This document shows positions 1 through 64,000 of a DNA stretch of 64,000 bases, in pieces (within the stretch, counting starts at the first letter, position 1; every line of letters starts with the position of its first letter). The stretch is taken from positions 5,702 to 69,701 of the forward strand of contig JAFGRO010000003.1 of the NCBI GenBank assembly GCA_016935095.1. The letters are read 5' to 3'. The position numbers and the translations under genes were made by a program. This stretch comes from Candidatus Woesearchaeota archaeon (lineage in GTDB: Archaea; Nanobdellota; Nanobdellia; Woesearchaeales; GW2011-AR15). The notes beneath the pieces were generated by a model that saw only the letters and a list, made by a program, of their open reading frames with translations, was not told the origin of the DNA and did no database searches.

Positions 1-222
1 CTAAATAAGATTATTGCATATTGTCATTTGGATCCAACTATCTTTCAGATAAACAGGACTATTGGCGGAGAAAGCCTTGAAATAGAGTTCCAGATTAAAT
101 CATTGAATGACCTGCATAAGAAGCTTGAGATGATGGAAAAGCAATTTCCAGATACATTTGAATTCTATGAATACTATGTTATATTAAATGAACTCAAAGT
201 CAAATACCTGCCGGAAGAATAA
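1..222 (+). CDS. hypothetical protein, 3' fragment (gene truncated by window start)
   Basis: Frame of the 28..222 ORF stays open back to nt 1; no diagnostic motif recognised. Confidence 0.4.
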   Translation, partial: LNKIIAYCHLDPTIFQINRTIGGESLEIEFQIKSLNDLHKKLEMMEKQFPDTFEFYEYYVILNELKVKYLPEE

Positions 223-225
223 TTA

Positions 226-1209
226 TTATTTCCCTTTCTCCAGTTTCTCCAGCATAAGTATTGCATAATACTGGAAAAAGACCCTTATCGGCAGCGTTAC
301 CAAAGATGAAGTATATATAAATGCAAAAAACAAGATTATGGCTAAAATAACTCCAATTATAATAAGTGGAACCAATAGTGCCTTAATTAGAATATAAATC
401 AAGTAACCAATCCCTAATAATAATAAAACAACTATTGCAAACAAGATTAATAAAAAAAATACTAAAAAAACACTTATTATTGCTGCCCCGACTCCCAGAA
501 CAATTTTCATAAACCAGTACAGGACAATCTGCAGCTTTTTTTTAAAAGCAATTTTTTTAAAATAAACCCATGCATACTTTACAGATTTGTTATTAAAGAA
601 CATAATCAGTATTAAAAATTCATTGACAATAAAATAAATAATCCCGATTATAAACACAATAATGAAAAAAACAAAAACCATAGGTATTAATAGCCAATAA
701 TTAAATTCTGCTAACCTATTGCTGAAAAAAGCCAGTATTATCGGCGAGAATATTGCAATAAAAACGGCAAAGTTAATCAGGCTGAATATTATTCTGAAAA
801 AAAACAAGGATGCTCCCAGTGCTTTGTTTTTAGAAAAGCTTTTCCTGATCTTTATTGTTTTATTGACAACACCATCAATAAAAATAAAATTAAAGACAGC
901 ATTAAGGTATGACAAGATTAAACCGAAAAACAGGAAGAATGAGAAGACAAGTCCTACTGCTAAACCATAATTAACCAGGAAGTCTAAAGCATTTGAATTT
1001 AATTTTGCAATCCATTCTCTAATATTAATACTTCCCTTAGGAAAATCAGAGGAATTAATGTTTTGTGAAATGTTATTCCCGGGAGAATAGTTATTTGAAC
1101 TAAACAAAGAAACAAGAGCCATTTTAAGCCAGTATTCCTTCTTTATAGGGAAGAGAAGCTGCTTTGTTTTTTTAAAGCAATCATTAATTATATCTATTGC
1201 ATATGCCAT
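226..1209 (-). CDS. polytopic membrane protein, unknown function
   Basis: 327 aa with many long hydrophobic helices (e.g. LILFAIVVLLLLGIGYLIYILI); no catalytic motif recognised. Confidence 0.6.
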   Translation of the reverse strand: MAYAIDIINDCFKKTKQLLFPIKKEYWLKMALVSLFSSNNYSPGNNISQNINSSDFPKGSINIREWIAKLNSNALDFLVNYGLAVGLVFSFFLFFGLILSYLNAVFNFIFIDGVVNKTIKIRKSFSKNKALGASLFFFRIIFSLINFAVFIAIFSPIILAFFSNRLAEFNYWLLIPMVFVFFIIVFIIGIIYFIVNEFLILIMFFNNKSVKYAWVYFKKIAFKKKLQIVLYWFMKIVLGVGAAIISVFLVFFLLILFAIVVLLLLGIGYLIYILIKALLVPLIIIGVILAIILFFAFIYTSSLVTLPIRVFFQYYAILMLEKLEKGK

Positions 1210-1250
1210 TCAAGAATTAAATTTGAATTACAATAAAAACTTTTTGAAAA

Positions 1251-1937
1251 TTACCTTGTAAAATGCTCAATTTCCTTTTTACTTAATTTTCTTAGCTGTC
1301 CTGGTTCCAGTCCTCTCAAATTAATATCAGCTATCCTGGTTCTTATCAAGTTTATGACTTTATATCCTAATTTCTCAAACATTCTCTTTACAATATGTTT
1401 CTTGCCTTCATGTATTGTTAATTCGATAATTGTTGGTTTAATTGTTTTTACAGCAGCAGGCCTTGTTTTCCCGTCATCTAATTTAATTCCTGACCTTAGG
1501 TTTTCGAGAGAATCTTTTTTTAGTTCTTTGTCAATATAAACAAGGTATGTTTTTTTTGTTTCATACCGCGGATGAGTGATTCTGTTTGCAAAATCACCGT
1601 CATTTGTCAAAATCAGGAGACCTTCTGCATCGTAATCCAGTCTCCCGGCATAAAAAACCCTCTCTTTGATGTTAAGTAAATCATAAATGGTTTTTTTGTT
1701 TGCTTCCGGCTTTGCACTGCAAATTATATTTTTTGGCTTATAAAAAGCATAATAGACTTTTTTCTGTAAAAAAACCGTTTTTCCGTTAACAAGAATCCTG
1801 TCTTTTTCAGGATTGGCCTTATCTCCCAGCTTTATTTTTTTGCCATTGACAGTTACAAGGCCTTTTTCAATTAGCTCCTCGGCTTTCCTGCGGGAGCATA
1901 ATCCTGAAGAGGCAATTATTTTCTGGACACGCTGCAT
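1251..1937 (-). CDS. pseudouridine synthase, RsuA/RluB family, with N-terminal S4 domain
   Basis: S4-like SGLCSRRKAEELIEKGLVTVNGK; catalytic-loop motif GRLDYDAEGLLILTNDG; HPRYE..KTYLV. Confidence 0.85.
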   Translation of the reverse strand: MQRVQKIIASSGLCSRRKAEELIEKGLVTVNGKKIKLGDKANPEKDRILVNGKTVFLQKKVYYAFYKPKNIICSAKPEANKKTIYDLLNIKERVFYAGRLDYDAEGLLILTNDGDFANRITHPRYETKKTYLVYIDKELKKDSLENLRSGIKLDDGKTRPAAVKTIKPTIIELTIHEGKKHIVKRMFEKLGYKVINLIRTRIADINLRGLEPGQLRKLSKKEIEHFTR

Positions 1938-2004
1938 ACTTTCATAATATAAAAAAAGATTTATATACTTTCTTATTTATTATAAATTAAAAGAGGTGAT
2001 GTTC

Positions 2005-2241
2005 ATGTCTAAAAAAAGAATAATTGTTCCGCCAATATCAGGAGGATATATGGCTGCTTCTATGCTCGGGTTTTTTATTTCTGCAATATATGTCTTCCCT
2101 AAAAGTCCGCCATGGGGGTTGGCATTCTGCATTGTTTTTGTAGTAATGTTTCTCTCAGCTGTAAAATCAATGACTTATGCAGATCCGGAAATGTTTGTTG
2201 AATTAGAGACAAAAAAAAAGAAAAAAATTAAGAAACAGTGA
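2005..2241 (+). CDS. small membrane protein with poly-Lys tail
   Basis: GAGGTGAT Shine-Dalgarno 4 nt before ATG 2005; two hydrophobic helices; C-terminal KKKKKIKK. Confidence 0.45.
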   Translation: MSKKRIIVPPISGGYMAASMLGFFISAIYVFPKSPPWGLAFCIVFVVMFLSAVKSMTYADPEMFVELETKKKKKIKKQ

Positions 2242-2533
2242 ACTTTTCATCAAACTTTTCCTTTGCTTTTCTTTCTTTGAAATATACTTCATGGGATGCC
2301 CTTTTTTCAAACAATGCTATTGCAATATTTATTTTATCTGTCTGGAATGGCTTCAGGTTTTTTTCCTGCATAATCTTATCTGCATCATCAATGCATTCCT
2401 TCATTAAATTGATATTTTCTCTCCTTGCAATTTCCTCTTGTTCTTTTTCTTCGGCATCGGTTAATGTGATTTCCTCCCATACTGGATAAGTGCTCTTATC
2501 AGTGGTTCTTGGAAATGTTTTGTAAAACACCAT
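2228..2533 (-). CDS. hypothetical acidic helical protein
   Basis: GGGTGAT SD before ATG at 2533; lies directly downstream of the HerA-like ATPase; no motif recognised. Confidence 0.4.
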   Translation of the reverse strand: MVFYKTFPRTTDKSTYPVWEEITLTDAEEKEQEEIARRENINLMKECIDDADKIMQEKNLKPFQTDKINIAIALFEKRASHEVYFKERKAKEKFDEKFTVS

Positions 2534-2575
2534 ATAAATCACCCAAAAAGGAGTATAATCTATAAATTTAAAAAA

Positions 2576-3901
2576 CTATTCAAAATCAAAAACCTTTTTT
2601 TCTTTATTTACAGCCATTGGCGCCTCGCCGCCATGCCATGTAAATCTCGGCCTTACTCTTATCGGATACATCTTCTCATTGTTATCATCAAGAATTATTG
2701 CTGCGCCTTTGACTCTAGGCAGTTCATTTAAAAACTTATCAAGGCCTTCCCTCATGTATGACTGCATCAGCATGCCAAGTGCATCTGTATCAAGTTTTGC
2801 CGTGATCCTGTGAGAGATTATTGTATCACTCTGTGTCATGACATCAGTATGAATCTTTCCAGGCTGCTGTGAAGCCAGAATAAGGGATATTCCCGGCTGG
2901 CGGCCCTCTCTGAGGATTGTAACTAACGGGTCTGTTGCCATTGTCTTGCCTTTATTAGGAAGGAATTCATGGGCCTCATCAATCACCAGCCATACTAGCG
3001 GAAATTCCTGTTTTTTAGGTTTATCTTCATCTGCGAAATAATGGACTGCCTGATGAACATCTTCATATTCTTCGTTTCTTCTTGCAACCATTCTCTGTAA
3101 AAAAAGTTTTTGTGCAATCAATCCAATTACCAATGCCTTTATCTCCCAGCCGCCCGGCATTGTAGCATAACAGCTGACATCCAATACAGTTACCTGGCCG
3201 CCTTTTGCAAGCTCATTTAGAGGTGTGCCTTTTTTATCAAATATCCCCCAGTTTTTGCAATTAAGAAATCTGTTCACTGCAGCATTAACAACTTCTTTTT
3301 CTGTTTCATTGTCTCTTTTCAATTCTTCAATAACCTCATCAACATCAAATTCCTGTTGCCTTTGCTTTATTTTATGGATTGTACCTTCAATTAAAACACC
3401 TACCGGATCATTCCTGTCTATATTAAAAGTCATGCACCAGTCCTCTGCATTTAACTCGCTTGGCTTGATTGAAAAAGGAAAATCCGTCGGGATGCCCTTT
3501 TCTTTAAAATCATCATAATATCCTTTTGGAGTATAAATCTTGACATCAAGACCTTTAGATTTCAGATTCCATTGGTCCAGAAGCTCTTTGTCCTTATGGT
3601 TAGGATATTTCATTGTCCAGTAAATGCCCATTGTATCAAGAAGAATAAAACTGAGGTTTTGTTTGATTTCTCTGGGTAGGTCAGCCATTCCCTCTGCTAT
3701 AACCCCCATTGTATAAGACTTGCCGCCGCCGCGCTTTCCGCATACGAAAACAATATGAGAACGAGCTACATCCAAGTATACATTATTTGACAGGGAAGTT
3801 GTTCTTCCCATTTTGATATAATGTTTTCCCAAAAGGATAACTCCTTTATCACCGAATTTTTCTAAATCCGCCTGATTCCTGCCAATAATAATATCATACA
3901 T
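2576..3901 (-). CDS. HerA/DUF87-type P-loop ATPase
   Basis: Walker A GKRGGGKS, Walker B LVWLVIDEAHEF, HerA/FtsK-like layout. Confidence 0.7.
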   Translation of the reverse strand: MYDIIIGRNQADLEKFGDKGVILLGKHYIKMGRTTSLSNNVYLDVARSHIVFVCGKRGGGKSYTMGVIAEGMADLPREIKQNLSFILLDTMGIYWTMKYPNHKDKELLDQWNLKSKGLDVKIYTPKGYYDDFKEKGIPTDFPFSIKPSELNAEDWCMTFNIDRNDPVGVLIEGTIHKIKQRQQEFDVDEVIEELKRDNETEKEVVNAAVNRFLNCKNWGIFDKKGTPLNELAKGGQVTVLDVSCYATMPGGWEIKALVIGLIAQKLFLQRMVARRNEEYEDVHQAVHYFADEDKPKKQEFPLVWLVIDEAHEFLPNKGKTMATDPLVTILREGRQPGISLILASQQPGKIHTDVMTQSDTIISHRITAKLDTDALGMLMQSYMREGLDKFLNELPRVKGAAIILDDNNEKMYPIRVRPRFTWHGGEAPMAVNKEKKVFDFE

Positions 3902-3985
3902 GAGTTAAATACAAGAACGCATGGTTTAAATAATTTATCAAAATTTTACAAAATTTTTTAAATCCAATAAAAATAAAATATTTTA

Positions 3986-5140
3986 ATGGACAAGCTAAAA
4001 AAAGCTTATTTTACTGCAATTAAATGCTTAAGAAGCAGATACCAGGAGAAAGGCATATTTGCAGGAAGCCATCATTTTGATGATTATTGGGCCAGGGATA
4101 GTTTTTTTGCAAGCTTGGGCGCACTTGAATTAGAAGATTATGATATTGTCAAAAAGAATTTACAATTGTTTTTAGACTTTCAAAGAGAAAACGGGCAGAT
4201 TCCGCTTAGAGTCGGAAGCTCTACCGTAGGTATTGTGTTAAAAGGGATTGGTATAAAGACCAGAAGAAAAGACATTCCAAGATATTTTCAGGACAAGGGA
4301 AGAAATCCTGCAACAGACCAGAATTCCTTATTATTAATGTGTTTTTATAATTACATTAAAAAAACCAGGGATATTGATTTTTTAAAACAAAACATCCTAA
4401 AATTAGAAAGATGCATTGAATGGAATCTCAAACAGGATAATGATAATGATTTATTAATGGAAGAGAAATGTTATGCAACATGGGCTGATAATGTAAAGAA
4501 AAGGGGCAAAGTTCTTTATACAAATATTTGTCATTGTCATGCACTATTCTGTGTTTCTGAATTATTCAACATAATTGAAGGCAAGGAGAACAAAGAAAAA
4601 TATTTTAGACTTCATGAAAAAACCAAAAAAAGAATAAATGAAGTGTTTTGGAATGGGCATTATTATATGGACTGGATTGATGATCATGCTTATAATTATT
4701 TATCTACAGACGGAAATATCCTTTCAATAATTTGGAATATTACCGATAAAAATAAATCAAAAAAGATTCAGGAATCATTAGAAAATTTCGGAATAAACAG
4801 GTTTGTTCCAAGCTTGACAAACATGCCCCAATACCCATTTAATAAAGCTTCATCCATGCTGTTAAGGTTTATTTGGCTGGGTGACTATCAAAATAGAATC
4901 TGCTGGACCTGGCTGGGTTGTTTAGATGCTGTTGCAAAATTTAAACTTAACTTGAGAAAAGAAGCACAGAAAGTGTTAGAAAAAATTGCTGATGTTATTG
5001 TCAAAGATAATAATGTTTATGAAGTCTATGAACAATCAGGCAGACCTGTAAAAAGGTTATTTTACAAATCAGAATATAATTTTGCATGGAGCGCTGGATT
5101 GTTTGTATGGGCTTATAAAATGTTAGAAAACAAAAAGTAA
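3986..5140 (+). CDS. glycogen-debranching-enzyme-like (alpha/alpha)6 glycoside hydrolase
   Basis: GIFAGSHHFDDYWARDSFFASLGAL motif typical of the amylo-alpha-1,6-glucosidase C-terminal family. Confidence 0.6.
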   Translation: MDKLKKAYFTAIKCLRSRYQEKGIFAGSHHFDDYWARDSFFASLGALELEDYDIVKKNLQLFLDFQRENGQIPLRVGSSTVGIVLKGIGIKTRRKDIPRYFQDKGRNPATDQNSLLLMCFYNYIKKTRDIDFLKQNILKLERCIEWNLKQDNDNDLLMEEKCYATWADNVKKRGKVLYTNICHCHALFCVSELFNIIEGKENKEKYFRLHEKTKKRINEVFWNGHYYMDWIDDHAYNYLSTDGNILSIIWNITDKNKSKKIQESLENFGINRFVPSLTNMPQYPFNKASSMLLRFIWLGDYQNRICWTWLGCLDAVAKFKLNLRKEAQKVLEKIADVIVKDNNVYEVYEQSGRPVKRLFYKSEYNFAWSAGLFVWAYKMLENKK

Positions 5141-5142
5141 TC

Positions 5143-5997
5143 TCAAAAAAGTTTATCTTTTATCTTTTTAATATTATCAATAAAAAAATAAAGAATTCCT
5201 TGGAAAAGATGTAAACTAATTTTTAATTTATTATATCTATTGCCATATCCAAAATTTTTAACGACCCTCCAAAAAGACACATTTCCTGCATTGTGGACAA
5301 CAGGGATTTTTTCCCCGTTATTCAGATAAAAGATTCCCTTACGAATATAAAATTTCCCATGACTTGTTGAAACGAGAAAATTATATTTTTTTTCTAATTC
5401 ATTGAACCCATCTCTATAAAAGATATAATTAACAGCAATCTGATCAGGTCCGAATTTGGATTTATCGGTTATTAAAAAATTAATTTCCTCGCATAATTTC
5501 CTAAATTTGTTAGCAGGAGATACAATAACCCCTGCATTTACCATCTTTTTACCTTTGATCATTGCTTTAATTTTATAGCAATCTTCTTTTTTAAAAAATT
5601 GTTTAAAAAAGAGATCGTCAAATGCAAGATTTACATCTTCATAAACAGCTTGAAATGATTTCTTATTTTTTTCAAAAATATCACTAATATCTGCCTGAAA
5701 GATAACATCACCGCCATCAACTGATAAAACCAGATAATATTTGTGTTTTCTAAGGAAATTTGCCATATCCCTGAATCTTAAAATAACTACATGCCCGTCT
5801 CTTTTGCATTTTTCAACAATAACTTTTTCTTTTTTTAATTTAGAAACCTGCTCTTTAGTCAAACCATAATCCAGAACCACTATGTCTATGTTCTTTAAAT
5901 TAACATTTTCTTTCAAAGAATTTAACCAGTGGTCTGTTAAAAAATCACCGTATTTAGAATCACACGCTGTAAAAATAACATTCTTAATAAGATTCAC
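5143..5997 (-). CDS. putative GT-A fold glycosyltransferase
   Basis: Rossmann-like N-terminus, DGGD (DxD-like) motif; 4-nt overlap with the upstream GT4 gene. Confidence 0.45.
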   Translation of the reverse strand: MNLIKNVIFTACDSKYGDFLTDHWLNSLKENVNLKNIDIVVLDYGLTKEQVSKLKKEKVIVEKCKRDGHVVILRFRDMANFLRKHKYYLVLSVDGGDVIFQADISDIFEKNKKSFQAVYEDVNLAFDDLFFKQFFKKEDCYKIKAMIKGKKMVNAGVIVSPANKFRKLCEEINFLITDKSKFGPDQIAVNYIFYRDGFNELEKKYNFLVSTSHGKFYIRKGIFYLNNGEKIPVVHNAGNVSFWRVVKNFGYGNRYNKLKISLHLFQGILYFFIDNIKKIKDKLF

Positions 5998-7346
5998 CTT
6001 TTCCTTAGTTTTAATTTGGGTTTTATTTTTTCTTTTATTAATTTCCTGTATTTTTCTCTTAATTCAAGGAATCTCTCCTCTAGTTTATCTCTCTGAAGTT
6101 GTTTATCTAAATTCTTTTTGAATTTTTCATAGTTTAATTTTATTTTTTTTATTCTGGTGTTTTTCATCTGGTGTTTTTTAATTAATGTTTCATAAATATC
6201 CGCTAATTCAGATGAAGTTTTTCTTATTGAATGAGTCTGTATTAATTTAAGTGAATTTTGTCCAAGCCTTTGCCTAAGCCTTTTATTTTTAATTATCATT
6301 ATAATGAATTTTGCCATATCAAAATAATCATCAGGCTCTGTTAAAAAACCATTCTTGTTATGCTTCACTAATTCAGGAACTGCTTTTGCATTTACAGCAA
6401 CAATCGGCATGCCAAAAGACATTGCCTCCATTATGCAGACACCCTGGGTCTCAGATTTGCTAGCTGTCACAAAAATGTCTCCTGCCCTCATTACATTTTT
6501 TTCAATAATTATTTCATTAGATATTTTTCCGGCAAGGATAACATTATTCTGTAATTTAAGCTTTTTAATAGTTCTTCTGAATTCACCCATGTAAGGCCCG
6601 TCTCCAATAATAATAAACTTTGTATCCGGGTATTCAATTAAAACAATTTTAAAAGCTTTTAAAGCAATATCAAGACCTTTCTCTACAGAGACTCTGCCAA
6701 CACAGATTAGATTTAGATTAGAATCCAAACCATATTTTCTTTTGAATTTTTTTAATTCAGTTGTATCTTTTGTTTTAGGCAGTTTTATTCCATTAGAAAG
6801 CACTTTTGGTCTCTTTTTTAGTTTATGGACTCTAAGATCTTTTGCTGCTGCTCTTGAAGGTGTTAATACAAGATCGCTCCTGTTGTGAAAAAGCATAGAA
6901 TAATTCCAGACTATTCTCTGTGCAAGTTTAACCTTTTCTAGTTTTGCATTTTTCAGATATTCAGGATTCCCAAAAAAGGTGTGAAATGTGCTAACAACAG
7001 GCAAATTCAGGACTTTTGCACAAATCAACCCTTCCCAGCCAACGCCCCCTTCGGTCTGTGCATGAATAATCTCGGGCTCAAATGTTTTCAATATCCTGAT
7101 TGATTTAAGTGCTGTTGGAAATGCCAGATCCATCCCTTTGTAAAAGGGGAATTCAAAAGTGGCTGGTAAACCAACGACACTGATATTAGAATGATATGAA
7201 TTCACCTTATCCAATCTTTTATAAGTCGGACAGAAGATAATTATTTTATGGCCTTTTTTTGCCAGCTCATATGTCTGATTAACAATTGCAGTGGTTACAC
7301 CGCTAACATATGGAAGATAAGAATCTGTAAATACTGCAATTCTCAT
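5994..7346 (-). CDS. GT4 family glycosyltransferase with Lys-rich coiled-coil C-terminal tail
   Basis: MRIAVFTDSYLPYVSGV N-terminus; E-x7-E motif ETQGVCIMEAMSFGMPIV. Confidence 0.85.
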   Translation of the reverse strand: MRIAVFTDSYLPYVSGVTTAIVNQTYELAKKGHKIIIFCPTYKRLDKVNSYHSNISVVGLPATFEFPFYKGMDLAFPTALKSIRILKTFEPEIIHAQTEGGVGWEGLICAKVLNLPVVSTFHTFFGNPEYLKNAKLEKVKLAQRIVWNYSMLFHNRSDLVLTPSRAAAKDLRVHKLKKRPKVLSNGIKLPKTKDTTELKKFKRKYGLDSNLNLICVGRVSVEKGLDIALKAFKIVLIEYPDTKFIIIGDGPYMGEFRRTIKKLKLQNNVILAGKISNEIIIEKNVMRAGDIFVTASKSETQGVCIMEAMSFGMPIVAVNAKAVPELVKHNKNGFLTEPDDYFDMAKFIIMIIKNKRLRQRLGQNSLKLIQTHSIRKTSSELADIYETLIKKHQMKNTRIKKIKLNYEKFKKNLDKQLQRDKLEERFLELREKYRKLIKEKIKPKLKLRKR

Positions 7347-7379
7347 TGAGGTTAATAAAAGAAGGAATTATATAAAAAT

Positions 7380-9683
7380 CTATTTCTTTTTTTTCTTTTT
7401 ATTTTTTTTAGGCTTTTTTTTATAAGTTTTATTTAAAAGAAATATAGCCAATGCCAGGATAATGCATAAAACAATAATTATTTGAGTATAATAATCCAGT
7501 ATAAAGTCATTCAAAGAGAATTCTTTTACATTAAGAACATGCAGGTAAAATAAAGGAGAGACAGTAATGCCGCCTTTCCTGTCATCGGCAATAAAACTCA
7601 CTGTTTCAATTCCATACCATTCTTTTGCCGGAAACAGCTTTGCCGTCTGGGCAATTATTGAAATTGTAATGTTTCCTGTTCCTGACGCAGAAAAATTAAG
7701 TAAATCGCCGTCTGGATCCTCAAAATAATCATTCAGGTTAATAGTATAGATATGGTCTTCTTTCCAGGAATGATATAACCTTGAAGAGCAGACTGATTCA
7801 TCAAAATATGTCAAACATTCATTTTCGGTTATATCAATATTATTTTTATAAAAGAGATTAAAAAAATCTCTGAAAAACGGAAAACATGTATTTACTATAA
7901 TTAAAGCAATAATTATAAGTATCAATATCCAAATCAAGCAGGAGATTATGTTTTTGTCATATCTCAGTTTAAATAATAAAACAATTATCAAAATAAGAAT
8001 TATAAAAGAAATAAAGCCCAGACTTATAAAGCATTTAAATTTCCATACAAATTCTTTGAATGTATAGTCAAAAACTATGAAATAAATCTTTTTTTCATAT
8101 TGTTGTTCATTGTCTCTTTCCTGAATTTTAAATAGGATGGGATAAATCCCCTGTTTTGTCTGATTTCCTATATTTGCTGCCAGAGGAATTTCCTGACGCT
8201 CTTCTTTTTCAAGGGTGACTCGCACATCTTCAATTTCAAGCCAGTCAAAATCATCCTGGGTAAGCTCATATCTGGCTTCTTTTAATCCTGTGTTTTGTAT
8301 CTGTAACTTCTGTTCCTGTTCTCCATGCTTTACCCACAGTGAATTTGTCACTATCTCTGGTTTGTAGCAGTCATATAAGGAGATAACATCAAGATTTACA
8401 GATGCTTCTTTTGAAAAGGGTTTGTCTTTAACAACAGAATTCGCCTTAAGAGCATATTTACCTGTAAGAGAACCATCAATTTTCACAGGAATTTCCATTG
8501 ACTGTTCAGGAGACAAAGTAATATTTTGTTTTGTCAATGAAATAAAATCTGCTGATGTTGTTAAATCCACAATAAACTCTGTATTGAATTTTCCCTTGTT
8601 CTGAAGAACAAGGTTTAGTTCATTGTCATCAACACATATTTTATTATTTTCAAAATAAAAATCATAATCATAACAATTAATTACATTTACATTTATCTGT
8701 TTTTCAACAGTCAAATCTCCGTATTCGGATTCCGCGATTATTGGAATTAAGTATGAAGATTCTTGTTTTAGCTCAGGGTTAAATATTAGGTTTATTATTT
8801 TTTCTTCATATGGTTCTAGAATAATATCATTTTGGTCAAAATCAACCCAGGAAAAATCATTTTTAATTTGAAGAGAATATTTATTAGTTAAATTAACATG
8901 ATTGGTGATAGTTACTGGAATCCTTGTTTCAATTTTATTACAGGCTTCGGTTTGCTCTTGTAAGCTGATTGAAAAATTATAATCCCTTTCTATATTCAGG
9001 CTGAGGGGGATCTCTGCCTGTAATTTGCTTGTCCCTGTTTCAATTACCATAACAGGATTAGTTTGCCCGTAGACATCACAATCCGGCTCTAGGCTAAACC
9101 TGACTAATTCAGATGAATTCTGTTTAAGGTAGATGTTTAAAGGCAGATTAGCTTTGCCCTTAAAATCTTTTAAAGAAAAATAATATTTTTCATAATACTG
9201 TCCAGGATTGAACAGCTTAATTATAAAATCTGCTTTTGTGCAGGGAGTAATACTCGCACTTGTGTTTACAGCCCGGACAGCCAGGTTAGGACATTTTTCA
9301 ATATTAATTCCCTGAGTAAACTCTTTTTTCAAATTATTACTGGTTATAACAGAAAAAACTATGTCAAAATTATGAGAAACACCAGAAGGCAGATTAATAA
9401 TATGGATTATTTGTTTTGTTTCTTGCGGTTTTAAAAAAAAGGTATTCGGATAAATTGAAGAGTATTTACTATCTGAAACCACTTTGAACTGGGTTTCAAT
9501 ATTTCCTGTGTTTTTTATAATCAATTTTGTAGAAGCAAAACCAGTTTCACATATATCAATAATTTTAGTATATGAAACCTGAAAATCCAGAATTGGCTGA
9601 TATTCACTGACAATAATTTCTGAATTGGCAAAACTAATTAAAATGAGAAAAATGGACAAAACTGTAAGAAATAATCTTTTCAT
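7380..9683 (-). CDS. large multi-domain surface protein (signal peptide, Ig-like array, 3 TM segments, poly-Lys tail)
   Basis: N-terminal signal MKRLFLTVLSIFLILISFANS; two internal TM helices; DPDGD-containing cadherin/Ig-like domain; C-terminal TM plus KKKPKKNKKKKKK. Confidence 0.65.
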   Translation of the reverse strand: MKRLFLTVLSIFLILISFANSEIIVSEYQPILDFQVSYTKIIDICETGFASTKLIIKNTGNIETQFKVVSDSKYSSIYPNTFFLKPQETKQIIHIINLPSGVSHNFDIVFSVITSNNLKKEFTQGINIEKCPNLAVRAVNTSASITPCTKADFIIKLFNPGQYYEKYYFSLKDFKGKANLPLNIYLKQNSSELVRFSLEPDCDVYGQTNPVMVIETGTSKLQAEIPLSLNIERDYNFSISLQEQTEACNKIETRIPVTITNHVNLTNKYSLQIKNDFSWVDFDQNDIILEPYEEKIINLIFNPELKQESSYLIPIIAESEYGDLTVEKQINVNVINCYDYDFYFENNKICVDDNELNLVLQNKGKFNTEFIVDLTTSADFISLTKQNITLSPEQSMEIPVKIDGSLTGKYALKANSVVKDKPFSKEASVNLDVISLYDCYKPEIVTNSLWVKHGEQEQKLQIQNTGLKEARYELTQDDFDWLEIEDVRVTLEKEERQEIPLAANIGNQTKQGIYPILFKIQERDNEQQYEKKIYFIVFDYTFKEFVWKFKCFISLGFISFIILILIIVLLFKLRYDKNIISCLIWILILIIIALIIVNTCFPFFRDFFNLFYKNNIDITENECLTYFDESVCSSRLYHSWKEDHIYTINLNDYFEDPDGDLLNFSASGTGNITISIIAQTAKLFPAKEWYGIETVSFIADDRKGGITVSPLFYLHVLNVKEFSLNDFILDYYTQIIIVLCIILALAIFLLNKTYKKKPKKNKKKKKK

Positions 9684-9724
9684 AAAGTCCCCCCAACTAA
9701 TTCACCAAAAAAAAATAAAAAAAA

Positions 9725-11047
9725 TTAATAATAGGTTTGCCCTGAAATTTCTTCTGGCTCCTCTTCAGAGCCTTTTAATTTATTAAAACCTACTATCAAT
9801 CCCAATATTACTAATAAAACAACTAAAACAACTAAGCCGATTTCAAGGCCTTTCTTAATGCTTTCCCAGTCGCCTGCAGGTGCTGGTTTTTCCTCTTTCC
9901 CTTCAACAATATTGACTGTCAAAGGAACCTGCTCTGTTTCTCCAGCAGATTCAATGCTTACCATGAAGATTTTCTCTCCAACAGATGCATCTTCATTTGC
10001 TGAAAGATAAAGGTAAGCTGTCTGTGTTTTCCTGCCATTTACAACAATTACATTACTTGGGTCAATTCTGTAAGTTCCCCAGGAATCAACTCCTGCTACT
10101 GAAAGAGTATATGTCTTTGAAGTAGCTCCTGTATTACTAATCATAATAGGATAAACTACCCCCCCTTCGTTTTGCTTGATATCCTGTTTTCCTGGAACAG
10201 TTATGATTGTCTTTTCTTCTTCTGAAGAAGAACCATAATCACAGGTCTCATCTTCTAAAATATCAATTGATGTCTCTTTTGAATTTGTTTCATAACCGTC
10301 ATCATATTCAACTTTTGCTTTTACAACATAAGTCCCTTCATCAACGCATTTTGGAATTCTAAGATATAAATCCTCTGAAGTTGTTGATTCATCTAATTCA
10401 AGCTCATCAATATATTCTGATGCTTCTAATCCAAGAGCAGGAATAGAAACACTTATTTTAATTCCTTCCTCATCCCTGTCTCCCATGTTTTTTACACGGA
10501 CACTGGCTAAAAGACCTCTTCCTGAAACAACTTCATTTGATGGGTCAAGAACAATATCTTTTATTACAACACTATGCCTTAATGAAGCAATTCTCAGATT
10601 ATAGCTATATTTCTGTGTTTCTCCATCCTGATTATTAATGTATATCCTTAATTTATATTTGTCATCATCTAAATCCATATCATCAGGAATCACTATACTC
10701 AGATAAAAAGTATCAACATCATTTGCTTTAAGATCAAACAAACCTGTCGAATCATAAAGCGATTTTCTTTCATATCCTATAATCTGTGCATCAATCTGGA
10801 CATTTTCAACTTTTTCTGTTGCTTTGATTTTAACTTTTATTTCCAGTTCCTCTCCCCTGTCAACTTTCACTCTTCCTTCTTTATCCTCTGGAACATCCTC
10901 GCCGTTAATCTCCACTTCGCAATTATATACTGGAATATCTGATGGTTCTTCATCTTCACCATAGCATCCTATGCATGCACCCACAGAAACAAAAGTCATG
11001 CTCAATATCATTAATACGATTAATAGACTTAAAATTTTATTCTTCAT
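9725..11047 (-). CDS. secreted CARDB/Ig-like repeat protein, C-terminally membrane anchored (S-layer-like)
   Basis: GGGGGAT SD before ATG 11047; signal peptide; beta-rich repeats (VRVKNMGDRDEEGIKISVSIP); C-terminal TM LVVLVVLLVILGLIVGF and acidic tail. Confidence 0.6.
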   Translation of the reverse strand: MKNKILSLLIVLMILSMTFVSVGACIGCYGEDEEPSDIPVYNCEVEINGEDVPEDKEGRVKVDRGEELEIKVKIKATEKVENVQIDAQIIGYERKSLYDSTGLFDLKANDVDTFYLSIVIPDDMDLDDDKYKLRIYINNQDGETQKYSYNLRIASLRHSVVIKDIVLDPSNEVVSGRGLLASVRVKNMGDRDEEGIKISVSIPALGLEASEYIDELELDESTTSEDLYLRIPKCVDEGTYVVKAKVEYDDGYETNSKETSIDILEDETCDYGSSSEEEKTIITVPGKQDIKQNEGGVVYPIMISNTGATSKTYTLSVAGVDSWGTYRIDPSNVIVVNGRKTQTAYLYLSANEDASVGEKIFMVSIESAGETEQVPLTVNIVEGKEEKPAPAGDWESIKKGLEIGLVVLVVLLVILGLIVGFNKLKGSEEEPEEISGQTYY

Positions 11048-11204
11048 TTTTAATATCCCCCTCATTATTTAGATTATTATGCTTTCCCCTTTTTTATTTT
11101 GAATAACTGTAAGCTACTATTTAAAGCTTTCGTTTAATGAGCATAAAAGAGTAGATACAGCTGATTACCATTTAAAAGTAATGTTCAAAAGTATTTATAT
11201 TTTT

Positions 11205-14066
11205 CTATTGATCTATCAAAAACTCCCTGTATACTGCCCTATTAAACTCATTGTTATTTACTGCAATTCTCAGGTAACTGAATCCCGGCTCTGCATATTC
11301 AGGAATTCCAAGCCTCATTATAATTGTTTCAGATTCTCCCTGCTTCATGTCTCCAAGCCTTTTTGTTATTTTTTCACTGTATCGTGGAAGATATGCTGTA
11401 ACCATTACATTTTCCTGTTTGTATCTTCCTATATTTTTTACTGTAACCCTTGAAATTAATTCGGCTCCGGGCCTGATTTGCTCCTCATTTAATATTGCAA
11501 TATCCACAAAAGCTGTCTGTTTTGGCACATCTCCCTGCCAGTCTTCTGTTTCTGGATTGCAGTCATCATCTTTACCATTATAAGGAATTTCTTCTTTGCC
11601 TGGATTTACTTCGGGGTCAAAATCATCACAGTCTTCTCCTGCAAAGTAACCGTCTCCGTCAGCATCATCATCACATAAGTTTCCAATACCATCTGAATCA
11701 GAATCCCTCTGCCAGGGATTCCAAACATCTGGACAATTATCATCTTCATCACAAATCCCATCTTTGTCCGAATCTATGCAATCATCACACCTGTCATCAA
11801 TATAATCACAATCAATGTCAATAAAACCCTCTTCAAAATCACATATTCCTTCCCCGCAAAAATATTCCCTGTAAACTATTTTTTTCTTATGACATTTTTC
11901 ACTGCAGTCAGATTCAAAACAAGGATTCTTGTTTGTGTAATTTTTTTTCTCTAAAGGCTTTTCATAGCAGCCAGTATACTGCCTGCAATCTACAACATCA
12001 TCACTGCCACGGTCATCTCCGTCACAATCAGGCTGATGCAGGATAAATTCATTTTCACAAAAATCATATACTTCTCCGGGGTCAAGAACACATTGTCCTG
12101 CCACACATGACTCTTCATCTATTATATATTCTTTAATAAAAGGGTCAAGCTCTGTCTGGGAATCATCGCAAAAATCATTCCCACAGGATTCCTCAAACTC
12201 ATCCTTGTCATATGGATTCACACTATTGCAAAGGCCGGTTGCTGCATTACATCCTCCTGTGTAGCATGTTTTTTCTTTCCAGACATCCCCTGATTTACAG
12301 TAATAATTCCAGGGATTACAGTATGCTTCACTGCAGTCATCAACTACATTTTCTGTTGTTTTTTCATCTTCGCAAGAAGCACTTGTTGAAGTTTCAACAC
12401 AGGTAAAGTCAAAACAATCTCTGTCTCCATGAGAATCATCATTCTGGCAATAATAATTCCATGAATTACAATAATCCATATCATTACAGTCTTTTTTTAA
12501 AGTATTTGTTTCATCTGTTTCATAATTGCCTGAATCTCCGGGACAATAATAGTCAACTTTTCTTGTCCATAATTCATCTGTTGAACAGTAATCATATTCA
12601 TAATCAAAAATATCATCAGGCTGGTGTCCCTGCTCATAGTATTGGCAATTTTCATCACAGCATGGCTCAACAGGATCACATTCACAAATGATTTTATTTT
12701 TAAAAGCAATCTGAGTACAGTCATCTCCTTTTTTTACCTGAGCGAGGAACTCAGGCAATGTCACTGGTTCCCATCCAGGCTGCATTATTTCCCAGAACCT
12801 ATATTCACTCGGGGGTAAATTATCAAACCTAAATGAACCATCTGAACCTGTAATTGTTATATATTCATGGCCAGAGCCATCTGCTTTTTTAGCATGAATT
12901 TCCCAACCTTCTAATCCAACATGGTTATCATCTCTTTTAATTCCTTCAACACAACCTTCTTCAGGCACAGATTGTTTATTAATAAAATAAACTCTTGAAC
13001 ATGAAGAACTAGAAGTAACTGTAATATTCTTACATTCAGAAGTAACTGATTCCCATCCGGGCTGCATTTCCTCACAAACTTCCCATTGGCCAACAGGAAC
13101 ATTATTGAATTTGAAATATCCTGTGCCATCTGTCATTGTTAATCTGCTTAAATCAGGAATTTGAATTTTCCAGCCAGGCAAGCCAATGTTTACATTATCT
13201 TTTTTATAGCCGTCAATACATCCATATTGAGTAACATGTTCACATTGACATGAACTTAAATCACACTTATCTGTTGTATATGGATTATAATCATTACAGT
13301 CATCATCAGAATCGCATTGCGCTCCGCATTTTCCCTGAACACATTGTGGATTGCTCCATGGATCATTTATACAATCACAACCACCATTACAATATCCATA
13401 ATTATCTTCTCTTGTCCTGAGCTTTACACCAATACAATCTTCATTATCCTGAAAACAATAAGAATTGTCATCAGAATAACGGGGCTCACAGTCTTCCCCT
13501 GAATCTACATTACCATCTCCGCAATATGGTAAAGTTGTATGCTTACATAAACAATCAACACAATCATCTGTAGTATGGATATTACCATCATTACACTGTG
13601 AATCAAACTCACATTGCTCCCAGCCTTGGTTAATTTGACCATCTCCGCAATATGGCTCTGGAGCACATGATCCACTATACCAAACCATATATCCTAATAA
13701 ATCATCACTATCACAAGACCAACCTCCTTGATCTCTACAGTTATGGTTAAAAACATCTATTTGCTGAGTATTTTCACAAGCACTCAAATCAAAAGAACCA
13801 GAATTCCCAAGATTTTGTTCATTACTTCTACATTCATCCCTTTTTCCAGAACAAGTATATAGAACAACCCATGAACCTGAACAATAACCTGTATTAGGAT
13901 TACAATTTGCCGGACAATTATAATATGTTGCAGCATAGCCGCTTCCACATAAATTAGTATATTCTCCTTTCCCACCTGGACCTGCTCTTCCTGCAGTAAC
14001 AAAATTAAAAGCATTAATCAAAACAATTAACAAAATCAATGATTTAAAAATAATTGTTCTTCTCAT
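11205..14066 (-). CDS. secreted Cys-rich mosaic adhesin-like protein (CGDG Cys-rich repeats, 2x SdrD-B/prealbumin-like, thrombospondin type-3 repeat, MopE-like motif, CARDB-like C-terminus)
   Basis: SD GAGGGGGAG before ATG 14066; signal peptide; YCGDGQIN..CEFDSQCNDGN; duplicated GW(K/E)I..DG(T/S)G.F(K/R)F(N/D)N(V/L)P..MQPGWE(S/P)VT; DSDKDGICDEDDNCPDVWNPWQRDSDSDGIGNLCDDD; DADGDGYFAGEDCDDFDPEVNPG. Confidence 0.75.
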   Translation of the reverse strand: MRRTIIFKSLILLIVLINAFNFVTAGRAGPGGKGEYTNLCGSGYAATYYNCPANCNPNTGYCSGSWVVLYTCSGKRDECRSNEQNLGNSGSFDLSACENTQQIDVFNHNCRDQGGWSCDSDDLLGYMVWYSGSCAPEPYCGDGQINQGWEQCEFDSQCNDGNIHTTDDCVDCLCKHTTLPYCGDGNVDSGEDCEPRYSDDNSYCFQDNEDCIGVKLRTREDNYGYCNGGCDCINDPWSNPQCVQGKCGAQCDSDDDCNDYNPYTTDKCDLSSCQCEHVTQYGCIDGYKKDNVNIGLPGWKIQIPDLSRLTMTDGTGYFKFNNVPVGQWEVCEEMQPGWESVTSECKNITVTSSSSCSRVYFINKQSVPEEGCVEGIKRDDNHVGLEGWEIHAKKADGSGHEYITITGSDGSFRFDNLPPSEYRFWEIMQPGWEPVTLPEFLAQVKKGDDCTQIAFKNKIICECDPVEPCCDENCQYYEQGHQPDDIFDYEYDYCSTDELWTRKVDYYCPGDSGNYETDETNTLKKDCNDMDYCNSWNYYCQNDDSHGDRDCFDFTCVETSTSASCEDEKTTENVVDDCSEAYCNPWNYYCKSGDVWKEKTCYTGGCNAATGLCNSVNPYDKDEFEESCGNDFCDDSQTELDPFIKEYIIDEESCVAGQCVLDPGEVYDFCENEFILHQPDCDGDDRGSDDVVDCRQYTGCYEKPLEKKNYTNKNPCFESDCSEKCHKKKIVYREYFCGEGICDFEEGFIDIDCDYIDDRCDDCIDSDKDGICDEDDNCPDVWNPWQRDSDSDGIGNLCDDDADGDGYFAGEDCDDFDPEVNPGKEEIPYNGKDDDCNPETEDWQGDVPKQTAFVDIAILNEEQIRPGAELISRVTVKNIGRYKQENVMVTAYLPRYSEKITKRLGDMKQGESETIIMRLGIPEYAEPGFSYLRIAVNNNEFNRAVYREFLIDQ

Positions 14067-14214
14067 TCTCTCCCCCTCAATTACCAATCAAAAAACATAA
14101 GCAACGGTGTGTAATTTCAGCTTATATTTAAATATATTCTTTAATTTTCTACTTAATAGTAATTTCACAAAGTAATTATTAATTAATAATTAAAAAATAA
14201 AAAAACAGTAAATA

Positions 14215-14236
14215 AAAAATCCAAAAGAAATTTATA
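14215..14236 (+). promoter_or_regulatory. BRE/TATA promoter of the geranylgeranyl reductase gene (leaderless)
   Basis: AAAAATCCAAAAGAAATTTATA; TATA centred about 25 nt before ATG 14259. Confidence 0.4.
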
Positions 14237-14258
14237 GTATCCAATTAAGTTAAAAAAC

Positions 14259-15371
14259 ATGATCTCAATTATTGGTGCAGGACCTGTTGGAAATTATACT
14301 GCTTTTTTATTAGCAAAATCAGGAAAAAAAGTACAGGTTTTTGAAGAACATTCTTCTGTTGGCAAGCCTGTTCAGTGTACTGGAATTGTAAGCAGTTCTT
14401 TCAAATATATAATCAAACCAAAAAAGGAATTTGTCATCAATGAAATTAATAAAACCAGAATATATTCCCCAAATGGAAAATCCATTGAATTGAAAATAAA
14501 GACTAATTATATTCTGGACAGGGAAAAGTTTGATTCATATCTCGCTGAAAAAGCAAAAAAAGAAGGAGCTGAATTTTATTTAAACAGCAAGTTCATTGGT
14601 CTTGAAAAAAATAAAATCAGGATAAAACAAAAAAATAAAATTAAATTATATAAAACGGATTATTTAATTGGAGCAGATGGGCCATTGTCCCAGGTTGCCA
14701 ATATTTCTAAATTATTCGGAAAAAGAAGATTTCTCATTGGATCACAGGTAAGGGTAAAATTAAGTAATGATAATACTGTTGAGTTCTATCCTTTCATCGG
14801 AAATTTTGCATGGGTTGTTCCTGAGGACAAAGAAACTGTAAGAATAGGTGTTGCTTCCTATAAAAAGACAAATTTGTTTTTAAATGATTTTTTACAGAAA
14901 TTAAAAATAAAAGATAATCAGATTATTGAAAAACAGTCAGGTGTAATCCCAATTTATAATCCCTGGCTCAGAACCCAACAAAAGAACATTTTTCTTATAG
15001 GGGATGCCGCAACACAAGTCAAGGCCACTTCTGGAGGCGGCATAGTACAGGGACTTATTGCAGCTGAATGTCTGAGTGAATCAATAATTCAAAACAAGAA
15101 TTACCAAAAAGTATGGAAGAAAAAGATTGGCATAGAATTATATGTTCATCTGATTGCAAGAAGAATTATGGACAATTTCAAAGACAAAGACTGGAATAAT
15201 CTTACAAAACTGTGTTCTCAACAAAAAATAAAAAAACTCCTTTATGAAGAAGAGAGAGACAATTTGGTTAAATTAGGATTCAGAATGGCTATAAAAGAAC
15301 CTAAACTCCTCACTTTTTTCTGTTATCTCTTCCAAAAACCAAAGCCTTTATATATAAAAAAATTTTCTTAA
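14259..15371 (+). CDS. geranylgeranyl reductase family flavoprotein (archaeal lipid saturation)
   Basis: FAD motif IIGAGPVGNYTAFLLAKSGKKVQVFE; GKPVQCTGIVS; GDAA motif LIGDAATQVKATSGGG. Confidence 0.85.
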   Translation: MISIIGAGPVGNYTAFLLAKSGKKVQVFEEHSSVGKPVQCTGIVSSSFKYIIKPKKEFVINEINKTRIYSPNGKSIELKIKTNYILDREKFDSYLAEKAKKEGAEFYLNSKFIGLEKNKIRIKQKNKIKLYKTDYLIGADGPLSQVANISKLFGKRRFLIGSQVRVKLSNDNTVEFYPFIGNFAWVVPEDKETVRIGVASYKKTNLFLNDFLQKLKIKDNQIIEKQSGVIPIYNPWLRTQQKNIFLIGDAATQVKATSGGGIVQGLIAAECLSESIIQNKNYQKVWKKKIGIELYVHLIARRIMDNFKDKDWNNLTKLCSQQKIKKLLYEEERDNLVKLGFRMAIKEPKLLTFFCYLFQKPKPLYIKKFS

Positions 15372-15407
15372 CTTTAGAGGAGAAAATATCCTTTTTCTCG
15401 ACTAAAA

Positions 15408-17861
15408 ATGAAAGAAGAACCAAACCCAGAAAATAGTGAAAAGCCTATTGGTAAGATAGTCCCGACAGTAATAGAAAAAGAAATGAAAAAGTCTTTTTTA
15501 GAATATTCTATGAGTGTCATTGTGAGCAGGGCTTTGCCTGATATAAGAGACGGATTAAAACCTGTACACAGAAGGATTTTATATGCTATGAATGAAATAG
15601 GATTACAGCATAATAAACCCTTTAAAAAATGCGCCAGGATTGTCGGAGAAGTTCTTGGCAAATATCATCCTCACGGAGATTCTGCTGTTTATGATTCTTT
15701 GGTCAGAATGGCCCAGACCTGGTCATTAAGATATCCCCTGATTCAGGGCCAGGGAAATTTTGGCAGTATAGATGGAGATTCTGCCGCTGCAATGCGTTAT
15801 ACTGAAGCCCGCTTATCAAAAATCTCCAACGAAGTATTACTGGATATTGAAAAAGAAACTGTTGAATTCCAGAAGAACTTTGATGAATCATTATTAGAAC
15901 CAAAAATCCTGCCAACCGTGTTGCCGAACCTGTTAGTAAATGGCTCTTCAGGAATTGCTGTCGGCATGGCAACAAATATTCCGCCGCATAATATAACAGA
16001 GGTTTGTGATGCAATTATTCAAACCATAAAAAATCCTGAAATTACAATCAAAGATATTGCAGAAATCATAAAAGGACCGGATTTCCCAACAGGAGCCCAG
16101 TTATGCGGCAGAAACGGCATATTACATGCTTACACTTCCGGAAGAGGAAAAGTTAAGATTAGGGCCCTAATAAATGTTGAAGAAAAAAAAGGAAAACAAA
16201 GACTAATAATTAATGAGATTCCATATATGGTTAATAAATCCCAGTTATTGGAACAAATTGCCGTTCTTGTTAAAGATAAAATTATAGAGGGAATCTCAGG
16301 ACTTAGAGATGAATCTGACAGAAAAGGGATGAGAATTGTCATTGAACTTAAAAAAGACGCTAATCCTGACATTGTAATCAACCAGCTTTATAAGCACTCC
16401 AGGTTGGAGGCTACCCAGGGAGTAATGTTCCTTGCTCTGGTAAATAATATCCCCAGAGTACTGAATCTAAAAGAATTAATTGAGGCCCATATCCAGCACA
16501 GGGTAGAAATTGTCACAAAAAGAACCCAATTTGAGTTAAAAAGAGCAGAAGAGAGAGCTCATATTCTTGAAGGGATAATCATTGCTTTAAATAATATTGA
16601 AAGCATAATTAACAAAATTAGAAAATCAAAAGACATTGAGCATGCAAAAGACATCCTGATGAGTGATTATAATTTAACAGAAATCCAGGCAAAAGCTATC
16701 CTTGATATGAAATTACAGAAGCTTGCCTCTTTAGAACAGGAAAAAATAAAGATTGAATATAATGAACTAAAAAAACTAATCCAGAAATTAAAAGATATTC
16801 TGGCCAGTAAAGATGCTATTCTGGACATAATAATTAAGGAACTGAATAATTTAAAAGAAACCTATGGTGATGAAAGAAGAACAAAGATCATTGAATATGA
16901 AGAAGATCTTGACATAGAGGATTTAATCGAAGAAGAAGATGTCGTCGTCACTATAAGTCACAGCGGATACATCAAAAGATTGGCGTTAACTGAATACAAA
17001 CAACAGTTCAGGGGTGGAAAAGGAGTTATAGGTGCAGAAACAAAAGAAGAGGATTTTATTGAACATATCTTCATAGCAAATACTCATTCATATCTTTTAG
17101 TTTTTACAAATAAAGGTAAAATTTACTGGGTTAAGGTTTATAAGATTCCCAGGACTGGAAGATATTCTAAAGGTAAGGCAATTGTCAATCTAATTGAAGG
17201 CTTTGATAAAAATGAAAAAATCTCTGCTGTGATTCCAATAAAGGAATTTGACAATAATCATTATCTATTATTTGCGACTAAAAAAGGCATTATCAAAAAA
17301 ACAAAACTCATGGCATATTCAAGACCAAGGCACGGGGGAATATGGGCAATAAATCTGGAAGAAAATGATGATGTTATTGATGTTGTTCTCACAGATGGAT
17401 CCAAAAAAATAATTCTTGCAAGTAAATTCGGCCAGGCTGTTAAATTCAATGAAACAGATGCAAGGCCATTAAGCAGATATTCAAAAGGAGTCATTGGCAT
17501 GAGATTAAGAAAAGAGGATGAAATTAAGGGTATGGTAATTGCAGAGGATACTAAAACCCTGCTGACAATAACTGAAAATGGATATGGAAAGAGAACAATA
17601 ATTGATGAATATAGATTAATCAACAGAGGCGGCTCCGGAGTTATAAATATCCAGACAACTGAAAGAAACGGGAATGTCGTTGCAATTAAATCAGTTACTG
17701 AAGAAGACGAAATAATATTAATAAGCTATGAAGGCAAGGTTATCAGAACCTCATGCAAGTTTATTTCTGTAATTGGAAGAAACACCCAGGGTGTAAGATT
17801 AATGAGGCTAAATCAGGGAGACAGATGTGTTGATGTTGCCAAAGTTATAAACGGAGATTAA
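15408..17861 (+). CDS. gyrA: DNA gyrase subunit A
   Basis: [43 protein letters not shown] (catalytic Tyr), C-terminal beta-pinwheel repeats. Confidence 0.95.
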
Positions 17862-17904
17862 TCCAAAACCAATAAAAACCAACCTTGTTTCTAAAATTAA
17901 TATA

Positions 17905-19068
17905 ATGAATTATAAAGGATTAGCAATAACTCACATAGGAACAGAAGATATCTGTGCTAAAGAAATAAAAGAGATAATAAAAGCAAATAACATTAAAATT
18001 AAAGACACCGTTGTTCTATTTGAAACAGATGATCTTTTAAATCTCTGTAAATTATGCTATAAATCCCAGTCTGTTTTCAGGATATTGTATCTATCTGATG
18101 AAATAAAAATTTTTCCTGACTTGGAAAAATCCATCAATGAAGTTAAAAAAAAAAAAATAAATTTCAGTAACTGGCTGGATAAAGATTCCTTGCTTAAAGT
18201 TGAATGTGAAAGGCACGGCAACCATGATTTCAGAAGTGTTGACATAGCATCAAAGATTGCTGATATTATTAAAAGCAAAAACAAAGAATTCAAATTCACT
18301 TACAATAATCCTGATTTAATTTTCTACGTTTATATTTATGAAGACAAAGGTTATATTGGATTAGATTTTTCAGGAAGGGATTTAAGCAAGCGTGACTATA
18401 AAATCTTTCAGACAAGGAATTCATTAAAAGGAACATTAGCCTATTCTTTAATAAGGGTGTCCGGATTCAAAGAGGGAAATATGTTGGTCGACCCTTTTTG
18501 CAGAGAAGGCATAATCCCGATCGAAGCTTCCTTGTTTTCCCAAAAGTTTCCTGTAAACTATTTTTCAAAAGATAAATTTTTATTTTCAAAATTCAGATTC
18601 CTGAATAAAACTGATTTTGATGATTTTTTTAAAGAGATTGACAGCAAAATTATCAAAAGTAAAACAGAAATCCATGCATTAGATGCCCAACTCAGGTTGA
18701 TAAAATTTTCCCAGAAAAACGCAAAAATAGCCGGAGTTTTTAAATATATTAATTTCAGCAAAAAAAACATTGAGTGGCTTGATACGAAATTTGAAAAAAA
18801 TTCTGTAGATAATATTGTTGCTCATCCTTTGCAAACAGGTAAATACAGCAATATAAAAGAAATTGAAAAAACATATAATGAGTTATTTTACCAGGCAGAG
18901 TATATATTAAAAAACAAGGGCAATATTTGCCTTATTTCAAAAGAAACAGAGCTTCTAGAGAAATCTGCGGAAAAACACAAGTTTAAAATACTAGAAAAAA
19001 GAGAAGTATATTCAGGCAAATTGCCTCTTTTCATAATAAAATTTTCCAAAAAAAATGCCAAACTGTGA
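17905..19068 (+). CDS. THUMP-domain RNA methyltransferase homologue (Trm14/RlmL-like) with degenerate SAM and catalytic motifs
   Basis: Family layout with LVDPFCREGIIPIEAS (normally DPxCGSGT) and IVAHPLQTG (normally NPPYG). Confidence 0.65.
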   Translation: MNYKGLAITHIGTEDICAKEIKEIIKANNIKIKDTVVLFETDDLLNLCKLCYKSQSVFRILYLSDEIKIFPDLEKSINEVKKKKINFSNWLDKDSLLKVECERHGNHDFRSVDIASKIADIIKSKNKEFKFTYNNPDLIFYVYIYEDKGYIGLDFSGRDLSKRDYKIFQTRNSLKGTLAYSLIRVSGFKEGNMLVDPFCREGIIPIEASLFSQKFPVNYFSKDKFLFSKFRFLNKTDFDDFFKEIDSKIIKSKTEIHALDAQLRLIKFSQKNAKIAGVFKYINFSKKNIEWLDTKFEKNSVDNIVAHPLQTGKYSNIKEIEKTYNELFYQAEYILKNKGNICLISKETELLEKSAEKHKFKILEKREVYSGKLPLFIIKFSKKNAKL

Positions 19069-19504
19069 TATGTGCGGAAAAATTGCAGAAAGATTGTACT
19101 GCTGCTTAATAGAAGGCAGTGAACTAAATGTCTGTGAAAATTGCGCCAGATTCGGGAAGATAATTAAAAAACCGATTAAAAATATAATAAAAAAAAAAGT
19201 AATTACAAAACCTGAAAAAGAGATAATCCAGATTGTAAAAGAAGATTATGCTGCAATTATAAGAAGCAAAAGAGAAAAACTTGGTTTAAAACAAAAGGAA
19301 TTTGCAGTAAAGCTCTCTGAAAAAGAATCATTGATTCAAAAAATAGAAACTTCCCAGATAAAACCATCATTAAAACTTGCAAAGAAACTGGAAAGGTTTC
19401 TTAATGTAGAGTTGATTGAACAAATAGAACTTAAGCCAGAAACAAATTCTTCAGATAAAAATCCCGGAAAGCTCACAATAGGGGATATGATAAAATTAAA
19501 GTGA
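19055..19504 (+). CDS. mbf1: archaeal multiprotein-bridging factor 1 (Zn-ribbon plus HTH)
   Basis: N-terminal CDMCG..CENC zinc ribbon; cro/C1-type HTH KLGLKQKEFAVKLSEKESLIQKIE. Confidence 0.85.
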   Translation: MPNCDMCGKIAERLYCCLIEGSELNVCENCARFGKIIKKPIKNIIKKKVITKPEKEIIQIVKEDYAAIIRSKREKLGLKQKEFAVKLSEKESLIQKIETSQIKPSLKLAKKLERFLNVELIEQIELKPETNSSDKNPGKLTIGDMIKLK

Positions 19505-22500
19505 CTATTTAACATAATCAAATGCTTCTTCTATTACTTTGTGCTGCCAGCCAACTTTTTTCAGGTTTTCTTTTATTTGAGGTTTACTGAGCCCTTTTTT
19601 AAGTGTATAGTCAATATACCTGACAAGCTTTTCTGTTTTATCATGGGGCAGATGTACATCATGCAGTATTAAATCAACAAGCATTGGCTTCCATCCTGCT
19701 TTAACCAGCACATTTTTTATCTGCTCAAATTTTATTCCCTCGCTCTCACATTTCTGGATATATTCCCTTAAGTCGCCTAAATCCTTATCAGTGACAACAG
19801 AATATTTATTCTGATATATAAAAAACGCAACTACACTTGAAAATATAATAATAAAGAACAGAGGCCATATAAAATTAAATGGCTTATCCGCAATCTGATT
19901 TAATAAAGTATCTTTATCTGTTGCAGTTTGATTCTGGACAACATTGCCAGTAATTGAAGGTTCACCAGATAAGGTTCCATTTGTTCCCTGATTACCTGAA
20001 TTTATATCTGAACTGCCCGGCTGTGTTGTACTTTTTTTAGCATTAATCCCGAAATAACTAAATCCGGGAGATTCTGCTTCATAATAAACATAATTAGAAT
20101 CTGTATCATCAAGTTTTGTTTTTAATTCCTTCCAGTCAGTTGAATATCTATGCAGTTTAACAGTTGCCCTGTCTGCATTGTTGGATTTAAACCAATCATT
20201 ACTGATTTTAAATTTTATTTTTACATCAGACAAATCATCTTCATTTAGCCTATAAGCTGAAATCCTGATATATTGATATACTATATCTCCAAGCTCATCA
20301 TAGCTGTCAGGCAATTCATCCCTTTGTTCAACTGAAATAGTTACTGAGCGGTTCTTCTCATTAATTACATCAAATGTTATTTTTGTAAGGGCAATTCCTG
20401 TGCTTGATATATCCATTGTATATTCGCCTTCTGACATCTCTTCCCATACTTTGCTTACCCTTGTCGACCCTGATGATGAAGTGCTGGAGCTGGAACTGCT
20501 GCTGCTTGTTGTTTCATCATCTTCCTCTTCTTCGTCATCATCTTCACCTATAGTAACACTTATGGAAGTAGTCGCATTATTATAGGCAAGGTCTCCGCAG
20601 GTAACATAGTATGTCCCGGAATCTTCAACTGATTTCTGGTGCTGCAGCATTCTTGTTGCATTCGGCAGATAATATGTTGTTTCTGATGAACCAATTGTAT
20701 AGGTGCATCTTGTGGGCTCATTTGTCGTAACAGTAATGGTTGCACTCTCTGTTCCGCTGGCATCAGGCGCATAAGTGATTAAAGGAGAGGTTGTATCATT
20801 GACTGAAAAGTAAACATAAGCTGTCCGGCTGTTGTCATTGGTATCATTGCAGACTACTGTCAACGAATAATCGCTGTCTGGCCAGACGTCATCCTGTTCA
20901 TCATTAAATGTTTTCCTGTATAAATAATTATTAACTTCTGAAAGAGATGAATATGATGAACTTGTGTTCAAGTTATATGTGCAAACAACTTTTTCATTGC
21001 TTTGCACAGTCAAATTATTATTGAACCCGTTAAGCAAGACACTATTGTTCTCAGGATAAGTTATGGTTATATTCGGGGCAATAGTGTCATTATCACCGAA
21101 GACAGCACTGAAATGAGGAACATAAACATAAGCATAATCTCCTGTATCATTATAACAGGGAGAAGAATTCGATGAAAAGTAGCTGCTGCATTTGGTTGTA
21201 AAATTATAACATTGGAGTAAATCATCTTCAGGACAATAATAAAGATGTGTATAATAAGAGCTGTTGTGGGGGAGCCTTATTATCCCGTAATATTCATCAG
21301 TATTATTATAAAAATCTGAAAAATTCGCAAAAAACACATAATCTGTGGCATTAGTGCCGACATCAGCCATTACTGAGTTTTCAAAGTCCTGATTTGAATC
21401 ATACACTTTAAACTTTGATGACCAGTCTGCATCCAAAACAGAAATATTCACTATAGTTATGCTGATGCTGCTGAGATTTATTTCAAGAGATATGTTCTGA
21501 TAAACAGAGAGAGTATCCGAAAGATTATTGTTCGTTGAATTAAATGATTGTATTGTTGTTATATTATCTGAATAGGCTAATATGTCCATCTCCCATTTTG
21601 AAATGTTTAAACTTGAATTTAAATAAAAAATTCTTGTCAGATTATATGTATTATCAGCGGAATCATTTGCAGATATTAGTAAAACATGTTTTCCGGGATA
21701 ATCAAAATCCTGTGTTTTATTGTTTAATATATAAGATGCAGTACTGTTCAGGAAAACCTTTGTAGAATTGTAATCTATTAAATACCATGCAGAATCAAGG
21801 TAAGTGTCATTTAAAGTATAATTAAAGTTAATATCCAATGAGCTAATAATCTGGTTCTCCAGAGGATATGTTATGTTTATTACCGGTAAGACAGTATCAA
21901 CTGTAAAATTAATCATCTGTGCAGAAAATAAATTAACATTATTTGTACAGTTTATTGTAAGATTATAAAGTTGATTACTTAAAACAGGTAAAGTGGTTAC
22001 ATGGGTTACAGCTAAAGAAGCACTTATATTGACATAACTGTTATTATTTAATTTATATCTGCATGTAGATTGATCATCTGTTGTTATATTTATCTGGATT
22101 GAATTAGTGCTGTAAAAAGAATTATTCTCAGGAGAGTTTACTGTAATGTTAGGGTCTGTTGTATCATTAACAGTAACCCAGTAAGTTACATAATCAGAGC
22201 TGTAGTTTTCTGATTCAGGATACAATAAAGTAATATTATACAGCCCGGGCATATTAAACAGGGTTATATTTGATAAGGGCGAAGAACCATTATTTATCAA
22301 AGAGCCATTTTTATACAGAACTATATTCTCTTCTCCCTGGAGTAAATAGCCAGTTATATTTACTGTCTGCAGCTGCTCTATGGAAACATTGGAATTAGTC
22401 CCGTTAAGCGTTAAGTTTACTGATGAATTTGCCCTGCTCACAATATAGCTGAAATTAGAAGTATAAGCAAGATTCCCAGCACTGTCATTGGCATACATTT

Positions 22501-23092
22501 TCCATGAATAAGTGTCTGCCGCCAGATTAGTATAATTATAATAAAAAACATAGTTGCTGAGATTAAAAACATCAGAATAATTATGCAAACTGCCGTTAAA
22601 ATTATGCTCTATCCACACAGAATATAAATTTGTATCATTCCAGGTTATATTAAACTGGAAATATTCCCTTGAACTGTTATATATTACACCTGAACCCGGA
22701 TAAGCTGAATTATTTGACCAGTTCGGAGAGATAGTATCTACTATAAAAGTAAAATTTGTAATACTCCAGTTTTCCTCAGTATTATTATTCTCACAATAAA
22801 TATTCCAGATATATGAACTGTCCTGGAAACTATTCAGGGAAAATACTGAAAGTGTGTTGTTCTGGACGCTTTGATTTGTAAGGTTTATTGCCCATGAACT
22901 TGTTCTGTTCGTATAAATACTGCAGTTATAAGATGAATAATTCCCTGTAACATTGAATGAGAAATTTATTGGATCATTATAATTCAAAAAAGCATTATTT
23001 TCCGGAGAGACCAGACTAATGCTAAATGAAGCATAAGCTACATCAATCAGTACAAGTATCAAAAAAATCAAATTCAGGTAATTCTTTCTCAA
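19505..23092 (-). CDS. giant sequon-rich surface glycoprotein with PGF-pre-PGF-like domain, TM anchor and cytoplasmic tandem module
   Basis: GGGGTGAT SD plus TTG start; signal peptide; dozens of N-x-S/T; acidic/Ser linker; domain ending YVYYEAESPGFSYFGI; TM FIWPLFFIIIFSSVVAFFIY. Confidence 0.8.
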   Translation of the reverse strand: MRKNYLNLIFLILVLIDVAYASFSISLVSPENNAFLNYNDPINFSFNVTGNYSSYNCSIYTNRTSSWAINLTNQSVQNNTLSVFSLNSFQDSSYIWNIYCENNNTEENWSITNFTFIVDTISPNWSNNSAYPGSGVIYNSSREYFQFNITWNDTNLYSVWIEHNFNGSLHNYSDVFNLSNYVFYYNYTNLAADTYSWKMYANDSAGNLAYTSNFSYIVSRANSSVNLTLNGTNSNVSIEQLQTVNITGYLLQGEENIVLYKNGSLINNGSSPLSNITLFNMPGLYNITLLYPESENYSSDYVTYWVTVNDTTDPNITVNSPENNSFYSTNSIQINITTDDQSTCRYKLNNNSYVNISASLAVTHVTTLPVLSNQLYNLTINCTNNVNLFSAQMINFTVDTVLPVINITYPLENQIISSLDINFNYTLNDTYLDSAWYLIDYNSTKVFLNSTASYILNNKTQDFDYPGKHVLLISANDSADNTYNLTRIFYLNSSLNISKWEMDILAYSDNITTIQSFNSTNNNLSDTLSVYQNISLEINLSSISITIVNISVLDADWSSKFKVYDSNQDFENSVMADVGTNATDYVFFANFSDFYNNTDEYYGIIRLPHNSSYYTHLYYCPEDDLLQCYNFTTKCSSYFSSNSSPCYNDTGDYAYVYVPHFSAVFGDNDTIAPNITITYPENNSVLLNGFNNNLTVQSNEKVVCTYNLNTSSSYSSLSEVNNYLYRKTFNDEQDDVWPDSDYSLTVVCNDTNDNSRTAYVYFSVNDTTSPLITYAPDASGTESATITVTTNEPTRCTYTIGSSETTYYLPNATRMLQHQKSVEDSGTYYVTCGDLAYNNATTSISVTIGEDDDEEEEDDETTSSSSSSSSTSSSGSTRVSKVWEEMSEGEYTMDISSTGIALTKITFDVINEKNRSVTISVEQRDELPDSYDELGDIVYQYIRISAYRLNEDDLSDVKIKFKISNDWFKSNNADRATVKLHRYSTDWKELKTKLDDTDSNYVYYEAESPGFSYFGINAKKSTTQPGSSDINSGNQGTNGTLSGEPSITGNVVQNQTATDKDTLLNQIADKPFNFIWPLFFIIIFSSVVAFFIYQNKYSVVTDKDLGDLREYIQKCESEGIKFEQIKNVLVKAGWKPMLVDLILHDVHLPHDKTEKLVRYIDYTLKKGLSKPQIKENLKKVGWQHKVIEEAFDYVK

Positions 23093-23140
23093 TAAATCAC
23101 CCCTTTTATATCCTTTAAATAATGTTATTATTTAAAGTTT

Positions 23141-23160
23141 TCCAAAGATTTTATATATAA
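23141..23160 (+). promoter_or_regulatory. BRE/TATA promoter of the UDP-xylose synthase gene
   Basis: TCCAAAGATTTTATATATAA about 25-30 nt before ATG 23183. Confidence 0.4.
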
Positions 23161-23182
23161 TCGTTTTTTCTAGGAATAAGTC

Positions 23183-24118
23183 ATGAAAATACTTATCACT
23201 GGAGGGGCAGGATTTATTGGAAGTCATCTTTGTGATAGGTTGATTAATGAAGGACATAATATTATATGCGTTGACAATCTTGGCAGCGGGAATATCAATA
23301 ATATAAAACACCTGCTAAAAAGCAAAAAATTCACTTTTATCAGGCATAATATAATTGAACAGCTAAGGCTGATTGAGGGAAGAATTCACCAGATATATCA
23401 TCTTGCTTCAAGAGCCTCTCCCAGGGATTACCAGGAATATCCTGTTGAAACTGCATTGGCAAACTCCATCGGCACAGACAGGATGCTCAAATTAGCTTTA
23501 GCTAAAAATGCAAAATTGCTTTTCACTTCAACAAGCGAGGCATATGGAGAACCTAAGGAACACCCTCAAAATGAAGCGTATTTTGGTAATGTTAACCCTG
23601 TCGGCATAAGAAGCTGTTATGATGAATCAAAAAGATTCGGAGAGGCTTTATTAATGGCTTATCATCGGGAATATGGCGTTGATGTAAAGATTGTAAGGAT
23701 TTTTAATACATACGGACCGAGAATGAGAAAAGATGATGGCAGAGTCATACCCAATTTTATTACACAGTGCCTCACACACAAGCCAATAACAATCTACGGA
23801 GAGGGATTACAAACCAGGTCTTTTTGTTATATTAGCGATATGGTTGAGGGTTTAGTAAAAATGATGAATTCCAGTGAAATCGGACCTAAGAATCTCGGAA
23901 ACCCGAATGAAATGACAATTATCGAACTAGCTAAATTAATCAAGAAATTAACAAAGTCAAGATCTAAATTTACATATAACCAATTGCCAAAGGATGACCC
24001 TACTAAAAGGCAGCCTGATATCTCCAAGGCGCGCAAACTATTGGGGTGGGAACCAACTGTCGGCTTAGAAGAGGGACTTAAAAGAACAATCATCTGGTTC
24101 AAAAAGAATGGCTTTTAA
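23183..24118 (+). CDS. UDP-glucuronate decarboxylase (UDP-xylose synthase)
   Basis: GGAGFIGSH; STSEAYGEPKEHPQNEAYFGNVNPVGIRSCYDESKRFGE, a near-textbook UXS signature. Confidence 0.9.
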   Translation: MKILITGGAGFIGSHLCDRLINEGHNIICVDNLGSGNINNIKHLLKSKKFTFIRHNIIEQLRLIEGRIHQIYHLASRASPRDYQEYPVETALANSIGTDRMLKLALAKNAKLLFTSTSEAYGEPKEHPQNEAYFGNVNPVGIRSCYDESKRFGEALLMAYHREYGVDVKIVRIFNTYGPRMRKDDGRVIPNFITQCLTHKPITIYGEGLQTRSFCYISDMVEGLVKMMNSSEIGPKNLGNPNEMTIIELAKLIKKLTKSRSKFTYNQLPKDDPTKRQPDISKARKLLGWEPTVGLEEGLKRTIIWFKKNGF

Positions 24119-24125
24119 TTAAAAT

Positions 24126-25388
24126 ATGAATATTCAATATTTTTCACATGACCCGGTTATGAATTTCGGGATGGTTTTATTTTTTTTTGTTTTCTTAATG
24201 CTTTTTATAATTTTTGTGGTGTTTGTTATTTCTCTGTTTAAAAAGGTTCATTACAGGAATTTTAAACCATACATAAGTGTAATAATACCTGCTTATAATG
24301 AAGAAAAAAACATTAAAAAATGCTTAAAATCAATTTTTAACTCAAGATACGATTTATCTAAACTAGAAATCATTTGTGTTGACGATGGTTCCACAGATAA
24401 AACAGCTGAAACAATACTGAAACTGTCAAAAAAGCACAAAAATATCAAACTAATAAAAGGAAAACATAAAGGCAAATCCGAAGCTATTAACCTCGGAGTT
24501 AAGCATTCAACACATGATTATATATTAACTATTGATGCTGATACTGTTTTAGATAAATTTTTTATTAAAGAAATCATTAGACCTTTTTCTGATAAAAAGG
24601 TTGGTGCTACAAACGCAATTGCTCTTGTGCAGAAACCAAAAAGGCTTGTTGAGCATTTCCAGGATGTTGAATATTTTTTTAATAACCTTATCAGAAACTC
24701 ATTCTCAAAGATTTTCCATAACGGCATATGGTTTTTCGGGGCATCTGCATGTTTCAGGAAAAGTGTTTTAAAAAAAGCAGGGTTGTTCAGGAGCAATGTG
24801 CTTACCGAAGATATGGATATCGCTTTAAGAATTTTTGAGCTTGGTTATGAGGTTTTGACTGTTGAAACTGCTTTTTCCTATACTGAAGCCTGCTCGTCCT
24901 TAAAAGAATTATTCAAACAGAGGATGAGATGGTTTCACGGCGGGTTACAATGCACATTCAAGCACAATAAACTGTTTAAGAAAAATTCTTTTGCAATTAG
25001 ATACCTGATTGTAGAGAAATATTTCTGGGCAGGTTTTTCATTAATTGTGTTTCCTTTGATTATTTACCAGATTTTTTATTGGATGCCTGCCGGCTTTTTT
25101 TCAATAATAAGTTATCTTTTTAGATGGTTTAGTTTATTTGGGCCCATTTATGTCCTGTATAAAATTCCAGAATGGGGACTTTCACTAATAAATATATTCG
25201 GTGTCTCAAGCGGGATTATAACCGTAATAATGACAATCAGCTCCATCTATACATTTAAAGACAAAATTAATATTTTCAGGATTTTAGTAATTATATTTTA
25301 TTTTCCATACACTTTATTTTTAAACCTAATATTAATTTATTCAATAATAAATTATTTTCTCAATAAGCAAAAATACTTTTTAGAATGA
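24126..25388 (+). CDS. membrane GT2 glycosyltransferase, processive synthase type
   Basis: VIIPAYNEE, DDGSTD, TIDADT, TEDMD, QRMRW (Q-x-x-R-W) followed by TM helices. Confidence 0.8.
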   Translation: MNIQYFSHDPVMNFGMVLFFFVFLMLFIIFVVFVISLFKKVHYRNFKPYISVIIPAYNEEKNIKKCLKSIFNSRYDLSKLEIICVDDGSTDKTAETILKLSKKHKNIKLIKGKHKGKSEAINLGVKHSTHDYILTIDADTVLDKFFIKEIIRPFSDKKVGATNAIALVQKPKRLVEHFQDVEYFFNNLIRNSFSKIFHNGIWFFGASACFRKSVLKKAGLFRSNVLTEDMDIALRIFELGYEVLTVETAFSYTEACSSLKELFKQRMRWFHGGLQCTFKHNKLFKKNSFAIRYLIVEKYFWAGFSLIVFPLIIYQIFYWMPAGFFSIISYLFRWFSLFGPIYVLYKIPEWGLSLINIFGVSSGIITVIMTISSIYTFKDKINIFRILVIIFYFPYTLFLNLILIYSIINYFLNKQKYFLE

Positions 25389-25411
25389 TTAAATGTCAAA
25401 AACCTAATTAA

Positions 25412-25669
25412 TTAAGTAATTTTTTGCATAAGATATAGTGATAGACCGAACAGGGTCATTACCAGAGAAGTAACGCTTAACACCATCGCCGTAATAGCAT
25501 ATCTTCTTCCAGAATATTTTTTTGGATTCTGTTCAATTAATTTTAGTGCTTTAATAGCCAACCATAAAGAAACTATTATCAGACCCACATTAAAGAGCGG
25601 AATCCAGAATCCAAGACTCAGAAAAAATGCTGTTTTTGCATAGAACCGATCCAAATTGTCTTTTTTCAT
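25412..25669 (-). CDS. small membrane protein (DUF4190-like)
   Basis: Two TM helices flanking a KALKLIEQNPKKYSGRRYA loop. Confidence 0.45.
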   Translation of the reverse strand: MKKDNLDRFYAKTAFFLSLGFWIPLFNVGLIIVSLWLAIKALKLIEQNPKKYSGRRYAITAMVLSVTSLVMTLFGLSLYLMQKIT

Positions 25670-25676
25670 TATATAA

Positions 25677-27044
25677 TTAATCTGCTGAGAGATTCCCTTT
25701 TTTTCTTAACATAAACCAATTCATTTCCCTATTAAAAATTGCCCTGAAAACACCTAATGTCACAATCCCTATTACTACTAATCCAACACTAAAAGAAGCT
25801 AGAATTAGTTTAGGAATTTCTTTTGTTTTGTTACTTAGGATGAAAGTAATCATTAATGTCAGCAAAAAGCCGGAGGTAAGAATGATATTCAATGTTGTCT
25901 CCGAAATGAACTTCGCCCACATTATAATCTCAGGCCTGTGTGTTATTATAGATAATAAACCTGTTACTGCAAGTAAAAAATAGAACAGGGTTGTTAAATA
26001 ACCAGACAATAACAAAAACATGTTTATCTTATCCTTGAAATGAAGCTTCTTGTTTGTAAAGATTTCCCAGAAATACATTTTAATAGCTGTAATAACCCCG
26101 TATGCCCATCTCATCTGTTGCTTACATAAATCAACTAATGTAAACGGAGCCTCACACAGACACTCCAGTGTCTCTAAATAGACTATTTTTTTGCCTGCGT
26201 TGGTCAATTTCAGGGAATATTCTATATCTTCTGTCAGTGCACCGCTTCTCCAGCCACCAAGCTCAATTAAATCCTTTTTCCTGATAGCCTCTGCAGAACC
26301 GCCAATAAAGGTGTTGCTGTTAACCCTATTTAAGAAAGGCAACCCGAAATAATGTGTAAAAATAGGGATTGTACCTCCAATAATTGCAGCCAGTGTCTGT
26401 GAAAAATTCCCTGTTTTCCATCTTGCCTGGACAGCTGAAACACATTTATCATGGATAAAAGGAGCTATTATTCTCCTTAAAAAATCTTGTTCAGGCAAAA
26501 AATCAGAATCAAATATAACAATATATTCCCCGTTGGAATAATTTAGCATATGAATAAGATTTCCCGGCTTAAACCCTGCATTAGTTTTTCTTCTTGTAAC
26601 TTTGATTCTGCTTTTATGCATTCTTGCAAATTCATCTATTTTTTCTGAAATAGATTTATCAGAGCTGTCGTCTCCAATTATAATTTCATATTTGCTTTTC
26701 GGATAATCAAAGTCTAGGCATTTTCTTGCACAGTTCAATGCAACAAGCTCATTATATGTAGGGATCTGAATGGTCACAAAAGGCAAATCAGAATCCTTTA
26801 CAGGTTTTTCTTTTTGTTTATTTTTATTCAATAACAAATATACGCCCATCATAAAATAAGTCAAAGTCAAGATTATTGTGATATACAGCAGAATATAAAA
26901 TAAAGTATCAAAAAATATGTGCATATAATCCAGAATTAATCTGGAATAAGATAAATAAAAATTATAGACCGAATCTCCTATTTCTGCATAAAAATTAAAG
27001 ATTAAATTAAAGATAATTTTCAATATATCAATAATTTCATTCAT
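25677..27044 (-). CDS. membrane GT2 glycosyltransferase, processive synthase type
   Basis: VTIQIPTYNE, GDDSSD, IFDSDF, TEDIE, QQMRWAYG (Q-x-x-R-W), flanking TM helices. Confidence 0.8.
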   Translation of the reverse strand: MNEIIDILKIIFNLIFNFYAEIGDSVYNFYLSYSRLILDYMHIFFDTLFYILLYITIILTLTYFMMGVYLLLNKNKQKEKPVKDSDLPFVTIQIPTYNELVALNCARKCLDFDYPKSKYEIIIGDDSSDKSISEKIDEFARMHKSRIKVTRRKTNAGFKPGNLIHMLNYSNGEYIVIFDSDFLPEQDFLRRIIAPFIHDKCVSAVQARWKTGNFSQTLAAIIGGTIPIFTHYFGLPFLNRVNSNTFIGGSAEAIRKKDLIELGGWRSGALTEDIEYSLKLTNAGKKIVYLETLECLCEAPFTLVDLCKQQMRWAYGVITAIKMYFWEIFTNKKLHFKDKINMFLLLSGYLTTLFYFLLAVTGLLSIITHRPEIIMWAKFISETTLNIILTSGFLLTLMITFILSNKTKEIPKLILASFSVGLVVIGIVTLGVFRAIFNREMNWFMLRKKGNLSAD

Positions 27045-27192
27045 TTTTATAATCCAAGCTCAAATTTCAACATTTATGTCCTTATTTATTCAAGTATTTT
27101 CTTTTTTGAATTATTAAGTCTTGATAAGTTTACATATTTATATATTTTTATGTTTTTAACAGATTTTTTTATCTGAAAATTATATATATTAT

Positions 27193-28590
27193 TCAGGGTG
27201 TATATTTCCATATCTCTATTCCTTCATAATCATATTCCTTGCTGAATTTATTACTGTTTTTTAATAAAAATAAAAGCCCTTCATCTTCCTTTTTCCAGGT
27301 ATTGGTTTTCATTTGAGAATTAATCCAGATATAAACAATATTATATTTTTTCAATAGGGATTCGGTTTTATCTAAATTTCTTGAATAAAAAATTTCATCT
27401 GAGTCTTTAATTCTAAGTTTTTCTTTTGAATGAAGAAAATATAGTTCGTCACTGATGATTGGTCTTTTGGCAATTGCCTGTATCAGATTCCCGTTTTGAT
27501 AATGTGAAAACACAGTATCCATCTCATTCGAATTTGAGTTAAGCCATTCTAAACTTAAAATTTCAGAGGGGTGCGGAGGAAAATGGATTACCCTGTTGAT
27601 GTATGAGCCTGCTGAAAAAAATAAACCACACAATATAAGTAGGATAGCATATTTTTTTAAAATTTGTAATTCCCATTTTAAATTGATTAATTTTGTAAAA
27701 GCAAAGCCGGCATAATATACTAAAATAAATTCCAAATAAATCACAAAACTCTTTAAATAAACTGAAAAAAAGACTAAGATAATTATGAGCAAATAAATAA
27801 TGAAATTCTTTTTTTTATTTTTCCAGGAAAGCAATAATCCTATTCCTGAAAGAAATAAGGAGAAAATTCCAAAACCCAGCATCGCTCCTAAATCAGTAAT
27901 AGTTTCTTTAAATAAATTTCCAGATATTAATGAAGATACAACTGATTTGCCCTGTAGATATATAAAAATGAGCCCTATACCCAGGAGTACTAATGTAAAC
28001 AAAAATTGCCTTTTTTCACTGAATTTCTGATAATATGCAATCAATACAATCAAAGGCAAAACAAAACTTTTTATGTCAATAATTGTAATCAAAGAAAAAA
28101 CCAGTAATGAAAAAACATAGTTTTCCCTTAATAAAAGATAAGAGCCAAGCAACATCAGGAAAACAATAAGAAAATATTCATTAAAAATTGTAAAAGTGTA
28201 TATAAAAACTGGTGAAAAAAGCAATATTAGGCTGGTGAAAAAGGACCTCTTTAATGAAAGATTAATTTTCCTTAATATCAAATAGTATAACATCATAGAC
28301 AACATGCCGAAAATAAATGGCAATATTTTCATGAAATAGACTGTATCTGTAAATAGTGACAATAAAATATCTACAAAACAAAAATCATAGTCTCTCCCTC
28401 CGAAGAACAGCTCATCTGTTTTATTTAAATATTCCCCTGATTTTATTTTTTGTGCTAAACGAAGATGATAGTAAGAATTATAACTAATCAGATAAGGATT
28501 ACCCTTGTATCTAAGAAGATGCGGGCTTATTAATACACTAAGCGTAAATACTAAAATAATCAGGATTATTTTTTTTTCATCAATTTTCAT
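27193..28590 (-). CDS. GT-C-like polytopic membrane protein (STT3/ArnT-like N-terminal region, no WWDYG)
   Basis: More than 10 TM helices; first loop SYNSYYHLRLAQKI resembles the STT3/AglB EL1 motif; soluble C-terminal domain. Confidence 0.5.
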   Translation of the reverse strand: MKIDEKKIILIILVFTLSVLISPHLLRYKGNPYLISYNSYYHLRLAQKIKSGEYLNKTDELFFGGRDYDFCFVDILLSLFTDTVYFMKILPFIFGMLSMMLYYLILRKINLSLKRSFFTSLILLFSPVFIYTFTIFNEYFLIVFLMLLGSYLLLRENYVFSLLVFSLITIIDIKSFVLPLIVLIAYYQKFSEKRQFLFTLVLLGIGLIFIYLQGKSVVSSLISGNLFKETITDLGAMLGFGIFSLFLSGIGLLLSWKNKKKNFIIYLLIIILVFFSVYLKSFVIYLEFILVYYAGFAFTKLINLKWELQILKKYAILLILCGLFFSAGSYINRVIHFPPHPSEILSLEWLNSNSNEMDTVFSHYQNGNLIQAIAKRPIISDELYFLHSKEKLRIKDSDEIFYSRNLDKTESLLKKYNIVYIWINSQMKTNTWKKEDEGLLFLLKNSNKFSKEYDYEGIEIWKYTP

Positions 28591-28592
28591 TT

Positions 28593-30086
28593 TTAATCAA
28601 GAGCACAGTTCAATCTGTATATTTTAGCAGATTTATTGTATTCCAGTGTAAAACAGTCATTATCAAAATAGGGCAGTTCCTGAACAAGATAATCTTCTTC
28701 AGCTTTCTCACTAAATAAAATATAATTAACATCATATTTAAGAAGCATCTGAAGAGCATTTATTTTATAATTAGTAGTGTACATAACAGAGGTATCATTA
28801 ATTCTTACATTTATATTTGGGATCAACAAAAAATTAGAATCAATAACGTTTTTTCTTTTACCAAAATAAGATAAAAGATGTCCTTCTCTTATTGTAGTCA
28901 GGATAACTGAGTTTTTATCAGTATTATTTTCAATCCATAAAAACGGCTCAATATCTTCGGAAGAGGGTGAATTTTCAATTGCCTCATAAGAATACAGTAT
29001 TCCTGGAAGAATTGAAGTTAAAGAAATTAGAATTAAAAATATTAAAATAAAAATATTCTGATATTTTGATATTTTGGTTTTTTTAATCAGCAGGTTGAAT
29101 TGTTTAATAAACAGCGCAGATAATATTGTAAGAGTTGTACTCAGGAAAACAAGTGCGTCAAGAATATTAATGAGTTTCAGCCAGGATAATAAAAAGATTG
29201 ACAAGCAAATTGAAATTAATAAATAACTTGTTTTGCTCTTTTTTTTAAACAGATAATTATATACAATAATCACCCCGAAAAGAAGTGGAACCAGGCCAAT
29301 TGAATAAATTGCTTCCCAAAGATTGATCTGTGTAAAATATCTATCAAACATAAACTGGGGGAGATTCTGCCATATCAATTTCAGACCATGCAACTGAAAA
29401 GCCTTTTTAAAAACAATAAAATTAGCCCACAAAAAGAAAAACAGACTAAACAGTATCAACTCCATTTCCTTTTTTGTATTTTTGATTTTTTCAAGATAAC
29501 AGAATAATAAATATATCAATAAACTAAATATTAACAAGAAACTCAAAGAGCTGCTTGCAATCAAAACAAACAATAGAATTAACAAATAACTTATACTGGT
29601 TGTTTCCTTCTCAAGGTTCATAAAAAAATAGATGAACAAGAAGGTACATGGCAAAACGATTGAATAAATATTGATACTATTTACAGTTTCAAATAATATT
29701 ATAGGGATAAAAGCAGACATTACGGCAGCCATCAAGGAACTATATTTATTCCTTGTAATCTGGAAACTTACCATATATATAACTATTATGCCTGTTGAGA
29801 TGAATAAATTCGGCAGGATTTTACCAACCAGAGCAGGCGGCAGAAATATTGTAAAAAAACTTAAAATATAATAATAAAGAGGCATGAATGATACTTCTCT
29901 GCCTCTATAACTTAGCTCATCTTCATAGAGGGGCATACCTGTTTTTTTAATATGTTCAATTTGCCGTAAAAAAAAATAGGAATTATCATCTGAAAAATAC
30001 TGTGTCTGAAAAGCAAAAAATAATCTTGTGAATAATGCAAATGAAAATATTAATACAAGTATTAATTCCGGCTTTTTAAGCTTCAT
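28593..30086 (-). CDS. GT-C-like polytopic membrane glycosyltransferase (ArnT/PMT-like)
   Basis: More than 10 TM helices; first loop FSDDNSYFFLRQIEHI; C-terminal soluble domain. Confidence 0.55.
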   Translation of the reverse strand: MKLKKPELILVLIFSFALFTRLFFAFQTQYFSDDNSYFFLRQIEHIKKTGMPLYEDELSYRGREVSFMPLYYYILSFFTIFLPPALVGKILPNLFISTGIIVIYMVSFQITRNKYSSLMAAVMSAFIPIILFETVNSINIYSIVLPCTFLFIYFFMNLEKETTSISYLLILLFVLIASSSLSFLLIFSLLIYLLFCYLEKIKNTKKEMELILFSLFFFLWANFIVFKKAFQLHGLKLIWQNLPQFMFDRYFTQINLWEAIYSIGLVPLLFGVIIVYNYLFKKKSKTSYLLISICLSIFLLSWLKLINILDALVFLSTTLTILSALFIKQFNLLIKKTKISKYQNIFILIFLILISLTSILPGILYSYEAIENSPSSEDIEPFLWIENNTDKNSVILTTIREGHLLSYFGKRKNVIDSNFLLIPNINVRINDTSVMYTTNYKINALQMLLKYDVNYILFSEKAEEDYLVQELPYFDNDCFTLEYNKSAKIYRLNCALD

Positions 30087-30184
30087 ACTTAATTAAAAAT
30101 TAATAAGACAATATAATTTTAACTGAAAAATACAGCAAATAAATGAAATTAATATAAACTAAAGAAAAATTCTTATATACAAAT

Positions 30185-30748
30185 ATGAAAAAAAGTATTA
30201 AAAAAAGGAAATATAAGAAATTATTTCAAGGCAAAGTATTTAAAAGGATAATTATCGGAACAATATTAGTTATTTTAGCTTCTTTTTTTATTAATATATG
30301 GGTTCTTGTGTTCATGATTATTGTAATTATTTTTAATGCGAAATTAGCGTTATTTCAGTTACAAAAAGGTTTGCCGAGTGATTTTGAGTTATCTACTTTT
30401 TCAACAATTGTTATGACACAGGCTTTTGGACTTAAAATAGGTATTTTTACAGCGGTGTTTACAAAAGTAATTGCTTCAATATACAGCGGATATGTAATCG
30501 CGGATCATTTTGTGATGATAGGCACATACATTCTGGCTGCTATTGTTGCCTCGTTTTTTAGAGGTGCAAATACATTTACATTAGGTTTGATAATTGTAGT
30601 CATGAATAACATTATTATGTTCATGGTTTCAAAAAATCTTCTCAGAATAGACCATACTGCTAACATTTCATATACTTTAACAAACTTCTCATTTAATTTA
30701 ATAGTTTTTTCTGTTTTTGGGAATATTATCCCTCCTTTACTTGTTTAA
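30185..30748 (+). CDS. membrane protein, unknown function
   Basis: 187 aa, Lys-rich N-terminus, 5-6 TM helices. Confidence 0.5.
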   Translation: MKKSIKKRKYKKLFQGKVFKRIIIGTILVILASFFINIWVLVFMIIVIIFNAKLALFQLQKGLPSDFELSTFSTIVMTQAFGLKIGIFTAVFTKVIASIYSGYVIADHFVMIGTYILAAIVASFFRGANTFTLGLIIVVMNNIIMFMVSKNLLRIDHTANISYTLTNFSFNLIVFSVFGNIIPPLLV

Positions 30749-30778
30749 AAAGTGGAATATAGTGCAGAAAGAAATATT

Positions 30779-31729
30779 TTATTTATTAGTAAGATACCAC
30801 TCAACAAATCTTTTCATGCCTTCTTCAATTTTAATTTCAGGCTTATAATTCAGAATCTTTTTTGCCTTAGATACATCCGCATATGTCAAAGGAACATCTC
30901 CCATTGGCATTGGCTTTTGGATTATTTTTGCCTTTTTATTTAATATTTTCTCAATCACAGAAATAAATTCAGTTAATTTTATTGGATTCGAATTCCCGAG
31001 ATTTATTATCTCGAATTTATTCTCTTTTTCCATTGCGCTCAATATTCCGTTGACAATATCCGCTATGTAAGTATAGTCTCTTTTTGAAGAGCCATCCCCG
31101 AACCTTTCAACAGGCTTGTTATTATCAATAAGGTCTACAAATTTATAAGGTGCCATATCCGGTCTTCCCCTGGGACCATATACTGTAAAAAACCGCAGAC
31201 AGGTTATATTCAGATTATACAAACTACTGTAAGTCCTGCACAAGAGCTCGCCTGCTTTTTTTGATGATGCATATGGACTTACCTGGCTGTCGGTCCTGTC
31301 CTCTTCAGAAAAAGGTATTTTTTTATTTTTCCCGTATACGCTTGAAGAAGAGCCAAATATGAAATTCCTGATTTTAAACTCATTGGCTAATTCCAGAAGA
31401 TTTAAAGTGCCATTTACATTAACCTCAAAGTATAATCTCGGATTCTCAAGAGATGCTCGAACACCCGCCCGTGCAGCAAGATGGATTATTTTATCAGGAG
31501 AATTTTTCTTAAAGATTTTTTTTAAATTATCATAGTCAAGAATATCTGCCCTGAATAGTTTAAAATTCCCGTTATTTAAAAAAGCCCTGATGTTTTTTTC
31601 TTTTATCTTCGGATTATAATAATCATTAAAATTATCAACAGCAAGCACAAAATAATTTTTTTCCAGTAATTTTTCACAAACATGACTGCCTATAAACCCG
31701 GCTGCCCCTGTCACTAGAATCTTTTCCAT
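30779..31729 (-). CDS. NAD-dependent sugar epimerase, UDP-glucuronate 4-epimerase-like
   Basis: Start moved to MEKILVTGAAGFIGSH (abuts upstream gene end 31732); DNFNDYYNPKIKEKN; YASSKK catalytic motif. Confidence 0.85.
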   Translation of the reverse strand: MEKILVTGAAGFIGSHVCEKLLEKNYFVLAVDNFNDYYNPKIKEKNIRAFLNNGNFKLFRADILDYDNLKKIFKKNSPDKIIHLAARAGVRASLENPRLYFEVNVNGTLNLLELANEFKIRNFIFGSSSSVYGKNKKIPFSEEDRTDSQVSPYASSKKAGELLCRTYSSLYNLNITCLRFFTVYGPRGRPDMAPYKFVDLIDNNKPVERFGDGSSKRDYTYIADIVNGILSAMEKENKFEIINLGNSNPIKLTEFISVIEKILNKKAKIIQKPMPMGDVPLTYADVSKAKKILNYKPEIKIEEGMKRFVEWYLTNK

Positions 31730-31731
31730 TT

Positions 31732-32073
31732 TCACCTTACAATAAAATATATGCCTGCAATTATTAATAAAATCCCTGTCCATTTAAAAATATTCAGTTT
31801 TTCTTTTAAAAATTTTTTAGATAATAAAGCAGTCCATATATAAGACAAAGAAGTCAAAGGGTATATAATTGTTAGTTCACCCATCTTAAGGGAAATAATA
31901 TAAAAGATTGTTGAAAAACAGTATAAAAACAAACCAAGTAATAAATTAAAATTTTTTATTAATTCTTTAATTGAAAATTTGACTTTGGCTGAACCTAGTT
32001 TCAAAAAAAGCGCGCCTGCTGAACCTATTAAAGTGGCAATAGACACTAATAAAATTGCAATAATATTGATCAT
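31732..32073 (-). CDS. half-size EamA/DMT membrane protein, ArnE/ArnF-like
   Basis: 113 aa, 4 TM; YPLTSLSYIWTALLS..KWTGILLIIAGIYF. Confidence 0.65.
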   Translation of the reverse strand: MINIIAILLVSIATLIGSAGALFLKLGSAKVKFSIKELIKNFNLLLGLFLYCFSTIFYIISLKMGELTIIYPLTSLSYIWTALLSKKFLKEKLNIFKWTGILLIIAGIYFIVR

Positions 32074-32426
32074 TTTTTACTACCCAACCCTATTGAGGAA
32101 ATCCCGCAAACAATCAAAAACATACCCTGGATTTTGTTCAAAGCAAAAGACTCATTTAAATAAAAAACTGAAATCAAAGTTACCCAGATAAAACTCATTG
32201 AAATCATCGGGTAAACAATTGAAAGCTCGCCTTTTTTCAGAGCAATAACCAGGATTAATGCTCCCACAAAATAAAAAATAAAAGCTGGATATAACCAGTA
32301 ATTGGTTATTAATCTCATTATATCAAACTCAAAATTCCGTGAGGATAATTTAAAAAATACCTGACCAAAAGAAGTAAAAAGAGTACATATTATCATTAAA
32401 ATGATGATTTTTTTATTTGAACTCAT
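32070..32426 (-). CDS. half-size EamA/DMT membrane protein, ArnE/ArnF-like
   Basis: 118 aa, 4 TM; YPMISMSFIWVTLIS..KIQGMFLIVCGI; 4-nt overlap with its paralogue. Confidence 0.65.
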   Translation of the reverse strand: MSSNKKIIILMIICTLFTSFGQVFFKLSSRNFEFDIMRLITNYWLYPAFIFYFVGALILVIALKKGELSIVYPMISMSFIWVTLISVFYLNESFALNKIQGMFLIVCGISSIGLGSKK

Positions 32427-32431
32427 TTCAT

Positions 32432-35296
32432 TTAAGGATTCCAGTTAACCTTCCACACAATTATTCTCTGGCCCTGAACATCTGTAATATCACTGAATTT
32501 TTCAAAATGTTTTAAACCAAAACCGTCTAAATAAAACAGCCTGGTAAACATGCTCCCTGTTAATTCAGGTGACATTAATATCATCTGATAAGTTCCTGTT
32601 TGATTGAGCAGTACAATGGATAAATCATTTGGCAGTTTGTCTTTTTCATATTCTTTAACTATAAATTCATCATCTTTAATATACCCGAATTTTGCCGGAT
32701 GCATAATCTGGTTGTCCTGTGTATCAATATATGCTTCATCTTCTTCAATATCAATACTCAGGGGGATGTATTGATTTCCTCCTGCAGGAAGATTGCAGAT
32801 AATTGTCTTATTATTCTTTTTTGAACAACCTGTAATGCCACCGTAACTTGGCCATGCGGCAATCCAGTCATTCACTGCCCTATCTGTTCTAAGCTGCATT
32901 AATTCATTTTCATACATTTTTCTTGCATCTTCCTCTGAATAATCAAACTCATTAACCAATGCCTGGATAAATTCATTTTTGGTTTTGCTCTGGTAATAAT
33001 AATAAATCTTTGCTCTTTCAAAACTCCATATGCCGAAATGCGCCCACACACCAGATTTACCTACCATATCCTCGCTTGTAATAAAATAATTCTCAGGCGG
33101 TTCGCAATGCGTTAATTCTAATATTTCAGCAGCTTTTTCCTCACCAGCATATTTTTCAAGCACTTTCTCAGCTTTAGTTTTATCCAGTAATATAATCTCA
33201 TTCAAGACATCAATGGTTTTTATCATGTCTCCTGTTTCTTCATTTAATACCTCAAAAGCACTGTTGCTGCCGCAGTCAAGCATCCTTAATATCCCTATAG
33301 CCATGTCTTCATCATCTGTTAATAAAGCCTTGCCTATCCAGTGAGCCATAGGTCTGTTTTGTGATGCACCATCAAATGTTACTCTCCTATCTGCTAAATA
33401 TTTAAACCAATGCCCAAAGTCCCACCAAGAATTAACTATTGCATCCTGGCTTGATTCCTGCTTAATTTTTGTTAATGTATCATACCAGCCATCATTGACA
33501 TGTGGCATATATTGCCTTGCAACTCTCTGCCCTGCTTTTATCGGGTTAACTAACAGGATCAAAAGGAGGGTTATTACAATTATTTTTGAAATTGTTTTAT
33601 TTATATAAAGCTGGTTTGATGCAAATTTAACCAAAAAATCATAAGCAAGGCCAATTGATATTGAAAATGCAATTGCAAAGGGCGGGACTAACAGCAAAAT
33701 AAAACGTATTCCTTTTGAAGCAGCATATATTGTAGCCAAAAACCAGGTTATAAGCAAAATAGCATATTTTATGTCAATCTTATACTTAAATATTATTGAC
33801 AGGTAGATTCCGACTAATATAGGGACAGACAGCAATAAAAGGAACAATAAAAGATTCATTCCCGTATTGTTAATAAAAAGAACAAACCATATCAAAGATC
33901 CTGATAAATAAATCAGGTTTATTATTTTTTGTTTTTTAAAATCAACTAAAGTGCTGATAATGCCCATAAGGGCAATAACAAAAAAGAATCTGCTTCCCAC
34001 ACCATCTATGGTCTCTCCAAGCGAAGCTGGATTGAGTTCTGCTACTGTCGTATAAACATTCGGCCACAGACTTGCGCCTCTTGCAGCTTCTTTTAACCTG
34101 GTAATTCTCATTGGTTTGTTCACTAAATCAAAAAGCTCATTTGATTTGCCGAAAAGAGCTAATGAAACACCGGAAAAAAACAGAAAAATAAACAAGATTA
34201 ATAGTATATTTTTCACTTCAGCTTCAAAAAAGGACAAAGGTTTTTTTCTAATAGATTTAAAATGAAAAACAAGATGATACATCAGATAGAAAACAAGACT
34301 TCCAATCAGGAAATAAAAGATGTACCACCAGCCGGTCCATGCAAAACTGTAAAATCCAATAAAAAATCCTGACAAAGCTGCATAAATGAGCTTATTTCTT
34401 CTTTTTTCAGATGTAATTGACCATATAAAAAAGAACAGGATTATCAATGGAAAAACAATATTAACAATATCATTGTCACTTCCCAAAGATCTGCTTAAAA
34501 CATTGGGGTGTGTAGCAATTATCATCGCTGCAAAAAATCCGCCGATATTACCTGCAAGTTTTTTCCCAACTAAAAAAGCAACAATAATTGCAATTGTTGA
34601 TATAAACAAAGGTGTTAAAAATGCTGCCTGCATATATGTCATCTTGGGCTCAAAAAGCTTTAAAAGTTTATAATCAATTGCCTCAATGTAGGGATAGAGA
34701 TTATGGTCGGCAAATGTGCCGAGAGGAGCTATCATGTAAGTGTCATAGTTTTTGCCCTGCCTTATCTCATCACCATAATGGCCTTTTTCAACGATATTAC
34801 GGGCATACCTCATGTAAAAATAAGAATCAATATCCCCCAGGTAGGTATAGCCGTTCTCATCTTTGAACTTGGATTTTAGAAACTCAGAATTTTGCTTGAC
34901 TGCCTGCTCTACAGCGTCTTTTTGCTGATTCAGGATAATATTAAACCTTTCATTGATAAGAGCATCTTTATTTTGCTGAGGCAGATTAGGATATTCCGAG
35001 TTAACCTGGTTGGCAATATCACTTCTTATATAGTTGTAGACAGATTGTGTTGCGAAATCGTCTGTGATCGGCAGATAATTGGGATATAACCTAAAATGAA
35101 TATTAAGAATAATCGGAATCAGAACAAGCAGAAAAACACTGTATTTCGCAAAAACACTTATCAGTTTTTTTGAATCAATTGTTATTTCTTCTTCAGTTTC
35201 CTTAGATTTGGTCTTTTTAGCTTGCTTGGAACCTTTAAAAAATTTCAAAATTTTACTGAAATCAATTGTCAATTCTTCTTCAGATTTCTTGGACAT
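32432..35296 (-). CDS. aglB: archaeal oligosaccharyltransferase AglB (STT3)
   Basis: 13-TM N-terminal half and catalytic motif WWDFGHW (WWDYG); large C-terminal globular domain. Confidence 0.9.
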   Translation of the reverse strand: MSKKSEEELTIDFSKILKFFKGSKQAKKTKSKETEEEITIDSKKLISVFAKYSVFLLVLIPIILNIHFRLYPNYLPITDDFATQSVYNYIRSDIANQVNSEYPNLPQQNKDALINERFNIILNQQKDAVEQAVKQNSEFLKSKFKDENGYTYLGDIDSYFYMRYARNIVEKGHYGDEIRQGKNYDTYMIAPLGTFADHNLYPYIEAIDYKLLKLFEPKMTYMQAAFLTPLFISTIAIIVAFLVGKKLAGNIGGFFAAMIIATHPNVLSRSLGSDNDIVNIVFPLIILFFFIWSITSEKRRNKLIYAALSGFFIGFYSFAWTGWWYIFYFLIGSLVFYLMYHLVFHFKSIRKKPLSFFEAEVKNILLILFIFLFFSGVSLALFGKSNELFDLVNKPMRITRLKEAARGASLWPNVYTTVAELNPASLGETIDGVGSRFFFVIALMGIISTLVDFKKQKIINLIYLSGSLIWFVLFINNTGMNLLLFLLLLSVPILVGIYLSIIFKYKIDIKYAILLITWFLATIYAASKGIRFILLLVPPFAIAFSISIGLAYDFLVKFASNQLYINKTISKIIVITLLLILLVNPIKAGQRVARQYMPHVNDGWYDTLTKIKQESSQDAIVNSWWDFGHWFKYLADRRVTFDGASQNRPMAHWIGKALLTDDEDMAIGILRMLDCGSNSAFEVLNEETGDMIKTIDVLNEIILLDKTKAEKVLEKYAGEEKAAEILELTHCEPPENYFITSEDMVGKSGVWAHFGIWSFERAKIYYYYQSKTKNEFIQALVNEFDYSEEDARKMYENELMQLRTDRAVNDWIAAWPSYGGITGCSKKNNKTIICNLPAGGNQYIPLSIDIEEDEAYIDTQDNQIMHPAKFGYIKDDEFIVKEYEKDKLPNDLSIVLLNQTGTYQMILMSPELTGSMFTRLFYLDGFGLKHFEKFSDITDVQGQRIIVWKVNWNP

Positions 35297-35381
35297 GAGC
35301 TTACCTTTTTCAATAAATGAGGTTTTAAAAACTAAGAAGGTATTTAAAATTTATGATATTGTTAAGTTAAGTGTCTAATTG

Positions 35382-35495
35382 AGTATTTTTTTGAAAAAAT
35401 AATAATAATGGCACAGACGGATTTTATTCTAAAATCCTATTCCGATTTTCTGCGAAAAACTCCATCTGGCCATTATTATTTTTTCCTAGAATACT
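35382..35495. repeat. about 114-bp imperfect palindrome with nested hairpins (MITE-like or structured RNA)
   Basis: GAAAAAATAATAATAATGGC (35393-35412) pairs with GCCATTATTATTTTTTCC (35469-35486); CAGACGGA/TCCATCTG; inner perfect GGATTTTA-TTC-TAAAATCC (35419-35437). Confidence 0.5.
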
Positions 35496-35586
35496 TATTT
35501 TGGTTATAGAAATTGTATACTCAAATGTTTATTTTAAAGATATATATTCAATTAAAAATATAAATCTAACATAAATTCTTCAGTTA

Positions 35587-36789
35587 ATGGATTATAAAAA
35601 AGAGTATTTTACTATTTTTACCATTATGGTTACAGAAGTTCTCGGTTTTTCTTTGATTTTGCCATTTCTTCCGTTTTATGCTCAGGATCTTGGGGCCTCT
35701 CCTTTTGTAGTAGGTCTTTTATTAACCTGTTTTTCTTTTTTTCAGTTCTTATCTGCTCCGATAATGGGCAGGTTAAGTGACCATTACGGCAGAAAGCCTT
35801 TGCTGTTTTTTTCCCAGCTCTCTACTTTTATAAGTTTCTTGGTCCTTGGCTTTTCCAATTCATTATGGATGATTTTTTTATCCAGGATCATTGATGGCCT
35901 GCTTGGAAGTAATTTTACAATAGCCCAGGCTTATTTAAGCGATATATCCTCAAAAAAAAACAGAAGCAAAGCATTTGGATTAAGCGGAGCTGCTTTCGGC
36001 ATTGGATTCTTGATTGGGCCTGCAACTGGCGGATTCTTATCACAGTATGGTTATGGTGTTCCTGCTTTTATTGCCGCAGGAATGTCGTTTATAACAATTT
36101 TAACAACAATATTCCTGCTTCCGGAAACAGTAAAAAGAAAAAAAGATGTGAAAATTAATTTAAAAATATTTCATTTTAATGATTTTAAAAAATATTTTTC
36201 AAATAAAAAAATCTCTCCAAAACTAGGTACCTTTTTCTCTTATATTCTGACTCATGTAATCTGGGTAAGTTTAAGTGCCTTATATGCTGAAAGGCAATTA
36301 GGATTTAATGCACAGGACATGGGCTTTTATTTAACTTACGTAGGTTTAATAAGTGTTATTCTAAGAGGGTTTTTATTAGGAAGATTGATTGATTTTTTTG
36401 GAGAAAAAAAGCTACAGTTTTTCGGCGCAGCTTCAATGATTCTTGGCTTATTAGCAGCATCAATTATCAAAGAGCCGTGGATGTTTCTTGTTGTAATGAC
36501 CTTTTTTGCATCAGGCTCAGGCCTCTTAAGACCTTTATTAATAGGGTCTGTCTCAAGGCTTGGTTCAGAAAAAGAACAGGGTGCTTTGATGGGAGTAACA
36601 AATTCCCTTGGGAGCTTAGCACAAATATTCGGGCCGATGATCGGCGGTGCTGTAATCAATTATTTATTTCCGGGCTGCCTTGGATTGGTGGCAGGGTTTG
36701 TTATGGTTATTGGATTAGTGATGATGGCAAGGGAAGAGAAAAGAAAGAACAATAAAAGAGTAAATAAAGAAAGTGTTCAATATTACTAA
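35587..36789 (+). CDS. MFS transporter (drug/H+ antiporter-like)
   Basis: 12 TM; motif A GRLSDHYGRKPLL. Confidence 0.85.
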   Translation: MDYKKEYFTIFTIMVTEVLGFSLILPFLPFYAQDLGASPFVVGLLLTCFSFFQFLSAPIMGRLSDHYGRKPLLFFSQLSTFISFLVLGFSNSLWMIFLSRIIDGLLGSNFTIAQAYLSDISSKKNRSKAFGLSGAAFGIGFLIGPATGGFLSQYGYGVPAFIAAGMSFITILTTIFLLPETVKRKKDVKINLKIFHFNDFKKYFSNKKISPKLGTFFSYILTHVIWVSLSALYAERQLGFNAQDMGFYLTYVGLISVILRGFLLGRLIDFFGEKKLQFFGAASMILGLLAASIIKEPWMFLVVMTFFASGSGLLRPLLIGSVSRLGSEKEQGALMGVTNSLGSLAQIFGPMIGGAVINYLFPGCLGLVAGFVMVIGLVMMAREEKRKNNKRVNKESVQYY

Positions 36790-36914
36790 CATATTTAAAT
36801 TTCAGAATAAGAATCAATTCTAATTGCAGCTTGTATATAAATCATATGTAAAAATGTCCAGTGAATAAGAGGACAATTTATCTCCTTAAAGCACTAGAAA
36901 GGAAGAGGAATTGC

Positions 36915-36941
36915 GCATAACAGATGCGCGCGATGTTATGC
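36915..36941. repeat. GC-rich mini-hairpin GCATAACA-N11-TGTTATGC
   Basis: 8-bp perfect stem; related module at 37468-37486. Confidence 0.6.
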
Positions 36942-36945
36942 TCAA

Positions 36946-36960
36946 TTTAGGAGACTTCTA
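36946..36960. repeat. left inverted repeat of cassette A (TTTAGGAGACTTCTA)
   Basis: 14/15 reverse-complement match to 37389-37403. Confidence 0.7.
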
Positions 36961-36986
36961 AAAATCCAAAAGAAATATATATTTAA
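36960..36986 (+). promoter_or_regulatory. BRE/TATA promoter of the 128-aa Cys-rich gene (leaderless)
   Basis: AAAAATCCAAAAGAAATATATATTTAA; TATA about 25 nt before ATG 37005; same 17-mer as 14215-14231. Confidence 0.4.
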
Positions 36987-37004
36987 TGTAATCTTTATTA
37001 CAAT

Positions 37005-37391
37005 ATGAAAAAGCTTGTTATTGTTCTAATTTGTATTATTTTATTATTTGGTACTTCTTTAGGTATTGTATATATTATTAAAAATAATCAAACCAAGAAT
37101 GAATGGAATGAAAGATTTAATAGATGCAAAGCATCAATTGATCATCAACGAGAGCACATTGAGGAATCTATTTCTTTTTATCATGAAGATGAAGATAAAG
37201 TTACATATTTACAAAATCAGTTAACTGAATTTAACGATTGTGTAAATAAAGGTGGTTGCTATACCTGTCAGCCTTGTAACTCTCGACCTAAATTAGTTTT
37301 TAGGAAATTTCTTTTGGATTTTTTTATAAAAGAAGGTAGCTGTACTGCTGACTGTGTTTATTTCTGTATGTATCATTCAGATTATTATTAG
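37005..37391 (+). CDS. small N-terminally anchored Cys-rich protein, unknown function
   Basis: Signal/anchor helix LVIVLICIILLFGTSLGIVYII; C-terminal CYTCQPC..CTADCVYFC. Confidence 0.55.
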   Translation: MKKLVIVLICIILLFGTSLGIVYIIKNNQTKNEWNERFNRCKASIDHQREHIEESISFYHEDEDKVTYLQNQLTEFNDCVNKGGCYTCQPCNSRPKLVFRKFLLDFFIKEGSCTADCVYFCMYHSDYY

Positions 37392-37403
37392 AAGTCCCCT
37401 AAA
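37389..37403. repeat. right inverted repeat of cassette A (TAGAAGTCCCCTAAA)
   Basis: Pairs with 36946-36960; begins on the TAG stop codon of the enclosed gene. Confidence 0.7.
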
Positions 37404-37492
37404 CTCTTCGGAATTTTTGGCTCCGTAAAAACGTCTTGCAGACTATTCCTGGTTTCTAATGAAAGAGCATAACAGCGCCATGTTATATCCAA

Positions 37493-37506
37493 TCAGAAAT
37501 CAACGC
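37493..37506. repeat. outer left inverted repeat of cassette B (TCAGAAATCAACGC)
   Basis: 14/14 reverse complement of 38314-38327. Confidence 0.75.
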
Positions 37507-37517
37507 TAATTAAAGGG

Positions 37518-37532
37518 GGGGCAAAAAGTTTA
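37518..37532. repeat. inner left inverted repeat of cassette B (GGGGCAAAAAGTTTA)
   Basis: 15/15 reverse complement of 38256-38270. Confidence 0.75.
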
Positions 37533-37570
37533 TTAATATGCTGTGGCTTTATCATTTAAAGGCGGAATAA

Positions 37571-37705
37571 ATGACAAAATATAAATGTACTATCTGCGAT
37601 TATATTTATGATGAAAGTAAGGAAAAGAACAAATGGAAAGACTTACCAGATAGCTGGGTTTGCCCGCTTTGTGGTGCACCCAAAACAGCATTTGAAAAAA
37701 TATAA
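37571..37705 (+). CDS. rubredoxin (shortened, 44 aa)
   Basis: Below the ORF-track size cutoff; MTKYKCTICDYIYDE...DLPDSWVCPLCGAPKTAFEKI has both CxxC knuckles and the rubredoxin core. Confidence 0.8.
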   Translation: MTKYKCTICDYIYDESKEKNKWKDLPDSWVCPLCGAPKTAFEKI

Positions 37706-37714
37706 AGGTGTACA

Positions 37715-38251
37715 ATGAAATCTATAGGTCCCCTAATGATTGAGCATAGATTAATTGAACGTATGGTTGCTTTACTCAAAAAAGCGCTTTCAAGATTAGA
37801 AAATAAGGAAAATTTTAATCCGCAATTCATATTTGATGCTGTTGATTTTTTTAGAACCTATGCTGATAGGACTCACCATGGAAAAGAAGAAGACATTCTT
37901 TTCGAAGAACTAAAAAATAAGAAAATCTCCAATGAGCATAAGAGGATTATGGATGAATTAATTCAAGAGCATATTCTAGCCAGAGAAAATGTTAAAGGTC
38001 TTTTGGAGGCAAATGAACAATATGTAAAAGGCGACTCTAAAGAAGTAGATAAGATTATGGGCTTTCTAAAAACATTGGTAAAATTGTATCCGCCCCATAT
38101 AAAAAAAGAAGATACACAATTTTTTCTTCCAATAATGGATTACTTCACCGAAGAAGAGCAGCAAAACATGCTTAAGAAATTTTTTGAATTTGACAGGCAG
38201 ATTATTCATGAAAAATATAAAGGAACAGTGGAAAAATATGAAAAGATGTGA
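37715..38251 (+). CDS. hemerythrin HHE cation-binding domain protein
   Basis: IEHRLIERM, THHGKEEDILFEEL, ELIQEH, HIKKED His/Glu ligand pattern. Confidence 0.85.
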   Translation: MKSIGPLMIEHRLIERMVALLKKALSRLENKENFNPQFIFDAVDFFRTYADRTHHGKEEDILFEELKNKKISNEHKRIMDELIQEHILARENVKGLLEANEQYVKGDSKEVDKIMGFLKTLVKLYPPHIKKEDTQFFLPIMDYFTEEEQQNMLKKFFEFDRQIIHEKYKGTVEKYEKM

Positions 38252-38255
38252 AAAT

Positions 38256-38270
38256 TAAACTTTTTGCCCC
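38256..38270. repeat. inner right inverted repeat of cassette B (TAAACTTTTTGCCCC)
   Basis: Perfect partner of 37518-37532; starts 5 nt past the hemerythrin stop. Confidence 0.75.
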
Positions 38271-38313
38271 TAATTTCTCTTATTTTATGTATCGCATTCG
38301 CTCATTATAAGGC

Positions 38314-38327
38314 GCGTTGATTTCTGA
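38314..38327. repeat. outer right inverted repeat of cassette B (GCGTTGATTTCTGA)
   Basis: Perfect partner of 37493-37506; its core TTGATTTCTG recurs directly at 38396-38405. Confidence 0.75.
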
Positions 38328-38408
38328 CTTTGCGGACGAAATTTGACCCCACTAGGTAGGGGGAAAGAATATAATAGGAACCATGTTATACGCAATTGAT
38401 TTCTGGCA

Positions 38409-38663
38409 CTACATCTTCTTATAAATATTCTTTCTATGTCCAATTCGCGTTACTTCAATTGTTTTAGAATTATAATTTATATCTGCAATCGCTCTATAGT
38501 CTCCAATCCTAAGCTTAAAATCCTTTCTTCCTGTTAATCTCTCCCAAAAATGATATGGGATGGGCTTTGTAGAACTTATTTTATCATAAATTCGTTTAGC
38601 TATTATTTTCTCTAATTTTTCAAGAAATTCAATAGCTTCTGGATCAAATATGACTTTATACAT
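38409..38663 (-). CDS. type II toxin, RelE/ParE superfamily
   Basis: 84 aa; KDFKLRIGDYRAIADI..TIEVTRIGHRKNIY typical RelE/ParE C-terminus. Confidence 0.85.
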   Translation of the reverse strand: MYKVIFDPEAIEFLEKLEKIIAKRIYDKISSTKPIPYHFWERLTGRKDFKLRIGDYRAIADINYNSKTIEVTRIGHRKNIYKKM

Positions 38664-38665
38664 AT

Positions 38666-38905
38666 CTAAAATCCTAACCTTTTTCTAGCTTCTTCTTCTG
38701 TGAGAAAGTTTCCGCTTTTAATCCTTTCTCTTGCTTTTTCAATAGCTTCTACAGTTTCTTGACTTAATTGTGGTTGAGATTTCGCTTTCTTAGCTATATA
38801 TATCAATTTCTTTAAGACTTCATCATAACTTTCGTTTTTATATTCTCTAAATTGATCTATTTGTATCTTTGTATCCTCATGGATTTTAATTGTAGTTGCA
38901 GACAT
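38666..38905 (-). CDS. cognate antitoxin
   Basis: 79 aa directly upstream of the toxin (2-nt gap); N-terminal beta-strand/helix DNA-binding-like region. Confidence 0.65.
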   Translation of the reverse strand: MSATTIKIHEDTKIQIDQFREYKNESYDEVLKKLIYIAKKAKSQPQLSQETVEAIEKARERIKSGNFLTEEEARKRLGF

Positions 38906-38917
38906 TTGTATTCACCC

Positions 38918-38943
38918 ATATACTAAGGTATACCTAAGTATAT
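38918..38943. promoter_or_regulatory. 26-bp palindromic operator between TATA box and SD of the toxin-antitoxin operon
   Basis: ATATACTAAGGTA|TACCTAAGTATAT, 12 of 13 pairs complementary; TTTAAATA TATA box abuts it on the minus strand. Confidence 0.5.
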
Positions 38944-39052
38944 TTAAATCTTTCTAAAATTATTATTTTAGAAGCCAGAAAAACTGTGTTTTTCGATGTT
39001 TTGTTTACGAACAAAAAATTAACTATCACAAAAAAAGAAATCTAAAAAACTC

Positions 39053-39796
39053 CTAGTCATTATCAACCCTAGGCGCAAGTATAAAGTTCATCATCAGCTT
39101 ATTCATCAGCTGGTAGCTTAGCTTCAATGGGTAGTCTTTGCTGAAATTTATATTAACATTAGGAGCCAGCTTGCTTCCCTGGATCATCTTTTTCAAATAC
39201 TCAATTGAGTATTTTGCCCTGACTATTTCTTCTGTCTCTGATTTAATCTCTGTTCTTTCATCCTGTTTAATCTCAACCTTTACCTGAGAAAGATCCCCTT
39301 CTGCAGAGATTATAAAATTATCTTTCTGTGCAATAAAGCTGACTGATTCCGCAACAATATCTGCGTCTTCAATAGCCTCGTTTAATATGTCAACATTTGT
39401 TGTGATTGTAACCGGAAAATTCAGTTCAGGGATTTTCTGCTCTTTCTCTTCAAGCTCAATTATCGGCAGGAAGAAGGTCCTGGTTGTGTTTGATTTTAGT
39501 GTTAGCTTGAACTTATTCTCATGCAATTCCATGGTTAATATGTCATTTGCGCCTGAACGCCTTAAGATCTGCTTAAGGTTATTTAAATTCAGGGCAATTT
39601 TCTGTTCTTTTTCAACACTATATTCTGTAAATGCGCTTCCAAGCAGTTTGAATATAACCATAGCAACATTTGCAGGGTCCATTGCAACTAAATCAATTGA
39701 ATCTTTTGTTATTTTAAATTGCGCCTCGCTGACTAAATCTGAGATTATTGACACAGAATCTTTAAATAATTTTGGATCAGCTAATGTCAGTTTCAT
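39053..39796 (-). CDS. pcn: DNA polymerase sliding clamp PCNA
   Basis: 247 aa; FKDSVSIISDLVSEAQFKITKDSIDLVAMDPANVAMV and two-domain clamp layout. Confidence 0.95.
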   Translation of the reverse strand: MKLTLADPKLFKDSVSIISDLVSEAQFKITKDSIDLVAMDPANVAMVIFKLLGSAFTEYSVEKEQKIALNLNNLKQILRRSGANDILTMELHENKFKLTLKSNTTRTFFLPIIELEEKEQKIPELNFPVTITTNVDILNEAIEDADIVAESVSFIAQKDNFIISAEGDLSQVKVEIKQDERTEIKSETEEIVRAKYSIEYLKKMIQGSKLAPNVNINFSKDYPLKLSYQLMNKLMMNFILAPRVDND

Positions 39797-39854
39797 AAAA
39801 ACACCCCCTCTATTAATTATAAGAGATAGGGAAATAATGTAGATATTTAAATAT

Positions 39855-41192
39855 TTACCTTATGTCTATTCTCTGCCCGTCCTGCATCAGATGTACTGTT
39901 TTTCCCAGCTCATAACCAAGCTCCTGTGCAAGATCTATCAGATTAGATGTCTTTGATATATCTCCGTGAGCAGGTATTATATGCTCAGGATTAACCATGT
40001 GTATTAAATCCCGGTGATCTTCCCTAGAAGCATGACCTGACATATGAATGTCCTTAAATATTCTTACTTTTAGTGCTTTTAACTTGTTTTCAAGTATGTC
40101 TCTATTTGCAATATTCAATGCATTTGGAATAGTAGTACATGAAAATATTACATGATCCTCAGGAAATAATCTGAATTTTAATCTTCCATCAACTATTTTT
40201 GAGAGAACAGCATTTGGCTCTCCCTGGTGGCCTGTCACAACTAAAAGATATTTATCCCTACCCTGTTTTTCTATTTTTCTAAGGATTTTTTTGACCTGTG
40301 AGCTGAAACCGCAGATTTCAACTGATTTTGAGAATTTAACAATACCGCAGGCTTCAGCAGCATAAGAGTATTTTGCAAGACTTCTGCCTAAAAAAACAAT
40401 CTTACGGTTCATCTTGGTGCCGAAATCAACTATTGACTTCAATCTTGCAATATGCGAGGCAAATGTCGTAACAATTACTGTCTTGTTTTTAGAAGGGACA
40501 CCAAGCATCACATCTCTTAACATCTCTCTTGCAATACTCTCAGAAGGCGTTTTTCTCGCCAGATGAGAGTAAAGAGAATCTAATATAAGCAATTTTACTT
40601 TCTTCTTTTTACCTAATTCTCTTAGTCTTTTAAAATTCGGCTTTTCGCCTATAACCGGAAAATTGTCAAATTTAAAATCATTGCAGTATAAGACAGAGCC
40701 TTCTGGAGTATGTACTGCAACCATAACTGTCTGAGGGGTTGAATGCGTTGTATTGATGAACTCAATTTTTATATCTTTATTCAACTGATAAACTGCATTT
40801 GTAGTCAAGGTCATTATTTTATTAGGCAGGTCAGCTTTACGGTCTTTTAAAATTGCTTTCAATACCTCAGATGAAAAAGGAGTGCATAAAATATCAGCAT
40901 CATAATTGGCTGCTATATAAGGTATTGCCCCAAGATGGTCAAGATGGGCATGCGTCGGTATAATTGCTTTAACGTATTTTTTCCAGTTTTTAATAAAATA
41001 TTCTTCAGGAATCGCACCTTGCCCCAATAATTCATTTGCATCTATGATATCATCTTCATTTTCATCTTTTGCACCTATGTACTTATCAACCTGCAGACCC
41101 ATATCAAGAACAACAACATCATCTTTGTATTTGACAGCGGTCATATTCTTGCCGACTTCAGAATAACCTCCTACAGTGCATATTTCTATCAT
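39855..41192 (-). CDS. rnj: archaeal RNase J (beta-CASP metallo-beta-lactamase)
   Basis: IPTHAHLDHLGAIPY (HxHxDH); beta-CASP motifs; C-terminal HMSGHASRED. Confidence 0.9.
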   Translation of the reverse strand: MIEICTVGGYSEVGKNMTAVKYKDDVVVLDMGLQVDKYIGAKDENEDDIIDANELLGQGAIPEEYFIKNWKKYVKAIIPTHAHLDHLGAIPYIAANYDADILCTPFSSEVLKAILKDRKADLPNKIMTLTTNAVYQLNKDIKIEFINTTHSTPQTVMVAVHTPEGSVLYCNDFKFDNFPVIGEKPNFKRLRELGKKKKVKLLILDSLYSHLARKTPSESIAREMLRDVMLGVPSKNKTVIVTTFASHIARLKSIVDFGTKMNRKIVFLGRSLAKYSYAAEACGIVKFSKSVEICGFSSQVKKILRKIEKQGRDKYLLVVTGHQGEPNAVLSKIVDGRLKFRLFPEDHVIFSCTTIPNALNIANRDILENKLKALKVRIFKDIHMSGHASREDHRDLIHMVNPEHIIPAHGDISKTSNLIDLAQELGYELGKTVHLMQDGQRIDIR

Positions 41193-41288
41193 TCCATCTA
41201 ATTTTAAATCAGGAAGATATAAAAATGTTTGTAAATTAAAAATAGTTCAATGAAAAATTTAAAATACTAAATCAAAATCTAATAACCT

Positions 41289-41651
41289 ATGGGAAACATA
41301 AAACCCTCTCCAATTAAACCAACAATCAAATTTGATTTGTTAAATAAAATAGATATTCGTGTAGGAACTATTGAAAAAGTTGAAGACATTGAAAAATCAG
41401 ATAAATTAGTGAGGTTAATTGTTGATTTTGGAGATCATACGCGGAATATTATTGTAGGAATGAAAAAAGAAAGGGATAACCCAAAAGAAATTGAAGGCAT
41501 GCAGGCTTTATTTGTAGTTAATCTTGAGCCAAGAAAAATAATGGGTGAGCTTTCTGAAGGAATGCTTTTTGATATTGGTTACGCTGATAAAATAGTTCCT
41601 GTTCTTGCTATTCCTGAAAAACCAGTACCTGATGGAAGTAGAGCCGGATGA
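41289..41651 (+). CDS. tRNA-binding domain protein (CsaA/Trbp111/EMAP-like)
   Basis: IDIRVGTIEKVEDIEKSDKLVRLIVDFG...FVVNLEPRKIMGELSEGML. Confidence 0.8.
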   Translation: MGNIKPSPIKPTIKFDLLNKIDIRVGTIEKVEDIEKSDKLVRLIVDFGDHTRNIIVGMKKERDNPKEIEGMQALFVVNLEPRKIMGELSEGMLFDIGYADKIVPVLAIPEKPVPDGSRAG

Positions 41652-41672
41652 TTGTAACCCAGGATTTGTGAT

Positions 41673-42197
41673 TTGAATATGAAAAAACAAAAAATCTATG
41701 ACAATTATCCTTTCTGGATTGTGTTTTTATCAAATCTTGTTTCAGTTTTAATTTACTTGATCAGCGCATATATAATATATAAAACAGGCATTCTGTGGCT
41801 TATAATCTATTTGATGTATATCTTATTCCTGGAGATAAGGCTATTGAAACATGCATGTGTTAATTGTTATTATTTTGGGAAATCCTGTGCCTTTGGAAAG
41901 GGCAGGATAAGCTGCATATTATTCAGAAAAGGCACTGCTGAAGAATTTATTCATAAAAAAATAACATGGAAAGACCTTATTCCTGAGATGATGGTTTTCA
42001 TTATTCCATGTATTACTGCTATTGTTTTATTAATCTTGAATTTCAACTGGCTGATCCTAATTCTTTTGATATTGTTATTCCTGCTGAATTTTTCCGGGAA
42101 TGCATTAATCAGGGGAAATCTTGCCTGCAGGCACTGCAAGCAAAGAGAGATTGGATGTCCGGCCGAACAGTTATTCAGCAAAAAGAAAAAAAATTAA
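41673..42197 (+). CDS. membrane protein with CxxC pairs, unknown function
   Basis: 4 TM helices; CVNCYYFGKSC and CRHCKQREIGC. Confidence 0.5.
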   Translation: MNMKKQKIYDNYPFWIVFLSNLVSVLIYLISAYIIYKTGILWLIIYLMYILFLEIRLLKHACVNCYYFGKSCAFGKGRISCILFRKGTAEEFIHKKITWKDLIPEMMVFIIPCITAIVLLILNFNWLILILLILLFLLNFSGNALIRGNLACRHCKQREIGCPAEQLFSKKKKN

Positions 42198-42595
42198 TTC
42201 CCCAATCCTACCTCAAAATCAATACCTTCAAAATGTTTCATTGATTCATGAACAGGGCAATGACCTGCTGCTTTCTCAATTGCTAATTTTCTCTTTTCAT
42301 CATTGCAATTTGGAAGTTTTATATTCATCTTGAAATTTGTCAGCCTTAATGGATCCTGGACTTTATCAAATTCTAGAGACACAGTCATGTCCTGGCAATT
42401 AATTCCTGCATTATTACAATATTTTGCAGCAAAAGCTGCTGTGCATGAAGCTATTGCAGCAACCATTAATTGCGGAGGTGTCATCCCTCGGTCTTTACCT
42501 CCCATAGAATCAGGAACATCTATTTCCAAGCTATGATTTCCAATTGTTGTCTCAAATAACATATCTCCTTTGTATTTTATTTCTATTTTTCCCAT
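42194..42595 (-). CDS. OsmC family peroxiredoxin-like protein
   Basis: 133 aa with conserved Cys pair (IASCTAAF ... AAGHCPVH). Confidence 0.85.
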   Translation of the reverse strand: MGKIEIKYKGDMLFETTIGNHSLEIDVPDSMGGKDRGMTPPQLMVAAIASCTAAFAAKYCNNAGINCQDMTVSLEFDKVQDPLRLTNFKMNIKLPNCNDEKRKLAIEKAAGHCPVHESMKHFEGIDFEVGLGN

Positions 42596-42667
42596 AAGTC
42601 AATCACCTTTAATTTATAATGTGGTTTAGATTCATTTTACAGTTAAAAAGATTCCTATTAATACCAA

Positions 42668-44050
42668 CTATCCAAAAACAAGCAATTCCGGCTTCAACAG
42701 CATAATTAAACCAAAGCCTAACATGAACAGGCCCGAAACCAATTTAAGTATTCTTCCCTGTTTTTCTGTTATTCTTGTTGATCTAAATGTAAAAATGAAA
42801 ACCAGCATTATTGCAAGCAAAGGCAATATATAGATAAATGAATAATATAATGTCCAGATTATATGGGGAATTGCAATTGATTCTCCAAAGGATTTTATTA
42901 AAGAGGCCATATAAACCGCAGGAAGTATAGCTGTGCAACCAAGCTCCACCATATTAACAAATACTGCAAGCATGATAGTTCCAATCAAAGCCAAAAAAAA
43001 GCCTTTTTTAGTTGTTGAATCTTTAAGCTGGTTAACTATTTTCCTGGCTTTTTTTGTTATTGACAATTTTTCCTTGTCAGATATTGTTAATGAAACTCCT
43101 TTTTTAAAGAAAAAGAAATCCTTAATATTAATTAGACCTGCCAATGTAATAATAATGCCCAACACAAAAAGAATTACCTGCCCATATTTTTCAAAAACCC
43201 ATGAACCAATGATGACCATGAACATTATAAAGATAAAATACATCAGTGCTGAAGTAATAATAAAAGTAAAACCAATTATACCCATGTCTCTTTTGCTTTT
43301 TGTATAGGTCAGCAAAGATAACAAGATAATTAAGACTGTAAAAGCACACGGGTTAAACCCATCTGCCAACGCAATAATTGTAACAAAAAAAGGGAATGGA
43401 AATTTTTCTGCAAAAGTTTTTATTGAAACTTCAGATTGTGAAGAAAAAAAGATAAAAAAACAGATTATTATAACTAAAATCAATCCTGAAATACCTATCC
43501 TTCTCTTTAATTTAAATGTTTTTCTAAGAAAAAAATAAACCAGACAATAAATTAGTATTATTATAAATATCCAGCTGTTCTCATTTTTTTCTTTTCCGAG
43601 TTCGGAGATCGGCTCTGGCTCGCATGTTTCATTCTCTTCAGCTGAAATTGTCGAAATTCCTCTTAGTTCATTAATCTGGCTTTCTATTACATTTGCATAT
43701 CCAGTATATGCTTTATAAACCGGGTGGAATTCCAGTTCTCCGTCCTCTGATGAAAAGCCAATATAAGCTTTATCACCTATAAATGTCCTTGGAACAGCAA
43801 AAGTTGTTGTATTATATTTTTGTGATAATTCTGAAAGCAGTTCCTGGTTTTTACCTGCTTCATAATAATTGACTTTAATTTCCAGGCATTTGTTTTCAAG
43901 AGATTTCAGGAATTCCATTTCAGCCTTGCAATGCGGGCAAGTATTGCTGTAAAAAAAATTTATCTCAACATCTTCCTGTGCATTCACTAAAATAGTGAGA
44001 TTTAGCAGCATAATCAAAAAAATCATTAATCTAAAATGTTTTTTCTTCAT
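42668..44050 (-). CDS. secreted glutaredoxin/thioredoxin-fold domain fused to CcdA/DsbD-like membrane domain
   Basis: Signal peptide; FFYSNTCPHCKAE (CPHC); TM domain with GFNPCAF motif. Confidence 0.6.
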   Translation of the reverse strand: MKKKHFRLMIFLIMLLNLTILVNAQEDVEINFFYSNTCPHCKAEMEFLKSLENKCLEIKVNYYEAGKNQELLSELSQKYNTTTFAVPRTFIGDKAYIGFSSEDGELEFHPVYKAYTGYANVIESQINELRGISTISAEENETCEPEPISELGKEKNENSWIFIIILIYCLVYFFLRKTFKLKRRIGISGLILVIIICFFIFFSSQSEVSIKTFAEKFPFPFFVTIIALADGFNPCAFTVLIILLSLLTYTKSKRDMGIIGFTFIITSALMYFIFIMFMVIIGSWVFEKYGQVILFVLGIIITLAGLINIKDFFFFKKGVSLTISDKEKLSITKKARKIVNQLKDSTTKKGFFLALIGTIMLAVFVNMVELGCTAILPAVYMASLIKSFGESIAIPHIIWTLYYSFIYILPLLAIMLVFIFTFRSTRITEKQGRILKLVSGLFMLGFGLIMLLKPELLVFG

Positions 44051-44136
44051 TTTTATACAAATAACTTTTTAAAGTATTATTTTTTATAAAATGAAACCAT
44101 ATATAAAGCTTTGTTTCAAAAAGTGAAATTATAAGA

Positions 44137-44622
44137 ATGAAAGAAAAAAAAGGATTAAAAGAAAGCTTGTTAATCTCAGGAATCATTACCGGTTTTGTAT
44201 TTGTTGTTTCATTAACAATTCTTTATGTAGATAATGCAATTATGAGAGGAAATGCCTGCGGTTGTATAATCCCCATTCCAATAATGATGGTAATACTTTC
44301 TTCTCTTGGAATATTTGTAGGTAGTTTCACTTCATATTATCTGACAGGAAAACATAATAAAGAAAAAAAAGATTTTAAAAAAAATATTGAATCAATACTT
44401 GGATTCCTGGAAAAAGAACCTAAATTAATAATTCAAAAAATAATTGAAAATAAAGGAAAAATAAATCAATCAGATATTGAAAAAAAAACAAATCTGTCTA
44501 GAGTAAAGATTCACAGGATTATAAAAAAACTCAAGTTAAAAAACATAATATTTATAGAAAAAAACGGAAAAAGTAATATTGTTAAACTAAGTGATGAATT
44601 ATATAGTTTATTTATTAACTAA
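44137..44622 (+). CDS. membrane-anchored winged-helix transcription regulator
   Basis: Two N-terminal TM helices; C-terminal wHTH INQSDIEKKTNLSRVKIHRIIKKLKLKNII. Confidence 0.55.
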   Translation: MKEKKGLKESLLISGIITGFVFVVSLTILYVDNAIMRGNACGCIIPIPIMMVILSSLGIFVGSFTSYYLTGKHNKEKKDFKKNIESILGFLEKEPKLIIQKIIENKGKINQSDIEKKTNLSRVKIHRIIKKLKLKNIIFIEKNGKSNIVKLSDELYSLFIN

Positions 44623-44645
44623 CACAATTCTACAATTGTTTTTAA

Positions 44646-46682
44646 TTAAGATATTCCTAAAATTAACCCTCCTTGATATACTATAAAAGACATTATCCAG
44701 GCAACTACTGTTGTATAAATTATTGAAAATAAAGCCCATTTCCATGACCCAGTTTCTTTTTTTATTACTGCAACTGTTGATATGCAAGGAAAATAAAGCA
44801 ATACAAAAACCATGAATGAAATAGCTGACAAAGGTGTAAAAACATTCTGTAGCACTGATGTAATATTTGCCTCCTGGACCTGATATACGGTTCCAAATGT
44901 GCTTATGATTACTTCTTTTGCAGCCAACCCAAAGATTAATGAAACTGTAGCCTGCCAGGTTCCAAAACCTAATGGCTTAAATAAAGGAGCAATAATCTGC
45001 CCTGCTTTTCCAACAAAACTTTGTTTAGATGCATATTCTACACCAAGTGGCAGATTCGCAAGCAACCATATTATAATAACAATTGCAAAGATTGTTGTTC
45101 CTGCTTTTAATATAAAAGATTTTCCTCGTTCCCACATATGGATTAATAAAGAAATCAATGTAGGAACTCTATATGGTGGAATCTCCATTACTAAAGGAGA
45201 AGATAATCCTTTGAATATTGTCCTGTTAAATAACAATGAAGACATGATTGCTACAATAATTCCAAGCACATAAATTCCAAATATCACAATTCCCTGTTTT
45301 CCAGGAAAAAAAGCACTTGTAAATAGGATATATACTGGAAGTCTTGCACTGCAGGACATAAAAGGATTTAGGAGGATTGTTAAGATTCTATCTTTTTTTG
45401 AATCTAAAGATCTGGTGCACATAATAGCAGGAACATTGCATCCAAATCCTAGTATCATTGGTATACAGGCTTTTCCATGTAACCCTATTTTATGCATAAA
45501 TCTATCCATGATAAATGCAACTCTTGCCATATACCCAGAATCTTCTAAAGCGGCAATAACAAAAAAAAGCATAAATATTTGCGGAGTAAAAACTAACACT
45601 GAACCAACTCCTCCAATAACTGCTTCGGAACTAAAAGAAATAACCCACATAGGAGCATTAATTGAGTTAAGGTATAAAATTGCATTTTTTTTTATAATTG
45701 AGAAAACCCATTCAAATAATCCCATAAATGGTTCTGAAAGTTTAAAAGATATAATGAACATGCATAACATCATGATCAAAAAAATCGGGATTCCTATGAT
45801 TTTGTGTGTAACAATTGAATCAATTTTATCTGAAAAACTTGTCCTTTTTGTGTTATCAACAATAATCGTTTCTTTTGTTAGACCATCAATATAAGCATAA
45901 CGAGCTTTAGAAATTATTGTATTTATATCTTCTCCAAATATGCTTTCTAAATGCATTCTTATTTTATGAATCTTTTTAAAAACCAGATCAAAATTATTCT
46001 CTTTTTTTATCAATCTCATGACTTCATCATCATGCTCAAGAAGTTTTAGTGCAACCCATCTTTTTTTATAAATTTTCGGCAGATGTATCCTTTTAATTAA
46101 TTGTTCAATTTCATCAATATGGTCTTCTATTTCTCTGCCATAATTGATTTGGTTTTTTGATTTTTTTTTATTATGAGTTAAAATCACACAATCAAGGAGT
46201 TTTCCTATTTCCTTTTTTTTATTTGCCTCAATTTGTAAAACAGGAACATCTAATAGTTGAGATATTTTTTCTGTATTTACTTGAACACCCTTTTTTCTTG
46301 CATAATTAATAAAATTAAAAACAAGAATTACAGAAGCACCTAATTCAATTAACTGTGTTGTAAGATATAGGTTTCTTTCAATATTAGCAGCATCAATCAA
46401 CTGAACTACAAGCTCTGGATCCTCATTTACTATAAAATTTCTTGCTACAAGTTCTTCTTCAGAAAAAGCAGTTAGACTATATGTTCCAGGGAGATCTACT
46501 ATTTCAATTAAATGGTTTTTATAGTTTAAATGTCCTGTTTTTTTTCCTACTGTTTTACCTGGCCAGTTCCCAACGTGTTGCCTTGTTCCTGTAATTGTAT
46601 TAAATAATGTTGATTTACCAACATTTGGATTTCCAGCTAATGCAATTTTTATGTTTTTAGTAATTTTAATTAACCTCTTCAA
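44646..46682 (-). CDS. feoB: ferrous iron transporter FeoB
   Basis: N-terminal G domain GNPNVGKSTLFN, DLPGTYSL; C-terminal polytopic permease. Confidence 0.95.
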   Translation of the reverse strand: MKRLIKITKNIKIALAGNPNVGKSTLFNTITGTRQHVGNWPGKTVGKKTGHLNYKNHLIEIVDLPGTYSLTAFSEEELVARNFIVNEDPELVVQLIDAANIERNLYLTTQLIELGASVILVFNFINYARKKGVQVNTEKISQLLDVPVLQIEANKKKEIGKLLDCVILTHNKKKSKNQINYGREIEDHIDEIEQLIKRIHLPKIYKKRWVALKLLEHDDEVMRLIKKENNFDLVFKKIHKIRMHLESIFGEDINTIISKARYAYIDGLTKETIIVDNTKRTSFSDKIDSIVTHKIIGIPIFLIMMLCMFIISFKLSEPFMGLFEWVFSIIKKNAILYLNSINAPMWVISFSSEAVIGGVGSVLVFTPQIFMLFFVIAALEDSGYMARVAFIMDRFMHKIGLHGKACIPMILGFGCNVPAIMCTRSLDSKKDRILTILLNPFMSCSARLPVYILFTSAFFPGKQGIVIFGIYVLGIIVAIMSSLLFNRTIFKGLSSPLVMEIPPYRVPTLISLLIHMWERGKSFILKAGTTIFAIVIIIWLLANLPLGVEYASKQSFVGKAGQIIAPLFKPLGFGTWQATVSLIFGLAAKEVIISTFGTVYQVQEANITSVLQNVFTPLSAISFMVFVLLYFPCISTVAVIKKETGSWKWALFSIIYTTVVAWIMSFIVYQGGLILGIS

Positions 46683-46896
46683 TAAGTATTTTCATTGCCT
46701 GGCCTCTGCCAAGAGCAATTTTAGAATCAAAAACTTTTAATATTATGGGGCCTCTTTCATCATTTTTTATGATTTCAACATTTGTCCCATCATATATCCC
46801 TAAAGAAGAGAGTCTTCTTTTTAGGCCTTGCCCGCAGTTTATGCAAATTATTTTTACTAGTTTTCTTTCTTTGACTTTTGAAAGCTGTTTTTTCAT
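46666..46896 (-). CDS. feoA: FeoA
   Basis: 76-aa SH3-like protein; LSSLGIYDGTNVEII; overlaps the feoB start. Confidence 0.85.
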   Translation of the reverse strand: MKKQLSKVKERKLVKIICINCGQGLKRRLSSLGIYDGTNVEIIKNDERGPIILKVFDSKIALGRGQAMKILIEEVN

Positions 46897-46902
46897 TTTG
46901 TA

Positions 46903-47313
46903 TTATTGTATTATTTTACCATGAGGACATTTTCTTGGATTATTGAGCAAAATATCTATTTTCCTAATTGATTCCTCTGAGAAAGCATGTTCAAGTCGAT
47001 GTGCTTCTTTATTAAGTTTTTTTAAGTCTTTATATTTTAAAATCACCTGTAAAAAAACACTTATAACTCTAAAATTTTTTGTTAGTCTTTTTGCTTTTGT
47101 AAATCCTTTTTTTGTAAAAAAAATATTTGAATATGGAAAGTATTTAATGTATTTTTTTTCCCTTATTTTTTTTAACATCTCAGAAACACTTGCCTTGGAT
47201 ACATTTAATGATTGAGCAATATCAATTGACCTCACTCCTTTAAGTTTATTATCTTTTTCCTCATATAACATATATATAGTTCTTAAATAATCTTCAAAAG
47301 ATTTTTTTCTCAT
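46903..47313 (-). CDS. DtxR/MntR family metal-dependent repressor
   Basis: EDYLRTIYML, wHTH IAQSLNVSKASVSEMLKKI, dimerisation helix RLEHAFS. Confidence 0.85.
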   Translation of the reverse strand: MRKKSFEDYLRTIYMLYEEKDNKLKGVRSIDIAQSLNVSKASVSEMLKKIREKKYIKYFPYSNIFFTKKGFTKAKRLTKNFRVISVFLQVILKYKDLKKLNKEAHRLEHAFSEESIRKIDILLNNPRKCPHGKIIQ

Positions 47314-47316
47314 AAA

Positions 47317-47336
47317 AAGTTAGGTAAACCTAACTT
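47317..47336. promoter_or_regulatory. 9-2-9 palindromic operator (AAGTTAGGT-AA-ACCTAACTT) 4 nt upstream of the dtxR-like start
   Basis: Perfect 9-bp arms; contains TTAGGT/ACCTAA hexamers; TTTAAATA TATA box immediately upstream on the minus strand. Confidence 0.5.
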
Positions 47337-47400
47337 ATATTTAAAGGTTTGCATAATTTGTAAAAAATTCTATTTTTTATTTTCATACTCTAATAAAAAA

Positions 47401-47418
47401 CCAAAAATTATATAAATA
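47401..47418 (+). promoter_or_regulatory. BRE/TATA promoter of the DUF134 operon (leaderless)
   Basis: CCAAAAATTATATAAATA, about 25 nt before ATG 47440. Confidence 0.4.
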
Positions 47419-47420
47419 AG

Positions 47421-47440
47421 TTATGAATACTTATTCATAA
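47421..47440. promoter_or_regulatory. 9-2-9 palindrome (TTATGAATA-CT-TATTCATAA) between TATA and ATG of the DUF134 gene
   Basis: Perfect 9-bp arms ending on the A of the start codon. Confidence 0.4.
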
Positions 47441-47961
47441 TGGTTAGGCCAAAAAGATTCAGGTTCATTGGAAGAAAACCAACCATTGACTATTTTAAAC
47501 CCAGAGGAATACCTCTCTCAGAACTGCAAGAGATTAATCTTACACATGAAGAGTATGAAGCTCTCAGACTAAAAGAAATTGGAAATTATGATCAAAAAAA
47601 AGCCGCAGAACTTATGAACATTTCCCAGCCAACTTATTCAAGAATCTTGGATTCAGCAAGAAAAAAAGTGGCTGATGCAATAATCAACGGAAAAGTACTA
47701 AAAATTGAAGGAGGAGTTTTTAAAATGGTGCAAAGAAAATTTAAATGCTTTCAGTGCCAGCTTGAATGGGAGGTTGCTTTTGGAACAGGCAGACCAAGTA
47801 AATGCCCGAATTGCCAAAGTACAAACATACATAGAGTAAATGTTGAAACAAGTGGCTTTGGACATCATGGCAGAGGCGGAATGGGAAAAGGCAAAGGATC
47901 TTCTCAAACAGGACAAGGTATGGGTCAAGATGGACAAAGAAGAGGACAAAGGTTTAGATAA
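47440..47961 (+). CDS. DUF134 (UPF0251) HTH regulator fused to Zn-ribbon and Gly/Arg-rich tail
   Basis: MVRPKRFRFIG..P..DYFKPRGIP..L..EEYEALRLKE, HTH MNISQPTYSRIL; CFQC..CPNC; GHHGRGGMGKGKG..RRGQRFR. Confidence 0.85.
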   Translation: MVRPKRFRFIGRKPTIDYFKPRGIPLSELQEINLTHEEYEALRLKEIGNYDQKKAAELMNISQPTYSRILDSARKKVADAIINGKVLKIEGGVFKMVQRKFKCFQCQLEWEVAFGTGRPSKCPNCQSTNIHRVNVETSGFGHHGRGGMGKGKGSSQTGQGMGQDGQRRGQRFR

Positions 47962-47963
47962 AA

Positions 47964-48701
47964 ATGCTAATTAAAAATAAAATATTGGTAATGAGCGGGA
48001 AAGGAGGAGTTGGCAAATCAACTGTTGCTGTAAATTTAGCATACAGCTTATCTCTTAAAAATCATAAAGTTGGATTATTGGATATTGATATCCATGGACC
48101 AAATATACCAAAAATGCTTAATTTAGAAAAGGATAAACTTATGAATAAAAATAATAAGATCTTTCCGATATCAGCAAAAAATAATCTTAAAGTAATGTCA
48201 ATGGCCTTCATGCTACAAAATGATTATGATGCTATAATATGGAGAGGTCCTGCAAAACACGGTGTGATAAAACAATTTGTTCATGATGTTGAATGGGGTA
48301 ATTTAGATTATTTGATTGTTGATTTGCCTCCAGGAACAGGGGATGAGCCTTTAAGCATTGCTCAGATCTTAAATCCTGTTACTGGCTCAGTGATTGTTTC
48401 CACTCCGCAACAGGTTGCTCTGCTGGATGCCATGAAAGCTGTGACTTTTTCAAAAAAAATGAATGTACCAGTGATAGGTGTTATTGAAAACATGTCTGGA
48501 AACATATTTGGAAAAGGAGGGGCTGAAAAAGCCGCTAATAAATTAAAAGTGCCTTTTCTTGGAAGAATAAAATTAAATGAGCAGATTGTTAAATCAGGAG
48601 ATTCTGGAAAACCATTTGTTTTAGATAAGGAATTTGAAGAAACAGAATCATTTGAAAAAATTGTAAATAAAATTATAAAATTCGGAGGTACTGAAAAATG
48701 A
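47964..48701 (+). CDS. Mrp/NBP35/ApbC-family P-loop ATPase, entirely Cys-free
   Basis: Deviant Walker A SGKGGVGKST, DLPPGTGDE, GVIENMS; no CxxC, and no Cys anywhere in the 245 aa. Confidence 0.9.
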   Translation: MLIKNKILVMSGKGGVGKSTVAVNLAYSLSLKNHKVGLLDIDIHGPNIPKMLNLEKDKLMNKNNKIFPISAKNNLKVMSMAFMLQNDYDAIIWRGPAKHGVIKQFVHDVEWGNLDYLIVDLPPGTGDEPLSIAQILNPVTGSVIVSTPQQVALLDAMKAVTFSKKMNVPVIGVIENMSGNIFGKGGAEKAANKLKVPFLGRIKLNEQIVKSGDSGKPFVLDKEFEETESFEKIVNKIIKFGGTEK

Positions 48702-48713
48702 AAGATTTTTTGT

Positions 48714-48736
48714 ACCTCCTCAAATTAATCGGAGGT
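48714..48736 (+). promoter_or_regulatory. hairpin pairing an anti-SD (ACCTCC) with the SD (GGAGGT) of the DUF5320 gene
   Basis: ACCTCC-N11-GGAGGT; extends to GTACCTCC/GGAGGTGC with one mismatch; SD lies 9 nt before ATG 48746. Confidence 0.35.
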
Positions 48737-48745
48737 GCATGAAAA

Positions 48746-49093
48746 ATGCCAGGATTTGATAGAACAGGACCTCATGGAGAAGGTCCAATGACAGGAGGAG
48801 GGTTTGGTTATTGTACAGGTAATGTACAACCCGGAACAAGAACATTTAGTAGAGGCGGTGGATTTGGAAGAAGAACCCCTGGAACAGGAGGAAGAGGAAG
48901 AGGCTATAGAAACAGGTTTTTAGCCACAGGCATTCCAAGATGGGGAATCAACCAGCAACCTATCCAGCAACAACAGGTGCAAATTGACAAAAATCAAGAA
49001 ATGCAGGATTTGGAAAACGAAAAAAAAGCACTAGAAAATGAATTAGAAGCAATAAAAAAAAGGCAGGAAGAATTGAAAAACAGGAGTGATTAA
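48746..49093 (+). CDS. DUF5320 family protein (Gly/Arg-rich N-terminus, coiled-coil C-terminus)
   Basis: MPGFDRTGPHGEGPMTGGGFGYCTG signature; RGGGFGRR..GGRGRGYRNR; C-terminal ENEKKALENELEAIKKRQEEL. Confidence 0.75.
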   Translation: MPGFDRTGPHGEGPMTGGGFGYCTGNVQPGTRTFSRGGGFGRRTPGTGGRGRGYRNRFLATGIPRWGINQQPIQQQQVQIDKNQEMQDLENEKKALENELEAIKKRQEELKNRSD

Positions 49094-49094
49094 A

Positions 49095-49244
49095 ATGCCA
49101 GGAAAAGGTCGTCAAGGTGGATTTGCATTAGGACCTGGAGGGGATTGTGTGTGCCCGAAGTGTGGATACAGAACCACTCACCAAAGAGGCACTCCATGTT
49201 ATTCAATAAAATGCCCAAAATGCGGGGAAAACATGACAAGGTAG
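49095..49244 (+). CDS. small Gly-rich double-CxxC zinc-ribbon protein (49 aa)
   Basis: Below the ORF-track cutoff; MPGKGRQGGFALGPGGDCVCPKCG...CPKCGENMTR; starts 1 nt after the previous stop. Confidence 0.6.
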   Translation: MPGKGRQGGFALGPGGDCVCPKCGYRTTHQRGTPCYSIKCPKCGENMTR

Positions 49245-49284
49245 AAATAAAAAGACAGTTTATTAAAATAAAGGAGGTTTAGAA

Positions 49285-49653
49285 ATGAAAATTGTAATTA
49301 GCTCAAATGGAGAATCATTAGAGTCAGATGTAGACATGAGATTCGGCAGATGTAAGTATTTTATTGTAGTTGAAACTGAAAACAAAGAAATAAAAAATTT
49401 TTCAGCCGTTGAAAATCAAGGCGCGTTGCAGGGGCATGGTGCAGGAATAAAAGCGGCTGAACAAATTGGAGAGTTAAAAGCTAATGCAATCATCACAGGA
49501 AATCTTGGACCTAATGCTTCAACAGTTTTAAATCAATTAAATATTGATTGTTATCAGGCAATAGGCACTGTTAAAGATGCTGTAAATAATCTTCTGCAGG
49601 GAAAATTAAAAAAAATTAATTCAATTGTCCAAAAGCATTTTGGCATGAGATAA
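49285..49653 (+). CDS. NifB/NifX-like (dinitrogenase FeMo-cofactor-binding fold) domain protein
   Basis: AGGAGGT SD; FGRCKYFIVVE..GHGAGIKAAEQI..NAIITGNLGPNA. Confidence 0.85.
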   Translation: MKIVISSNGESLESDVDMRFGRCKYFIVVETENKEIKNFSAVENQGALQGHGAGIKAAEQIGELKANAIITGNLGPNASTVLNQLNIDCYQAIGTVKDAVNNLLQGKLKKINSIVQKHFGMR

Positions 49654-49665
49654 TGAGGTGAAAAA

Positions 49666-50043
49666 ATGAAAATTGCAATTTCAACAGATTCAGGAAGAGT
49701 ATCTCAACATTTTGGCAGATGCCCACAATTCACAATAGTTAGCATTGAAAATAATAAACTATTAAAAAAAGAGGTAATTGACAACCCAGGGCATAGTACT
49801 GGATCCCTGCCAAAATATTTTAATGAAATTGGTGTAAATTGTGTAATTGCAGGAGGTGCCGGGAGGAGAGCCCAGAATTTTTTCAAGGAGTATAACATAG
49901 AATTGATTCTTGGAATAAGTGGCAACATTGAAAATGTAATTAATAATTTATTAGAGGGATCACTAAAAGGAGGAGAGAGTTCATGTTCCCCTGGAAAAGG
50001 AAGAGGATATGGTTTTGATAAAGAAGATGGACACCATCATTAA
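49666..50043 (+). CDS. NifB/NifX-like domain protein with Cys/His-rich tail
   Basis: HFGRCPQFTIVSIE..NCVIAGGAGRRA; tail GGESSCSPGKGRGYGFDKEDGHHH. Confidence 0.85.
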   Translation: MKIAISTDSGRVSQHFGRCPQFTIVSIENNKLLKKEVIDNPGHSTGSLPKYFNEIGVNCVIAGGAGRRAQNFFKEYNIELILGISGNIENVINNLLEGSLKGGESSCSPGKGRGYGFDKEDGHHH

Positions 50044-50086
50044 ATTTGTTTTATATTTTAAATAATTGTTTGATTACATCTAACTT

Positions 50087-50689
50087 ATGTTCAAAATGGG
50101 AACCTATCTAAAATCATGCCAATCAGAGTTTTGGAAGAGTGTATTTAAAAAGGAGTTAGAGTATTTAGTTAAAGAATTAAATGCTTGCAAAGAGGTACTT
50201 AGTGTTGAATGTGGTCCAGCAATCATAGAAGGAGAGTTACAGGAATATGGAATTAATGTAACTGGTTTGGATGTATCTAAGGAAGCATTAGAAGGAATTC
50301 CAAACAATATAATAAAAATAGTTGTTACAGCAGAATATATGGATATCTCAGATTTAAGTTATGATGCTGTTATTTATGTCGTATCTTTACAGTTCATTGA
50401 AAATTATAAAAAAGCTGTTAAAGAAACAGCACGTGTTCCTAGATCTAAAGGAAAAATAATTATAATGCTATTGAATCCAAACACAGGTTTTTTTAAAGAA
50501 AGAGCAAAAAAGAATAATTCATATGTTAATAAAATTAAGCACACAAATTTAAGTAAAATAAAAAGAATAATTTCCAAATAATTCTCTGTTCAAACAGAGT
50601 ATTAATTAGGCATTTCAAAACAACAAATATTTGAAAGTCATAATTCCAAGTTAGCTAGTTTATATATAATAAAAGGTGTTAAAAAATAA
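50087..50689 (+). pseudogene. class I SAM-methyltransferase remnant (degenerate motif I, two in-frame TAA stops)
   Basis: VLSVECGPA replaces the VLDVGCGTG-type motif; the frame continues past TAA 50579 and TAA 50603 as FSVQTEY*LGISKQQIFESHNSKLASLYIIKGVKK*. Confidence 0.45.
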
Positions 50690-50725
50690 ATTATAAAGGC
50701 AATTTAAAACAGGGAGGAATTAAAA

Positions 50726-50914
50726 ATGGAAGAAGATTATTGGTTAAGATATGGACTAAAAGAAGACGGCAGATTAATTTGCACAAGGGTTATTTCAAAA
50801 ACAAAACCATCTAAAACATTTTTCTATACAGAAAATGGAACTAACAAAGAAGTCAAAAATGCTGAAATTATAAAATTAAGTTTAGAAAACTTAAATGTGT
50901 TATCAGGGAAATAA
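50726..50914 (+). CDS. hypothetical 62-aa protein
   Basis: GGGAGG SD 8 nt upstream; first gene after a TATA-like TTTATATATAA at 50660-50670. Confidence 0.45.
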   Translation: MEEDYWLRYGLKEDGRLICTRVISKTKPSKTFFYTENGTNKEVKNAEIIKLSLENLNVLSGK

Positions 50915-50916
50915 AC

Positions 50917-51657
50917 ATGTTTAATAACTATGTTTTTTATTCTTCATTATTAGCAAGCATCATAGCTTGTGTTGTTACAACTATTGGAATTTATGTAATC
51001 AATAATTATAAAAAATGGGGGTTAAAAAACATAAATTATTTTATTTGCTTTGCCGCGGGTGTTCTGATATCTGTTTCATTTCTTCATATTATTCCTAAAT
51101 CTTTTGAAATGAGTAAAGATGCTCCTATTTATCTATTAGTGGGATTTTTTTTATTATTTTTGCTGAATAGATTCTTCAAATTATTTTTGTGCAATAAAAG
51201 TGATAGCATAAACTATTGTTTTGGATTGATTCCAATGATAGGAATTGGCTTTCATTCATTTATTGATGGGATAATATATTCTATAACATTCAATGTTCAT
51301 ATATTTACTGGAATAATGGCTGCTATAGGAATGATTTTTCATGAATTTCCTGAAGGCATCGTTACTTATGTTCTTCTTTTAAAATCCGGGTTTAACAGGA
51401 AAAAATCATTAATATATTCTTTTTCTGCAGCAGCTGTAACAACACCACTTGGAATGTTATTATCCTATCCGTTTATATCCAATTTAGATACCGGCCTTCT
51501 TGGAAAGTTTCTCTCACTTTCAGCTGGAGCATTGATATATATTGGCACAACACATTTGTTGCCAGAAGCTGAAAAAGAGAGCAAAAAATATAACCTGCTT
51601 GCACTGGCTGCCGGGATACTTGTTGCAATTGTTATAATTCTATCAAAAAGAGGATAA
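50917..51657 (+). CDS. ZIP family metal transporter (ZupT-like)
   Basis: 8 TM; HSFIDGI and FHEFPEGI signature motifs. Confidence 0.9.
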   Translation: MFNNYVFYSSLLASIIACVVTTIGIYVINNYKKWGLKNINYFICFAAGVLISVSFLHIIPKSFEMSKDAPIYLLVGFFLLFLLNRFFKLFLCNKSDSINYCFGLIPMIGIGFHSFIDGIIYSITFNVHIFTGIMAAIGMIFHEFPEGIVTYVLLLKSGFNRKKSLIYSFSAAAVTTPLGMLLSYPFISNLDTGLLGKFLSLSAGALIYIGTTHLLPEAEKESKKYNLLALAAGILVAIVIILSKRG

Positions 51658-51662
51658 TTAAA

Positions 51663-52517
51663 ATGAAGACCTATCTAGAATGTCTGCCTTGTTTTTTAAA
51701 CCAGGCTATAAATGTAATGAATTTGAATCATCTGGATGATTTTACTAAGCAAAAGGTTATAAAAGAACTAATGATTAAATTGTCAACTGTTGATTTAAAC
51801 AAAAAACCTCCTGAATTTGCAATATTTGTTTATAAAGTCATTTCAGAAATAACAGGAAATAATGATCTTTACAAAGAAATTAAAATAAAAGATAACAACC
51901 ATGCAATTAGTCTGTTGCCAGAGATTAAAAACATTATAAAAAAAACAGATGACAAATTACTTTCAACAATTAAAGTAGCAATTGCAGGTAATATAATGGA
52001 CTTTGTAGCTAATTCAGACTACAACCTAAAAAAAACAGTAGAGGAAGTTATTAAGTCAGATTTTGCAATAAATGATTATAAAAAATTAAAGATAGAAATT
52101 ATTAATGCTAATTCAATAGCATATTTAGCTGATAATTCCGGAGAAATTGTTTTTGATAGACTTCTTGTAAATGAGATTAGAAAACTAAACAAATGTAAAA
52201 TATATTTTTTTGTAAGAGACAGACCAATTGTCAATGACGCAACAAAAAGTGATGCAGAATTTATTGGGATTGATAAAATAGAGAATTTTGAAATAAGAGA
52301 AATTAGAGGTGGATTCCCGAATATATCTTCTATAGAAGATGACCTTGTTAAATTCATTAAAAAAGTTGACTTAGCAATAAGTAAAGGACAAGCTAATTAT
52401 GAATCCTTAAGTGAGATTAAGGCTAATATTTATTTTTTATTAATAACTAAATGCTCTGTAATTGCACGTGATCTTGGTGTTAATAAAGGAGACATTATAA
52501 TCAAAGGTAAAAAATGA
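51663..52517 (+). CDS. DUF89 (ARMT1-like damage-control phosphatase) family protein
   Basis: N-terminal CLPCFLNQ motif; DNSGEIVFD; KGQANYE. Confidence 0.8.
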   Translation: MKTYLECLPCFLNQAINVMNLNHLDDFTKQKVIKELMIKLSTVDLNKKPPEFAIFVYKVISEITGNNDLYKEIKIKDNNHAISLLPEIKNIIKKTDDKLLSTIKVAIAGNIMDFVANSDYNLKKTVEEVIKSDFAINDYKKLKIEIINANSIAYLADNSGEIVFDRLLVNEIRKLNKCKIYFFVRDRPIVNDATKSDAEFIGIDKIENFEIREIRGGFPNISSIEDDLVKFIKKVDLAISKGQANYESLSEIKANIYFLLITKCSVIARDLGVNKGDIIIKGKK

Positions 52518-53470
52518 AGATTTACGGACCAGTACCATCTTGGAGATTAGGAAATTCATTAGGAGCAGACATAGTTGAAGCCCCGAAAAGTTACTGCAAA
52601 ATCTGCTCATTTGACTGCGTGTACTGCCAATTAGGAGATACAGGGCTAAAAACAAACAAACCTGAGCAATATCCTGTCAGTGAAAAAGAGTTACAAATAT
52701 TGAAAAACAGAATTAAAGCAACAAAACCAGATTACATAACCTTTTCAGGACAAGGCGAGCCCACATTTAATCTGAATTTAGGCTATGTTGCAAAAAGAAT
52801 TAAAAAAATGACCAAGATTCCGGTAGCAGTGCTGACAAATGCCTCTTTTATAAAAAATGATTCGGTAAGACAAGGACTGAATCAATGTGATTTTGTTATT
52901 GCTAAGATTGATGCTCCTTCTCAGGAATTATTTGAAGCAATAAACCAACCTTCTCCAGGAATAATGCTCAAGGATATTATTAAAAGCATTACAAAACTTA
53001 AGACAAAAGTTGCGATTCAAACATTATTATTTACCTATAAAAACTTAACAAATGCTGATGATAAAACAATTAAACAATTAATTAAAATTTACAAACAGAT
53101 TAATGATGTAAAACCAACCACTGTATTTCTTGGAACCGCTTACAGACCAACTGACTTAAGAGGAATAATCTCAATAAAGGAACAAAGGCTCAAAGAAATA
53201 GCACATAAAATTAATTATGAAACAGGAATTGAAGTTATTTATTATAAAAAAAGTGAACCATTGTTAATAAGGAGAAAACCCAGGCCAGATGAATTGGAAA
53301 GAGAAATTATTACATTATTAGAAAGAAGACCATGTACTGAAGAGGAAATATCTACAAGGTTTGGTAAAGTTAATATCTCTTTATTGCTTGATGAATTAAT
53401 CAAGGGAAATATAATTGAAAAACGCAGGCAAAATAACAGAATTTATTATTTTGCAAAAAGCAGAGGTTAA
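52514..53470 (+). CDS. radical SAM protein with C-terminal winged-helix domain
   Basis: YGPVPSWRLGNSLG; CSFDCVYC (Cx3Cx2C); GEPT; 4-nt ATGA overlap with DUF89. Confidence 0.85.
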   Translation: MKIYGPVPSWRLGNSLGADIVEAPKSYCKICSFDCVYCQLGDTGLKTNKPEQYPVSEKELQILKNRIKATKPDYITFSGQGEPTFNLNLGYVAKRIKKMTKIPVAVLTNASFIKNDSVRQGLNQCDFVIAKIDAPSQELFEAINQPSPGIMLKDIIKSITKLKTKVAIQTLLFTYKNLTNADDKTIKQLIKIYKQINDVKPTTVFLGTAYRPTDLRGIISIKEQRLKEIAHKINYETGIEVIYYKKSEPLLIRRKPRPDELEREIITLLERRPCTEEEISTRFGKVNISLLLDELIKGNIIEKRRQNNRIYYFAKSRG

Positions 53471-53474
53471 AAAA

Positions 53475-53804
53475 ATGAAAAATGAAAGAGAAGTAAATGA
53501 CAATAATTTTGAAAAAGAAGTAGTTGAAAGGTCCAAAGAAATCCCTGTAGTAGTGGATTTCTGGGCTCCGTGGTGCATGCCATGCAGAATTTTAAGCCCA
53601 AGTTTAGAAAAATTGGCAAAGAAATATGAGAGGAAGTTTATCCTGGCAAAAATTGATGTCAATGAATATAAAGAAAAAGCCCGACAATATAAAATAATGA
53701 GTATTCCCTGTGTAAAGATGTTCAAAAACGGAAAAGTTGCAGATGAGTTCATTGGTTTTATTCCAGAAGATGAAGTCAAAGAATGGCTTGATAAAAATTT
53801 ATAG
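53475..53804 (+). CDS. trxA: thioredoxin (WCMPC active site)
   Basis: AGAGGT SD before ATG 53475; VVVDFWAPWCMPCR..IPCVKMFKNGK. Confidence 0.9.
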   Translation: MKNEREVNDNNFEKEVVERSKEIPVVVDFWAPWCMPCRILSPSLEKLAKKYERKFILAKIDVNEYKEKARQYKIMSIPCVKMFKNGKVADEFIGFIPEDEVKEWLDKNL

Positions 53805-53813
53805 ATATATAAA

Positions 53814-54671
53814 ATGAAAATAATACCTTTGGCATTTGACAGTCTTGGCACAAGATCAATGTGCACTTTTGTAGAAACAAAAGACGCCAAAATAATAATT
53901 GGCCCGAGCGTGGCTCTCGGCCCAAAAAGGTATAATCTGCCTCCTCATAAAAAAGAATTACAGAAATTAGAAAAGCATTGGAAAACAATAGTAAAATATG
54001 CAAAAATATCAGATATTTTAATAATCACTCATTATCATTATGACCACCATAATCCTGAGGAGTGTCTTGAGATGTACAAAAATAAAACAGTTTTGATCAA
54101 ACATCCTACTGAGAAGATAAACCTTAGCCAGAAAAAAAGAGCAAAGTATTTTCTGAACAAAATAAAAGGATTAGCAAAAAAAATAGAATATGCTGACAAA
54201 AACAAATTTAAATTTGGCAAAACAAAGATTGAATTTTCCCCTGCTGTAGAACACGGAACAAATTCAAAACTTGGTTATGTTACAGAAGTTTTAATAGATG
54301 ATGGTTATAAACTCATACACAGCTCAGATGTAGAAGGCCCTGCACTGGACAACCAGACAGATTTTATTTTAAAAAATAAGCCGAATCTATTAATATTAGA
54401 CGGGCCGCTTTCTTATATGCTGGGTTACAGGTATTCTTATGAAAGTCTGAATTCATCTATCAGAAACATGATTAAGATTATTAATAAGTGTCCATTAGAT
54501 TCCATAATAATAGACCACCATTTTCTTAGAGACCTGAAATGGAAAGAGCATCTATCAGAAGTTTTTAATGCTGCAGAGAAAAAAAAGATTAAACTACAAA
54601 CTGCTGCAGAATATGCCAGCAAAAAAATAAATACATTAGAAGCACATAGAAAGGAACTGTATAAAAAATGA
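53814..54671 (+). CDS. archaeal MBL-fold protein (UPF0282-like)
   Basis: IIPLAFDSLGTRSMCTFVETK..VALGPKRYNLPP..ITHYHYDHH. Confidence 0.65.
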   Translation: MKIIPLAFDSLGTRSMCTFVETKDAKIIIGPSVALGPKRYNLPPHKKELQKLEKHWKTIVKYAKISDILIITHYHYDHHNPEECLEMYKNKTVLIKHPTEKINLSQKKRAKYFLNKIKGLAKKIEYADKNKFKFGKTKIEFSPAVEHGTNSKLGYVTEVLIDDGYKLIHSSDVEGPALDNQTDFILKNKPNLLILDGPLSYMLGYRYSYESLNSSIRNMIKIINKCPLDSIIIDHHFLRDLKWKEHLSEVFNAAEKKKIKLQTAAEYASKKINTLEAHRKELYKK

Positions 54672-55510
54672 TAATCGGCGTAACAGGCGGCAAAGGCGGT
54701 ACAGGTAAATCAACAGTTGCAACAGCTCTGGCAGTTGAACTTGCAAAAACTAAAAAAATATTATTAGCGGACATGGATGTAGAATGCCCTAATGACCACC
54801 TGATTTTGAGTATAAAAAAAAAAGAAATTAAAAAAATAGAACAAAGGATTCCTGAATTTGATTTAAGCAAATGCAGCAAATGCGGAATTTGCGGGACTGT
54901 TTGTAAAACAAAAGCTATTGTTTCAATTAAAGATAAAGAACCTATTTTTATTCCGGAACAATGCAATGGGTGTGGAGCTTGTTTTATAACGTGTCCTGTT
55001 AAAGCAATTTCATGGGATAAAAAAGAAATTGGAAAAATTTATTCCGGAAAGAATTACAGAGTTGATTTTATTTCAGGAGAACTGAAAATAAGAGAACCTG
55101 TTTCAGAGTTCATTGTAGATGAAATAAAAGAATTAATTGAAAAAATAAAAAAGAATTATGATTTTATTATTCTGGATACTGCGGCAGGAACACACTGTGA
55201 TGTGATTTCTTCATTAGACTATTGTAATAATGTTCTTGCAATTACAGAACCAAGCCCACTTGGCATGCATGATGTAGAACTAATCATCAAGTTGTGCTTA
55301 AAATTAAAAAAGCCTTTTGAAGTTATATTAAACAGGTATGAAAAAGAAAACGAGCACATAATAACCAAAATGCTTAAAAAATACAATAAGAAAATTTTTG
55401 CAAGAATTCCCTATAAAAAAGAGATAATGGAACAGTATTCAAAAGGTGTACCAATTGAAGATGAATCAATCAAAAAAATTACAGAGATTATAAAAAATGG
55501 ATATAATTAA
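54668..55510 (+). CDS. MinD/CooC-type P-loop ATPase with inserted 2x[4Fe-4S] ferredoxin domain
   Basis: GGKGGTGKST; CSKCGICGTVC and CNGCGACFITCP. Confidence 0.85.
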   Translation: MIIGVTGGKGGTGKSTVATALAVELAKTKKILLADMDVECPNDHLILSIKKKEIKKIEQRIPEFDLSKCSKCGICGTVCKTKAIVSIKDKEPIFIPEQCNGCGACFITCPVKAISWDKKEIGKIYSGKNYRVDFISGELKIREPVSEFIVDEIKELIEKIKKNYDFIILDTAAGTHCDVISSLDYCNNVLAITEPSPLGMHDVELIIKLCLKLKKPFEVILNRYEKENEHIITKMLKKYNKKIFARIPYKKEIMEQYSKGVPIEDESIKKITEIIKNGYN

Positions 55511-55967
55511 ATTAAAACCTATAGGAATAATTCATTCAGAATTTAAACAAAAAGGAAATGTTCCTATCCAGCCAAGTTTTTCCAAATCAGCGGGTAAAGT
55601 TGAGGTTTTCCCTGAATATGAATCTGGATTAAAGGATCTTGACAGGTTTTCTCATATTTATTTAATCTATTATTTTCATAAATCAGAAAACTATGAACTT
55701 TTAGTAAGACCCTATCTTGATGAAATTCAGAGAGGACTTTTTTCTACAAGAGCTCCAAATAGACCAAACAACATAGGAATTTCAGTTGTTGAACTTGAGA
55801 AGATTGAAAAAAATATTTTGCATATCAAAGGGGTTGATATAGTTGACAAAACACCATTATTAGATATAAAACCCTATATAAAAAAATTTGATATAAAAAA
55901 CAATGCAAAAGAAGGATGGATTAATAATAAAATTACAAAGGATCACAAATCTGATGACAGGTTTTAA
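55497..55967 (+). CDS. TsaA/TrmO-like (UPF0066) SAM-dependent methyltransferase fold protein
   Basis: LKPIGIIHSEF, FSHIYLIYYFH, RPNNIGISVVEL, GVDIVDKTPLLDIKPY. Confidence 0.85.
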   Translation: MDIIKLKPIGIIHSEFKQKGNVPIQPSFSKSAGKVEVFPEYESGLKDLDRFSHIYLIYYFHKSENYELLVRPYLDEIQRGLFSTRAPNRPNNIGISVVELEKIEKNILHIKGVDIVDKTPLLDIKPYIKKFDIKNNAKEGWINNKITKDHKSDDRF

Positions 55968-55972
55968 ATAAA

Positions 55973-56752
55973 ATGGTAAAAATCACAATATTGCACAAAG
56001 AACTCCAGAAATTTGACAATGATTTGTCTGGAGTAAGCTTTTTAATTGAAATAAAACCTTTAAGGATTTTATTTGATGTATCCTTTAAAGATGAAATACT
56101 TAAAAATGCAAAACAAGGAAACATTGATTTAAAAAACATTGATTTTTTAGTGATAAGTCATGGGCATATTGACCATACTGAAGGGTTAAAGTATATTGAT
56201 TTTTCTGAAATTAAGAATCTGATTTGCCATCCCTTGTGCTTGGAAAAGAAGTATTATGAAGGCGAAGGAGAGATAGGCAGTCCTCTTTCAGCAGAGGAAT
56301 TAAGAAAAAGAACAAACCTAATTCTATCCAAAGAACCATATTGGATAAATAAAAAAATCGTATTTTTAGGACAAATCCCAAGAAAACTTGAATTTGAAGG
56401 TAAACAAGCAGTTGGATATTTAGAAAATAAAAAAGAGGATTTTGTTATTGATGATTCTGCTGTTGCTATTAAACACAATAAAGGAGTGATAATTATTTCA
56501 GGCTGCTCTCATTCTGGAATCTGCAATATTGTTAATTATGCAAAAAAGGTTTGTAATGAAGAAAAAGTTTATTCTGTTATTGGCGGGTTTCATCTTTTTA
56601 ACAAAGAGCAGACAGACAAAACAATTGACTTTTTTAAAAAACAAAATATTGAAAAATTATTTCCACTGCATTGTTTGGATGAATATGCATTTTCTGAATT
56701 TAGTAAGATTGGCGGAATAAGATTAAAAACTTTGGATACATTTGAATTATAA
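55973..56752 (+). CDS. MBL-fold metallo-hydrolase
   Basis: VISHGHIDHTEG (HxHxDH); GCSHSG; GGFHL. Confidence 0.8.
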   Translation: MVKITILHKELQKFDNDLSGVSFLIEIKPLRILFDVSFKDEILKNAKQGNIDLKNIDFLVISHGHIDHTEGLKYIDFSEIKNLICHPLCLEKKYYEGEGEIGSPLSAEELRKRTNLILSKEPYWINKKIVFLGQIPRKLEFEGKQAVGYLENKKEDFVIDDSAVAIKHNKGVIIISGCSHSGICNIVNYAKKVCNEEKVYSVIGGFHLFNKEQTDKTIDFFKKQNIEKLFPLHCLDEYAFSEFSKIGGIRLKTLDTFEL

Positions 56753-56754
56753 AA

Positions 56755-57405
56755 ATGAAAGTCACGATAACATTCAATAATGAATCCAATCCCGGATTTA
56801 AATCAGGATGGGGTTTTTCATGCCTTGTAAATGAAAGTATGCTTTTTGATACAGGCTGCAGTTTTTCAGATCTGTTTTTTAATATGAAAAAATTAAATAT
56901 AAATTTAAGAAAAATAAAAAAGATTGTTCTTTCACATGAGCATTGGGATCATATCGGAGGTTTGTTTGATCTTCTGAATTATCTTGATAAAGTTAAAGTA
57001 TATGCCTTAAAAAGCTTTTCAAAAGCAAAAAAAAGTGAAATATCAAAACGAGCTGATTTAGTTCTAATTGATAAAAAAAAAGAGATTTCAAAAGACATAT
57101 TTACAACAGGCGAACTTGGAACTGGAATTAAAGAACAATCTTTAATATCAAAAACATCAAAAGGGAATATTGTCATTTGCGGATGTGCGCATCCTGGTGT
57201 AAGAACAATATTAGAAAAAGCAAGGCATTTTGGAGAAATTTATGGGATTATAGGTGGTTTACATGGGTTCTCTGATTATTCTTTAATTAAAAACATTAAA
57301 TTGATTGCAGCCTGTCATTGTACTCAAAACATTAAAGAGCTTCAAGAACGGTTTCCAAAACAATTTTCTGAAGTTAAAACAGGTGATATAATTGAAATTA
57401 ATTAA
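56755..57405 (+). CDS. MBL-fold metallo-hydrolase (paralogue)
   Basis: LSHEHWDHIGG; GCAHPG; GGLHG. Confidence 0.75.
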   Translation: MKVTITFNNESNPGFKSGWGFSCLVNESMLFDTGCSFSDLFFNMKKLNINLRKIKKIVLSHEHWDHIGGLFDLLNYLDKVKVYALKSFSKAKKSEISKRADLVLIDKKKEISKDIFTTGELGTGIKEQSLISKTSKGNIVICGCAHPGVRTILEKARHFGEIYGIIGGLHGFSDYSLIKNIKLIAACHCTQNIKELQERFPKQFSEVKTGDIIEIN

Positions 57406-57922
57406 ATATTATTTCCTGTTAATATTTTTATTATTGGTCATTGGTTGTAATAAAAAGGAAACTTTAATGAAAACTGATCTTTTAGTTAATAATATTGAAA
57501 CTACAACTCCAGAAAAGAGCATATATGTTTGTGAAGATAATACAATAGAACAAGAGCAAAAAGAAAATATTGCTGAAATAGATATTGAAGATAATACAAT
57601 AGAAGAAATGCCTCAAGAGGAAAAAACTCAAAAACTTGTTATGTTCCATAACGGCAAGGGTCCTATGTGCATTGAGCAGCTGGAATTTCTAGAAGATATA
57701 AAAAAAGAATACATAAAGCTGGTTGTAGAAGAATATTTAACAACTGAAGAAGGAACACACAATCTAATATATGAATTCATGAGCAATCATGAAAAAAGCC
57801 TTGGTGTCTCTGATAATTTTGGATATCTTCCTATTACGTTTATAAATAATCATGCTTACTCTGGATTTAATAATGAAGTCAAAAAAATGATCACAAAAGA
57901 TATTAAAGAGGTTTATAGATGA
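57392..57922 (+). CDS. lipoprotein with glutaredoxin-like C-terminal domain (degenerate CxxC)
   Basis: AGGTGAT SD plus 4 nt plus TTG start; lipobox LLVIGC; MFHNGKGPMCIEQLEFL resembles the N-domain of 42668..44050. Confidence 0.5.
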   Translation: MKLIKYYFLLIFLLLVIGCNKKETLMKTDLLVNNIETTTPEKSIYVCEDNTIEQEQKENIAEIDIEDNTIEEMPQEEKTQKLVMFHNGKGPMCIEQLEFLEDIKKEYIKLVVEEYLTTEEGTHNLIYEFMSNHEKSLGVSDNFGYLPITFINNHAYSGFNNEVKKMITKDIKEVYR

Positions 57923-58800
57923 AAAAGATTACAATTCTTTCAGGAAAAGGCGGTGTAGGTAAGAGCAGCATTACTGCTTCTCTTGGTGTTATATTATCAA
58001 AAAATTATAAGATTACCTGTGTTGACTGCGATGTAGATGCATCAAATCTTGCACTTGTGCTTGGCTTAAAAGAAAAGGATTTTGAAAAATGGGAAAAACT
58101 TGCCACAAACCAGAAAGCTGAATTTGATTTAAGCAAATGCATCTCATGCAAAAAATGTTTTGAAAATTGCTATTTTAATGCAATAGAATGGAAAGAAGAT
58201 AAGCCTGTATTAAAAGAATTCGGATGCGAGGGATGCGGTGTATGTGAATTGGTATGCCCTTCCAGGGCAATAAAACTAACTAGTGTTGATAATGCGAAAA
58301 TAGGATATGGAAAAACAAAGTATGGGTTTAATGTTGTTTCAGGGCAACTTGGAATAGGTGAATCAGGCTCAGGCAAAGTTGTCTTTGAAGTAAGAAAGCT
58401 TGCTGCAGAAATCGGAAAAGATTCTGAATTTATATTAAATGATGCTGCCGCAGGCATCGGCTGTCCTGTGATCGCATCTGTTGTTGCAAATGATTATGTA
58501 ATCGCAGTAACAGAACCTACACCCTCTGGTTTTTCAGACCTGAAAAGAGCTCTGCAGATGGTAACTCATTTTAATATCAATTCAGGAATTATTATTAATA
58601 AATTTGATTTAAATCCAGATTACACAAAAAAGATTGAAGATTTTAGCAAAAAAAACAATTTGAAGATTTTAGCAAAAATTCCCTATGATAAATCATTCTT
58701 ATATGCATTGGTAAATATGGTCCCGATAGTGGTTTATAATCCAAAGTTAGAAATATTGTTCAGGAATATTGCTGAGGAAATAAAAAAAGAAATATTTTAA
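57919..58800 (+). CDS. MinD/CooC-type P-loop ATPase with inserted 2x[4Fe-4S] ferredoxin domain (paralogue)
   Basis: SGKGGVGKSS; CISCKKCFENC and CEGCGVCELVCP. Confidence 0.85.
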   Translation: MKKITILSGKGGVGKSSITASLGVILSKNYKITCVDCDVDASNLALVLGLKEKDFEKWEKLATNQKAEFDLSKCISCKKCFENCYFNAIEWKEDKPVLKEFGCEGCGVCELVCPSRAIKLTSVDNAKIGYGKTKYGFNVVSGQLGIGESGSGKVVFEVRKLAAEIGKDSEFILNDAAAGIGCPVIASVVANDYVIAVTEPTPSGFSDLKRALQMVTHFNINSGIIINKFDLNPDYTKKIEDFSKKNNLKILAKIPYDKSFLYALVNMVPIVVYNPKLEILFRNIAEEIKKEIF

Positions 58801-58834
58801 TATATTGATTTATTGTTAGAAACAGGTGATATAA

Positions 58835-59578
58835 ATCGAGTATGCACTTTTATTATCAATACTGAGCACATTTATAGTTAGTTTATTATCTCTTATAGGA
58901 ATTATTTTCATAGCCATAAAAAAGAAAATCATGGATAAAATTATTTTATCATTGGTTGGCTTTTCTGCCGGCGCCCTTATCGGTGGGGCTTTTCTTCATT
59001 TAATCCCTGAAATAATTGAGGAATGCGACTGTACGTATATCTTTCTTTTTGTTATTTCGGGAATCATGGTTTTTTTTATTCTGGAGAGGATTTTGTTCTG
59101 GCATCATTGCCATGAAGGCGTCTGTGATGTCCACACTTTTACTTATATGAATCTAATTGGCGATGGAATACATAATTTCATTGATGGTATTGTTATTGCC
59201 ACTACTTTCAAACTGAATATAAATCTGGGCATGATTACAACATTAATGATAATGGCACATGAGCTTCCACAGGAGATAGGAGATTTTGCTGTCCTGCTTC
59301 ACGGCGGGTTTTCAAAATCAAAAGCACTTTTATTTAATTTTATTTCTGCAGTTACAGCAATTTTCGGGGCTGTGTTCGGTTATTTTTTTTCATCAACAAT
59401 GGAAAATTTCTCAACTTTTCTGCTTCCGTTTGCCGCAGGCGGTTTTATTTACATTGCAATGTCAGACCTTATTCCAGAATTACATAAAGAACAAAAACTG
59501 TCAAAATCCATGATACATTTTATGTTATTTACCATTGGAATCGTCTTCATGCTTGTAATCAGGTTAATCGGAGAATAA
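58835..59578 (+). CDS. ZIP family metal transporter; probable non-canonical ATC start
   Basis: HNFIDGI and AHELPQEIGD motifs; first TM helix (IEYALLLSILSTFIVSLLSLIGIIF) lies upstream of the first ATG (58931); AGGTGAT SD sits 4 nt before ATC 58835. Confidence 0.7.
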   Translation: MEYALLLSILSTFIVSLLSLIGIIFIAIKKKIMDKIILSLVGFSAGALIGGAFLHLIPEIIEECDCTYIFLFVISGIMVFFILERILFWHHCHEGVCDVHTFTYMNLIGDGIHNFIDGIVIATTFKLNINLGMITTLMIMAHELPQEIGDFAVLLHGGFSKSKALLFNFISAVTAIFGAVFGYFFSSTMENFSTFLLPFAAGGFIYIAMSDLIPELHKEQKLSKSMIHFMLFTIGIVFMLVIRLIGE

Positions 59579-59625
59579 AAAAAATTTAAATATGAAAACA
59601 TATTTTCTTTGTGTGGGGTGATTTT

Positions 59626-59901
59626 ATGGAAGAAAAACAAGCTCAGGAAGATTTAGGCGAGGAAATAGGAGAAATAACGCATTTCTTTAATAAGATTAAT
59701 GTCGCTGTAGTTAAGCTTACAAAAGGCAGCCTTTCAGTAGGTGACAAGATAAGGATTAAAGGTGCAACAACTGATTTTGAACAGGGTGTTGATTCAATGC
59801 AGGTTGATCATGCGAACATAGACAAAGCAGATATAGGAAAAGAGTTAGGCATGAAAGTTGCGCAGCCAGTAAGGCAGCATGATATAGTGTATAAGGTTTA
59901 G
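59626..59901 (+). CDS. small EF-Tu domain-2-like beta-barrel protein
   Basis: GGGGTGAT SD before ATG 59626; VAVVKLTKGSLSVGDKIRIKG resembles a translation-factor domain II barrel. Confidence 0.5.
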   Translation: MEEKQAQEDLGEEIGEITHFFNKINVAVVKLTKGSLSVGDKIRIKGATTDFEQGVDSMQVDHANIDKADIGKELGMKVAQPVRQHDIVYKV

Positions 59902-59967
59902 GTTTTTATTTTTAATTTTCTTTTTCATTAAATTTTGGTTATAATACACAAAATTATAAATAGTTTT

Positions 59968-61140
59968 TCAATCTATCAAATGCTCTTCTTCTACTCTTGA
60001 AATTAAAGAAAAAAGGATTGCTGCACACCCTAAGATTATCAAAGTAAAATTCAAAGACCAATCTGCTAATAATCCAACAATAGGATTTACAATGACTAGA
60101 ACTAATCTTCTTACCATAGAAACAGCAGATAATATTGTTGCTCTTTCTGAAGAGGGGATAAATTTGTTCATATAGCTTATAAACAAGGGCCTTCTGGATA
60201 ATCCGAAGCCTGCTACAAGAATAATTGCAGGTATAGCTAATAACCCTGTTTTAGAGAGACCACTTATAATAAACATTGCCCCTGTTAAAAATGCTGTCAG
60301 AAAAATTGTCTTTTTCTTACTGAGTATTCTTTCAAAAAAAGAATAACTGTTAATTACAATAACCTGGGCTAATGCCAATAATGCATGAACCACACCAAAA
60401 TACGAGATATTTATATTCAACTGTTTAAGAACCGGCTGATAAAGCCAAATTATAAAATAACTAATTGAGGCAATAGAAACCATATCAAAAGCAAGTATAT
60501 TTAGTGTTTTATTTTTATAAAAGGATCTAACTCCTTTTTTAAGTATTTTAAAATAATTTTTAGATTTTTTATATAGTACTGGCTCTTTTAATGATAGTAC
60601 AATAATAAAAGTAATAAACAAAGGATAAATAATAAAAAACATTGTTGCTCTTAAACCATATATAGAAGCAATAATGCTTCCAACAGGAGCTGAGACTATC
60701 ATTCCAATTAATTTACTGCTTTCAAATCGTGCAAATACTTTTTTTGAATCTTTTGTTTTTTTTATTATTTTTAATGTATCATAAATAAATGCCTCATGAG
60801 CTCCGGAAAAAAGTGCTCCTGCACTAGCCCAGCAAAATTCACCTATCATGAATATAAAAAAATAAGGTCTGCTAGTATATATAAAAATTCCAATAATATT
60901 AATGATTAAAGCAATAGCAAGTGTTTTTTTTCTTCCAATAAAATCAGCAATTGCACCTGAAGGAACTTCCATTATTACAATACACAACATAAACCAAGCT
61001 TGTAGTATCATTACCTGAGTTAAAGTCAGTTTACCCCAATCAGTAAAAAAAGGAACTAATACACCGCCAATAAAATGCAGGCTTGCAAAAAAATTAGCAA
61101 GATACATCTTCCATATATTTGACTTATAATTAATATCCAT
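59968..61140 (-). CDS. MFS transporter
   Basis: 12 TM; GAIADFIGRKKT motif A. Confidence 0.8.
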   Translation of the reverse strand: MDINYKSNIWKMYLANFFASLHFIGGVLVPFFTDWGKLTLTQVMILQAWFMLCIVIMEVPSGAIADFIGRKKTLAIALIINIIGIFIYTSRPYFFIFMIGEFCWASAGALFSGAHEAFIYDTLKIIKKTKDSKKVFARFESSKLIGMIVSAPVGSIIASIYGLRATMFFIIYPLFITFIIVLSLKEPVLYKKSKNYFKILKKGVRSFYKNKTLNILAFDMVSIASISYFIIWLYQPVLKQLNINISYFGVVHALLALAQVIVINSYSFFERILSKKKTIFLTAFLTGAMFIISGLSKTGLLAIPAIILVAGFGLSRRPLFISYMNKFIPSSERATILSAVSMVRRLVLVIVNPIVGLLADWSLNFTLIILGCAAILFSLISRVEEEHLID

Positions 61141-61242
61141 AAAAATAGGTTAGAGGTTCATATTTAATAAGTTTTGTCAAAAACCACTGAACACATTAAA
61201 AGAGCGTTGAACTCATTATATTCAACACAATAATCCTTGGAA

Positions 61243-61857
61243 TTAGAATAATAAAAATAAGCTATATCCAAATTTTAATCCGAAATATCCTAACATTAAG
61301 CTGGCTCCTAGGGAGATATATTTCAAATATCTTCTATGAATATATTTTTTACCTAATTGTATTAGTAAAATAAAGAAAACAAAAAAAACAAAAAATCCTA
61401 AAAACATTCCAGAAATTAATAATAAATTATTGCTTAAAGAAGCTGTATTTGCAGTTGCATCTGCTCCAATAAGTCCCATTAATACTAAAGGTAAAGACGG
61501 ATTTGAAAATGATATCAACAAAGCATCGATATAATGATTTTTACCTTTCTTTTTTTTTGAGATTATAAAGTCCTTCTTTTTTTTAAAATCTAAAAATGCA
61601 TCATAGGCTAAATAAAATAATACAATAACTCCAAAAGCTAATAATACTGCATTGATAACTTTGGATTTAGAAACATAAGATAATCCAAAAATAATAAGTG
61701 CAAAATATATTGAAAACACAGTCATATTTCCTAATACAAACAAAGCCGAGGCTTTCCATCCTTCTTTGAAACCTCTTCTAATTAATTCAACATTTGTTGG
61801 TCCCATAGGTGCATTAAGTGCAATACCAAATAATAAACCCTGCAAAACCATATTCAT
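61243..61857 (-). CDS. LysE/RhtB family amino-acid exporter
   Basis: N-terminal GLLFGIALNAPMGPTNVELIRRG; 6 TM. Confidence 0.8.
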   Translation of the reverse strand: MNMVLQGLLFGIALNAPMGPTNVELIRRGFKEGWKASALFVLGNMTVFSIYFALIIFGLSYVSKSKVINAVLLAFGVIVLFYLAYDAFLDFKKKKDFIISKKKKGKNHYIDALLISFSNPSLPLVLMGLIGADATANTASLSNNLLLISGMFLGFFVFFVFFILLIQLGKKYIHRRYLKYISLGASLMLGYFGLKFGYSLFLLF

Positions 61858-61936
61858 GTATTATATTCTTGAATTTCTAAATAAATATCTTTCTAAATCC
61901 AGAGATAAATCAAAAAGAAAAGAAAAAGAAATTTTA

Positions 61937-63664
61937 TCAATCCTCATCCATAATATCGACTTCTATGTCAATGTCTTTTAAATACATGTATTCCATTTTT
62001 ATATAGAGCCAGTCCTCTAAAACATCATCAACATCACTTATATCTATTTCACAGTCTATTTTTTCAGATTCCCCATTGCTTATATATACTAAACCAGTAT
62101 CATCATCATCCTCTATGTCAGAACACTCGATGCCAATATCCATATCACTGTCTATATCTATCCATACTTTATAGCGGTCTTCATTAGAAGAGGTATCATT
62201 GCAGTCTGTATTTCTTGCAAAAAAAGCGCCTTCGTCGGAATCAACATTTTCAATCCTGAAACTCAGTTCAATTGTATCATCATCCTCTAGCTGTTGTTCA
62301 ACATCTGTAATGTGGATTGGCGCACCTGAATTATGATATTCATTTTCCTGGTCAACATTGCATGTTTTGCAGTCATGCTTATTAACACATAATCGTATTA
62401 TTGATTTTGTTTTATATCCAAAGCAAAGATTAGCAGTTATACCCACTTCTATGTTGTCAGTTAAATCTTCCTGGTAATTAAGGTCATCAATTTCAATCTC
62501 TTCTTCATCTCCGGGATCAACTGATGAAAAATCTTCTGTTAAATCACCCGGACTAATATCAAATTCTGTAGCATTAATGCCAATTATTTCCAAATATCCC
62601 TCTTCTATTTCAGCTTCTCCGTTGTTTTCAATCAATACAGCAATTTCGAATTCATCTCCCCCGTTGTCTCCTACCTGATCTGGAGGTTTATCATCAATAA
62701 AATCAAAGTCAATCACATTATTCTCATCTGAATAGCCGTCTGGTAATTCAAGCGCATCATAGTCGCAAGTGCATTCATAATCAGAACAGGCTTCATCTTC
62801 ACTGCAATGGCCGTTTTCAAAGCATTCAACATTGCATTTTCCAAGTATTATGCCTTTATTTACCTTATGTTTGCACCCGTCATCTTCTAAAATGCATTCG
62901 ATATAGTTATAGTCATCACAAGCATCTCCTGTGCATTCATCTTCACAAATATCTTCAGTACATTTATATTTGCTGTTGCACCTTTCGTCTGAATCGCAAT
63001 CATCTTCTTCTTCACATTCAACATCACATTTCCCTATAGTTGGGCCTTCATCCTTTTTTTCTTTGCACATGGACGGGCCTCTTAAGCAGGATATATAATT
63101 ATATCCACTGCAGGTGTCTTCTGTGCATTCATCTTCACAATCCAAGAAAAGACAATTATAATCAATACATCTGTCATCTCCTTCGCAATCATCATCATTA
63201 ATGCATTCAACACTGCATTTTCCCATAGTTGGGCCTTTATCTTCTTTTACTTTACATCCTTCTGCAGAAGCTATACATTCAATATAATTATACCCTTCAC
63301 AGGTATCGTCTGTGCATTCATCTTCACAGGTTCTAACGGTTTTTCTATATATACAATTCAATGTATTACTTTCACTATCTATGTACATGACAAGATTCAG
63401 GTTTGAGTCTGGATCATCTATTGTAATCTTATAATAACTAGAAACAAGCATCTGCTCACCGCATCCCTCTCTTATCTCTTCAATTGAATCATTAACCTGT
63501 TCTTCAGTCAATAAAATCAATTTCATCTCGGCATTCGGGTATTCTTTTAGAAATTCCTTGACCTGTGAATTGGCTTTTGCAAATTTAATTGGATCAAAGC
63601 TTTTTGAACAGCTAAACAACAAAACAGAAAACAACGCCAACAATATTAATACTCTCTTTTTCAT
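61937..63664 (-). CDS. secreted lipoprotein with three tandem Cys-rich repeats and a highly acidic C-terminal half
   Basis: Lipobox LLFSC; 3x about 62-aa CEDECT.D.C.GYNYI.C....C..K...G....GKC.VEC....C..D..C. Confidence 0.7.
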   Translation of the reverse strand: MKKRVLILLALFSVLLFSCSKSFDPIKFAKANSQVKEFLKEYPNAEMKLILLTEEQVNDSIEEIREGCGEQMLVSSYYKITIDDPDSNLNLVMYIDSESNTLNCIYRKTVRTCEDECTDDTCEGYNYIECIASAEGCKVKEDKGPTMGKCSVECINDDDCEGDDRCIDYNCLFLDCEDECTEDTCSGYNYISCLRGPSMCKEKKDEGPTIGKCDVECEEEDDCDSDERCNSKYKCTEDICEDECTGDACDDYNYIECILEDDGCKHKVNKGIILGKCNVECFENGHCSEDEACSDYECTCDYDALELPDGYSDENNVIDFDFIDDKPPDQVGDNGGDEFEIAVLIENNGEAEIEEGYLEIIGINATEFDISPGDLTEDFSSVDPGDEEEIEIDDLNYQEDLTDNIEVGITANLCFGYKTKSIIRLCVNKHDCKTCNVDQENEYHNSGAPIHITDVEQQLEDDDTIELSFRIENVDSDEGAFFARNTDCNDTSSNEDRYKVWIDIDSDMDIGIECSDIEDDDDTGLVYISNGESEKIDCEIDISDVDDVLEDWLYIKMEYMYLKDIDIEVDIMDED

Positions 63665-63771
63665 GATAATATTCTCTTAATTGATAAGTCTTATATAAAT
63701 TTTTTTCTTTATTTATTATTAAAAAAAGCATAATAATAACTTTTTTAAATAATTCTTGTTTTCTAAGATAT

Positions 63772-63951
63772 ATGGCTCGCTCAAACAGGATATCAATGCC
63801 TTCCTCAGGAGCAGGAATCACCCGTTATTTTGAAGATTATAAATCAAAGATAGAGTTCCAGCCGGGTCATATTATCATAATAACCATTATTGTAATCTTG
63901 CTTATCGGATTGCTACATATATACGGACTTAATATTCTTAACATATTATAA
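63772..63951 (+). CDS. secG: preprotein translocase Sec61-beta (archaeal SecG)
   Basis: 59 aa (below track cutoff): MARSNRISMPSSGAGITRYFEDYKSKIEFQPGHIIIITIIVILLIGLLHIYG, the typical SSGAGL.RYF motif plus C-terminal TM. Confidence 0.75.
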   Translation: MARSNRISMPSSGAGITRYFEDYKSKIEFQPGHIIIITIIVILLIGLLHIYGLNILNIL

Positions 63952-63953
63952 AA

Positions 63954-64000
63954 ATGTTCCCCGGAATGAATCCTAAACAAATGGCTAAAGCCATGAAAAA
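63954..64000 (+). CDS. nac: nascent polypeptide-associated complex protein (NAC), 5' fragment
   Basis: MFPGMNPKQMAKAMK matches the conserved archaeal NAC N-terminus; truncated by window end. Confidence 0.7.
   Translation, partial: MFPGMNPKQMAKAMK

Follow-up and report, generated by a model that had tools for sequence, protein, structure and literature searches.

Several described systems share features with the locus reported here. With fold-back and MMBIR-type templated insertions (PMC11724301; PMC8421209), it has in common short exact copies of nearby sequence, often inverted, and chained patches linked by a few nucleotides of microhomology, two pieces of the same locus being joinable in inverted orientation. 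At breaks, fold-back has been shown to template inverted duplications of 5-34 bp, complex insertions can contain two inverted pieces of one locus joined by 2-11 nt of microhomology (PMC11724301), and fold-back may also take place on an extrachromosomal fragment (PMC11724301; PMC8421209), including within single-stranded DNA, prior to its capture (PMC11724301). Moreover, inverted repeats of bacteria and yeast are created and made perfect by template switching (PMC5941160; PMC8604942; PMC13100816). Such quasi-palindrome switching would account for perfect arms without selection, and for the way in which synonymous codon choices and repeats next to promoters could be overwritten. The fold-back and quasi-palindrome events on record, like the spacers within them, mostly cover tens of nucleotides (spacers of at most 70 bp were used in PMC5941160), whereas here donors and copies lie 330-810 nt apart, spacers reach several hundred nucleotides, whole genes are bracketed and the host is a DPANN archaeon.

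Mobile modules offer a second set of comparisons. The pdif (dif) modules of Acinetobacter (PMC13141974) likewise carry small sets of accessory genes, toxin-antitoxin and peroxide-resistance genes among them, between half-palindromic sites of inverse orientation that are common to neighbouring modules. However, pdif sites have an 11-6-11 XerC/XerD organization, many copies and demonstrated inversions and deletions, while the half-sites of the present locus are 10-15 nt apart, not 6, in three local copies only, with no Xer evidence and with extra, unrelated inverted repeats. Integron arrays and CALINs, reported also in Nanoarchaeota (DPANN) (PMC9668308), resemble the locus in their tandem small cassettes of one orientation, with a hairpin-like site between them and toxin-antitoxin genes nearby. 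Here, in contrast, there are no RYYYAAC...GTTRRRY attC cores, the hairpins measure 19-39 nt instead of 57-141 nt, the cassettes have their own promoters and the two halves of the palindrome lie on either side of the gene, not behind it. Finally, MITE-like elements and TIR transposons with cargo carry inverted repeats at both ends of a short unit; they differ from our locus, which shows no target-site duplication, is single-copy, has unrelated arms in its two units and includes one arm that is conserved cargo coding sequence.

The locus belongs to an uncultured DPANN archaeon and lies in a window (i.e., the whole stretch of DNA analysed) of 64 kb, in which two small gene units are bracketed by exact inverted repeats. 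All features are given on the plus strand unless stated, the H modules described below having no assigned strand. Unit 1 carries a gene for a Cys-rich, membrane-anchored protein of 128 aa (37005-37391), a member of a small but real family, whose transcript appears from the sequence to be leaderless. Unit 2 carries a rubredoxin-hemerythrin operon (37571-38251; rubredoxin 37571-37705, hemerythrin 37715-38251), followed on the minus strand by a ParE/RelE-family toxin (38409-38663) and a DUF7557 antitoxin (38666-38905), which together span 38409-38905. The rubredoxin, hemerythrin, toxin, antitoxin, PCNA and MFS gene calls of the initial annotation were all confirmed, and its proposal that this is an accessory islet is supported: although RNase J-PCNA synteny is retained in most of 80 related loci, in none of the 80 do MFS, hemerythrin, rubredoxin or the toxin-antitoxin pair occupy this arrangement beside PCNA, and the stretch is thus lineage-specific. 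None of the shared modules is found on the PCNA side of the toxin-antitoxin pair. The rubredoxin-hemerythrin operon resides in unrelated contexts in three related loci (L083, L084 and L085), and its identity to L083 (78% at the DNA level) is confined to 37571-38242. No close relative is available (best protein identities of 71% for MFS and 83% for PCNA), and the closest MFS relative (71%, Zod_Metabat.297) has ribosomal genes downstream, leaving no empty site to compare. Exact-protein look-ups with MFS, toxin and rubredoxin returned zero matches. An assembly artefact was rejected, the only other assembly context on record being an independent Logan contig, 100% identical over 16 kb and probably from the same sample. 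A replication terminus was also rejected, GC skew tracking gene orientation only; no Rfam match to a known RNA family was obtained at the locus and no tRNA genes were found.

In unit 2, the two nested pairs previously noted proved exact: the outer pair, arm B (TCAGAAATCAACGC, 37493-37506) and its inverted copy B' (GCGTTGATTTCTGA, 38314-38327), matches at 14/14 positions and the inner pair (GGGGCAAAAAGTTTA, 37518-37532; TAAACTTTTTGCCCC, 38256-38270) at 15/15. The inner repeat can be extended, arm C (AATTA[AAGGG]GGGGCAAAAAGTTTA, 37508-37532) overlapping two predicted promoter elements of the rubredoxin-hemerythrin operon, the BRE and, in its first half, the TATA box, and its inverted copy C' (TAAACTTTTTGCCCC followed by TAATT) covering 38256-38275. 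B' and C' are collinear inverted copies of B and C with 0 substitutions in 34 aligned nucleotides, the sole differences being a 5-nt slip in the G-run and a 38-nt intervening stretch. The second copy of TTGATTTCTG was also verified at 38396-38405; with it, the B core is present a third time, over 10 nt, at a distance of 3 nt from the stop codon of the toxin gene. At the 3' end of the hemerythrin gene, we located a patch, P1 (38241-38258), whose 18 nt repeat MFS coding sequence (36141-36158) exactly and in direct orientation. This segment encodes a KKDVKIN loop whose residues are conserved in MFS relatives, identifying the MFS gene as the donor. P1 starts where homology to L083, L084 and L085 ends, appears to replace the ancestral hemerythrin stop (the C-terminus reading ..YEKM* versus ..YE* or ..YS* in relatives) and overlaps C' by the three nucleotides TAA. 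The hemerythrin 3' junction thus looks templated. Hemerythrin flanks in relatives are unrelated, and even the closest relatives share only 71-83% protein identity, which leaves no orthologous spacer.

In unit 1, the strings and positions of the reported pair (TTTAGGAGACTTCTA, 36946-36960; TAGAAGTCCCCTAAA, 37389-37403) hold, with 14/15 complementary positions. A further perfect 17-nt inverted repeat (36960-36976/37307-37323), absent from the initial annotation, directly abuts the first left arm. The left arm D is therefore 31 nt long (36946-36976), directly precedes the TATA box predicted for the Cys-rich gene, and is the reverse complement of two right arms separated by 65 nt: D'2 (37389-37403, 14/15), which starts on the TAG stop codon, and D'1 (37307-37323, 17/17), which lies within the coding sequence and encodes KFLLDFF, conserved among homologues. 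The two corresponding parts of arm D, D-outer and D-inner, are fused with a 1-nt overlap. The 65 nt between D'1 and D'2 encode a CT.DC.YFCMY..Y tail conserved, like the FLLDFF of D'1, in distant homologues; the coding DNA is hence the older sequence and the left arm a composite inverted copy of two non-adjacent pieces. Elsewhere in the window, 14214-14233 is an exact 20-nt reverse complement of coding sequence 37305-37324; the 17-mer of arm D is part of it, and the TATA box of an FAD-oxidoreductase gene (at 14259) follows closely.

Three hairpin modules, H, border the units: H1 (AATTGCGCATAACA-GATGCGCGCGA-TGTTATGCTCAATT, 36909-36947), with a 14-bp stem containing 1 mismatch, H2 (GAAAGAGCATAACA-GCGCCA-TGTTATATCCAAT, 37461-37493), at the last base of which arm B begins, and H3 (GGAAAGAATATAATA-GGAACCA-TGTTATACGCAAT, 38362-38396), a direct repeat of H2 with about 80% identity. 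The two mini-hairpins and the two copies of CATGTTATA-NN-CAAT are where the initial annotation had placed them; the reverse complement of TTGCGYATAACA is also present, at 38384-38395 and not at 38385-38396. H3 itself had been overlooked (p of about 0.001 for its direct-orientation likeness to H2), as had an outermost pair formed by the H1 left arm and the H3 right arm (36909-36922/38384-38397, 13/14). The H modules are mutually only 75-80% alike, with spacers differing in length (11, 6 and 7 nt) and sequence and an ATAA...TTAT spacing of 15, 10 and 11 nt, whereas the arms are discrete perfect blocks with sharp edges. Among local single-stranded DNA folds of the spacers, only the 39-nt H1 hairpin was better than shuffles.

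The claim that these repeats are non-random was upheld, and chance rejected for the local repeats, by shuffling as well as by the background of 1.2 Mb of related DNA. Indeed, among 2000 dinucleotide shuffles of 36700-38500, one perfect repeat of at least 28 bits was obtained in 5 and two in none, compared with three observed here within 1.4 kb. The whole window contains nine perfect repeats of at least 14 nt with copies no more than 2 kb apart, three of them at this locus; of all nine, two of these three have the highest G+C content (6 G+C each). Window and related DNA combined (1.23 Mb) hold 32 repeats of at least 27 bits, about 1 per 40 kb, and a cluster of three such repeats occurs at no other locus in the window and the 80 related loci (~1.2 Mb). 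All-versus-all comparison within the window yields 33 exact repeats of at least 28 bits, 12 of them reaching at least 31 bits. The distant matches 38270/52291 and 38309/49418 do not rise above chance, and the view of whole spacers as patchworks was rejected, their 10-12-mer coverage being no higher than that of control spacers.

The best explanation, to which we give slightly less than an even chance, is that two units were inserted or relocated here and that the repeats at their borders are scars of template-switch or fold-back repair. The Cys-rich gene and the rubredoxin-hemerythrin operon would have been inserted or relocated between MFS and the toxin-antitoxin/PCNA block through fold-back or MMBIR-type templated insertion and quasi-palindrome template switching, the inverted and some of the direct repeats being by-products. 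At each junction, a 3' end would prime on a microhomology of a few bases, copy a 14-20-nt block of nearby DNA, jump and copy again, using as donors the opposite end of the unit itself (inverted copy) and the neighbouring MFS coding sequence (direct copy). The outer edges of the repeats would mark where copying ran off or switched away, and the repeats would be recent scars rather than protein recognition sites. The copies are exact, the P1 and D'1 donors are older, constrained sequence (conserved MFS coding for P1, conserved Cys-gene coding for D-inner), and the patches abut with overlaps of 1-3 nt, namely 3 nt for P1/C' and 1 nt for D-outer/D-inner; the other candidate overlaps involve chance-level patches. 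The enzymology and timing of such copying, as well as its tie to the insertion event, are our inference. To our knowledge, no template-switch repair pathway has been characterised in DPANN archaea.

Also in favour of repair scars, nothing at the locus points to an element family or a conserved function. The initial annotation had viewed the repeats as possible recombination or transposition boundaries, which is not supported. Terminal inverted repeats are present in both units (14/15 and 17/17 in unit 1; 14/14 and 15/15 in unit 2), but the modules were found nowhere else in the 64-kb window, which is the part of the genome itself that was covered, in 1.15 Mb of related loci searched with up to 2-6 mismatches, or in the viral_contigs and metagenome_contigs scans. 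For both cargoes, homologous loci in relatives are without the repeats, as seen for the operons of L083 and L085 and for the Cys-gene homologue of L117. No target-site duplication abuts the repeats of unit 1 (GCTCAAT| ... |CTCTTCG) or unit 2 (TATCCAA| ... |CTTTGCG), and no attC core (RYYYAAC-N35-130-GTTRRRY) exists on either strand of 36790-39052, which excludes an integron attC. In keeping with the initial annotation, no recombinase was found in the 40 ORFs of the window that were scanned, which include no match to Phage_integrase (IntI-type tyrosine recombinase). Right arm D'1, being conserved coding sequence, is moreover a poor fit to an imported terminal repeat. If a unit were an inverton, its inversion would leave the promoter-gene junctions unchanged since the arms are perfect. 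Against repair scars stand the donor-copy distance of 330-810 nt, single distant matches only borderline relative to the all-versus-all background, and the identical placement of the left arm in the two units, where it follows the CAAT of an H module with no intervening nucleotide, which hints at a systematic, site-directed process. The three direct-orientation H modules are left unexplained by template switching.

This regular layout is what recommends the next explanation, which we regard as unlikely: two small promoter-bearing cassettes inserted in tandem at the hairpin-type site H by a recombinase or transposase encoded elsewhere. The direct H copies would then represent attL, a hybrid site and attR, and the inverted repeats would be cassette ends rebuilding, in an excised circle, a long stem with H at its tip. 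The succession of H, 0 nt, left arm, cargo, right arm, 56 or 34 nt and H is found twice, and the H1 left and H3 right arms form the best palindrome (12/13 for 13-nt arms, 13/14 for the 14-nt pair), as expected of an ancestral palindromic site split by insertions; the arms facing cassette 1 also match, at 13/14. The H arms are dif-like (ATTGNNNATAA) and resemble Xer half-sites, TTATATCCAAT being the exact reverse complement of the P. abyssi dif arm ATTGGATATAA. Both cargoes occur in other contexts elsewhere, the toxin-antitoxin pair adjoins, and perfect arms beside diverged H sites would fit selection for mobility. Yet the arm-pairing matrix fits a plain direct duplication equally well, three pairings scoring 32-33, and nested pairing was therefore discarded as proof of sequential integration. 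The H spacers are unequal, a true Xer/dif arrangement was rejected for lack of the 11-6-11 spacing (11-bp arms and a 6-8 bp centre being expected), and the linkers that follow the right arms show no significant homology (p = 0.29). In addition to the single-copy modules, the coding nature of one right arm and the missing duplications and recombinase, the arms of cassette 1 are unrelated to those of cassette 2 and part of the right flank was copied from the resident MFS gene, indicating that it was built in place. It is rather improbable that DPANN archaea harbour a still undescribed class of small promoter-bearing integrative cassettes, of which these would be the first examples, with a dif-like hairpin site, a trans-encoded and possibly Xer-related recombinase, and sequence-variable inverted ends that rebuild a long stem carrying a conserved crossover site at its tip, as an "inside-out" analogue of the integron attC or the Acinetobacter dif modules.

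The repeats could alternatively be cis-regulatory, a reading to which we grant a small probability. Left arms would be promoter elements (BRE and upstream), the inverted copies at gene ends would serve as antisense promoters and sense-strand T-rich terminators, and H1 and H2 would be operators shared by two oxidative-stress-type units, about 31-35 nt upstream of their TATA boxes. Archaeal terminators are usually signalled by a T5 tract, which is also what an A-rich BRE/TATA gives when reverse-complemented. In this respect, arm C covers the predicted BRE/TATA of the rubredoxin-hemerythrin operon, the inner 17-mer of arm D stands directly before a TATA box and recurs exactly before that of the gene at 14259, and H1 and H2 are at similar distances from theirs. 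However, such functions require only a loose consensus, not exact identity over 14-17 nt, the spacing of the H half-sites differs by 5 nt between H1 and H2, H3 stands in front of no gene, and the homologous operons and Cys-gene are devoid of the repeats. A DtxR-type operator was considered for TTAGG..CTAA and is at chance level (3 matches in the window versus about 3 expected from composition).

Long palindromes are unstable and are resolved via central deletions. With this instability in mind (for background, see PMC5941160), the repeats might be what is left of an inverted duplication that once made each unit part of a palindrome, after large asymmetric central deletions had stabilised it and spared only the distal ends, a doubtful scenario in our opinion. 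The mirror order of the arms is consistent with it, as is the fact that, of the hypothetical inverted copy, it is the distal end that has been retained every time; the scenario nonetheless demands several precise deletions per unit, one with an endpoint exactly on the symmetry axis, leaves the MFS-derived patch and the H modules unexplained and is not clearly separable from repair scars.

Lastly, long-range RNA stems pairing the 5' and 3' ends of each transcript, the alternative raised in the initial annotation, are very improbable: if co-transcribed, the arms dominate the predicted fold (unit 1 z-score of -3.35, with stems in both the MFE and the centroid) and a TATA-like ATATAAATC at 36835 could yield a long leader including arm D, but the left arms overlap or precede the best BRE/TATA candidates, gene 1 looks leaderless, the 46 bp of stems have no G-U pairs and an A-C as single mismatch, there is neither an Rfam match nor bulge-helix-bulge geometry, the z-score of unit 2 is only -1.43 and the stems are not conserved in homologous loci. 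An action or origin of the repeats at the DNA rather than the RNA level is supported.

If the repeats are indeed repair scars, the locus preserves a record of foreign or relocated genes being joined to a reduced archaeal genome through microhomology-primed copying, with no dedicated integrase involved. A single step of such repair could then place perfect inverted repeats on both sides of a gene, the raw material for later invertible segments or TIR-bounded mobile units, with a bearing on the origin of terminal inverted repeats and on the acquisition of oxygen-defence genes by DPANN archaea. Should integrative cassettes be involved instead, they would form a new cassette system in a phylum with only few known integrons. 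As a single locus from an organism with no close sequenced relative, its present value is that of a lead.

Look-ups with the proteins at the ends of the window extended the sequence by only ~1 kb. Dif-like 11-N(5-8)-11 sites with ATAA/TTAT-flanked spacers were absent from the related loci, and a scan of viral contigs with the H2/H3 consensus gave chance matches only, in AT-rich viruses. A woesearchaeal dif site was sought by degenerate palindrome scans of viral_contigs and metagenome_contigs and rejected, these scans returning chance matches or generic palindromes only. The motif ATTGNRYATAACA-N5-12-TGTTATRYNCAAT has eight metagenome matches, among which L103 (identical to L101) is a non-archaeal, Bacteroidota-like contig; the other six, known as site sequences only, are mostly perfect palindromes in contigs of 27-42% G+C.

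The strings quoted in the initial annotation were all found at their positions, save one off-by-one, and its judgement that the repeats exceed chance holds, as none of 2000 dinucleotide shuffles contained two repeats of at least 28 bits and three were observed. In the first unit, the Cys-rich 128-aa gene (37005-37391), an additional perfect 17-nt inverted repeat (36960-36976 / 37307-37323), missed in that annotation, adjoins the first left arm, which is therefore 31 nt long (arm D, 36946-36976); its partner falls into two pieces 65 nt apart (37307-37323 and 37389-37403). The second unit, the rubredoxin-hemerythrin operon (37571-38251), is bracketed by arms B (37493-37506) and C (37508-37532) on the left and C' (38256-38275) and B' (38314-38327) on the right. 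There is also an outermost inverted pair (36909-36922 / 38384-38397, matching at 13 of 14 positions), and to the hairpin modules H1 (36909-36947) and H2 (37461-37493) can be added a third hairpin-like module, H3 (38362-38396), which in direct orientation shares ~80% identity with H2. In 1.23 Mb comprising the window and 80 related loci, repeats of such strength have a density of about one per 40 kb, with no other group of three. The architecture of the locus is real and unusual, and a mutational footprint, not a new element, is the likeliest account of it.

The window (32% G+C) derives from a Woesearchaeota-type DPANN archaeon whose PCNA does not exceed 83% identity to that of any species representative and whose MFS transporter reaches at most 71% identity to its best match among 5.8 billion proteins searched; otherwise the locus is on record only in a Logan contig (SRR13394437) of 100% identity. 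The gene order is STT3 (-), MFS (+), the Cys-rich gene (+) and rubredoxin plus hemerythrin (+), followed by a toxin-antitoxin pair (ParE/RelE-family toxin and DUF7557 antitoxin, -), PCNA (-) and RNase J (-). The STT3-epimerase block, MFS and RNase J-PCNA lie side by side, though in another arrangement, in L007 (1-10738, set against window 27193-41192), a relative whose PCNA is 72% identical; this places the islet at a synteny breakpoint. A second Woesearchaeota MAG (GCA_016928835.1, Zod_Metabat.297) encodes an MFS protein 71% identical to that of the window, followed by the ribosomal protein genes L1/L10/L12; an identical MFS protein is found on a contig of Logan SRR13394437 (L116), which suggests that both lineages co-occur in one sample. 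The window's DPANN genome also carries a bacterial-type DNA gyrase A subunit gene (15408-17861).

Rubredoxin-hemerythrin is a widespread two-gene operon, and the closest hemerythrin copies (75%, 74% and 66% identity) occur in three unrelated contexts. One such locus, L083, shares 78% DNA identity with the window across exactly 37571-38242 and none beyond. No flanking repeats of at least 9 nt surround the operon in L083 or L085, and only short A+T-rich matches of at most 11 nt flank it in L084. For the Cys-rich gene, whose annotated frame is favoured by codon statistics, a word index returned no homologue and full phmmer searching recovered a small family, in which the C-terminal Cys-rich domain is kept, including FLLDFF and the CMY..Y tail; the full-length locus of one homologue (L117) has no bracketing repeats. 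The repeats thus belong to this locus and not to the genes. Ten separate stretches of another protein (P0244, 850 aa) match residues 32-75 of the Cys-rich protein, so that its N-terminal helical segment may be a repeat unit elsewhere. In L084 (ENA ERZ4903072 k141_2433190; 74% hemerythrin identity), a 363-nt non-coding insertion (986-1374) parts rubredoxin from hemerythrin. A 13-nt sequence, AAATAAAATGAAA, duplicated in direct orientation, borders this insertion, and inside it are a perfect 13-bp hairpin at the centre and two direct repeats of 34 nt each; it resembles a MITE-like insertion with target duplication.

The direction of copying can be read. In the first unit, the inner right arm and the 65 nt between the right arms are conserved coding sequence, and the 31-nt left arm is therefore the derived copy: it fuses the reverse complement of the stop-codon region to that of a coding piece 65 nt upstream, with a 1-nt overlap. 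In the second, arm C would extend over the operon's predicted BRE and half its TATA box, and B' and C' are collinear inverted copies of B and C with no substitution over 34 nt, the only interruptions being 38 nt of other sequence and a slip of 5 nt within a G-run. The first 18 nt of the hemerythrin 3' junction exactly repeat MFS coding sequence in direct orientation (36141-36158 to 38241-38258); MFS is the donor, since the residues encoded there are conserved in its relatives. This patch begins at the very point where homology to relatives stops, changes the hemerythrin C-terminus from ..YE* or ..YS* to ..YEKM*, and shares a TAA overlap with arm C'. We estimate the chance of such a match in these spacers, abutting C', at ~1e-3; the match taken alone is borderline against the all-vs-all background.

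Discrete, perfect and sharp-edged blocks, neighbouring DNA copied in both orientations, patches chained by short overlaps, and a position at the edges of units located elsewhere in relatives together favour template-switching synthesis. We give slightly less than an even chance to the repeats being repair or replication scars, which would have arisen upon insertion or relocation of the two units. Precedents in yeast and bacteria also favour such an origin. Yeast breaks gain fold-back inverted duplications of 5-34 bp as well as complex insertions in which 2-11 nt of microhomology join a pair of inverted pieces from the same locus, and extrachromosomal ssDNA can fold back prior to capture (PMC11724301); inverted repeats are also perfected and expanded by template switching in bacteria and yeast (PMC5941160; PMC8604942, PMC13100816). 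However, 330-810 nt is an unusually long span, the left arm of each unit begins 0 nt past the CAAT of an H module, the model does not account for the three direct H modules, and no near relative displays the locus before the event.

The geometry would fit cassettes served in trans, by analogy with dif modules (PMC13141974) or integrons (PMC9668308), but every membership test run came out negative and we regard this reading as unlikely. The mobile elements proposed in the initial annotation were not borne out: neither the rest of the window nor 1.15 Mb of related loci contains a further copy of any module, and degenerate hairpin-site scans of viral_contigs and metagenome_contigs returned only chance matches or generic palindromes, the single metagenome match whose context was read lying in a non-archaeal contig. 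Neither arm pair is accompanied by a target-site duplication, no attC core pairs were found, and none of 40 scanned ORFs (nearly all window ORFs of at least 115 aa) encodes an integrase, transposase or invertase. The hairpin arms resemble Xer half-sites, TTATATCCAAT being the exact reverse complement of a P. abyssi dif arm, but the H half-sites stand 10-15 nt apart against the Xer spacing of 6, and the three H spacers differ from each other. A six-arm pairing matrix could not tell simple direct duplication apart from sequential integration, and the apparent homology of the linkers was not significant.

A regulatory role of the repeats, to which we assign a small probability, draws on the exact recurrence of the 17-mer, AAAAATCCAAAAGAAAT, at 36960 and at 14215, each time directly ahead of a TATA box, the second being that of an FAD-dependent oxidoreductase gene (start 14259); it accounts neither for the exact identity nor for the missing conservation. 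The 17-mer is part of an exact 20-nt match (34 bits) between this promoter region (14214-14233) and the reverse complement of Cys-rich coding sequence 23 kb away (37305-37324), where the minor Leu codons CTT and TTG are required for it. Given the 17-mer, we estimate a third exact copy in the window by chance at ~2e-4; among all window pairs, a 34-bit match has p ~0.2. A palindromic duplication followed by a central deletion, a variant of the scar idea, has a slighter probability still. RNA stems are very improbable, since the left arms coincide with or precede the predicted promoters and nothing specific to RNA was seen.

Elsewhere in the window, a near-perfect palindrome at 38918-38943, ATATACTAAGGTAT/ATACCTAAGTATAT, overlaps the antitoxin promoter and probably serves the toxin-antitoxin pair as its autoregulatory operator. 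A perfect one at 47320-47333, TTAGGTAAACCTAA, is placed between TATA box and gene start of a DtxR-family repressor (46903-47313) beside feoB and is likely its self-operator; the similarity of arm D (TTAGG..CTAA) to it is at chance level. A 575-aa ORF (61937-63664) without Pfam match contains 19-20-nt exact direct repeats with a period of ~190 nt (62929-63328), suggesting an internally repetitive product. Finally, an exact 24-nt match (54852-54875 / 58118-58141) between two paralogous CbiA/ParA-4Fe-4S genes (54668-55510 and 57919-58800) suggests recent duplication or gene conversion.

Follow-up and report, generated by a model that had tools for sequence, protein, structure and literature searches.

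The 12-kb run of co-directional genes at 47440-59578 of the window (the whole 64-kb stretch of DNA analysed here) has, in our judgement, an even chance of being the counterpart, in a Woesearchaeota-like DPANN archaeon, of the orange-protein (ORP)-type system, with lineage-specific cargo, and its domain content suggests an expanded, differently regulated relative of the ORP metal-sulfur complex of sulfate reducers. Comparison with approximately 80 relatives brings out the conserved core, a likely regulator and that regulator's candidate DNA target. Three features are new: a palindrome abutting the cluster's first start codon, with variants that follow the DUF134 recognition helix; a cluster-linked Mrp without its CXXC cluster ligands; and CDF transporter-NifX fusions in relatives. 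The palindrome, the core genes and three frequent additions (g2-g4) are arranged as follows.

47421..47440, +: 20-bp palindromic operator (candidate), TTATGAAT-ACTT-ATTCATAA
47440..47961, +: g1, DUF134 helix-turn-helix protein (PF02001, 87 bits)
47964..48701, +: g2, Mrp/NBP35-family P-loop ATPase (PF10609, 305 bits)
48746..49093, +: g3, DUF5320 protein (PF17253, 87 bits)
49086..49244, +: g4, Cys6-His mini-protein ('Zn ribbon'), 52 aa, under Pfam cut-offs
49285..49653, +: g5, NifX-like (Nitro_FeMo-Co/'Di-Nase') protein of MTH1175/ORP type (PF02579, 73 bits)
49666..50043, +: g6, second NifX-like protein (PF02579, 68 bits)
54668..55510, +: g14, MinD-type ATPase A with inserted 2x[4Fe-4S] ferredoxin domain (CbiA/MinD + Fer4)
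57919..58800, +: g19, MinD-type ATPase B, 2x[4Fe-4S], paralogue of g14 (CbiA/MinD + Fer4)

A neighbourhood survey of 80 species-level loci anchored on ATPase A, nearly all from DPANN archaea or CPR bacteria, recovered the core neighbourhood in every locus, with ATPase B beside ATPase A in 76, which bears out the original prediction of a recurrent neighbourhood. NifX-like genes were of g5 type in 61/80 loci and of g6 type in 14/80, while DUF134 was present in 52 (heading the cluster in most loci) and DUF5320 in 29, all counts including loci on truncated contigs. The survey shows that the conserved unit consists of DUF134, NifX-like protein, ATPase A and ATPase B, often with DUF5320; frequent additions are DUF5320, the Cys6-His mini-domain, cysteine-free Mrp and a CcdA-Trx membrane protein. 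Less common companions are ZIP, MBL, thioredoxin, TrmO-like, radical SAM and Mrp genes. The baseline for co-occurrence was one copy per 1-Mb genome, which is crude for the multi-copy thioredoxin, MBL and radical SAM families. Co-occurrence of the core was also seen in independent contigs, and a complete 0.71-Mb Pacearchaeota chromosome (L067) retains it, in agreement with the claim of retention even in a small genome. The 12 kb did not, however, hold up as one conserved 'supercluster': relatives keep both ATPase genes adjacent, straight after a NifX-like gene, whereas approximately 9 kb of variable cargo is inserted here.

An association with metal and Fe-S metabolism was supported by the relatives' gene context, overwhelmingly composed of metal, thiol and Fe-S genes: the transporters ZIP, CDF, VIT1, ArsP-like and Feo, as well as NifU_N, DsrE, a CobW/HypB-like GTPase, ferredoxin:thioredoxin reductase, thioredoxins and CcdA-Trx. 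Fusions of a CDF efflux transporter occurred at 14 loci, with a NifX domain as the partner in all but three (L010, L050, L069), where it is a g4-like Cys-rich module; such fusion genes often sit between both ATPase genes.

The same domain set is found in the Desulfovibrio ORP complex, studied since 2011, so the earlier description of the core as having no assigned function needs amending, though the physiological role of that complex is still called unclear (PMC6345978, PMC8359166). Its proteins co-purify as a physical complex, MrpORP transfers Fe-S clusters to Orp3/Orp4/Orp8, and expression is redox-controlled (PMC6345978, PMC8359166). Both the ORP complex and the window's core comprise two paralogous MinD-type ATPases with 2x[4Fe-4S], NifX-like 'Di-Nase' proteins and Mrp. 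The products of g14 and g19 fit the published description of Orp3/Orp4 and are putative orthologues, as g1 may be of Orp7. In PDB searches g5 matched MTH1175 (1EO1, 1.2e-18) and the D. gigas orange protein (2WFB, 3.6e-10), the latter known to bind a Mo-Cu-S cluster, and g6 matched TM1816 (7e-17) as well as positions 265-365 (the Di-Nase domain) of NCBIfam MrpORP (95.6 bits). IssA, a NifX-domain protein whose clade includes MTH1175, stores thioferrate by means of a cationic Gly/aromatic tail (PMC5524996).

The two systems differ in Mrp. The window's g2 contains zero cysteines, the CXXC segment being deleted: alignments with 8ZKC and 6G2G placed a 10-residue gap precisely at CxxC, and an identical deletion was present in six further cluster-linked Mrp homologues. 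Because it lacks cysteine, g2 is ruled out as a canonical Fe-S carrier, and transfer of the MrpORP type, which goes via CXXC, cannot work alike here. DUF5320 (g3) has an N-terminal MPxxDxTGPxGxGPMTGxGxGYC motif, followed by Gly/Arg/aromatic repeats and a coiled coil, and its Cys23 was invariant in 27/27 aligned sequences. The six Cys and one His of g4 (GPGGxCVCPKCG..H..PC..KCPKCG..MTR, 49-52 aa) were invariant in 10/10 (window ORF and 9 homologues); in relatives this module forms the C-terminal domain of CDF transporters or of DUF134, as in L051 and most DPANN DUF134 proteins. NifX-like g6 carries HFGRCP and a C-terminal CSPGxGRGYG...GHHH tail, conserved in alignment.

ATPases A and B share 36% identity and have eight ferredoxin Cys each. 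C40 and C177 of ATPase A were conserved in 80/80 loci and H44, H176 and H201 in 77-79/80, with C40/H44 lying in CPNDH and H176-C177 in GTHC, after a DTAAG motif; the conserved residues of ATPase B are C37, C182 (GIGC) and H217. An AF2 model of g14 (pLDDT 79) had the generic MinD/ParA/ApbC/NifH fold, and model and fold search alike gave no separation of a NifH-like from a MinD-like role. We found no solved structure with the g14 architecture of a MinD-type ATPase with an inserted ferredoxin domain.

The candidate operator is the single full match in 64 kb; its last base is the A of the g1 ATG, and a TATA-like box (TTATATAAAT, ~47408-47417) lies just 5' of it. This order of BRE, TATA, palindrome and ATG is kept in 20 aligned loci. 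Across 1.03 Mb of related loci 41 operator sites were detected, 32 of them at starts of DUF134, DUF5320 or Zn-ribbon genes and approximately seven others at cluster heads; the operator is conserved across DPANN archaea, Methanococcoides and CPR bacteria. The operator variant agreed with the DUF134 recognition helix in 38/38 cases (counts uncorrected for shared ancestry), the helix motif ISQPTYSRIL, for example, going with the GAAT-type operator. This agreement points to DUF134 as the likely autoregulator of the cluster, with the palindrome as its candidate target. At its C-terminal end g1 carries a zinc ribbon (CxxC-x15-CxxC) and a tail rich in Gly/Arg, and we propose that g1 may act as both autoregulator and sensor.

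Belief and doubt are evenly balanced on whether the core constitutes an autoregulated, ATP- and ferredoxin-driven system handling metal-sulfur clusters, a reading drawn from sequence comparison. The NifX-like proteins would hold an inorganic, labile metal-sulfur species, Fe-S fragments being the likeliest candidate, with the Gly/Arg/aromatic-rich single-Cys segments (DUF5320, tails of g6 and g1) possibly helping to bind it like the cationic tail of IssA. ATPases A and B may form a heterodimer in which nucleotide-gated closure would place interface Cys/His residues (C40/H44/H176/C177 of A, C182 of B), by analogy with the interface clusters of NifH, CooC and HypB. The ferredoxin domains could then feed low-potential electrons, upon which the species would be loaded, reduced or released to client proteins or membrane transporters. 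Metal would be supplied via ZIP and Feo transporters, and thioredoxin and CcdA-type proteins would maintain the thiols involved in reduced form on either side of the membrane. Transcription presumably begins at the TATA box 5' of g1, where a DUF134 dimer would bind the 20-bp palindrome covering transcription start and start codon and so control transcription; metal or cluster status may be sensed by the Cys-rich module, which is a fusion domain in most relatives but a separate protein (g4) here. Zn or another chalcophile metal, rather than Fe-S, would also fit as the handled metal: the CDF and ZIP partners are compatible with it, and the D. gigas orange protein binds a Mo-Cu-S cluster.

The remaining genes of the run are the following.

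50087..50581, +: g7, short class-I methyltransferase-like protein, 164 aa (Methyltransf_11, 43 bits); 4/80 loci
50726..50914, +: g8, ORF of 62 aa, no family, SD-like GGGAGG 5'; 2/80 loci
50917..51657, +: g9, ZIP metal importer 1 (PF02535, 102 bits)
51663..52517, +: g10, DUF89/ARMT1 damage-control phosphatase-like (PF01937, 202 bits); 2/80 loci
52514..53470, +: g11, radical SAM enzyme, COG0731 type (PF04055)
53475..53804, +: g12, thioredoxin, WCMPC (PF00085, 96 bits); 13/80 loci
53814..54671, +: g13, UPF0282 archaeal MBL-fold protein (NF003287, 321 bits, cut-off 286); 1/80 loci
55497..55967, +: g15, TrmO/TsaA-family (YaeB-like) protein (TIGR00104, 151 vs cut-off 93); 11/80 loci
55973..56752, +: g16, COG1237-type MBL-fold protein (PF00753; PDB TM1679, 1e-22); 5/80 loci
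56755..57405, +: g17, second COG1237-type MBL-fold protein (PF00753; PDB 7DCK, 2e-30); 14/80 loci
57392..57922, +: g18, lipoprotein-like thioredoxin-fold protein, single Cys (GPMC); 2/80 loci
58826..59578, +: g20, ZIP metal importer 2 (PF02535, 143 bits)

Judged against Pfam/NCBIfam curated cut-offs, the family calls of the original prediction all hold, two (Zn ribbon, glutaredoxin-like lipoprotein) by weaker evidence. Profile matches exceeded these cut-offs for DUF134, Mrp/NUBPL ParA, DUF5320, Nitro_FeMo-Co (two), Methyltransf_11, ZIP (two), DUF89/ARMT1, Radical_SAM, Thioredoxin, UPF0282, CbiA/MinD + Fer4 (two), TrmO_N and Lactamase_B (two); Pfam profile searches gave zero matches for g8 and none for g18. 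The latter has a signal/lipobox-like N-terminus and aligns to the Trx-like domain of the 460-aa protein at 42668-44050 (BLASTP E = 6e-5), GPMC replacing CPHC. No nitrogenase, CODH or hydrogenase gene was found within the 64-kb window, as had been stated for clients of NifX/CooC-type maturases.

Probable passengers, each occurring in ≤4/80 loci, are g7, g8, g10 (DUF89), g13 (UPF0282) and g18; the glycine-rich loop of g7 is degenerate, no SD-like sequence precedes it, and a hairpin (CTCTGTT-CAAACAGAG, 50583-50601) lies 3' of its stop codon. ZIP genes accompany the core in 12 + 5 of the 80 loci. A radical SAM gene was present in 9/80 loci, mostly immediately 5' of ATPase A, and in Methanococcoides a g11-type gene is paired with DUF134. 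In the window g11 has CxxxCxxC at residues 31-38 and a winged-helix-like C-terminal end; its best NCBIfam match, a tungsten-cofactor radical SAM maturase, was weak and far under cut-off, and sequence search found no PDB relative. Alignment of g17 revealed conserved HxHxxH, C144-x-H146, H170 and H188-C189 motifs.

ORF listing of the window confirmed 20 consecutive plus-strand ORFs at 47440-59578, with a 21st at 59611-59901 after g20. Since about half of the window's other gene junctions switch strand, the chance of 20 same-strand junctions running is roughly estimated at ~1e-5 to 1e-6. The predicted 4-nt (ATGA; 52514, 54668, 57919) and 14-nt (55497, 57392) overlaps were all exact. The 1-6 nt gaps expected elsewhere held only in part, as wider ones lie at g2/g3, g4/g5 and g6/g7 (40-44 nt) and at g5/g6 and g12/g13 (9-12 nt). 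The break at 50.6-50.7 kb exists (144 nt, 50582-50725) but is not the only one, a nominal 130-nt break lying at 58801-58930; most of this stretch is ZIP-2 TM helix 1, coded in frame 5' of the annotated g20 ATG (58931) and without a canonical start codon. SD-like sequences lie upstream of internal genes, not upstream of g1. The most likely g12 start is ATG 53475, giving a 4-nt gap after g11; the mechanical TTG start at 53415, which would mean a 56-nt overlap with g11, is less likely.

As limits of the system, 47440-59578 proved too narrow: it reaches the operator at 47421 and, functionally, 42668-44622 among the upstream genes.

42668..44050, -: 460-aa protein, Trx-like domain fused to CcdA/DsbD-like multi-TM domain
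44137..44622, +: DUF7343 winged-helix protein, two N-terminal TM helices, CxC motif
44646-46682, -: feoB (Pfam)
46666-46896, -: feoA (Pfam)
46903-47313, -: dtxR-like repressor (Pfam), divergent from g1
47318..47335, strand unassigned: DtxR/IdeR-type iron box, AGTTAGGTAAACCTAACT, 5 nt 5' of the dtxR start

The Trx-like domain of the 460-aa protein is secreted and carries CPHC, and the multi-TM domain has NPC and GC motifs. This CcdA-Trx type is the commonest partner outside the core genes (26/80 loci, mostly immediately 3' of ATPase B), and the DUF7343 protein recurs in 14/80. Pfam confirmed that feoAB and the dtxR-like gene adjoin the cluster, an adjacency that is not general, being found near the core in just 3-4/80 loci. 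The dtxR-feoA-feoB arrangement is common to the closest relative, L002. The iron box, which we take to resemble the IdeR consensus, is single-copy in the window (0.05 chance matches expected), and L002 has a similar box at the equivalent position.

Twenty consecutive + strand ORFs were found between positions 47440 and 59578 in the ORF table and translations, as the original prediction had stated, and a 21st small ORF on the + strand follows the run. In order, these genes (g1 to g20) encode a DUF134 protein, Mrp, DUF5320, a Cys6-His mini-protein (g4), two NifX-like proteins (g5 and g6), a short methyltransferase (g7), a 62-aa ORF (g8), ZIP-1 (g9), DUF89, a radical SAM protein (g11), thioredoxin, UPF0282 (g13), ATPase A (g14), a TrmO-like protein, two MBL proteins (g16 and g17), a lipoprotein-like protein (g18), ATPase B (g19) and ZIP-2 (g20). 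The families named for them earlier were all recovered in Pfam and NCBIfam profile searches, two of them on weaker evidence, namely the 52-aa Cys-rich ORF (g4), supported by its invariant Cys6-His, and the lipoprotein (g18), which aligned by BLASTP with a thioredoxin-like domain (E = 6e-5). Also as predicted, feoAB and the dtxR-like gene adjoin the block, divergent and upstream of g1, and no nitrogenase, CODH or hydrogenase was found in the window.

The ATGA overlaps at 52514, 54668 and 57919 and the 14-nt overlaps at 55497 and 57392 were exact. The tight gaps claimed for the other junctions did not extend to g2/g3, g4/g5 and g6/g7 (40–44 nt) or to two junctions of 9–12 nt, and the supposedly single internal break at 50.6 kb was present as 144 nt before g8 but has a nominal counterpart of 130 nt before g20. 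Since the stretch preceding the g20 ATG (58826–58930) encodes an in-frame helix resembling TM1 of ZIP-1, the true gap there is probably ~25 nt; ATG, GTG and TTG are all absent from this in-frame stretch, which suggests a non-canonical start or a damaged 5′ end. SD-like GGAGG/GAGG sequences lie upstream of most internal genes and are missing at g1, g7, g13 and g20. Directly 3′ of the g7 stop codon, a hairpin followed by an AT-rich stretch (CTCTGTT-CAAAC-AGAG, 50583–50601) is a possible internal terminator within the 144-nt gap.

One genome per GTDB species was scanned with an alignment of ATPase A orthologues as query, producing >514 confirmed matches, of which the best 80 formed the locus set whose ORFs were searched with the window proteins. 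Nearly all of these best 80 of >514 loci belong to DPANN archaea or CPR bacteria, while a few MAG titles give other taxa. By chance, a gene present once per 1-Mb genome would be expected in ~1/80 loci, a baseline that is crude for multi-copy families, and many of the contigs are incomplete.

Genes found near ATPase A, as number of loci among the best 80 of >514 confirmed matches
ATPase B: 76/80
NifX-like, by best match: g5-type 61/80, g6-type 14/80
DUF134: 52/80
DUF5320: 29/80
Homologue of the 460-aa protein (42668-44050): 26/80
Homologue of the DUF7343 protein (44137-44622): 14/80
MBL: g17-type 14/80, g16-type 5/80
Thioredoxin: 13/80
ZIP: g20-type 12/80, g9-type 5/80
TrmO-like: 11/80
Mrp: 10/80
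Cys6-His mini-protein: 10/80
Radical SAM: 9/80
Short methyltransferase (g7): 4/80
DtxR: 4/80
Feo: 3/80
DUF89, g8 and g18: 2/80 each
UPF0282: 1/80

The core recurs across the best 80 of >514 loci, in agreement with the recurrent neighbourhood that had been predicted; its commonest gene order in relatives is DUF134, NifX-like, ATPase A, ATPase B. Locus L002, the closest among the best 80 of >514 (75% identity), keeps the frame of the window including dtxR-feoAB, with a cargo that differs in part (EncFtn, CMD, cupin and DUF123). In another related locus, L088, the additions are NifU_N, DsrE, CoA-binding and PNPOx genes, and the flanking genes encode rubrerythrins, superoxide reductase, FTR and Msr. 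Further partners emerged from de novo clustering of neighbour proteins. CDF efflux transporters are encoded in 14 loci, often between the genes of ATPase A and ATPase B, and most of them bear a C-terminal NifX domain, which is replaced by a Cys-rich g4-like module in three of the 14 (L010, L050 and L069):

L011, 10791-12029: CDF transporter with C-terminal NifX-like domain (PF02579); also in L025, L026, L038, L052, L058, L080, L082 and L086

Other recurrent neighbours were CoA-binding proteins, ArsP-like permeases, a pyridine-nucleotide disulfide oxidoreductase, the FTR catalytic subunit, VIT1, NifU_N, a CobW/HypB-like GTPase and Fer4-NifX fusions. Given the locus counts and the varying cargo among relatives, the 12-kb block is not the single fixed supercluster that had been proposed, and is better described as a conserved core to which a recurrent metal/thiol shell and a small number of passenger genes are added.

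A divergent gene pair at 42668–44622 in the window usually lies directly after ATPase B in relatives (26 and 14 of the best 80 of >514 loci, respectively). The 460-aa product of the first gene is CcdA/DsbD-like: it carries a signal peptide and a secreted thioredoxin-like domain (CPHC), fused to a polytopic membrane domain in which NPC and GC motifs are conserved. The product of the second gene is a DUF7343 winged-helix protein that has a CxC motif and two TM helices.

[quoted passage not shown] The original prediction of a core with no assigned function was therefore only half right: this is a named and studied system, although its authors describe the role as ‘still unclear’, offer cell division as one hypothesis and suggest that the system arose in archaea (PMC8359166). 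The Desulfovibrio proteins Orp3, Orp4 and Orp8 co-purify, MrpORP transfers Fe-S clusters to them in vitro, and expression needs very low redox potential, via the Fe-S regulator OrpR. Orp7 we take to be DUF134.

Compared with the ORP systems of D. vulgaris Hildenborough and D. alaskensis (Orp3, Orp4, Orp5, Orp8, MrpORP and OrpR), the window has two paralogous MinD-type ATPases with 2×[4Fe-4S] each (likened to Orp3/Orp4, DVU2103/2104, through their published description), two single-domain Di-Nase (NifX-like) proteins, of which one is related to orange protein 2WFB (cf. Orp8 and Orp5), and an Mrp/NBP35 ATPase encoded within the same cluster; both systems are restricted to anaerobes. The window system differs in regulation, Mrp chemistry, added modules, architecture and host range. 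Desulfovibrio has two divergent sigma-54 operons and the Fe-S PAS regulator OrpR, whereas the window has one co-directional cluster with BRE/TATA elements and a palindrome tracking DUF134, and neither OrpR nor any other EBP was found in it. MrpORP fuses Mrp and Di-Nase, whereas g2 and g6 are separate, g2 is without CXXC, and no window protein reached the cut-off of 450 for NF041136 (MrpORP). Moreover, DUF5320 and Cys6-His modules are added, ~9 kb of cargo lie between the NifX-like genes and the ATPases, a CcdA-thioredoxin partner is frequent, and the hosts are DPANN archaea and CPR bacteria. The literature searched on DUF134, on DUF5320 and on DPANN with NifX yielded no account of an ORP-type neighbourhood in DPANN/CPR.

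The two ATPases share 36% identity, and both are MinD-type proteins with an inserted 2×[4Fe-4S] domain (CbiA/ParA and Fer4 matches). Each has eight conserved ferredoxin Cys. In ATPase A, C40 and C177 are invariant in 80/80 and H44 (CPNDH), H176 (GTHC, right after the DTAAG motif, which is switch II) and H201 are kept in 77–79/80 (best 80 of >514); ATPase B retains the equivalent C182, plus C37 and H217. If NifH Cys132 and the CooC and HypB metal sites are a guide, these residues would sit at a nucleotide-gated dimer interface. The C-termini of the ATPase A family are variable. No solved structure of the ATPase-ferredoxin architecture was found in the PDB, and in the AF2 model of ATPase A the ferredoxin insert is of low confidence; Foldseek comparison of this model with the PDB returned only generic SIMIBI matches (MinD, FlhG, ParA, ApbC, HypB, NifH), so that mechanisms are not told apart by it.

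Among the NifX-like proteins, g5 matched MTH1175 and the D. gigas orange protein 2WFB (3.6e-10; PF02579, 73 bits), and g6 matched TM1816 and positions 265–365 of NCBIfam MrpORP, its C-terminal ‘Di-Nase’ domain (95.6 bits; PF02579, 68 bits). Proteins of the g6 type end in CSPGxGKGYG...EDGHE. The DUF5320 motif MPxGDGTGPxGxGPMTGRGxGYC, whose Cys is invariant, leads into Gly/Arg/Phe repeats, and the Cys6-His module of g4 occurs as the C-terminal domain of DUF134 in most DPANN relatives and as the CDF C-terminus in three loci. The DUF134 assignment of g1 is firm (PF02001, 87 bits vs a cut-off of 27). For the radical SAM protein g11, a PDB sequence search was empty and NCBIfam scores were far under cut-offs. 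By sequence, g2 is a full-length Mrp/NBP35/ApbC member (PF10609, 305 bits; E = 6e-53 to E. coli ApbC/Mrp 8ZKC). However, it has zero Cys, and in alignment to 8ZKC and Cfd1 6G2G a 10-residue deletion falls exactly at the CXXC that in this family bridges the transferable [4Fe-4S] cluster; a role for g2 as a canonical Fe-S carrier was therefore rejected. Six further Mrp homologues linked to the cluster have lost these residues too; two that keep CPxC are found in another context.

Immediately upstream of the g1 ATG and downstream of a TATA-like box, the window contains a single copy of a 20-bp palindrome, and a second near-perfect palindrome precedes the dtxR-like gene:

47421-47440: operator TTATGAAT-ACTT-ATTCATAA
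47318-47335: DtxR/IdeR-like iron box AGTTAGGTAAACCTAACT, single copy in the window, 5 nt upstream of the dtxR-like start

The first palindrome is part of a layout (BRE-like cGAAA, TTTAWATA, 3–5 nt, 20-bp palindrome, ATG) that is found also at the first cluster gene of relatives. Operator sites with ≤1 deviation numbered 41 in 1.03 Mb of related loci; 32 of them lie at the starts of DUF134, DUF5320 or Cys6-His genes and ~7 more at cluster heads, including two CPR loci in which the palindrome overlaps a TTGACA/TATACT promoter, while only two of the 41 fall inside coding sequence. The arms covary symmetrically (GAAT...ATTC, GCAT...ATGC, GGGT...ACTC), and the variant follows the recognition helix of DUF134: SQPT..R[I/L] pairs with GAAT (13 + 1 cases), HQST..RT with GCAT (20 + 2 cases) and SQST..RI with GGGT (2 cases). 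Helix type predicted the operator variant in 38/38 cases, a count that ignores kinship, with both main types occurring under several phylum labels. This association is new comparative evidence for DNA binding by DUF134, and we infer that a DUF134 dimer binds the 20-bp palindrome. Since the palindrome overlaps the expected transcription start, DUF134 would repress its own operon.

The second palindrome, AGTTAGGTAAACCTAACT, resembles a DtxR/IdeR iron box, and a similar box occupies the same place in L002 (4494–4511). Further copies of the operator or the iron box before g7, g8, g13, g20 and the 42.6–44.6 kb genes did not rise above shuffled background. In the cultured methanogen Methanococcoides methylutens (CP009518; L087, 9437–10981) the operator palindrome precedes a DUF134-radical SAM (COG0731-type)-CGGC gene string that does not have the paired ATPases nearby, making this organism a possible experimental handle for DUF134. 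The widespread DUF134 family gains from this analysis a testable role and a precise DNA target, and the predicted specificities (SQPT with GAAT, HQST with GCAT) could be checked in vitro or in cultured methanogens.

The observed homology, conservation, linkage pattern and operator covariation best fit an autoregulated, ORP-type machine for labile metal-sulfur species, a reading to which we give even odds. NifX-like carriers would hold metal-sulfur species as the presumed ligand, with Gly/Arg-rich modules assisting; a ferredoxin-wired heterodimeric ATPase would load, reduce or release these species, in a presumptive direction of transfer; transporters and thiol systems would serve the machine, and DUF134 would sense its status. 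A different function for the same parts, which we regard as unlikely, is metal-sulfide detoxification or efflux in sulfidic habitats, where NifX-like proteins would sequester thiometallate or metal-sulfide (Zn, Cu, Mo/W, Fe) and the ATPases would pass it to CDF, ArsP and VIT-type exporters, protecting the cell without building cofactors. It draws on the CDF-NifX or CDF-Cys-rich fusions of 14 loci, often between the ATPase genes and in three cases with Cys6-His on the CDF, on the recurrence of ArsP-like and VIT1 exporters, and on the orange protein of D. gigas, which has a non-covalently bound Mo-Cu-S cluster. The window itself, however, has importers (two ZIP and FeoAB) and zero exporters, NifU_N, DsrE and MrpORP-type Fe-S transfer suggest cofactor supply, and the IssA precedent is one of storage and donation, not export. 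We are more sceptical still of a redox-gated role in division or positioning, as proposed for Desulfovibrio ORP, with the MinD-like ATPases as spatial regulators and the Fe-S clusters only as redox sensors. Cells that lose OrpR, and with it the Orp proteins, show morphological defects, MrpORP is polar, MinD-like C-terminal amphipathic helices are reported for Orp3/Orp4, and the best structural matches of g14 are MinD, FlhG and ParA; but a MinD-like fold is generic to the SIMIBI class (also ApbC, HypB and NifH), conservation in the g14 family does not extend to the C-termini, no known division gene, MinC/MinE or archaeal equivalents included, is among the recurrent neighbour families of the best 80 of >514 loci, where the context is metal, thiol and Fe-S, and the ORP authors themselves call the role unclear.

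That only 6–7 core genes form a system, the rest being unrelated operons with no common function that genome streamlining has packed into a mosaic, seems distinctly unlikely for the block as a whole. DUF89, UPF0282, g7, g8 and g18 occur in ≤4/80 loci (best 80 of >514), relatives keep the ATPase genes adjacent without cargo, breaks are seen at 50.6 kb and nominally at 58.8 kb, AT-rich promoter-like stretches without SD precede g7, g13 and g20, and the window has a single operator copy. MBL, ZIP, thioredoxin, TrmO-like and radical SAM genes, in contrast, lie near the core in 9–19/80 vs ~1 expected (best 80 of >514), recurring in differing orders (L002, L008, L031, L057, L088), and overlapping stop/start codons link several cargo genes to the ATPase genes here. 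Gene packing thus holds for some cargo genes and is contradicted by recurrence for others.

For the metal-sulfur machine, a precedent for the carriers is IssA of Pyrococcus furiosus, a NifX-domain protein of the MTH1175 clade with a tail proposed to wrap anionic thioferrate (PMC5524996). Shared features are the IPR003731/PF02579 globular domain, with MTH1175, the best solved relative of g5, in the IssA clade, and Gly/Arg/aromatic-rich disordered segments with a single Cys; the Gly-rich cationic segments of the window proteins resemble the IssA tail. IssA, however, is a single polypeptide with its domain and a long cationic Gly/aromatic tail, whereas g5 has no tail, g6 has one of 20 residues with an invariant Cys, the g1 tail is short and the tail-like sequence is mostly on a separate protein, DUF5320. 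IssA is not described with paired ATPases.

Nitrogenase maturation (NifH, NifB, NifX, NafY) similarly combines a NifX-fold carrier with a SIMIBI Fe-S ATPase dimer, a carrier and ATP-dependent reductase/insertase logic to which some loci add a radical SAM protein. In contrast to that system, g11 is of the COG0731 type, not NifB, and its best radical SAM matches are weak, NifH does not have the ferredoxin insert carried by g14 and g19, and neither nifDK nor nifEN was found in the window or in the loci examined. With CooC/HypB/UreG and MinD/ParA the ATPases share the SIMIBI fold, a deviant Walker A and conserved Cys/His next to DTAAG. None of these proteins, however, has a ferredoxin insert, the window has no CODH, hydrogenase or urease client nearby, and its motifs are CPNDH and GTHC whereas the metal motif of CooC is CXC. 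A nitrogenase, CODH or Ni-insertase maturase was rejected because clients are missing from the window and the motifs are wrong.

For 15 years the ORP complex, on which work has been confined almost entirely to Desulfovibrio, has had no physiological role assigned to it. Many DPANN archaea and CPR bacteria keep a compact version, one of them in a complete genome of 0.71 Mb, and this argues for a basic, portable anaerobic metal-sulfur function and against a Desulfovibrio-specific division role. What the complex may handle, and where, is constrained by the Cys-free Mrp, by the CDF-NifX fusions and by the CcdA-thioredoxin partner, and the operator with its specificity prediction, together with the breadth among minimal genomes, makes this long-standing question more testable. 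A bolder extension, which we hold to be improbable, is that the DUF134-controlled core is a self-standing ATP- and ferredoxin-driven pathway with which ultra-small anaerobes (DPANN, CPR) build or mobilise metal-sulfur cofactors, starting directly from sulfide and inorganic metal; if true, it would be an Fe-S/complex-cluster biogenesis route beside ISC, SUF and NIF. Most archaeal [FeFe] hydrogenases are without HydEFG, and such a route could be the ‘alternative pathway’ that has been invoked for them (PMC11216029). A scan of the best 80 of >514 loci for H-cluster motifs gave no enrichment, with one [FeFe]-hydrogenase-like ORF within 10 kb of the core:

L064, 10326-12005, - strand: [FeFe]-hydrogenase-like ORF with all three H-cluster motifs

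Otherwise the window, whose G+C is ~30%, holds archaeal housekeeping genes, among them those for PCNA, AglB/STT3, GyrA, RNase J, glycosyltransferases and surface proteins. Scanning the window against Rfam and for tRNAs gave no match. A Logan contig with the same sequence also bears a NAC gene, and the best ATPase A homologues carry Woesearchaeota, Nanoarchaeota or other DPANN annotations, some being assigned to CPR bacteria. Three large − strand ORFs (1195, 465 and 497 aa; 19505–23092 and 27193–30086), which lie amid glycosyltransferase and surface-protein genes, had no Pfam match at E ≤ 1e-5. A further − strand gene (61937–63664) encodes a secreted, very acidic protein of 575 aa with 41 cysteines in repeated CEDECT.D.C.GYNYI.C-like modules, for which no Pfam family was found. 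Just upstream of the metal/thiol region lie genes for hemerythrin (37715–38251) and OsmC (42194–42595), and an OsmC gene also adjoins the core cluster in three related loci (L008, L068 and L088).
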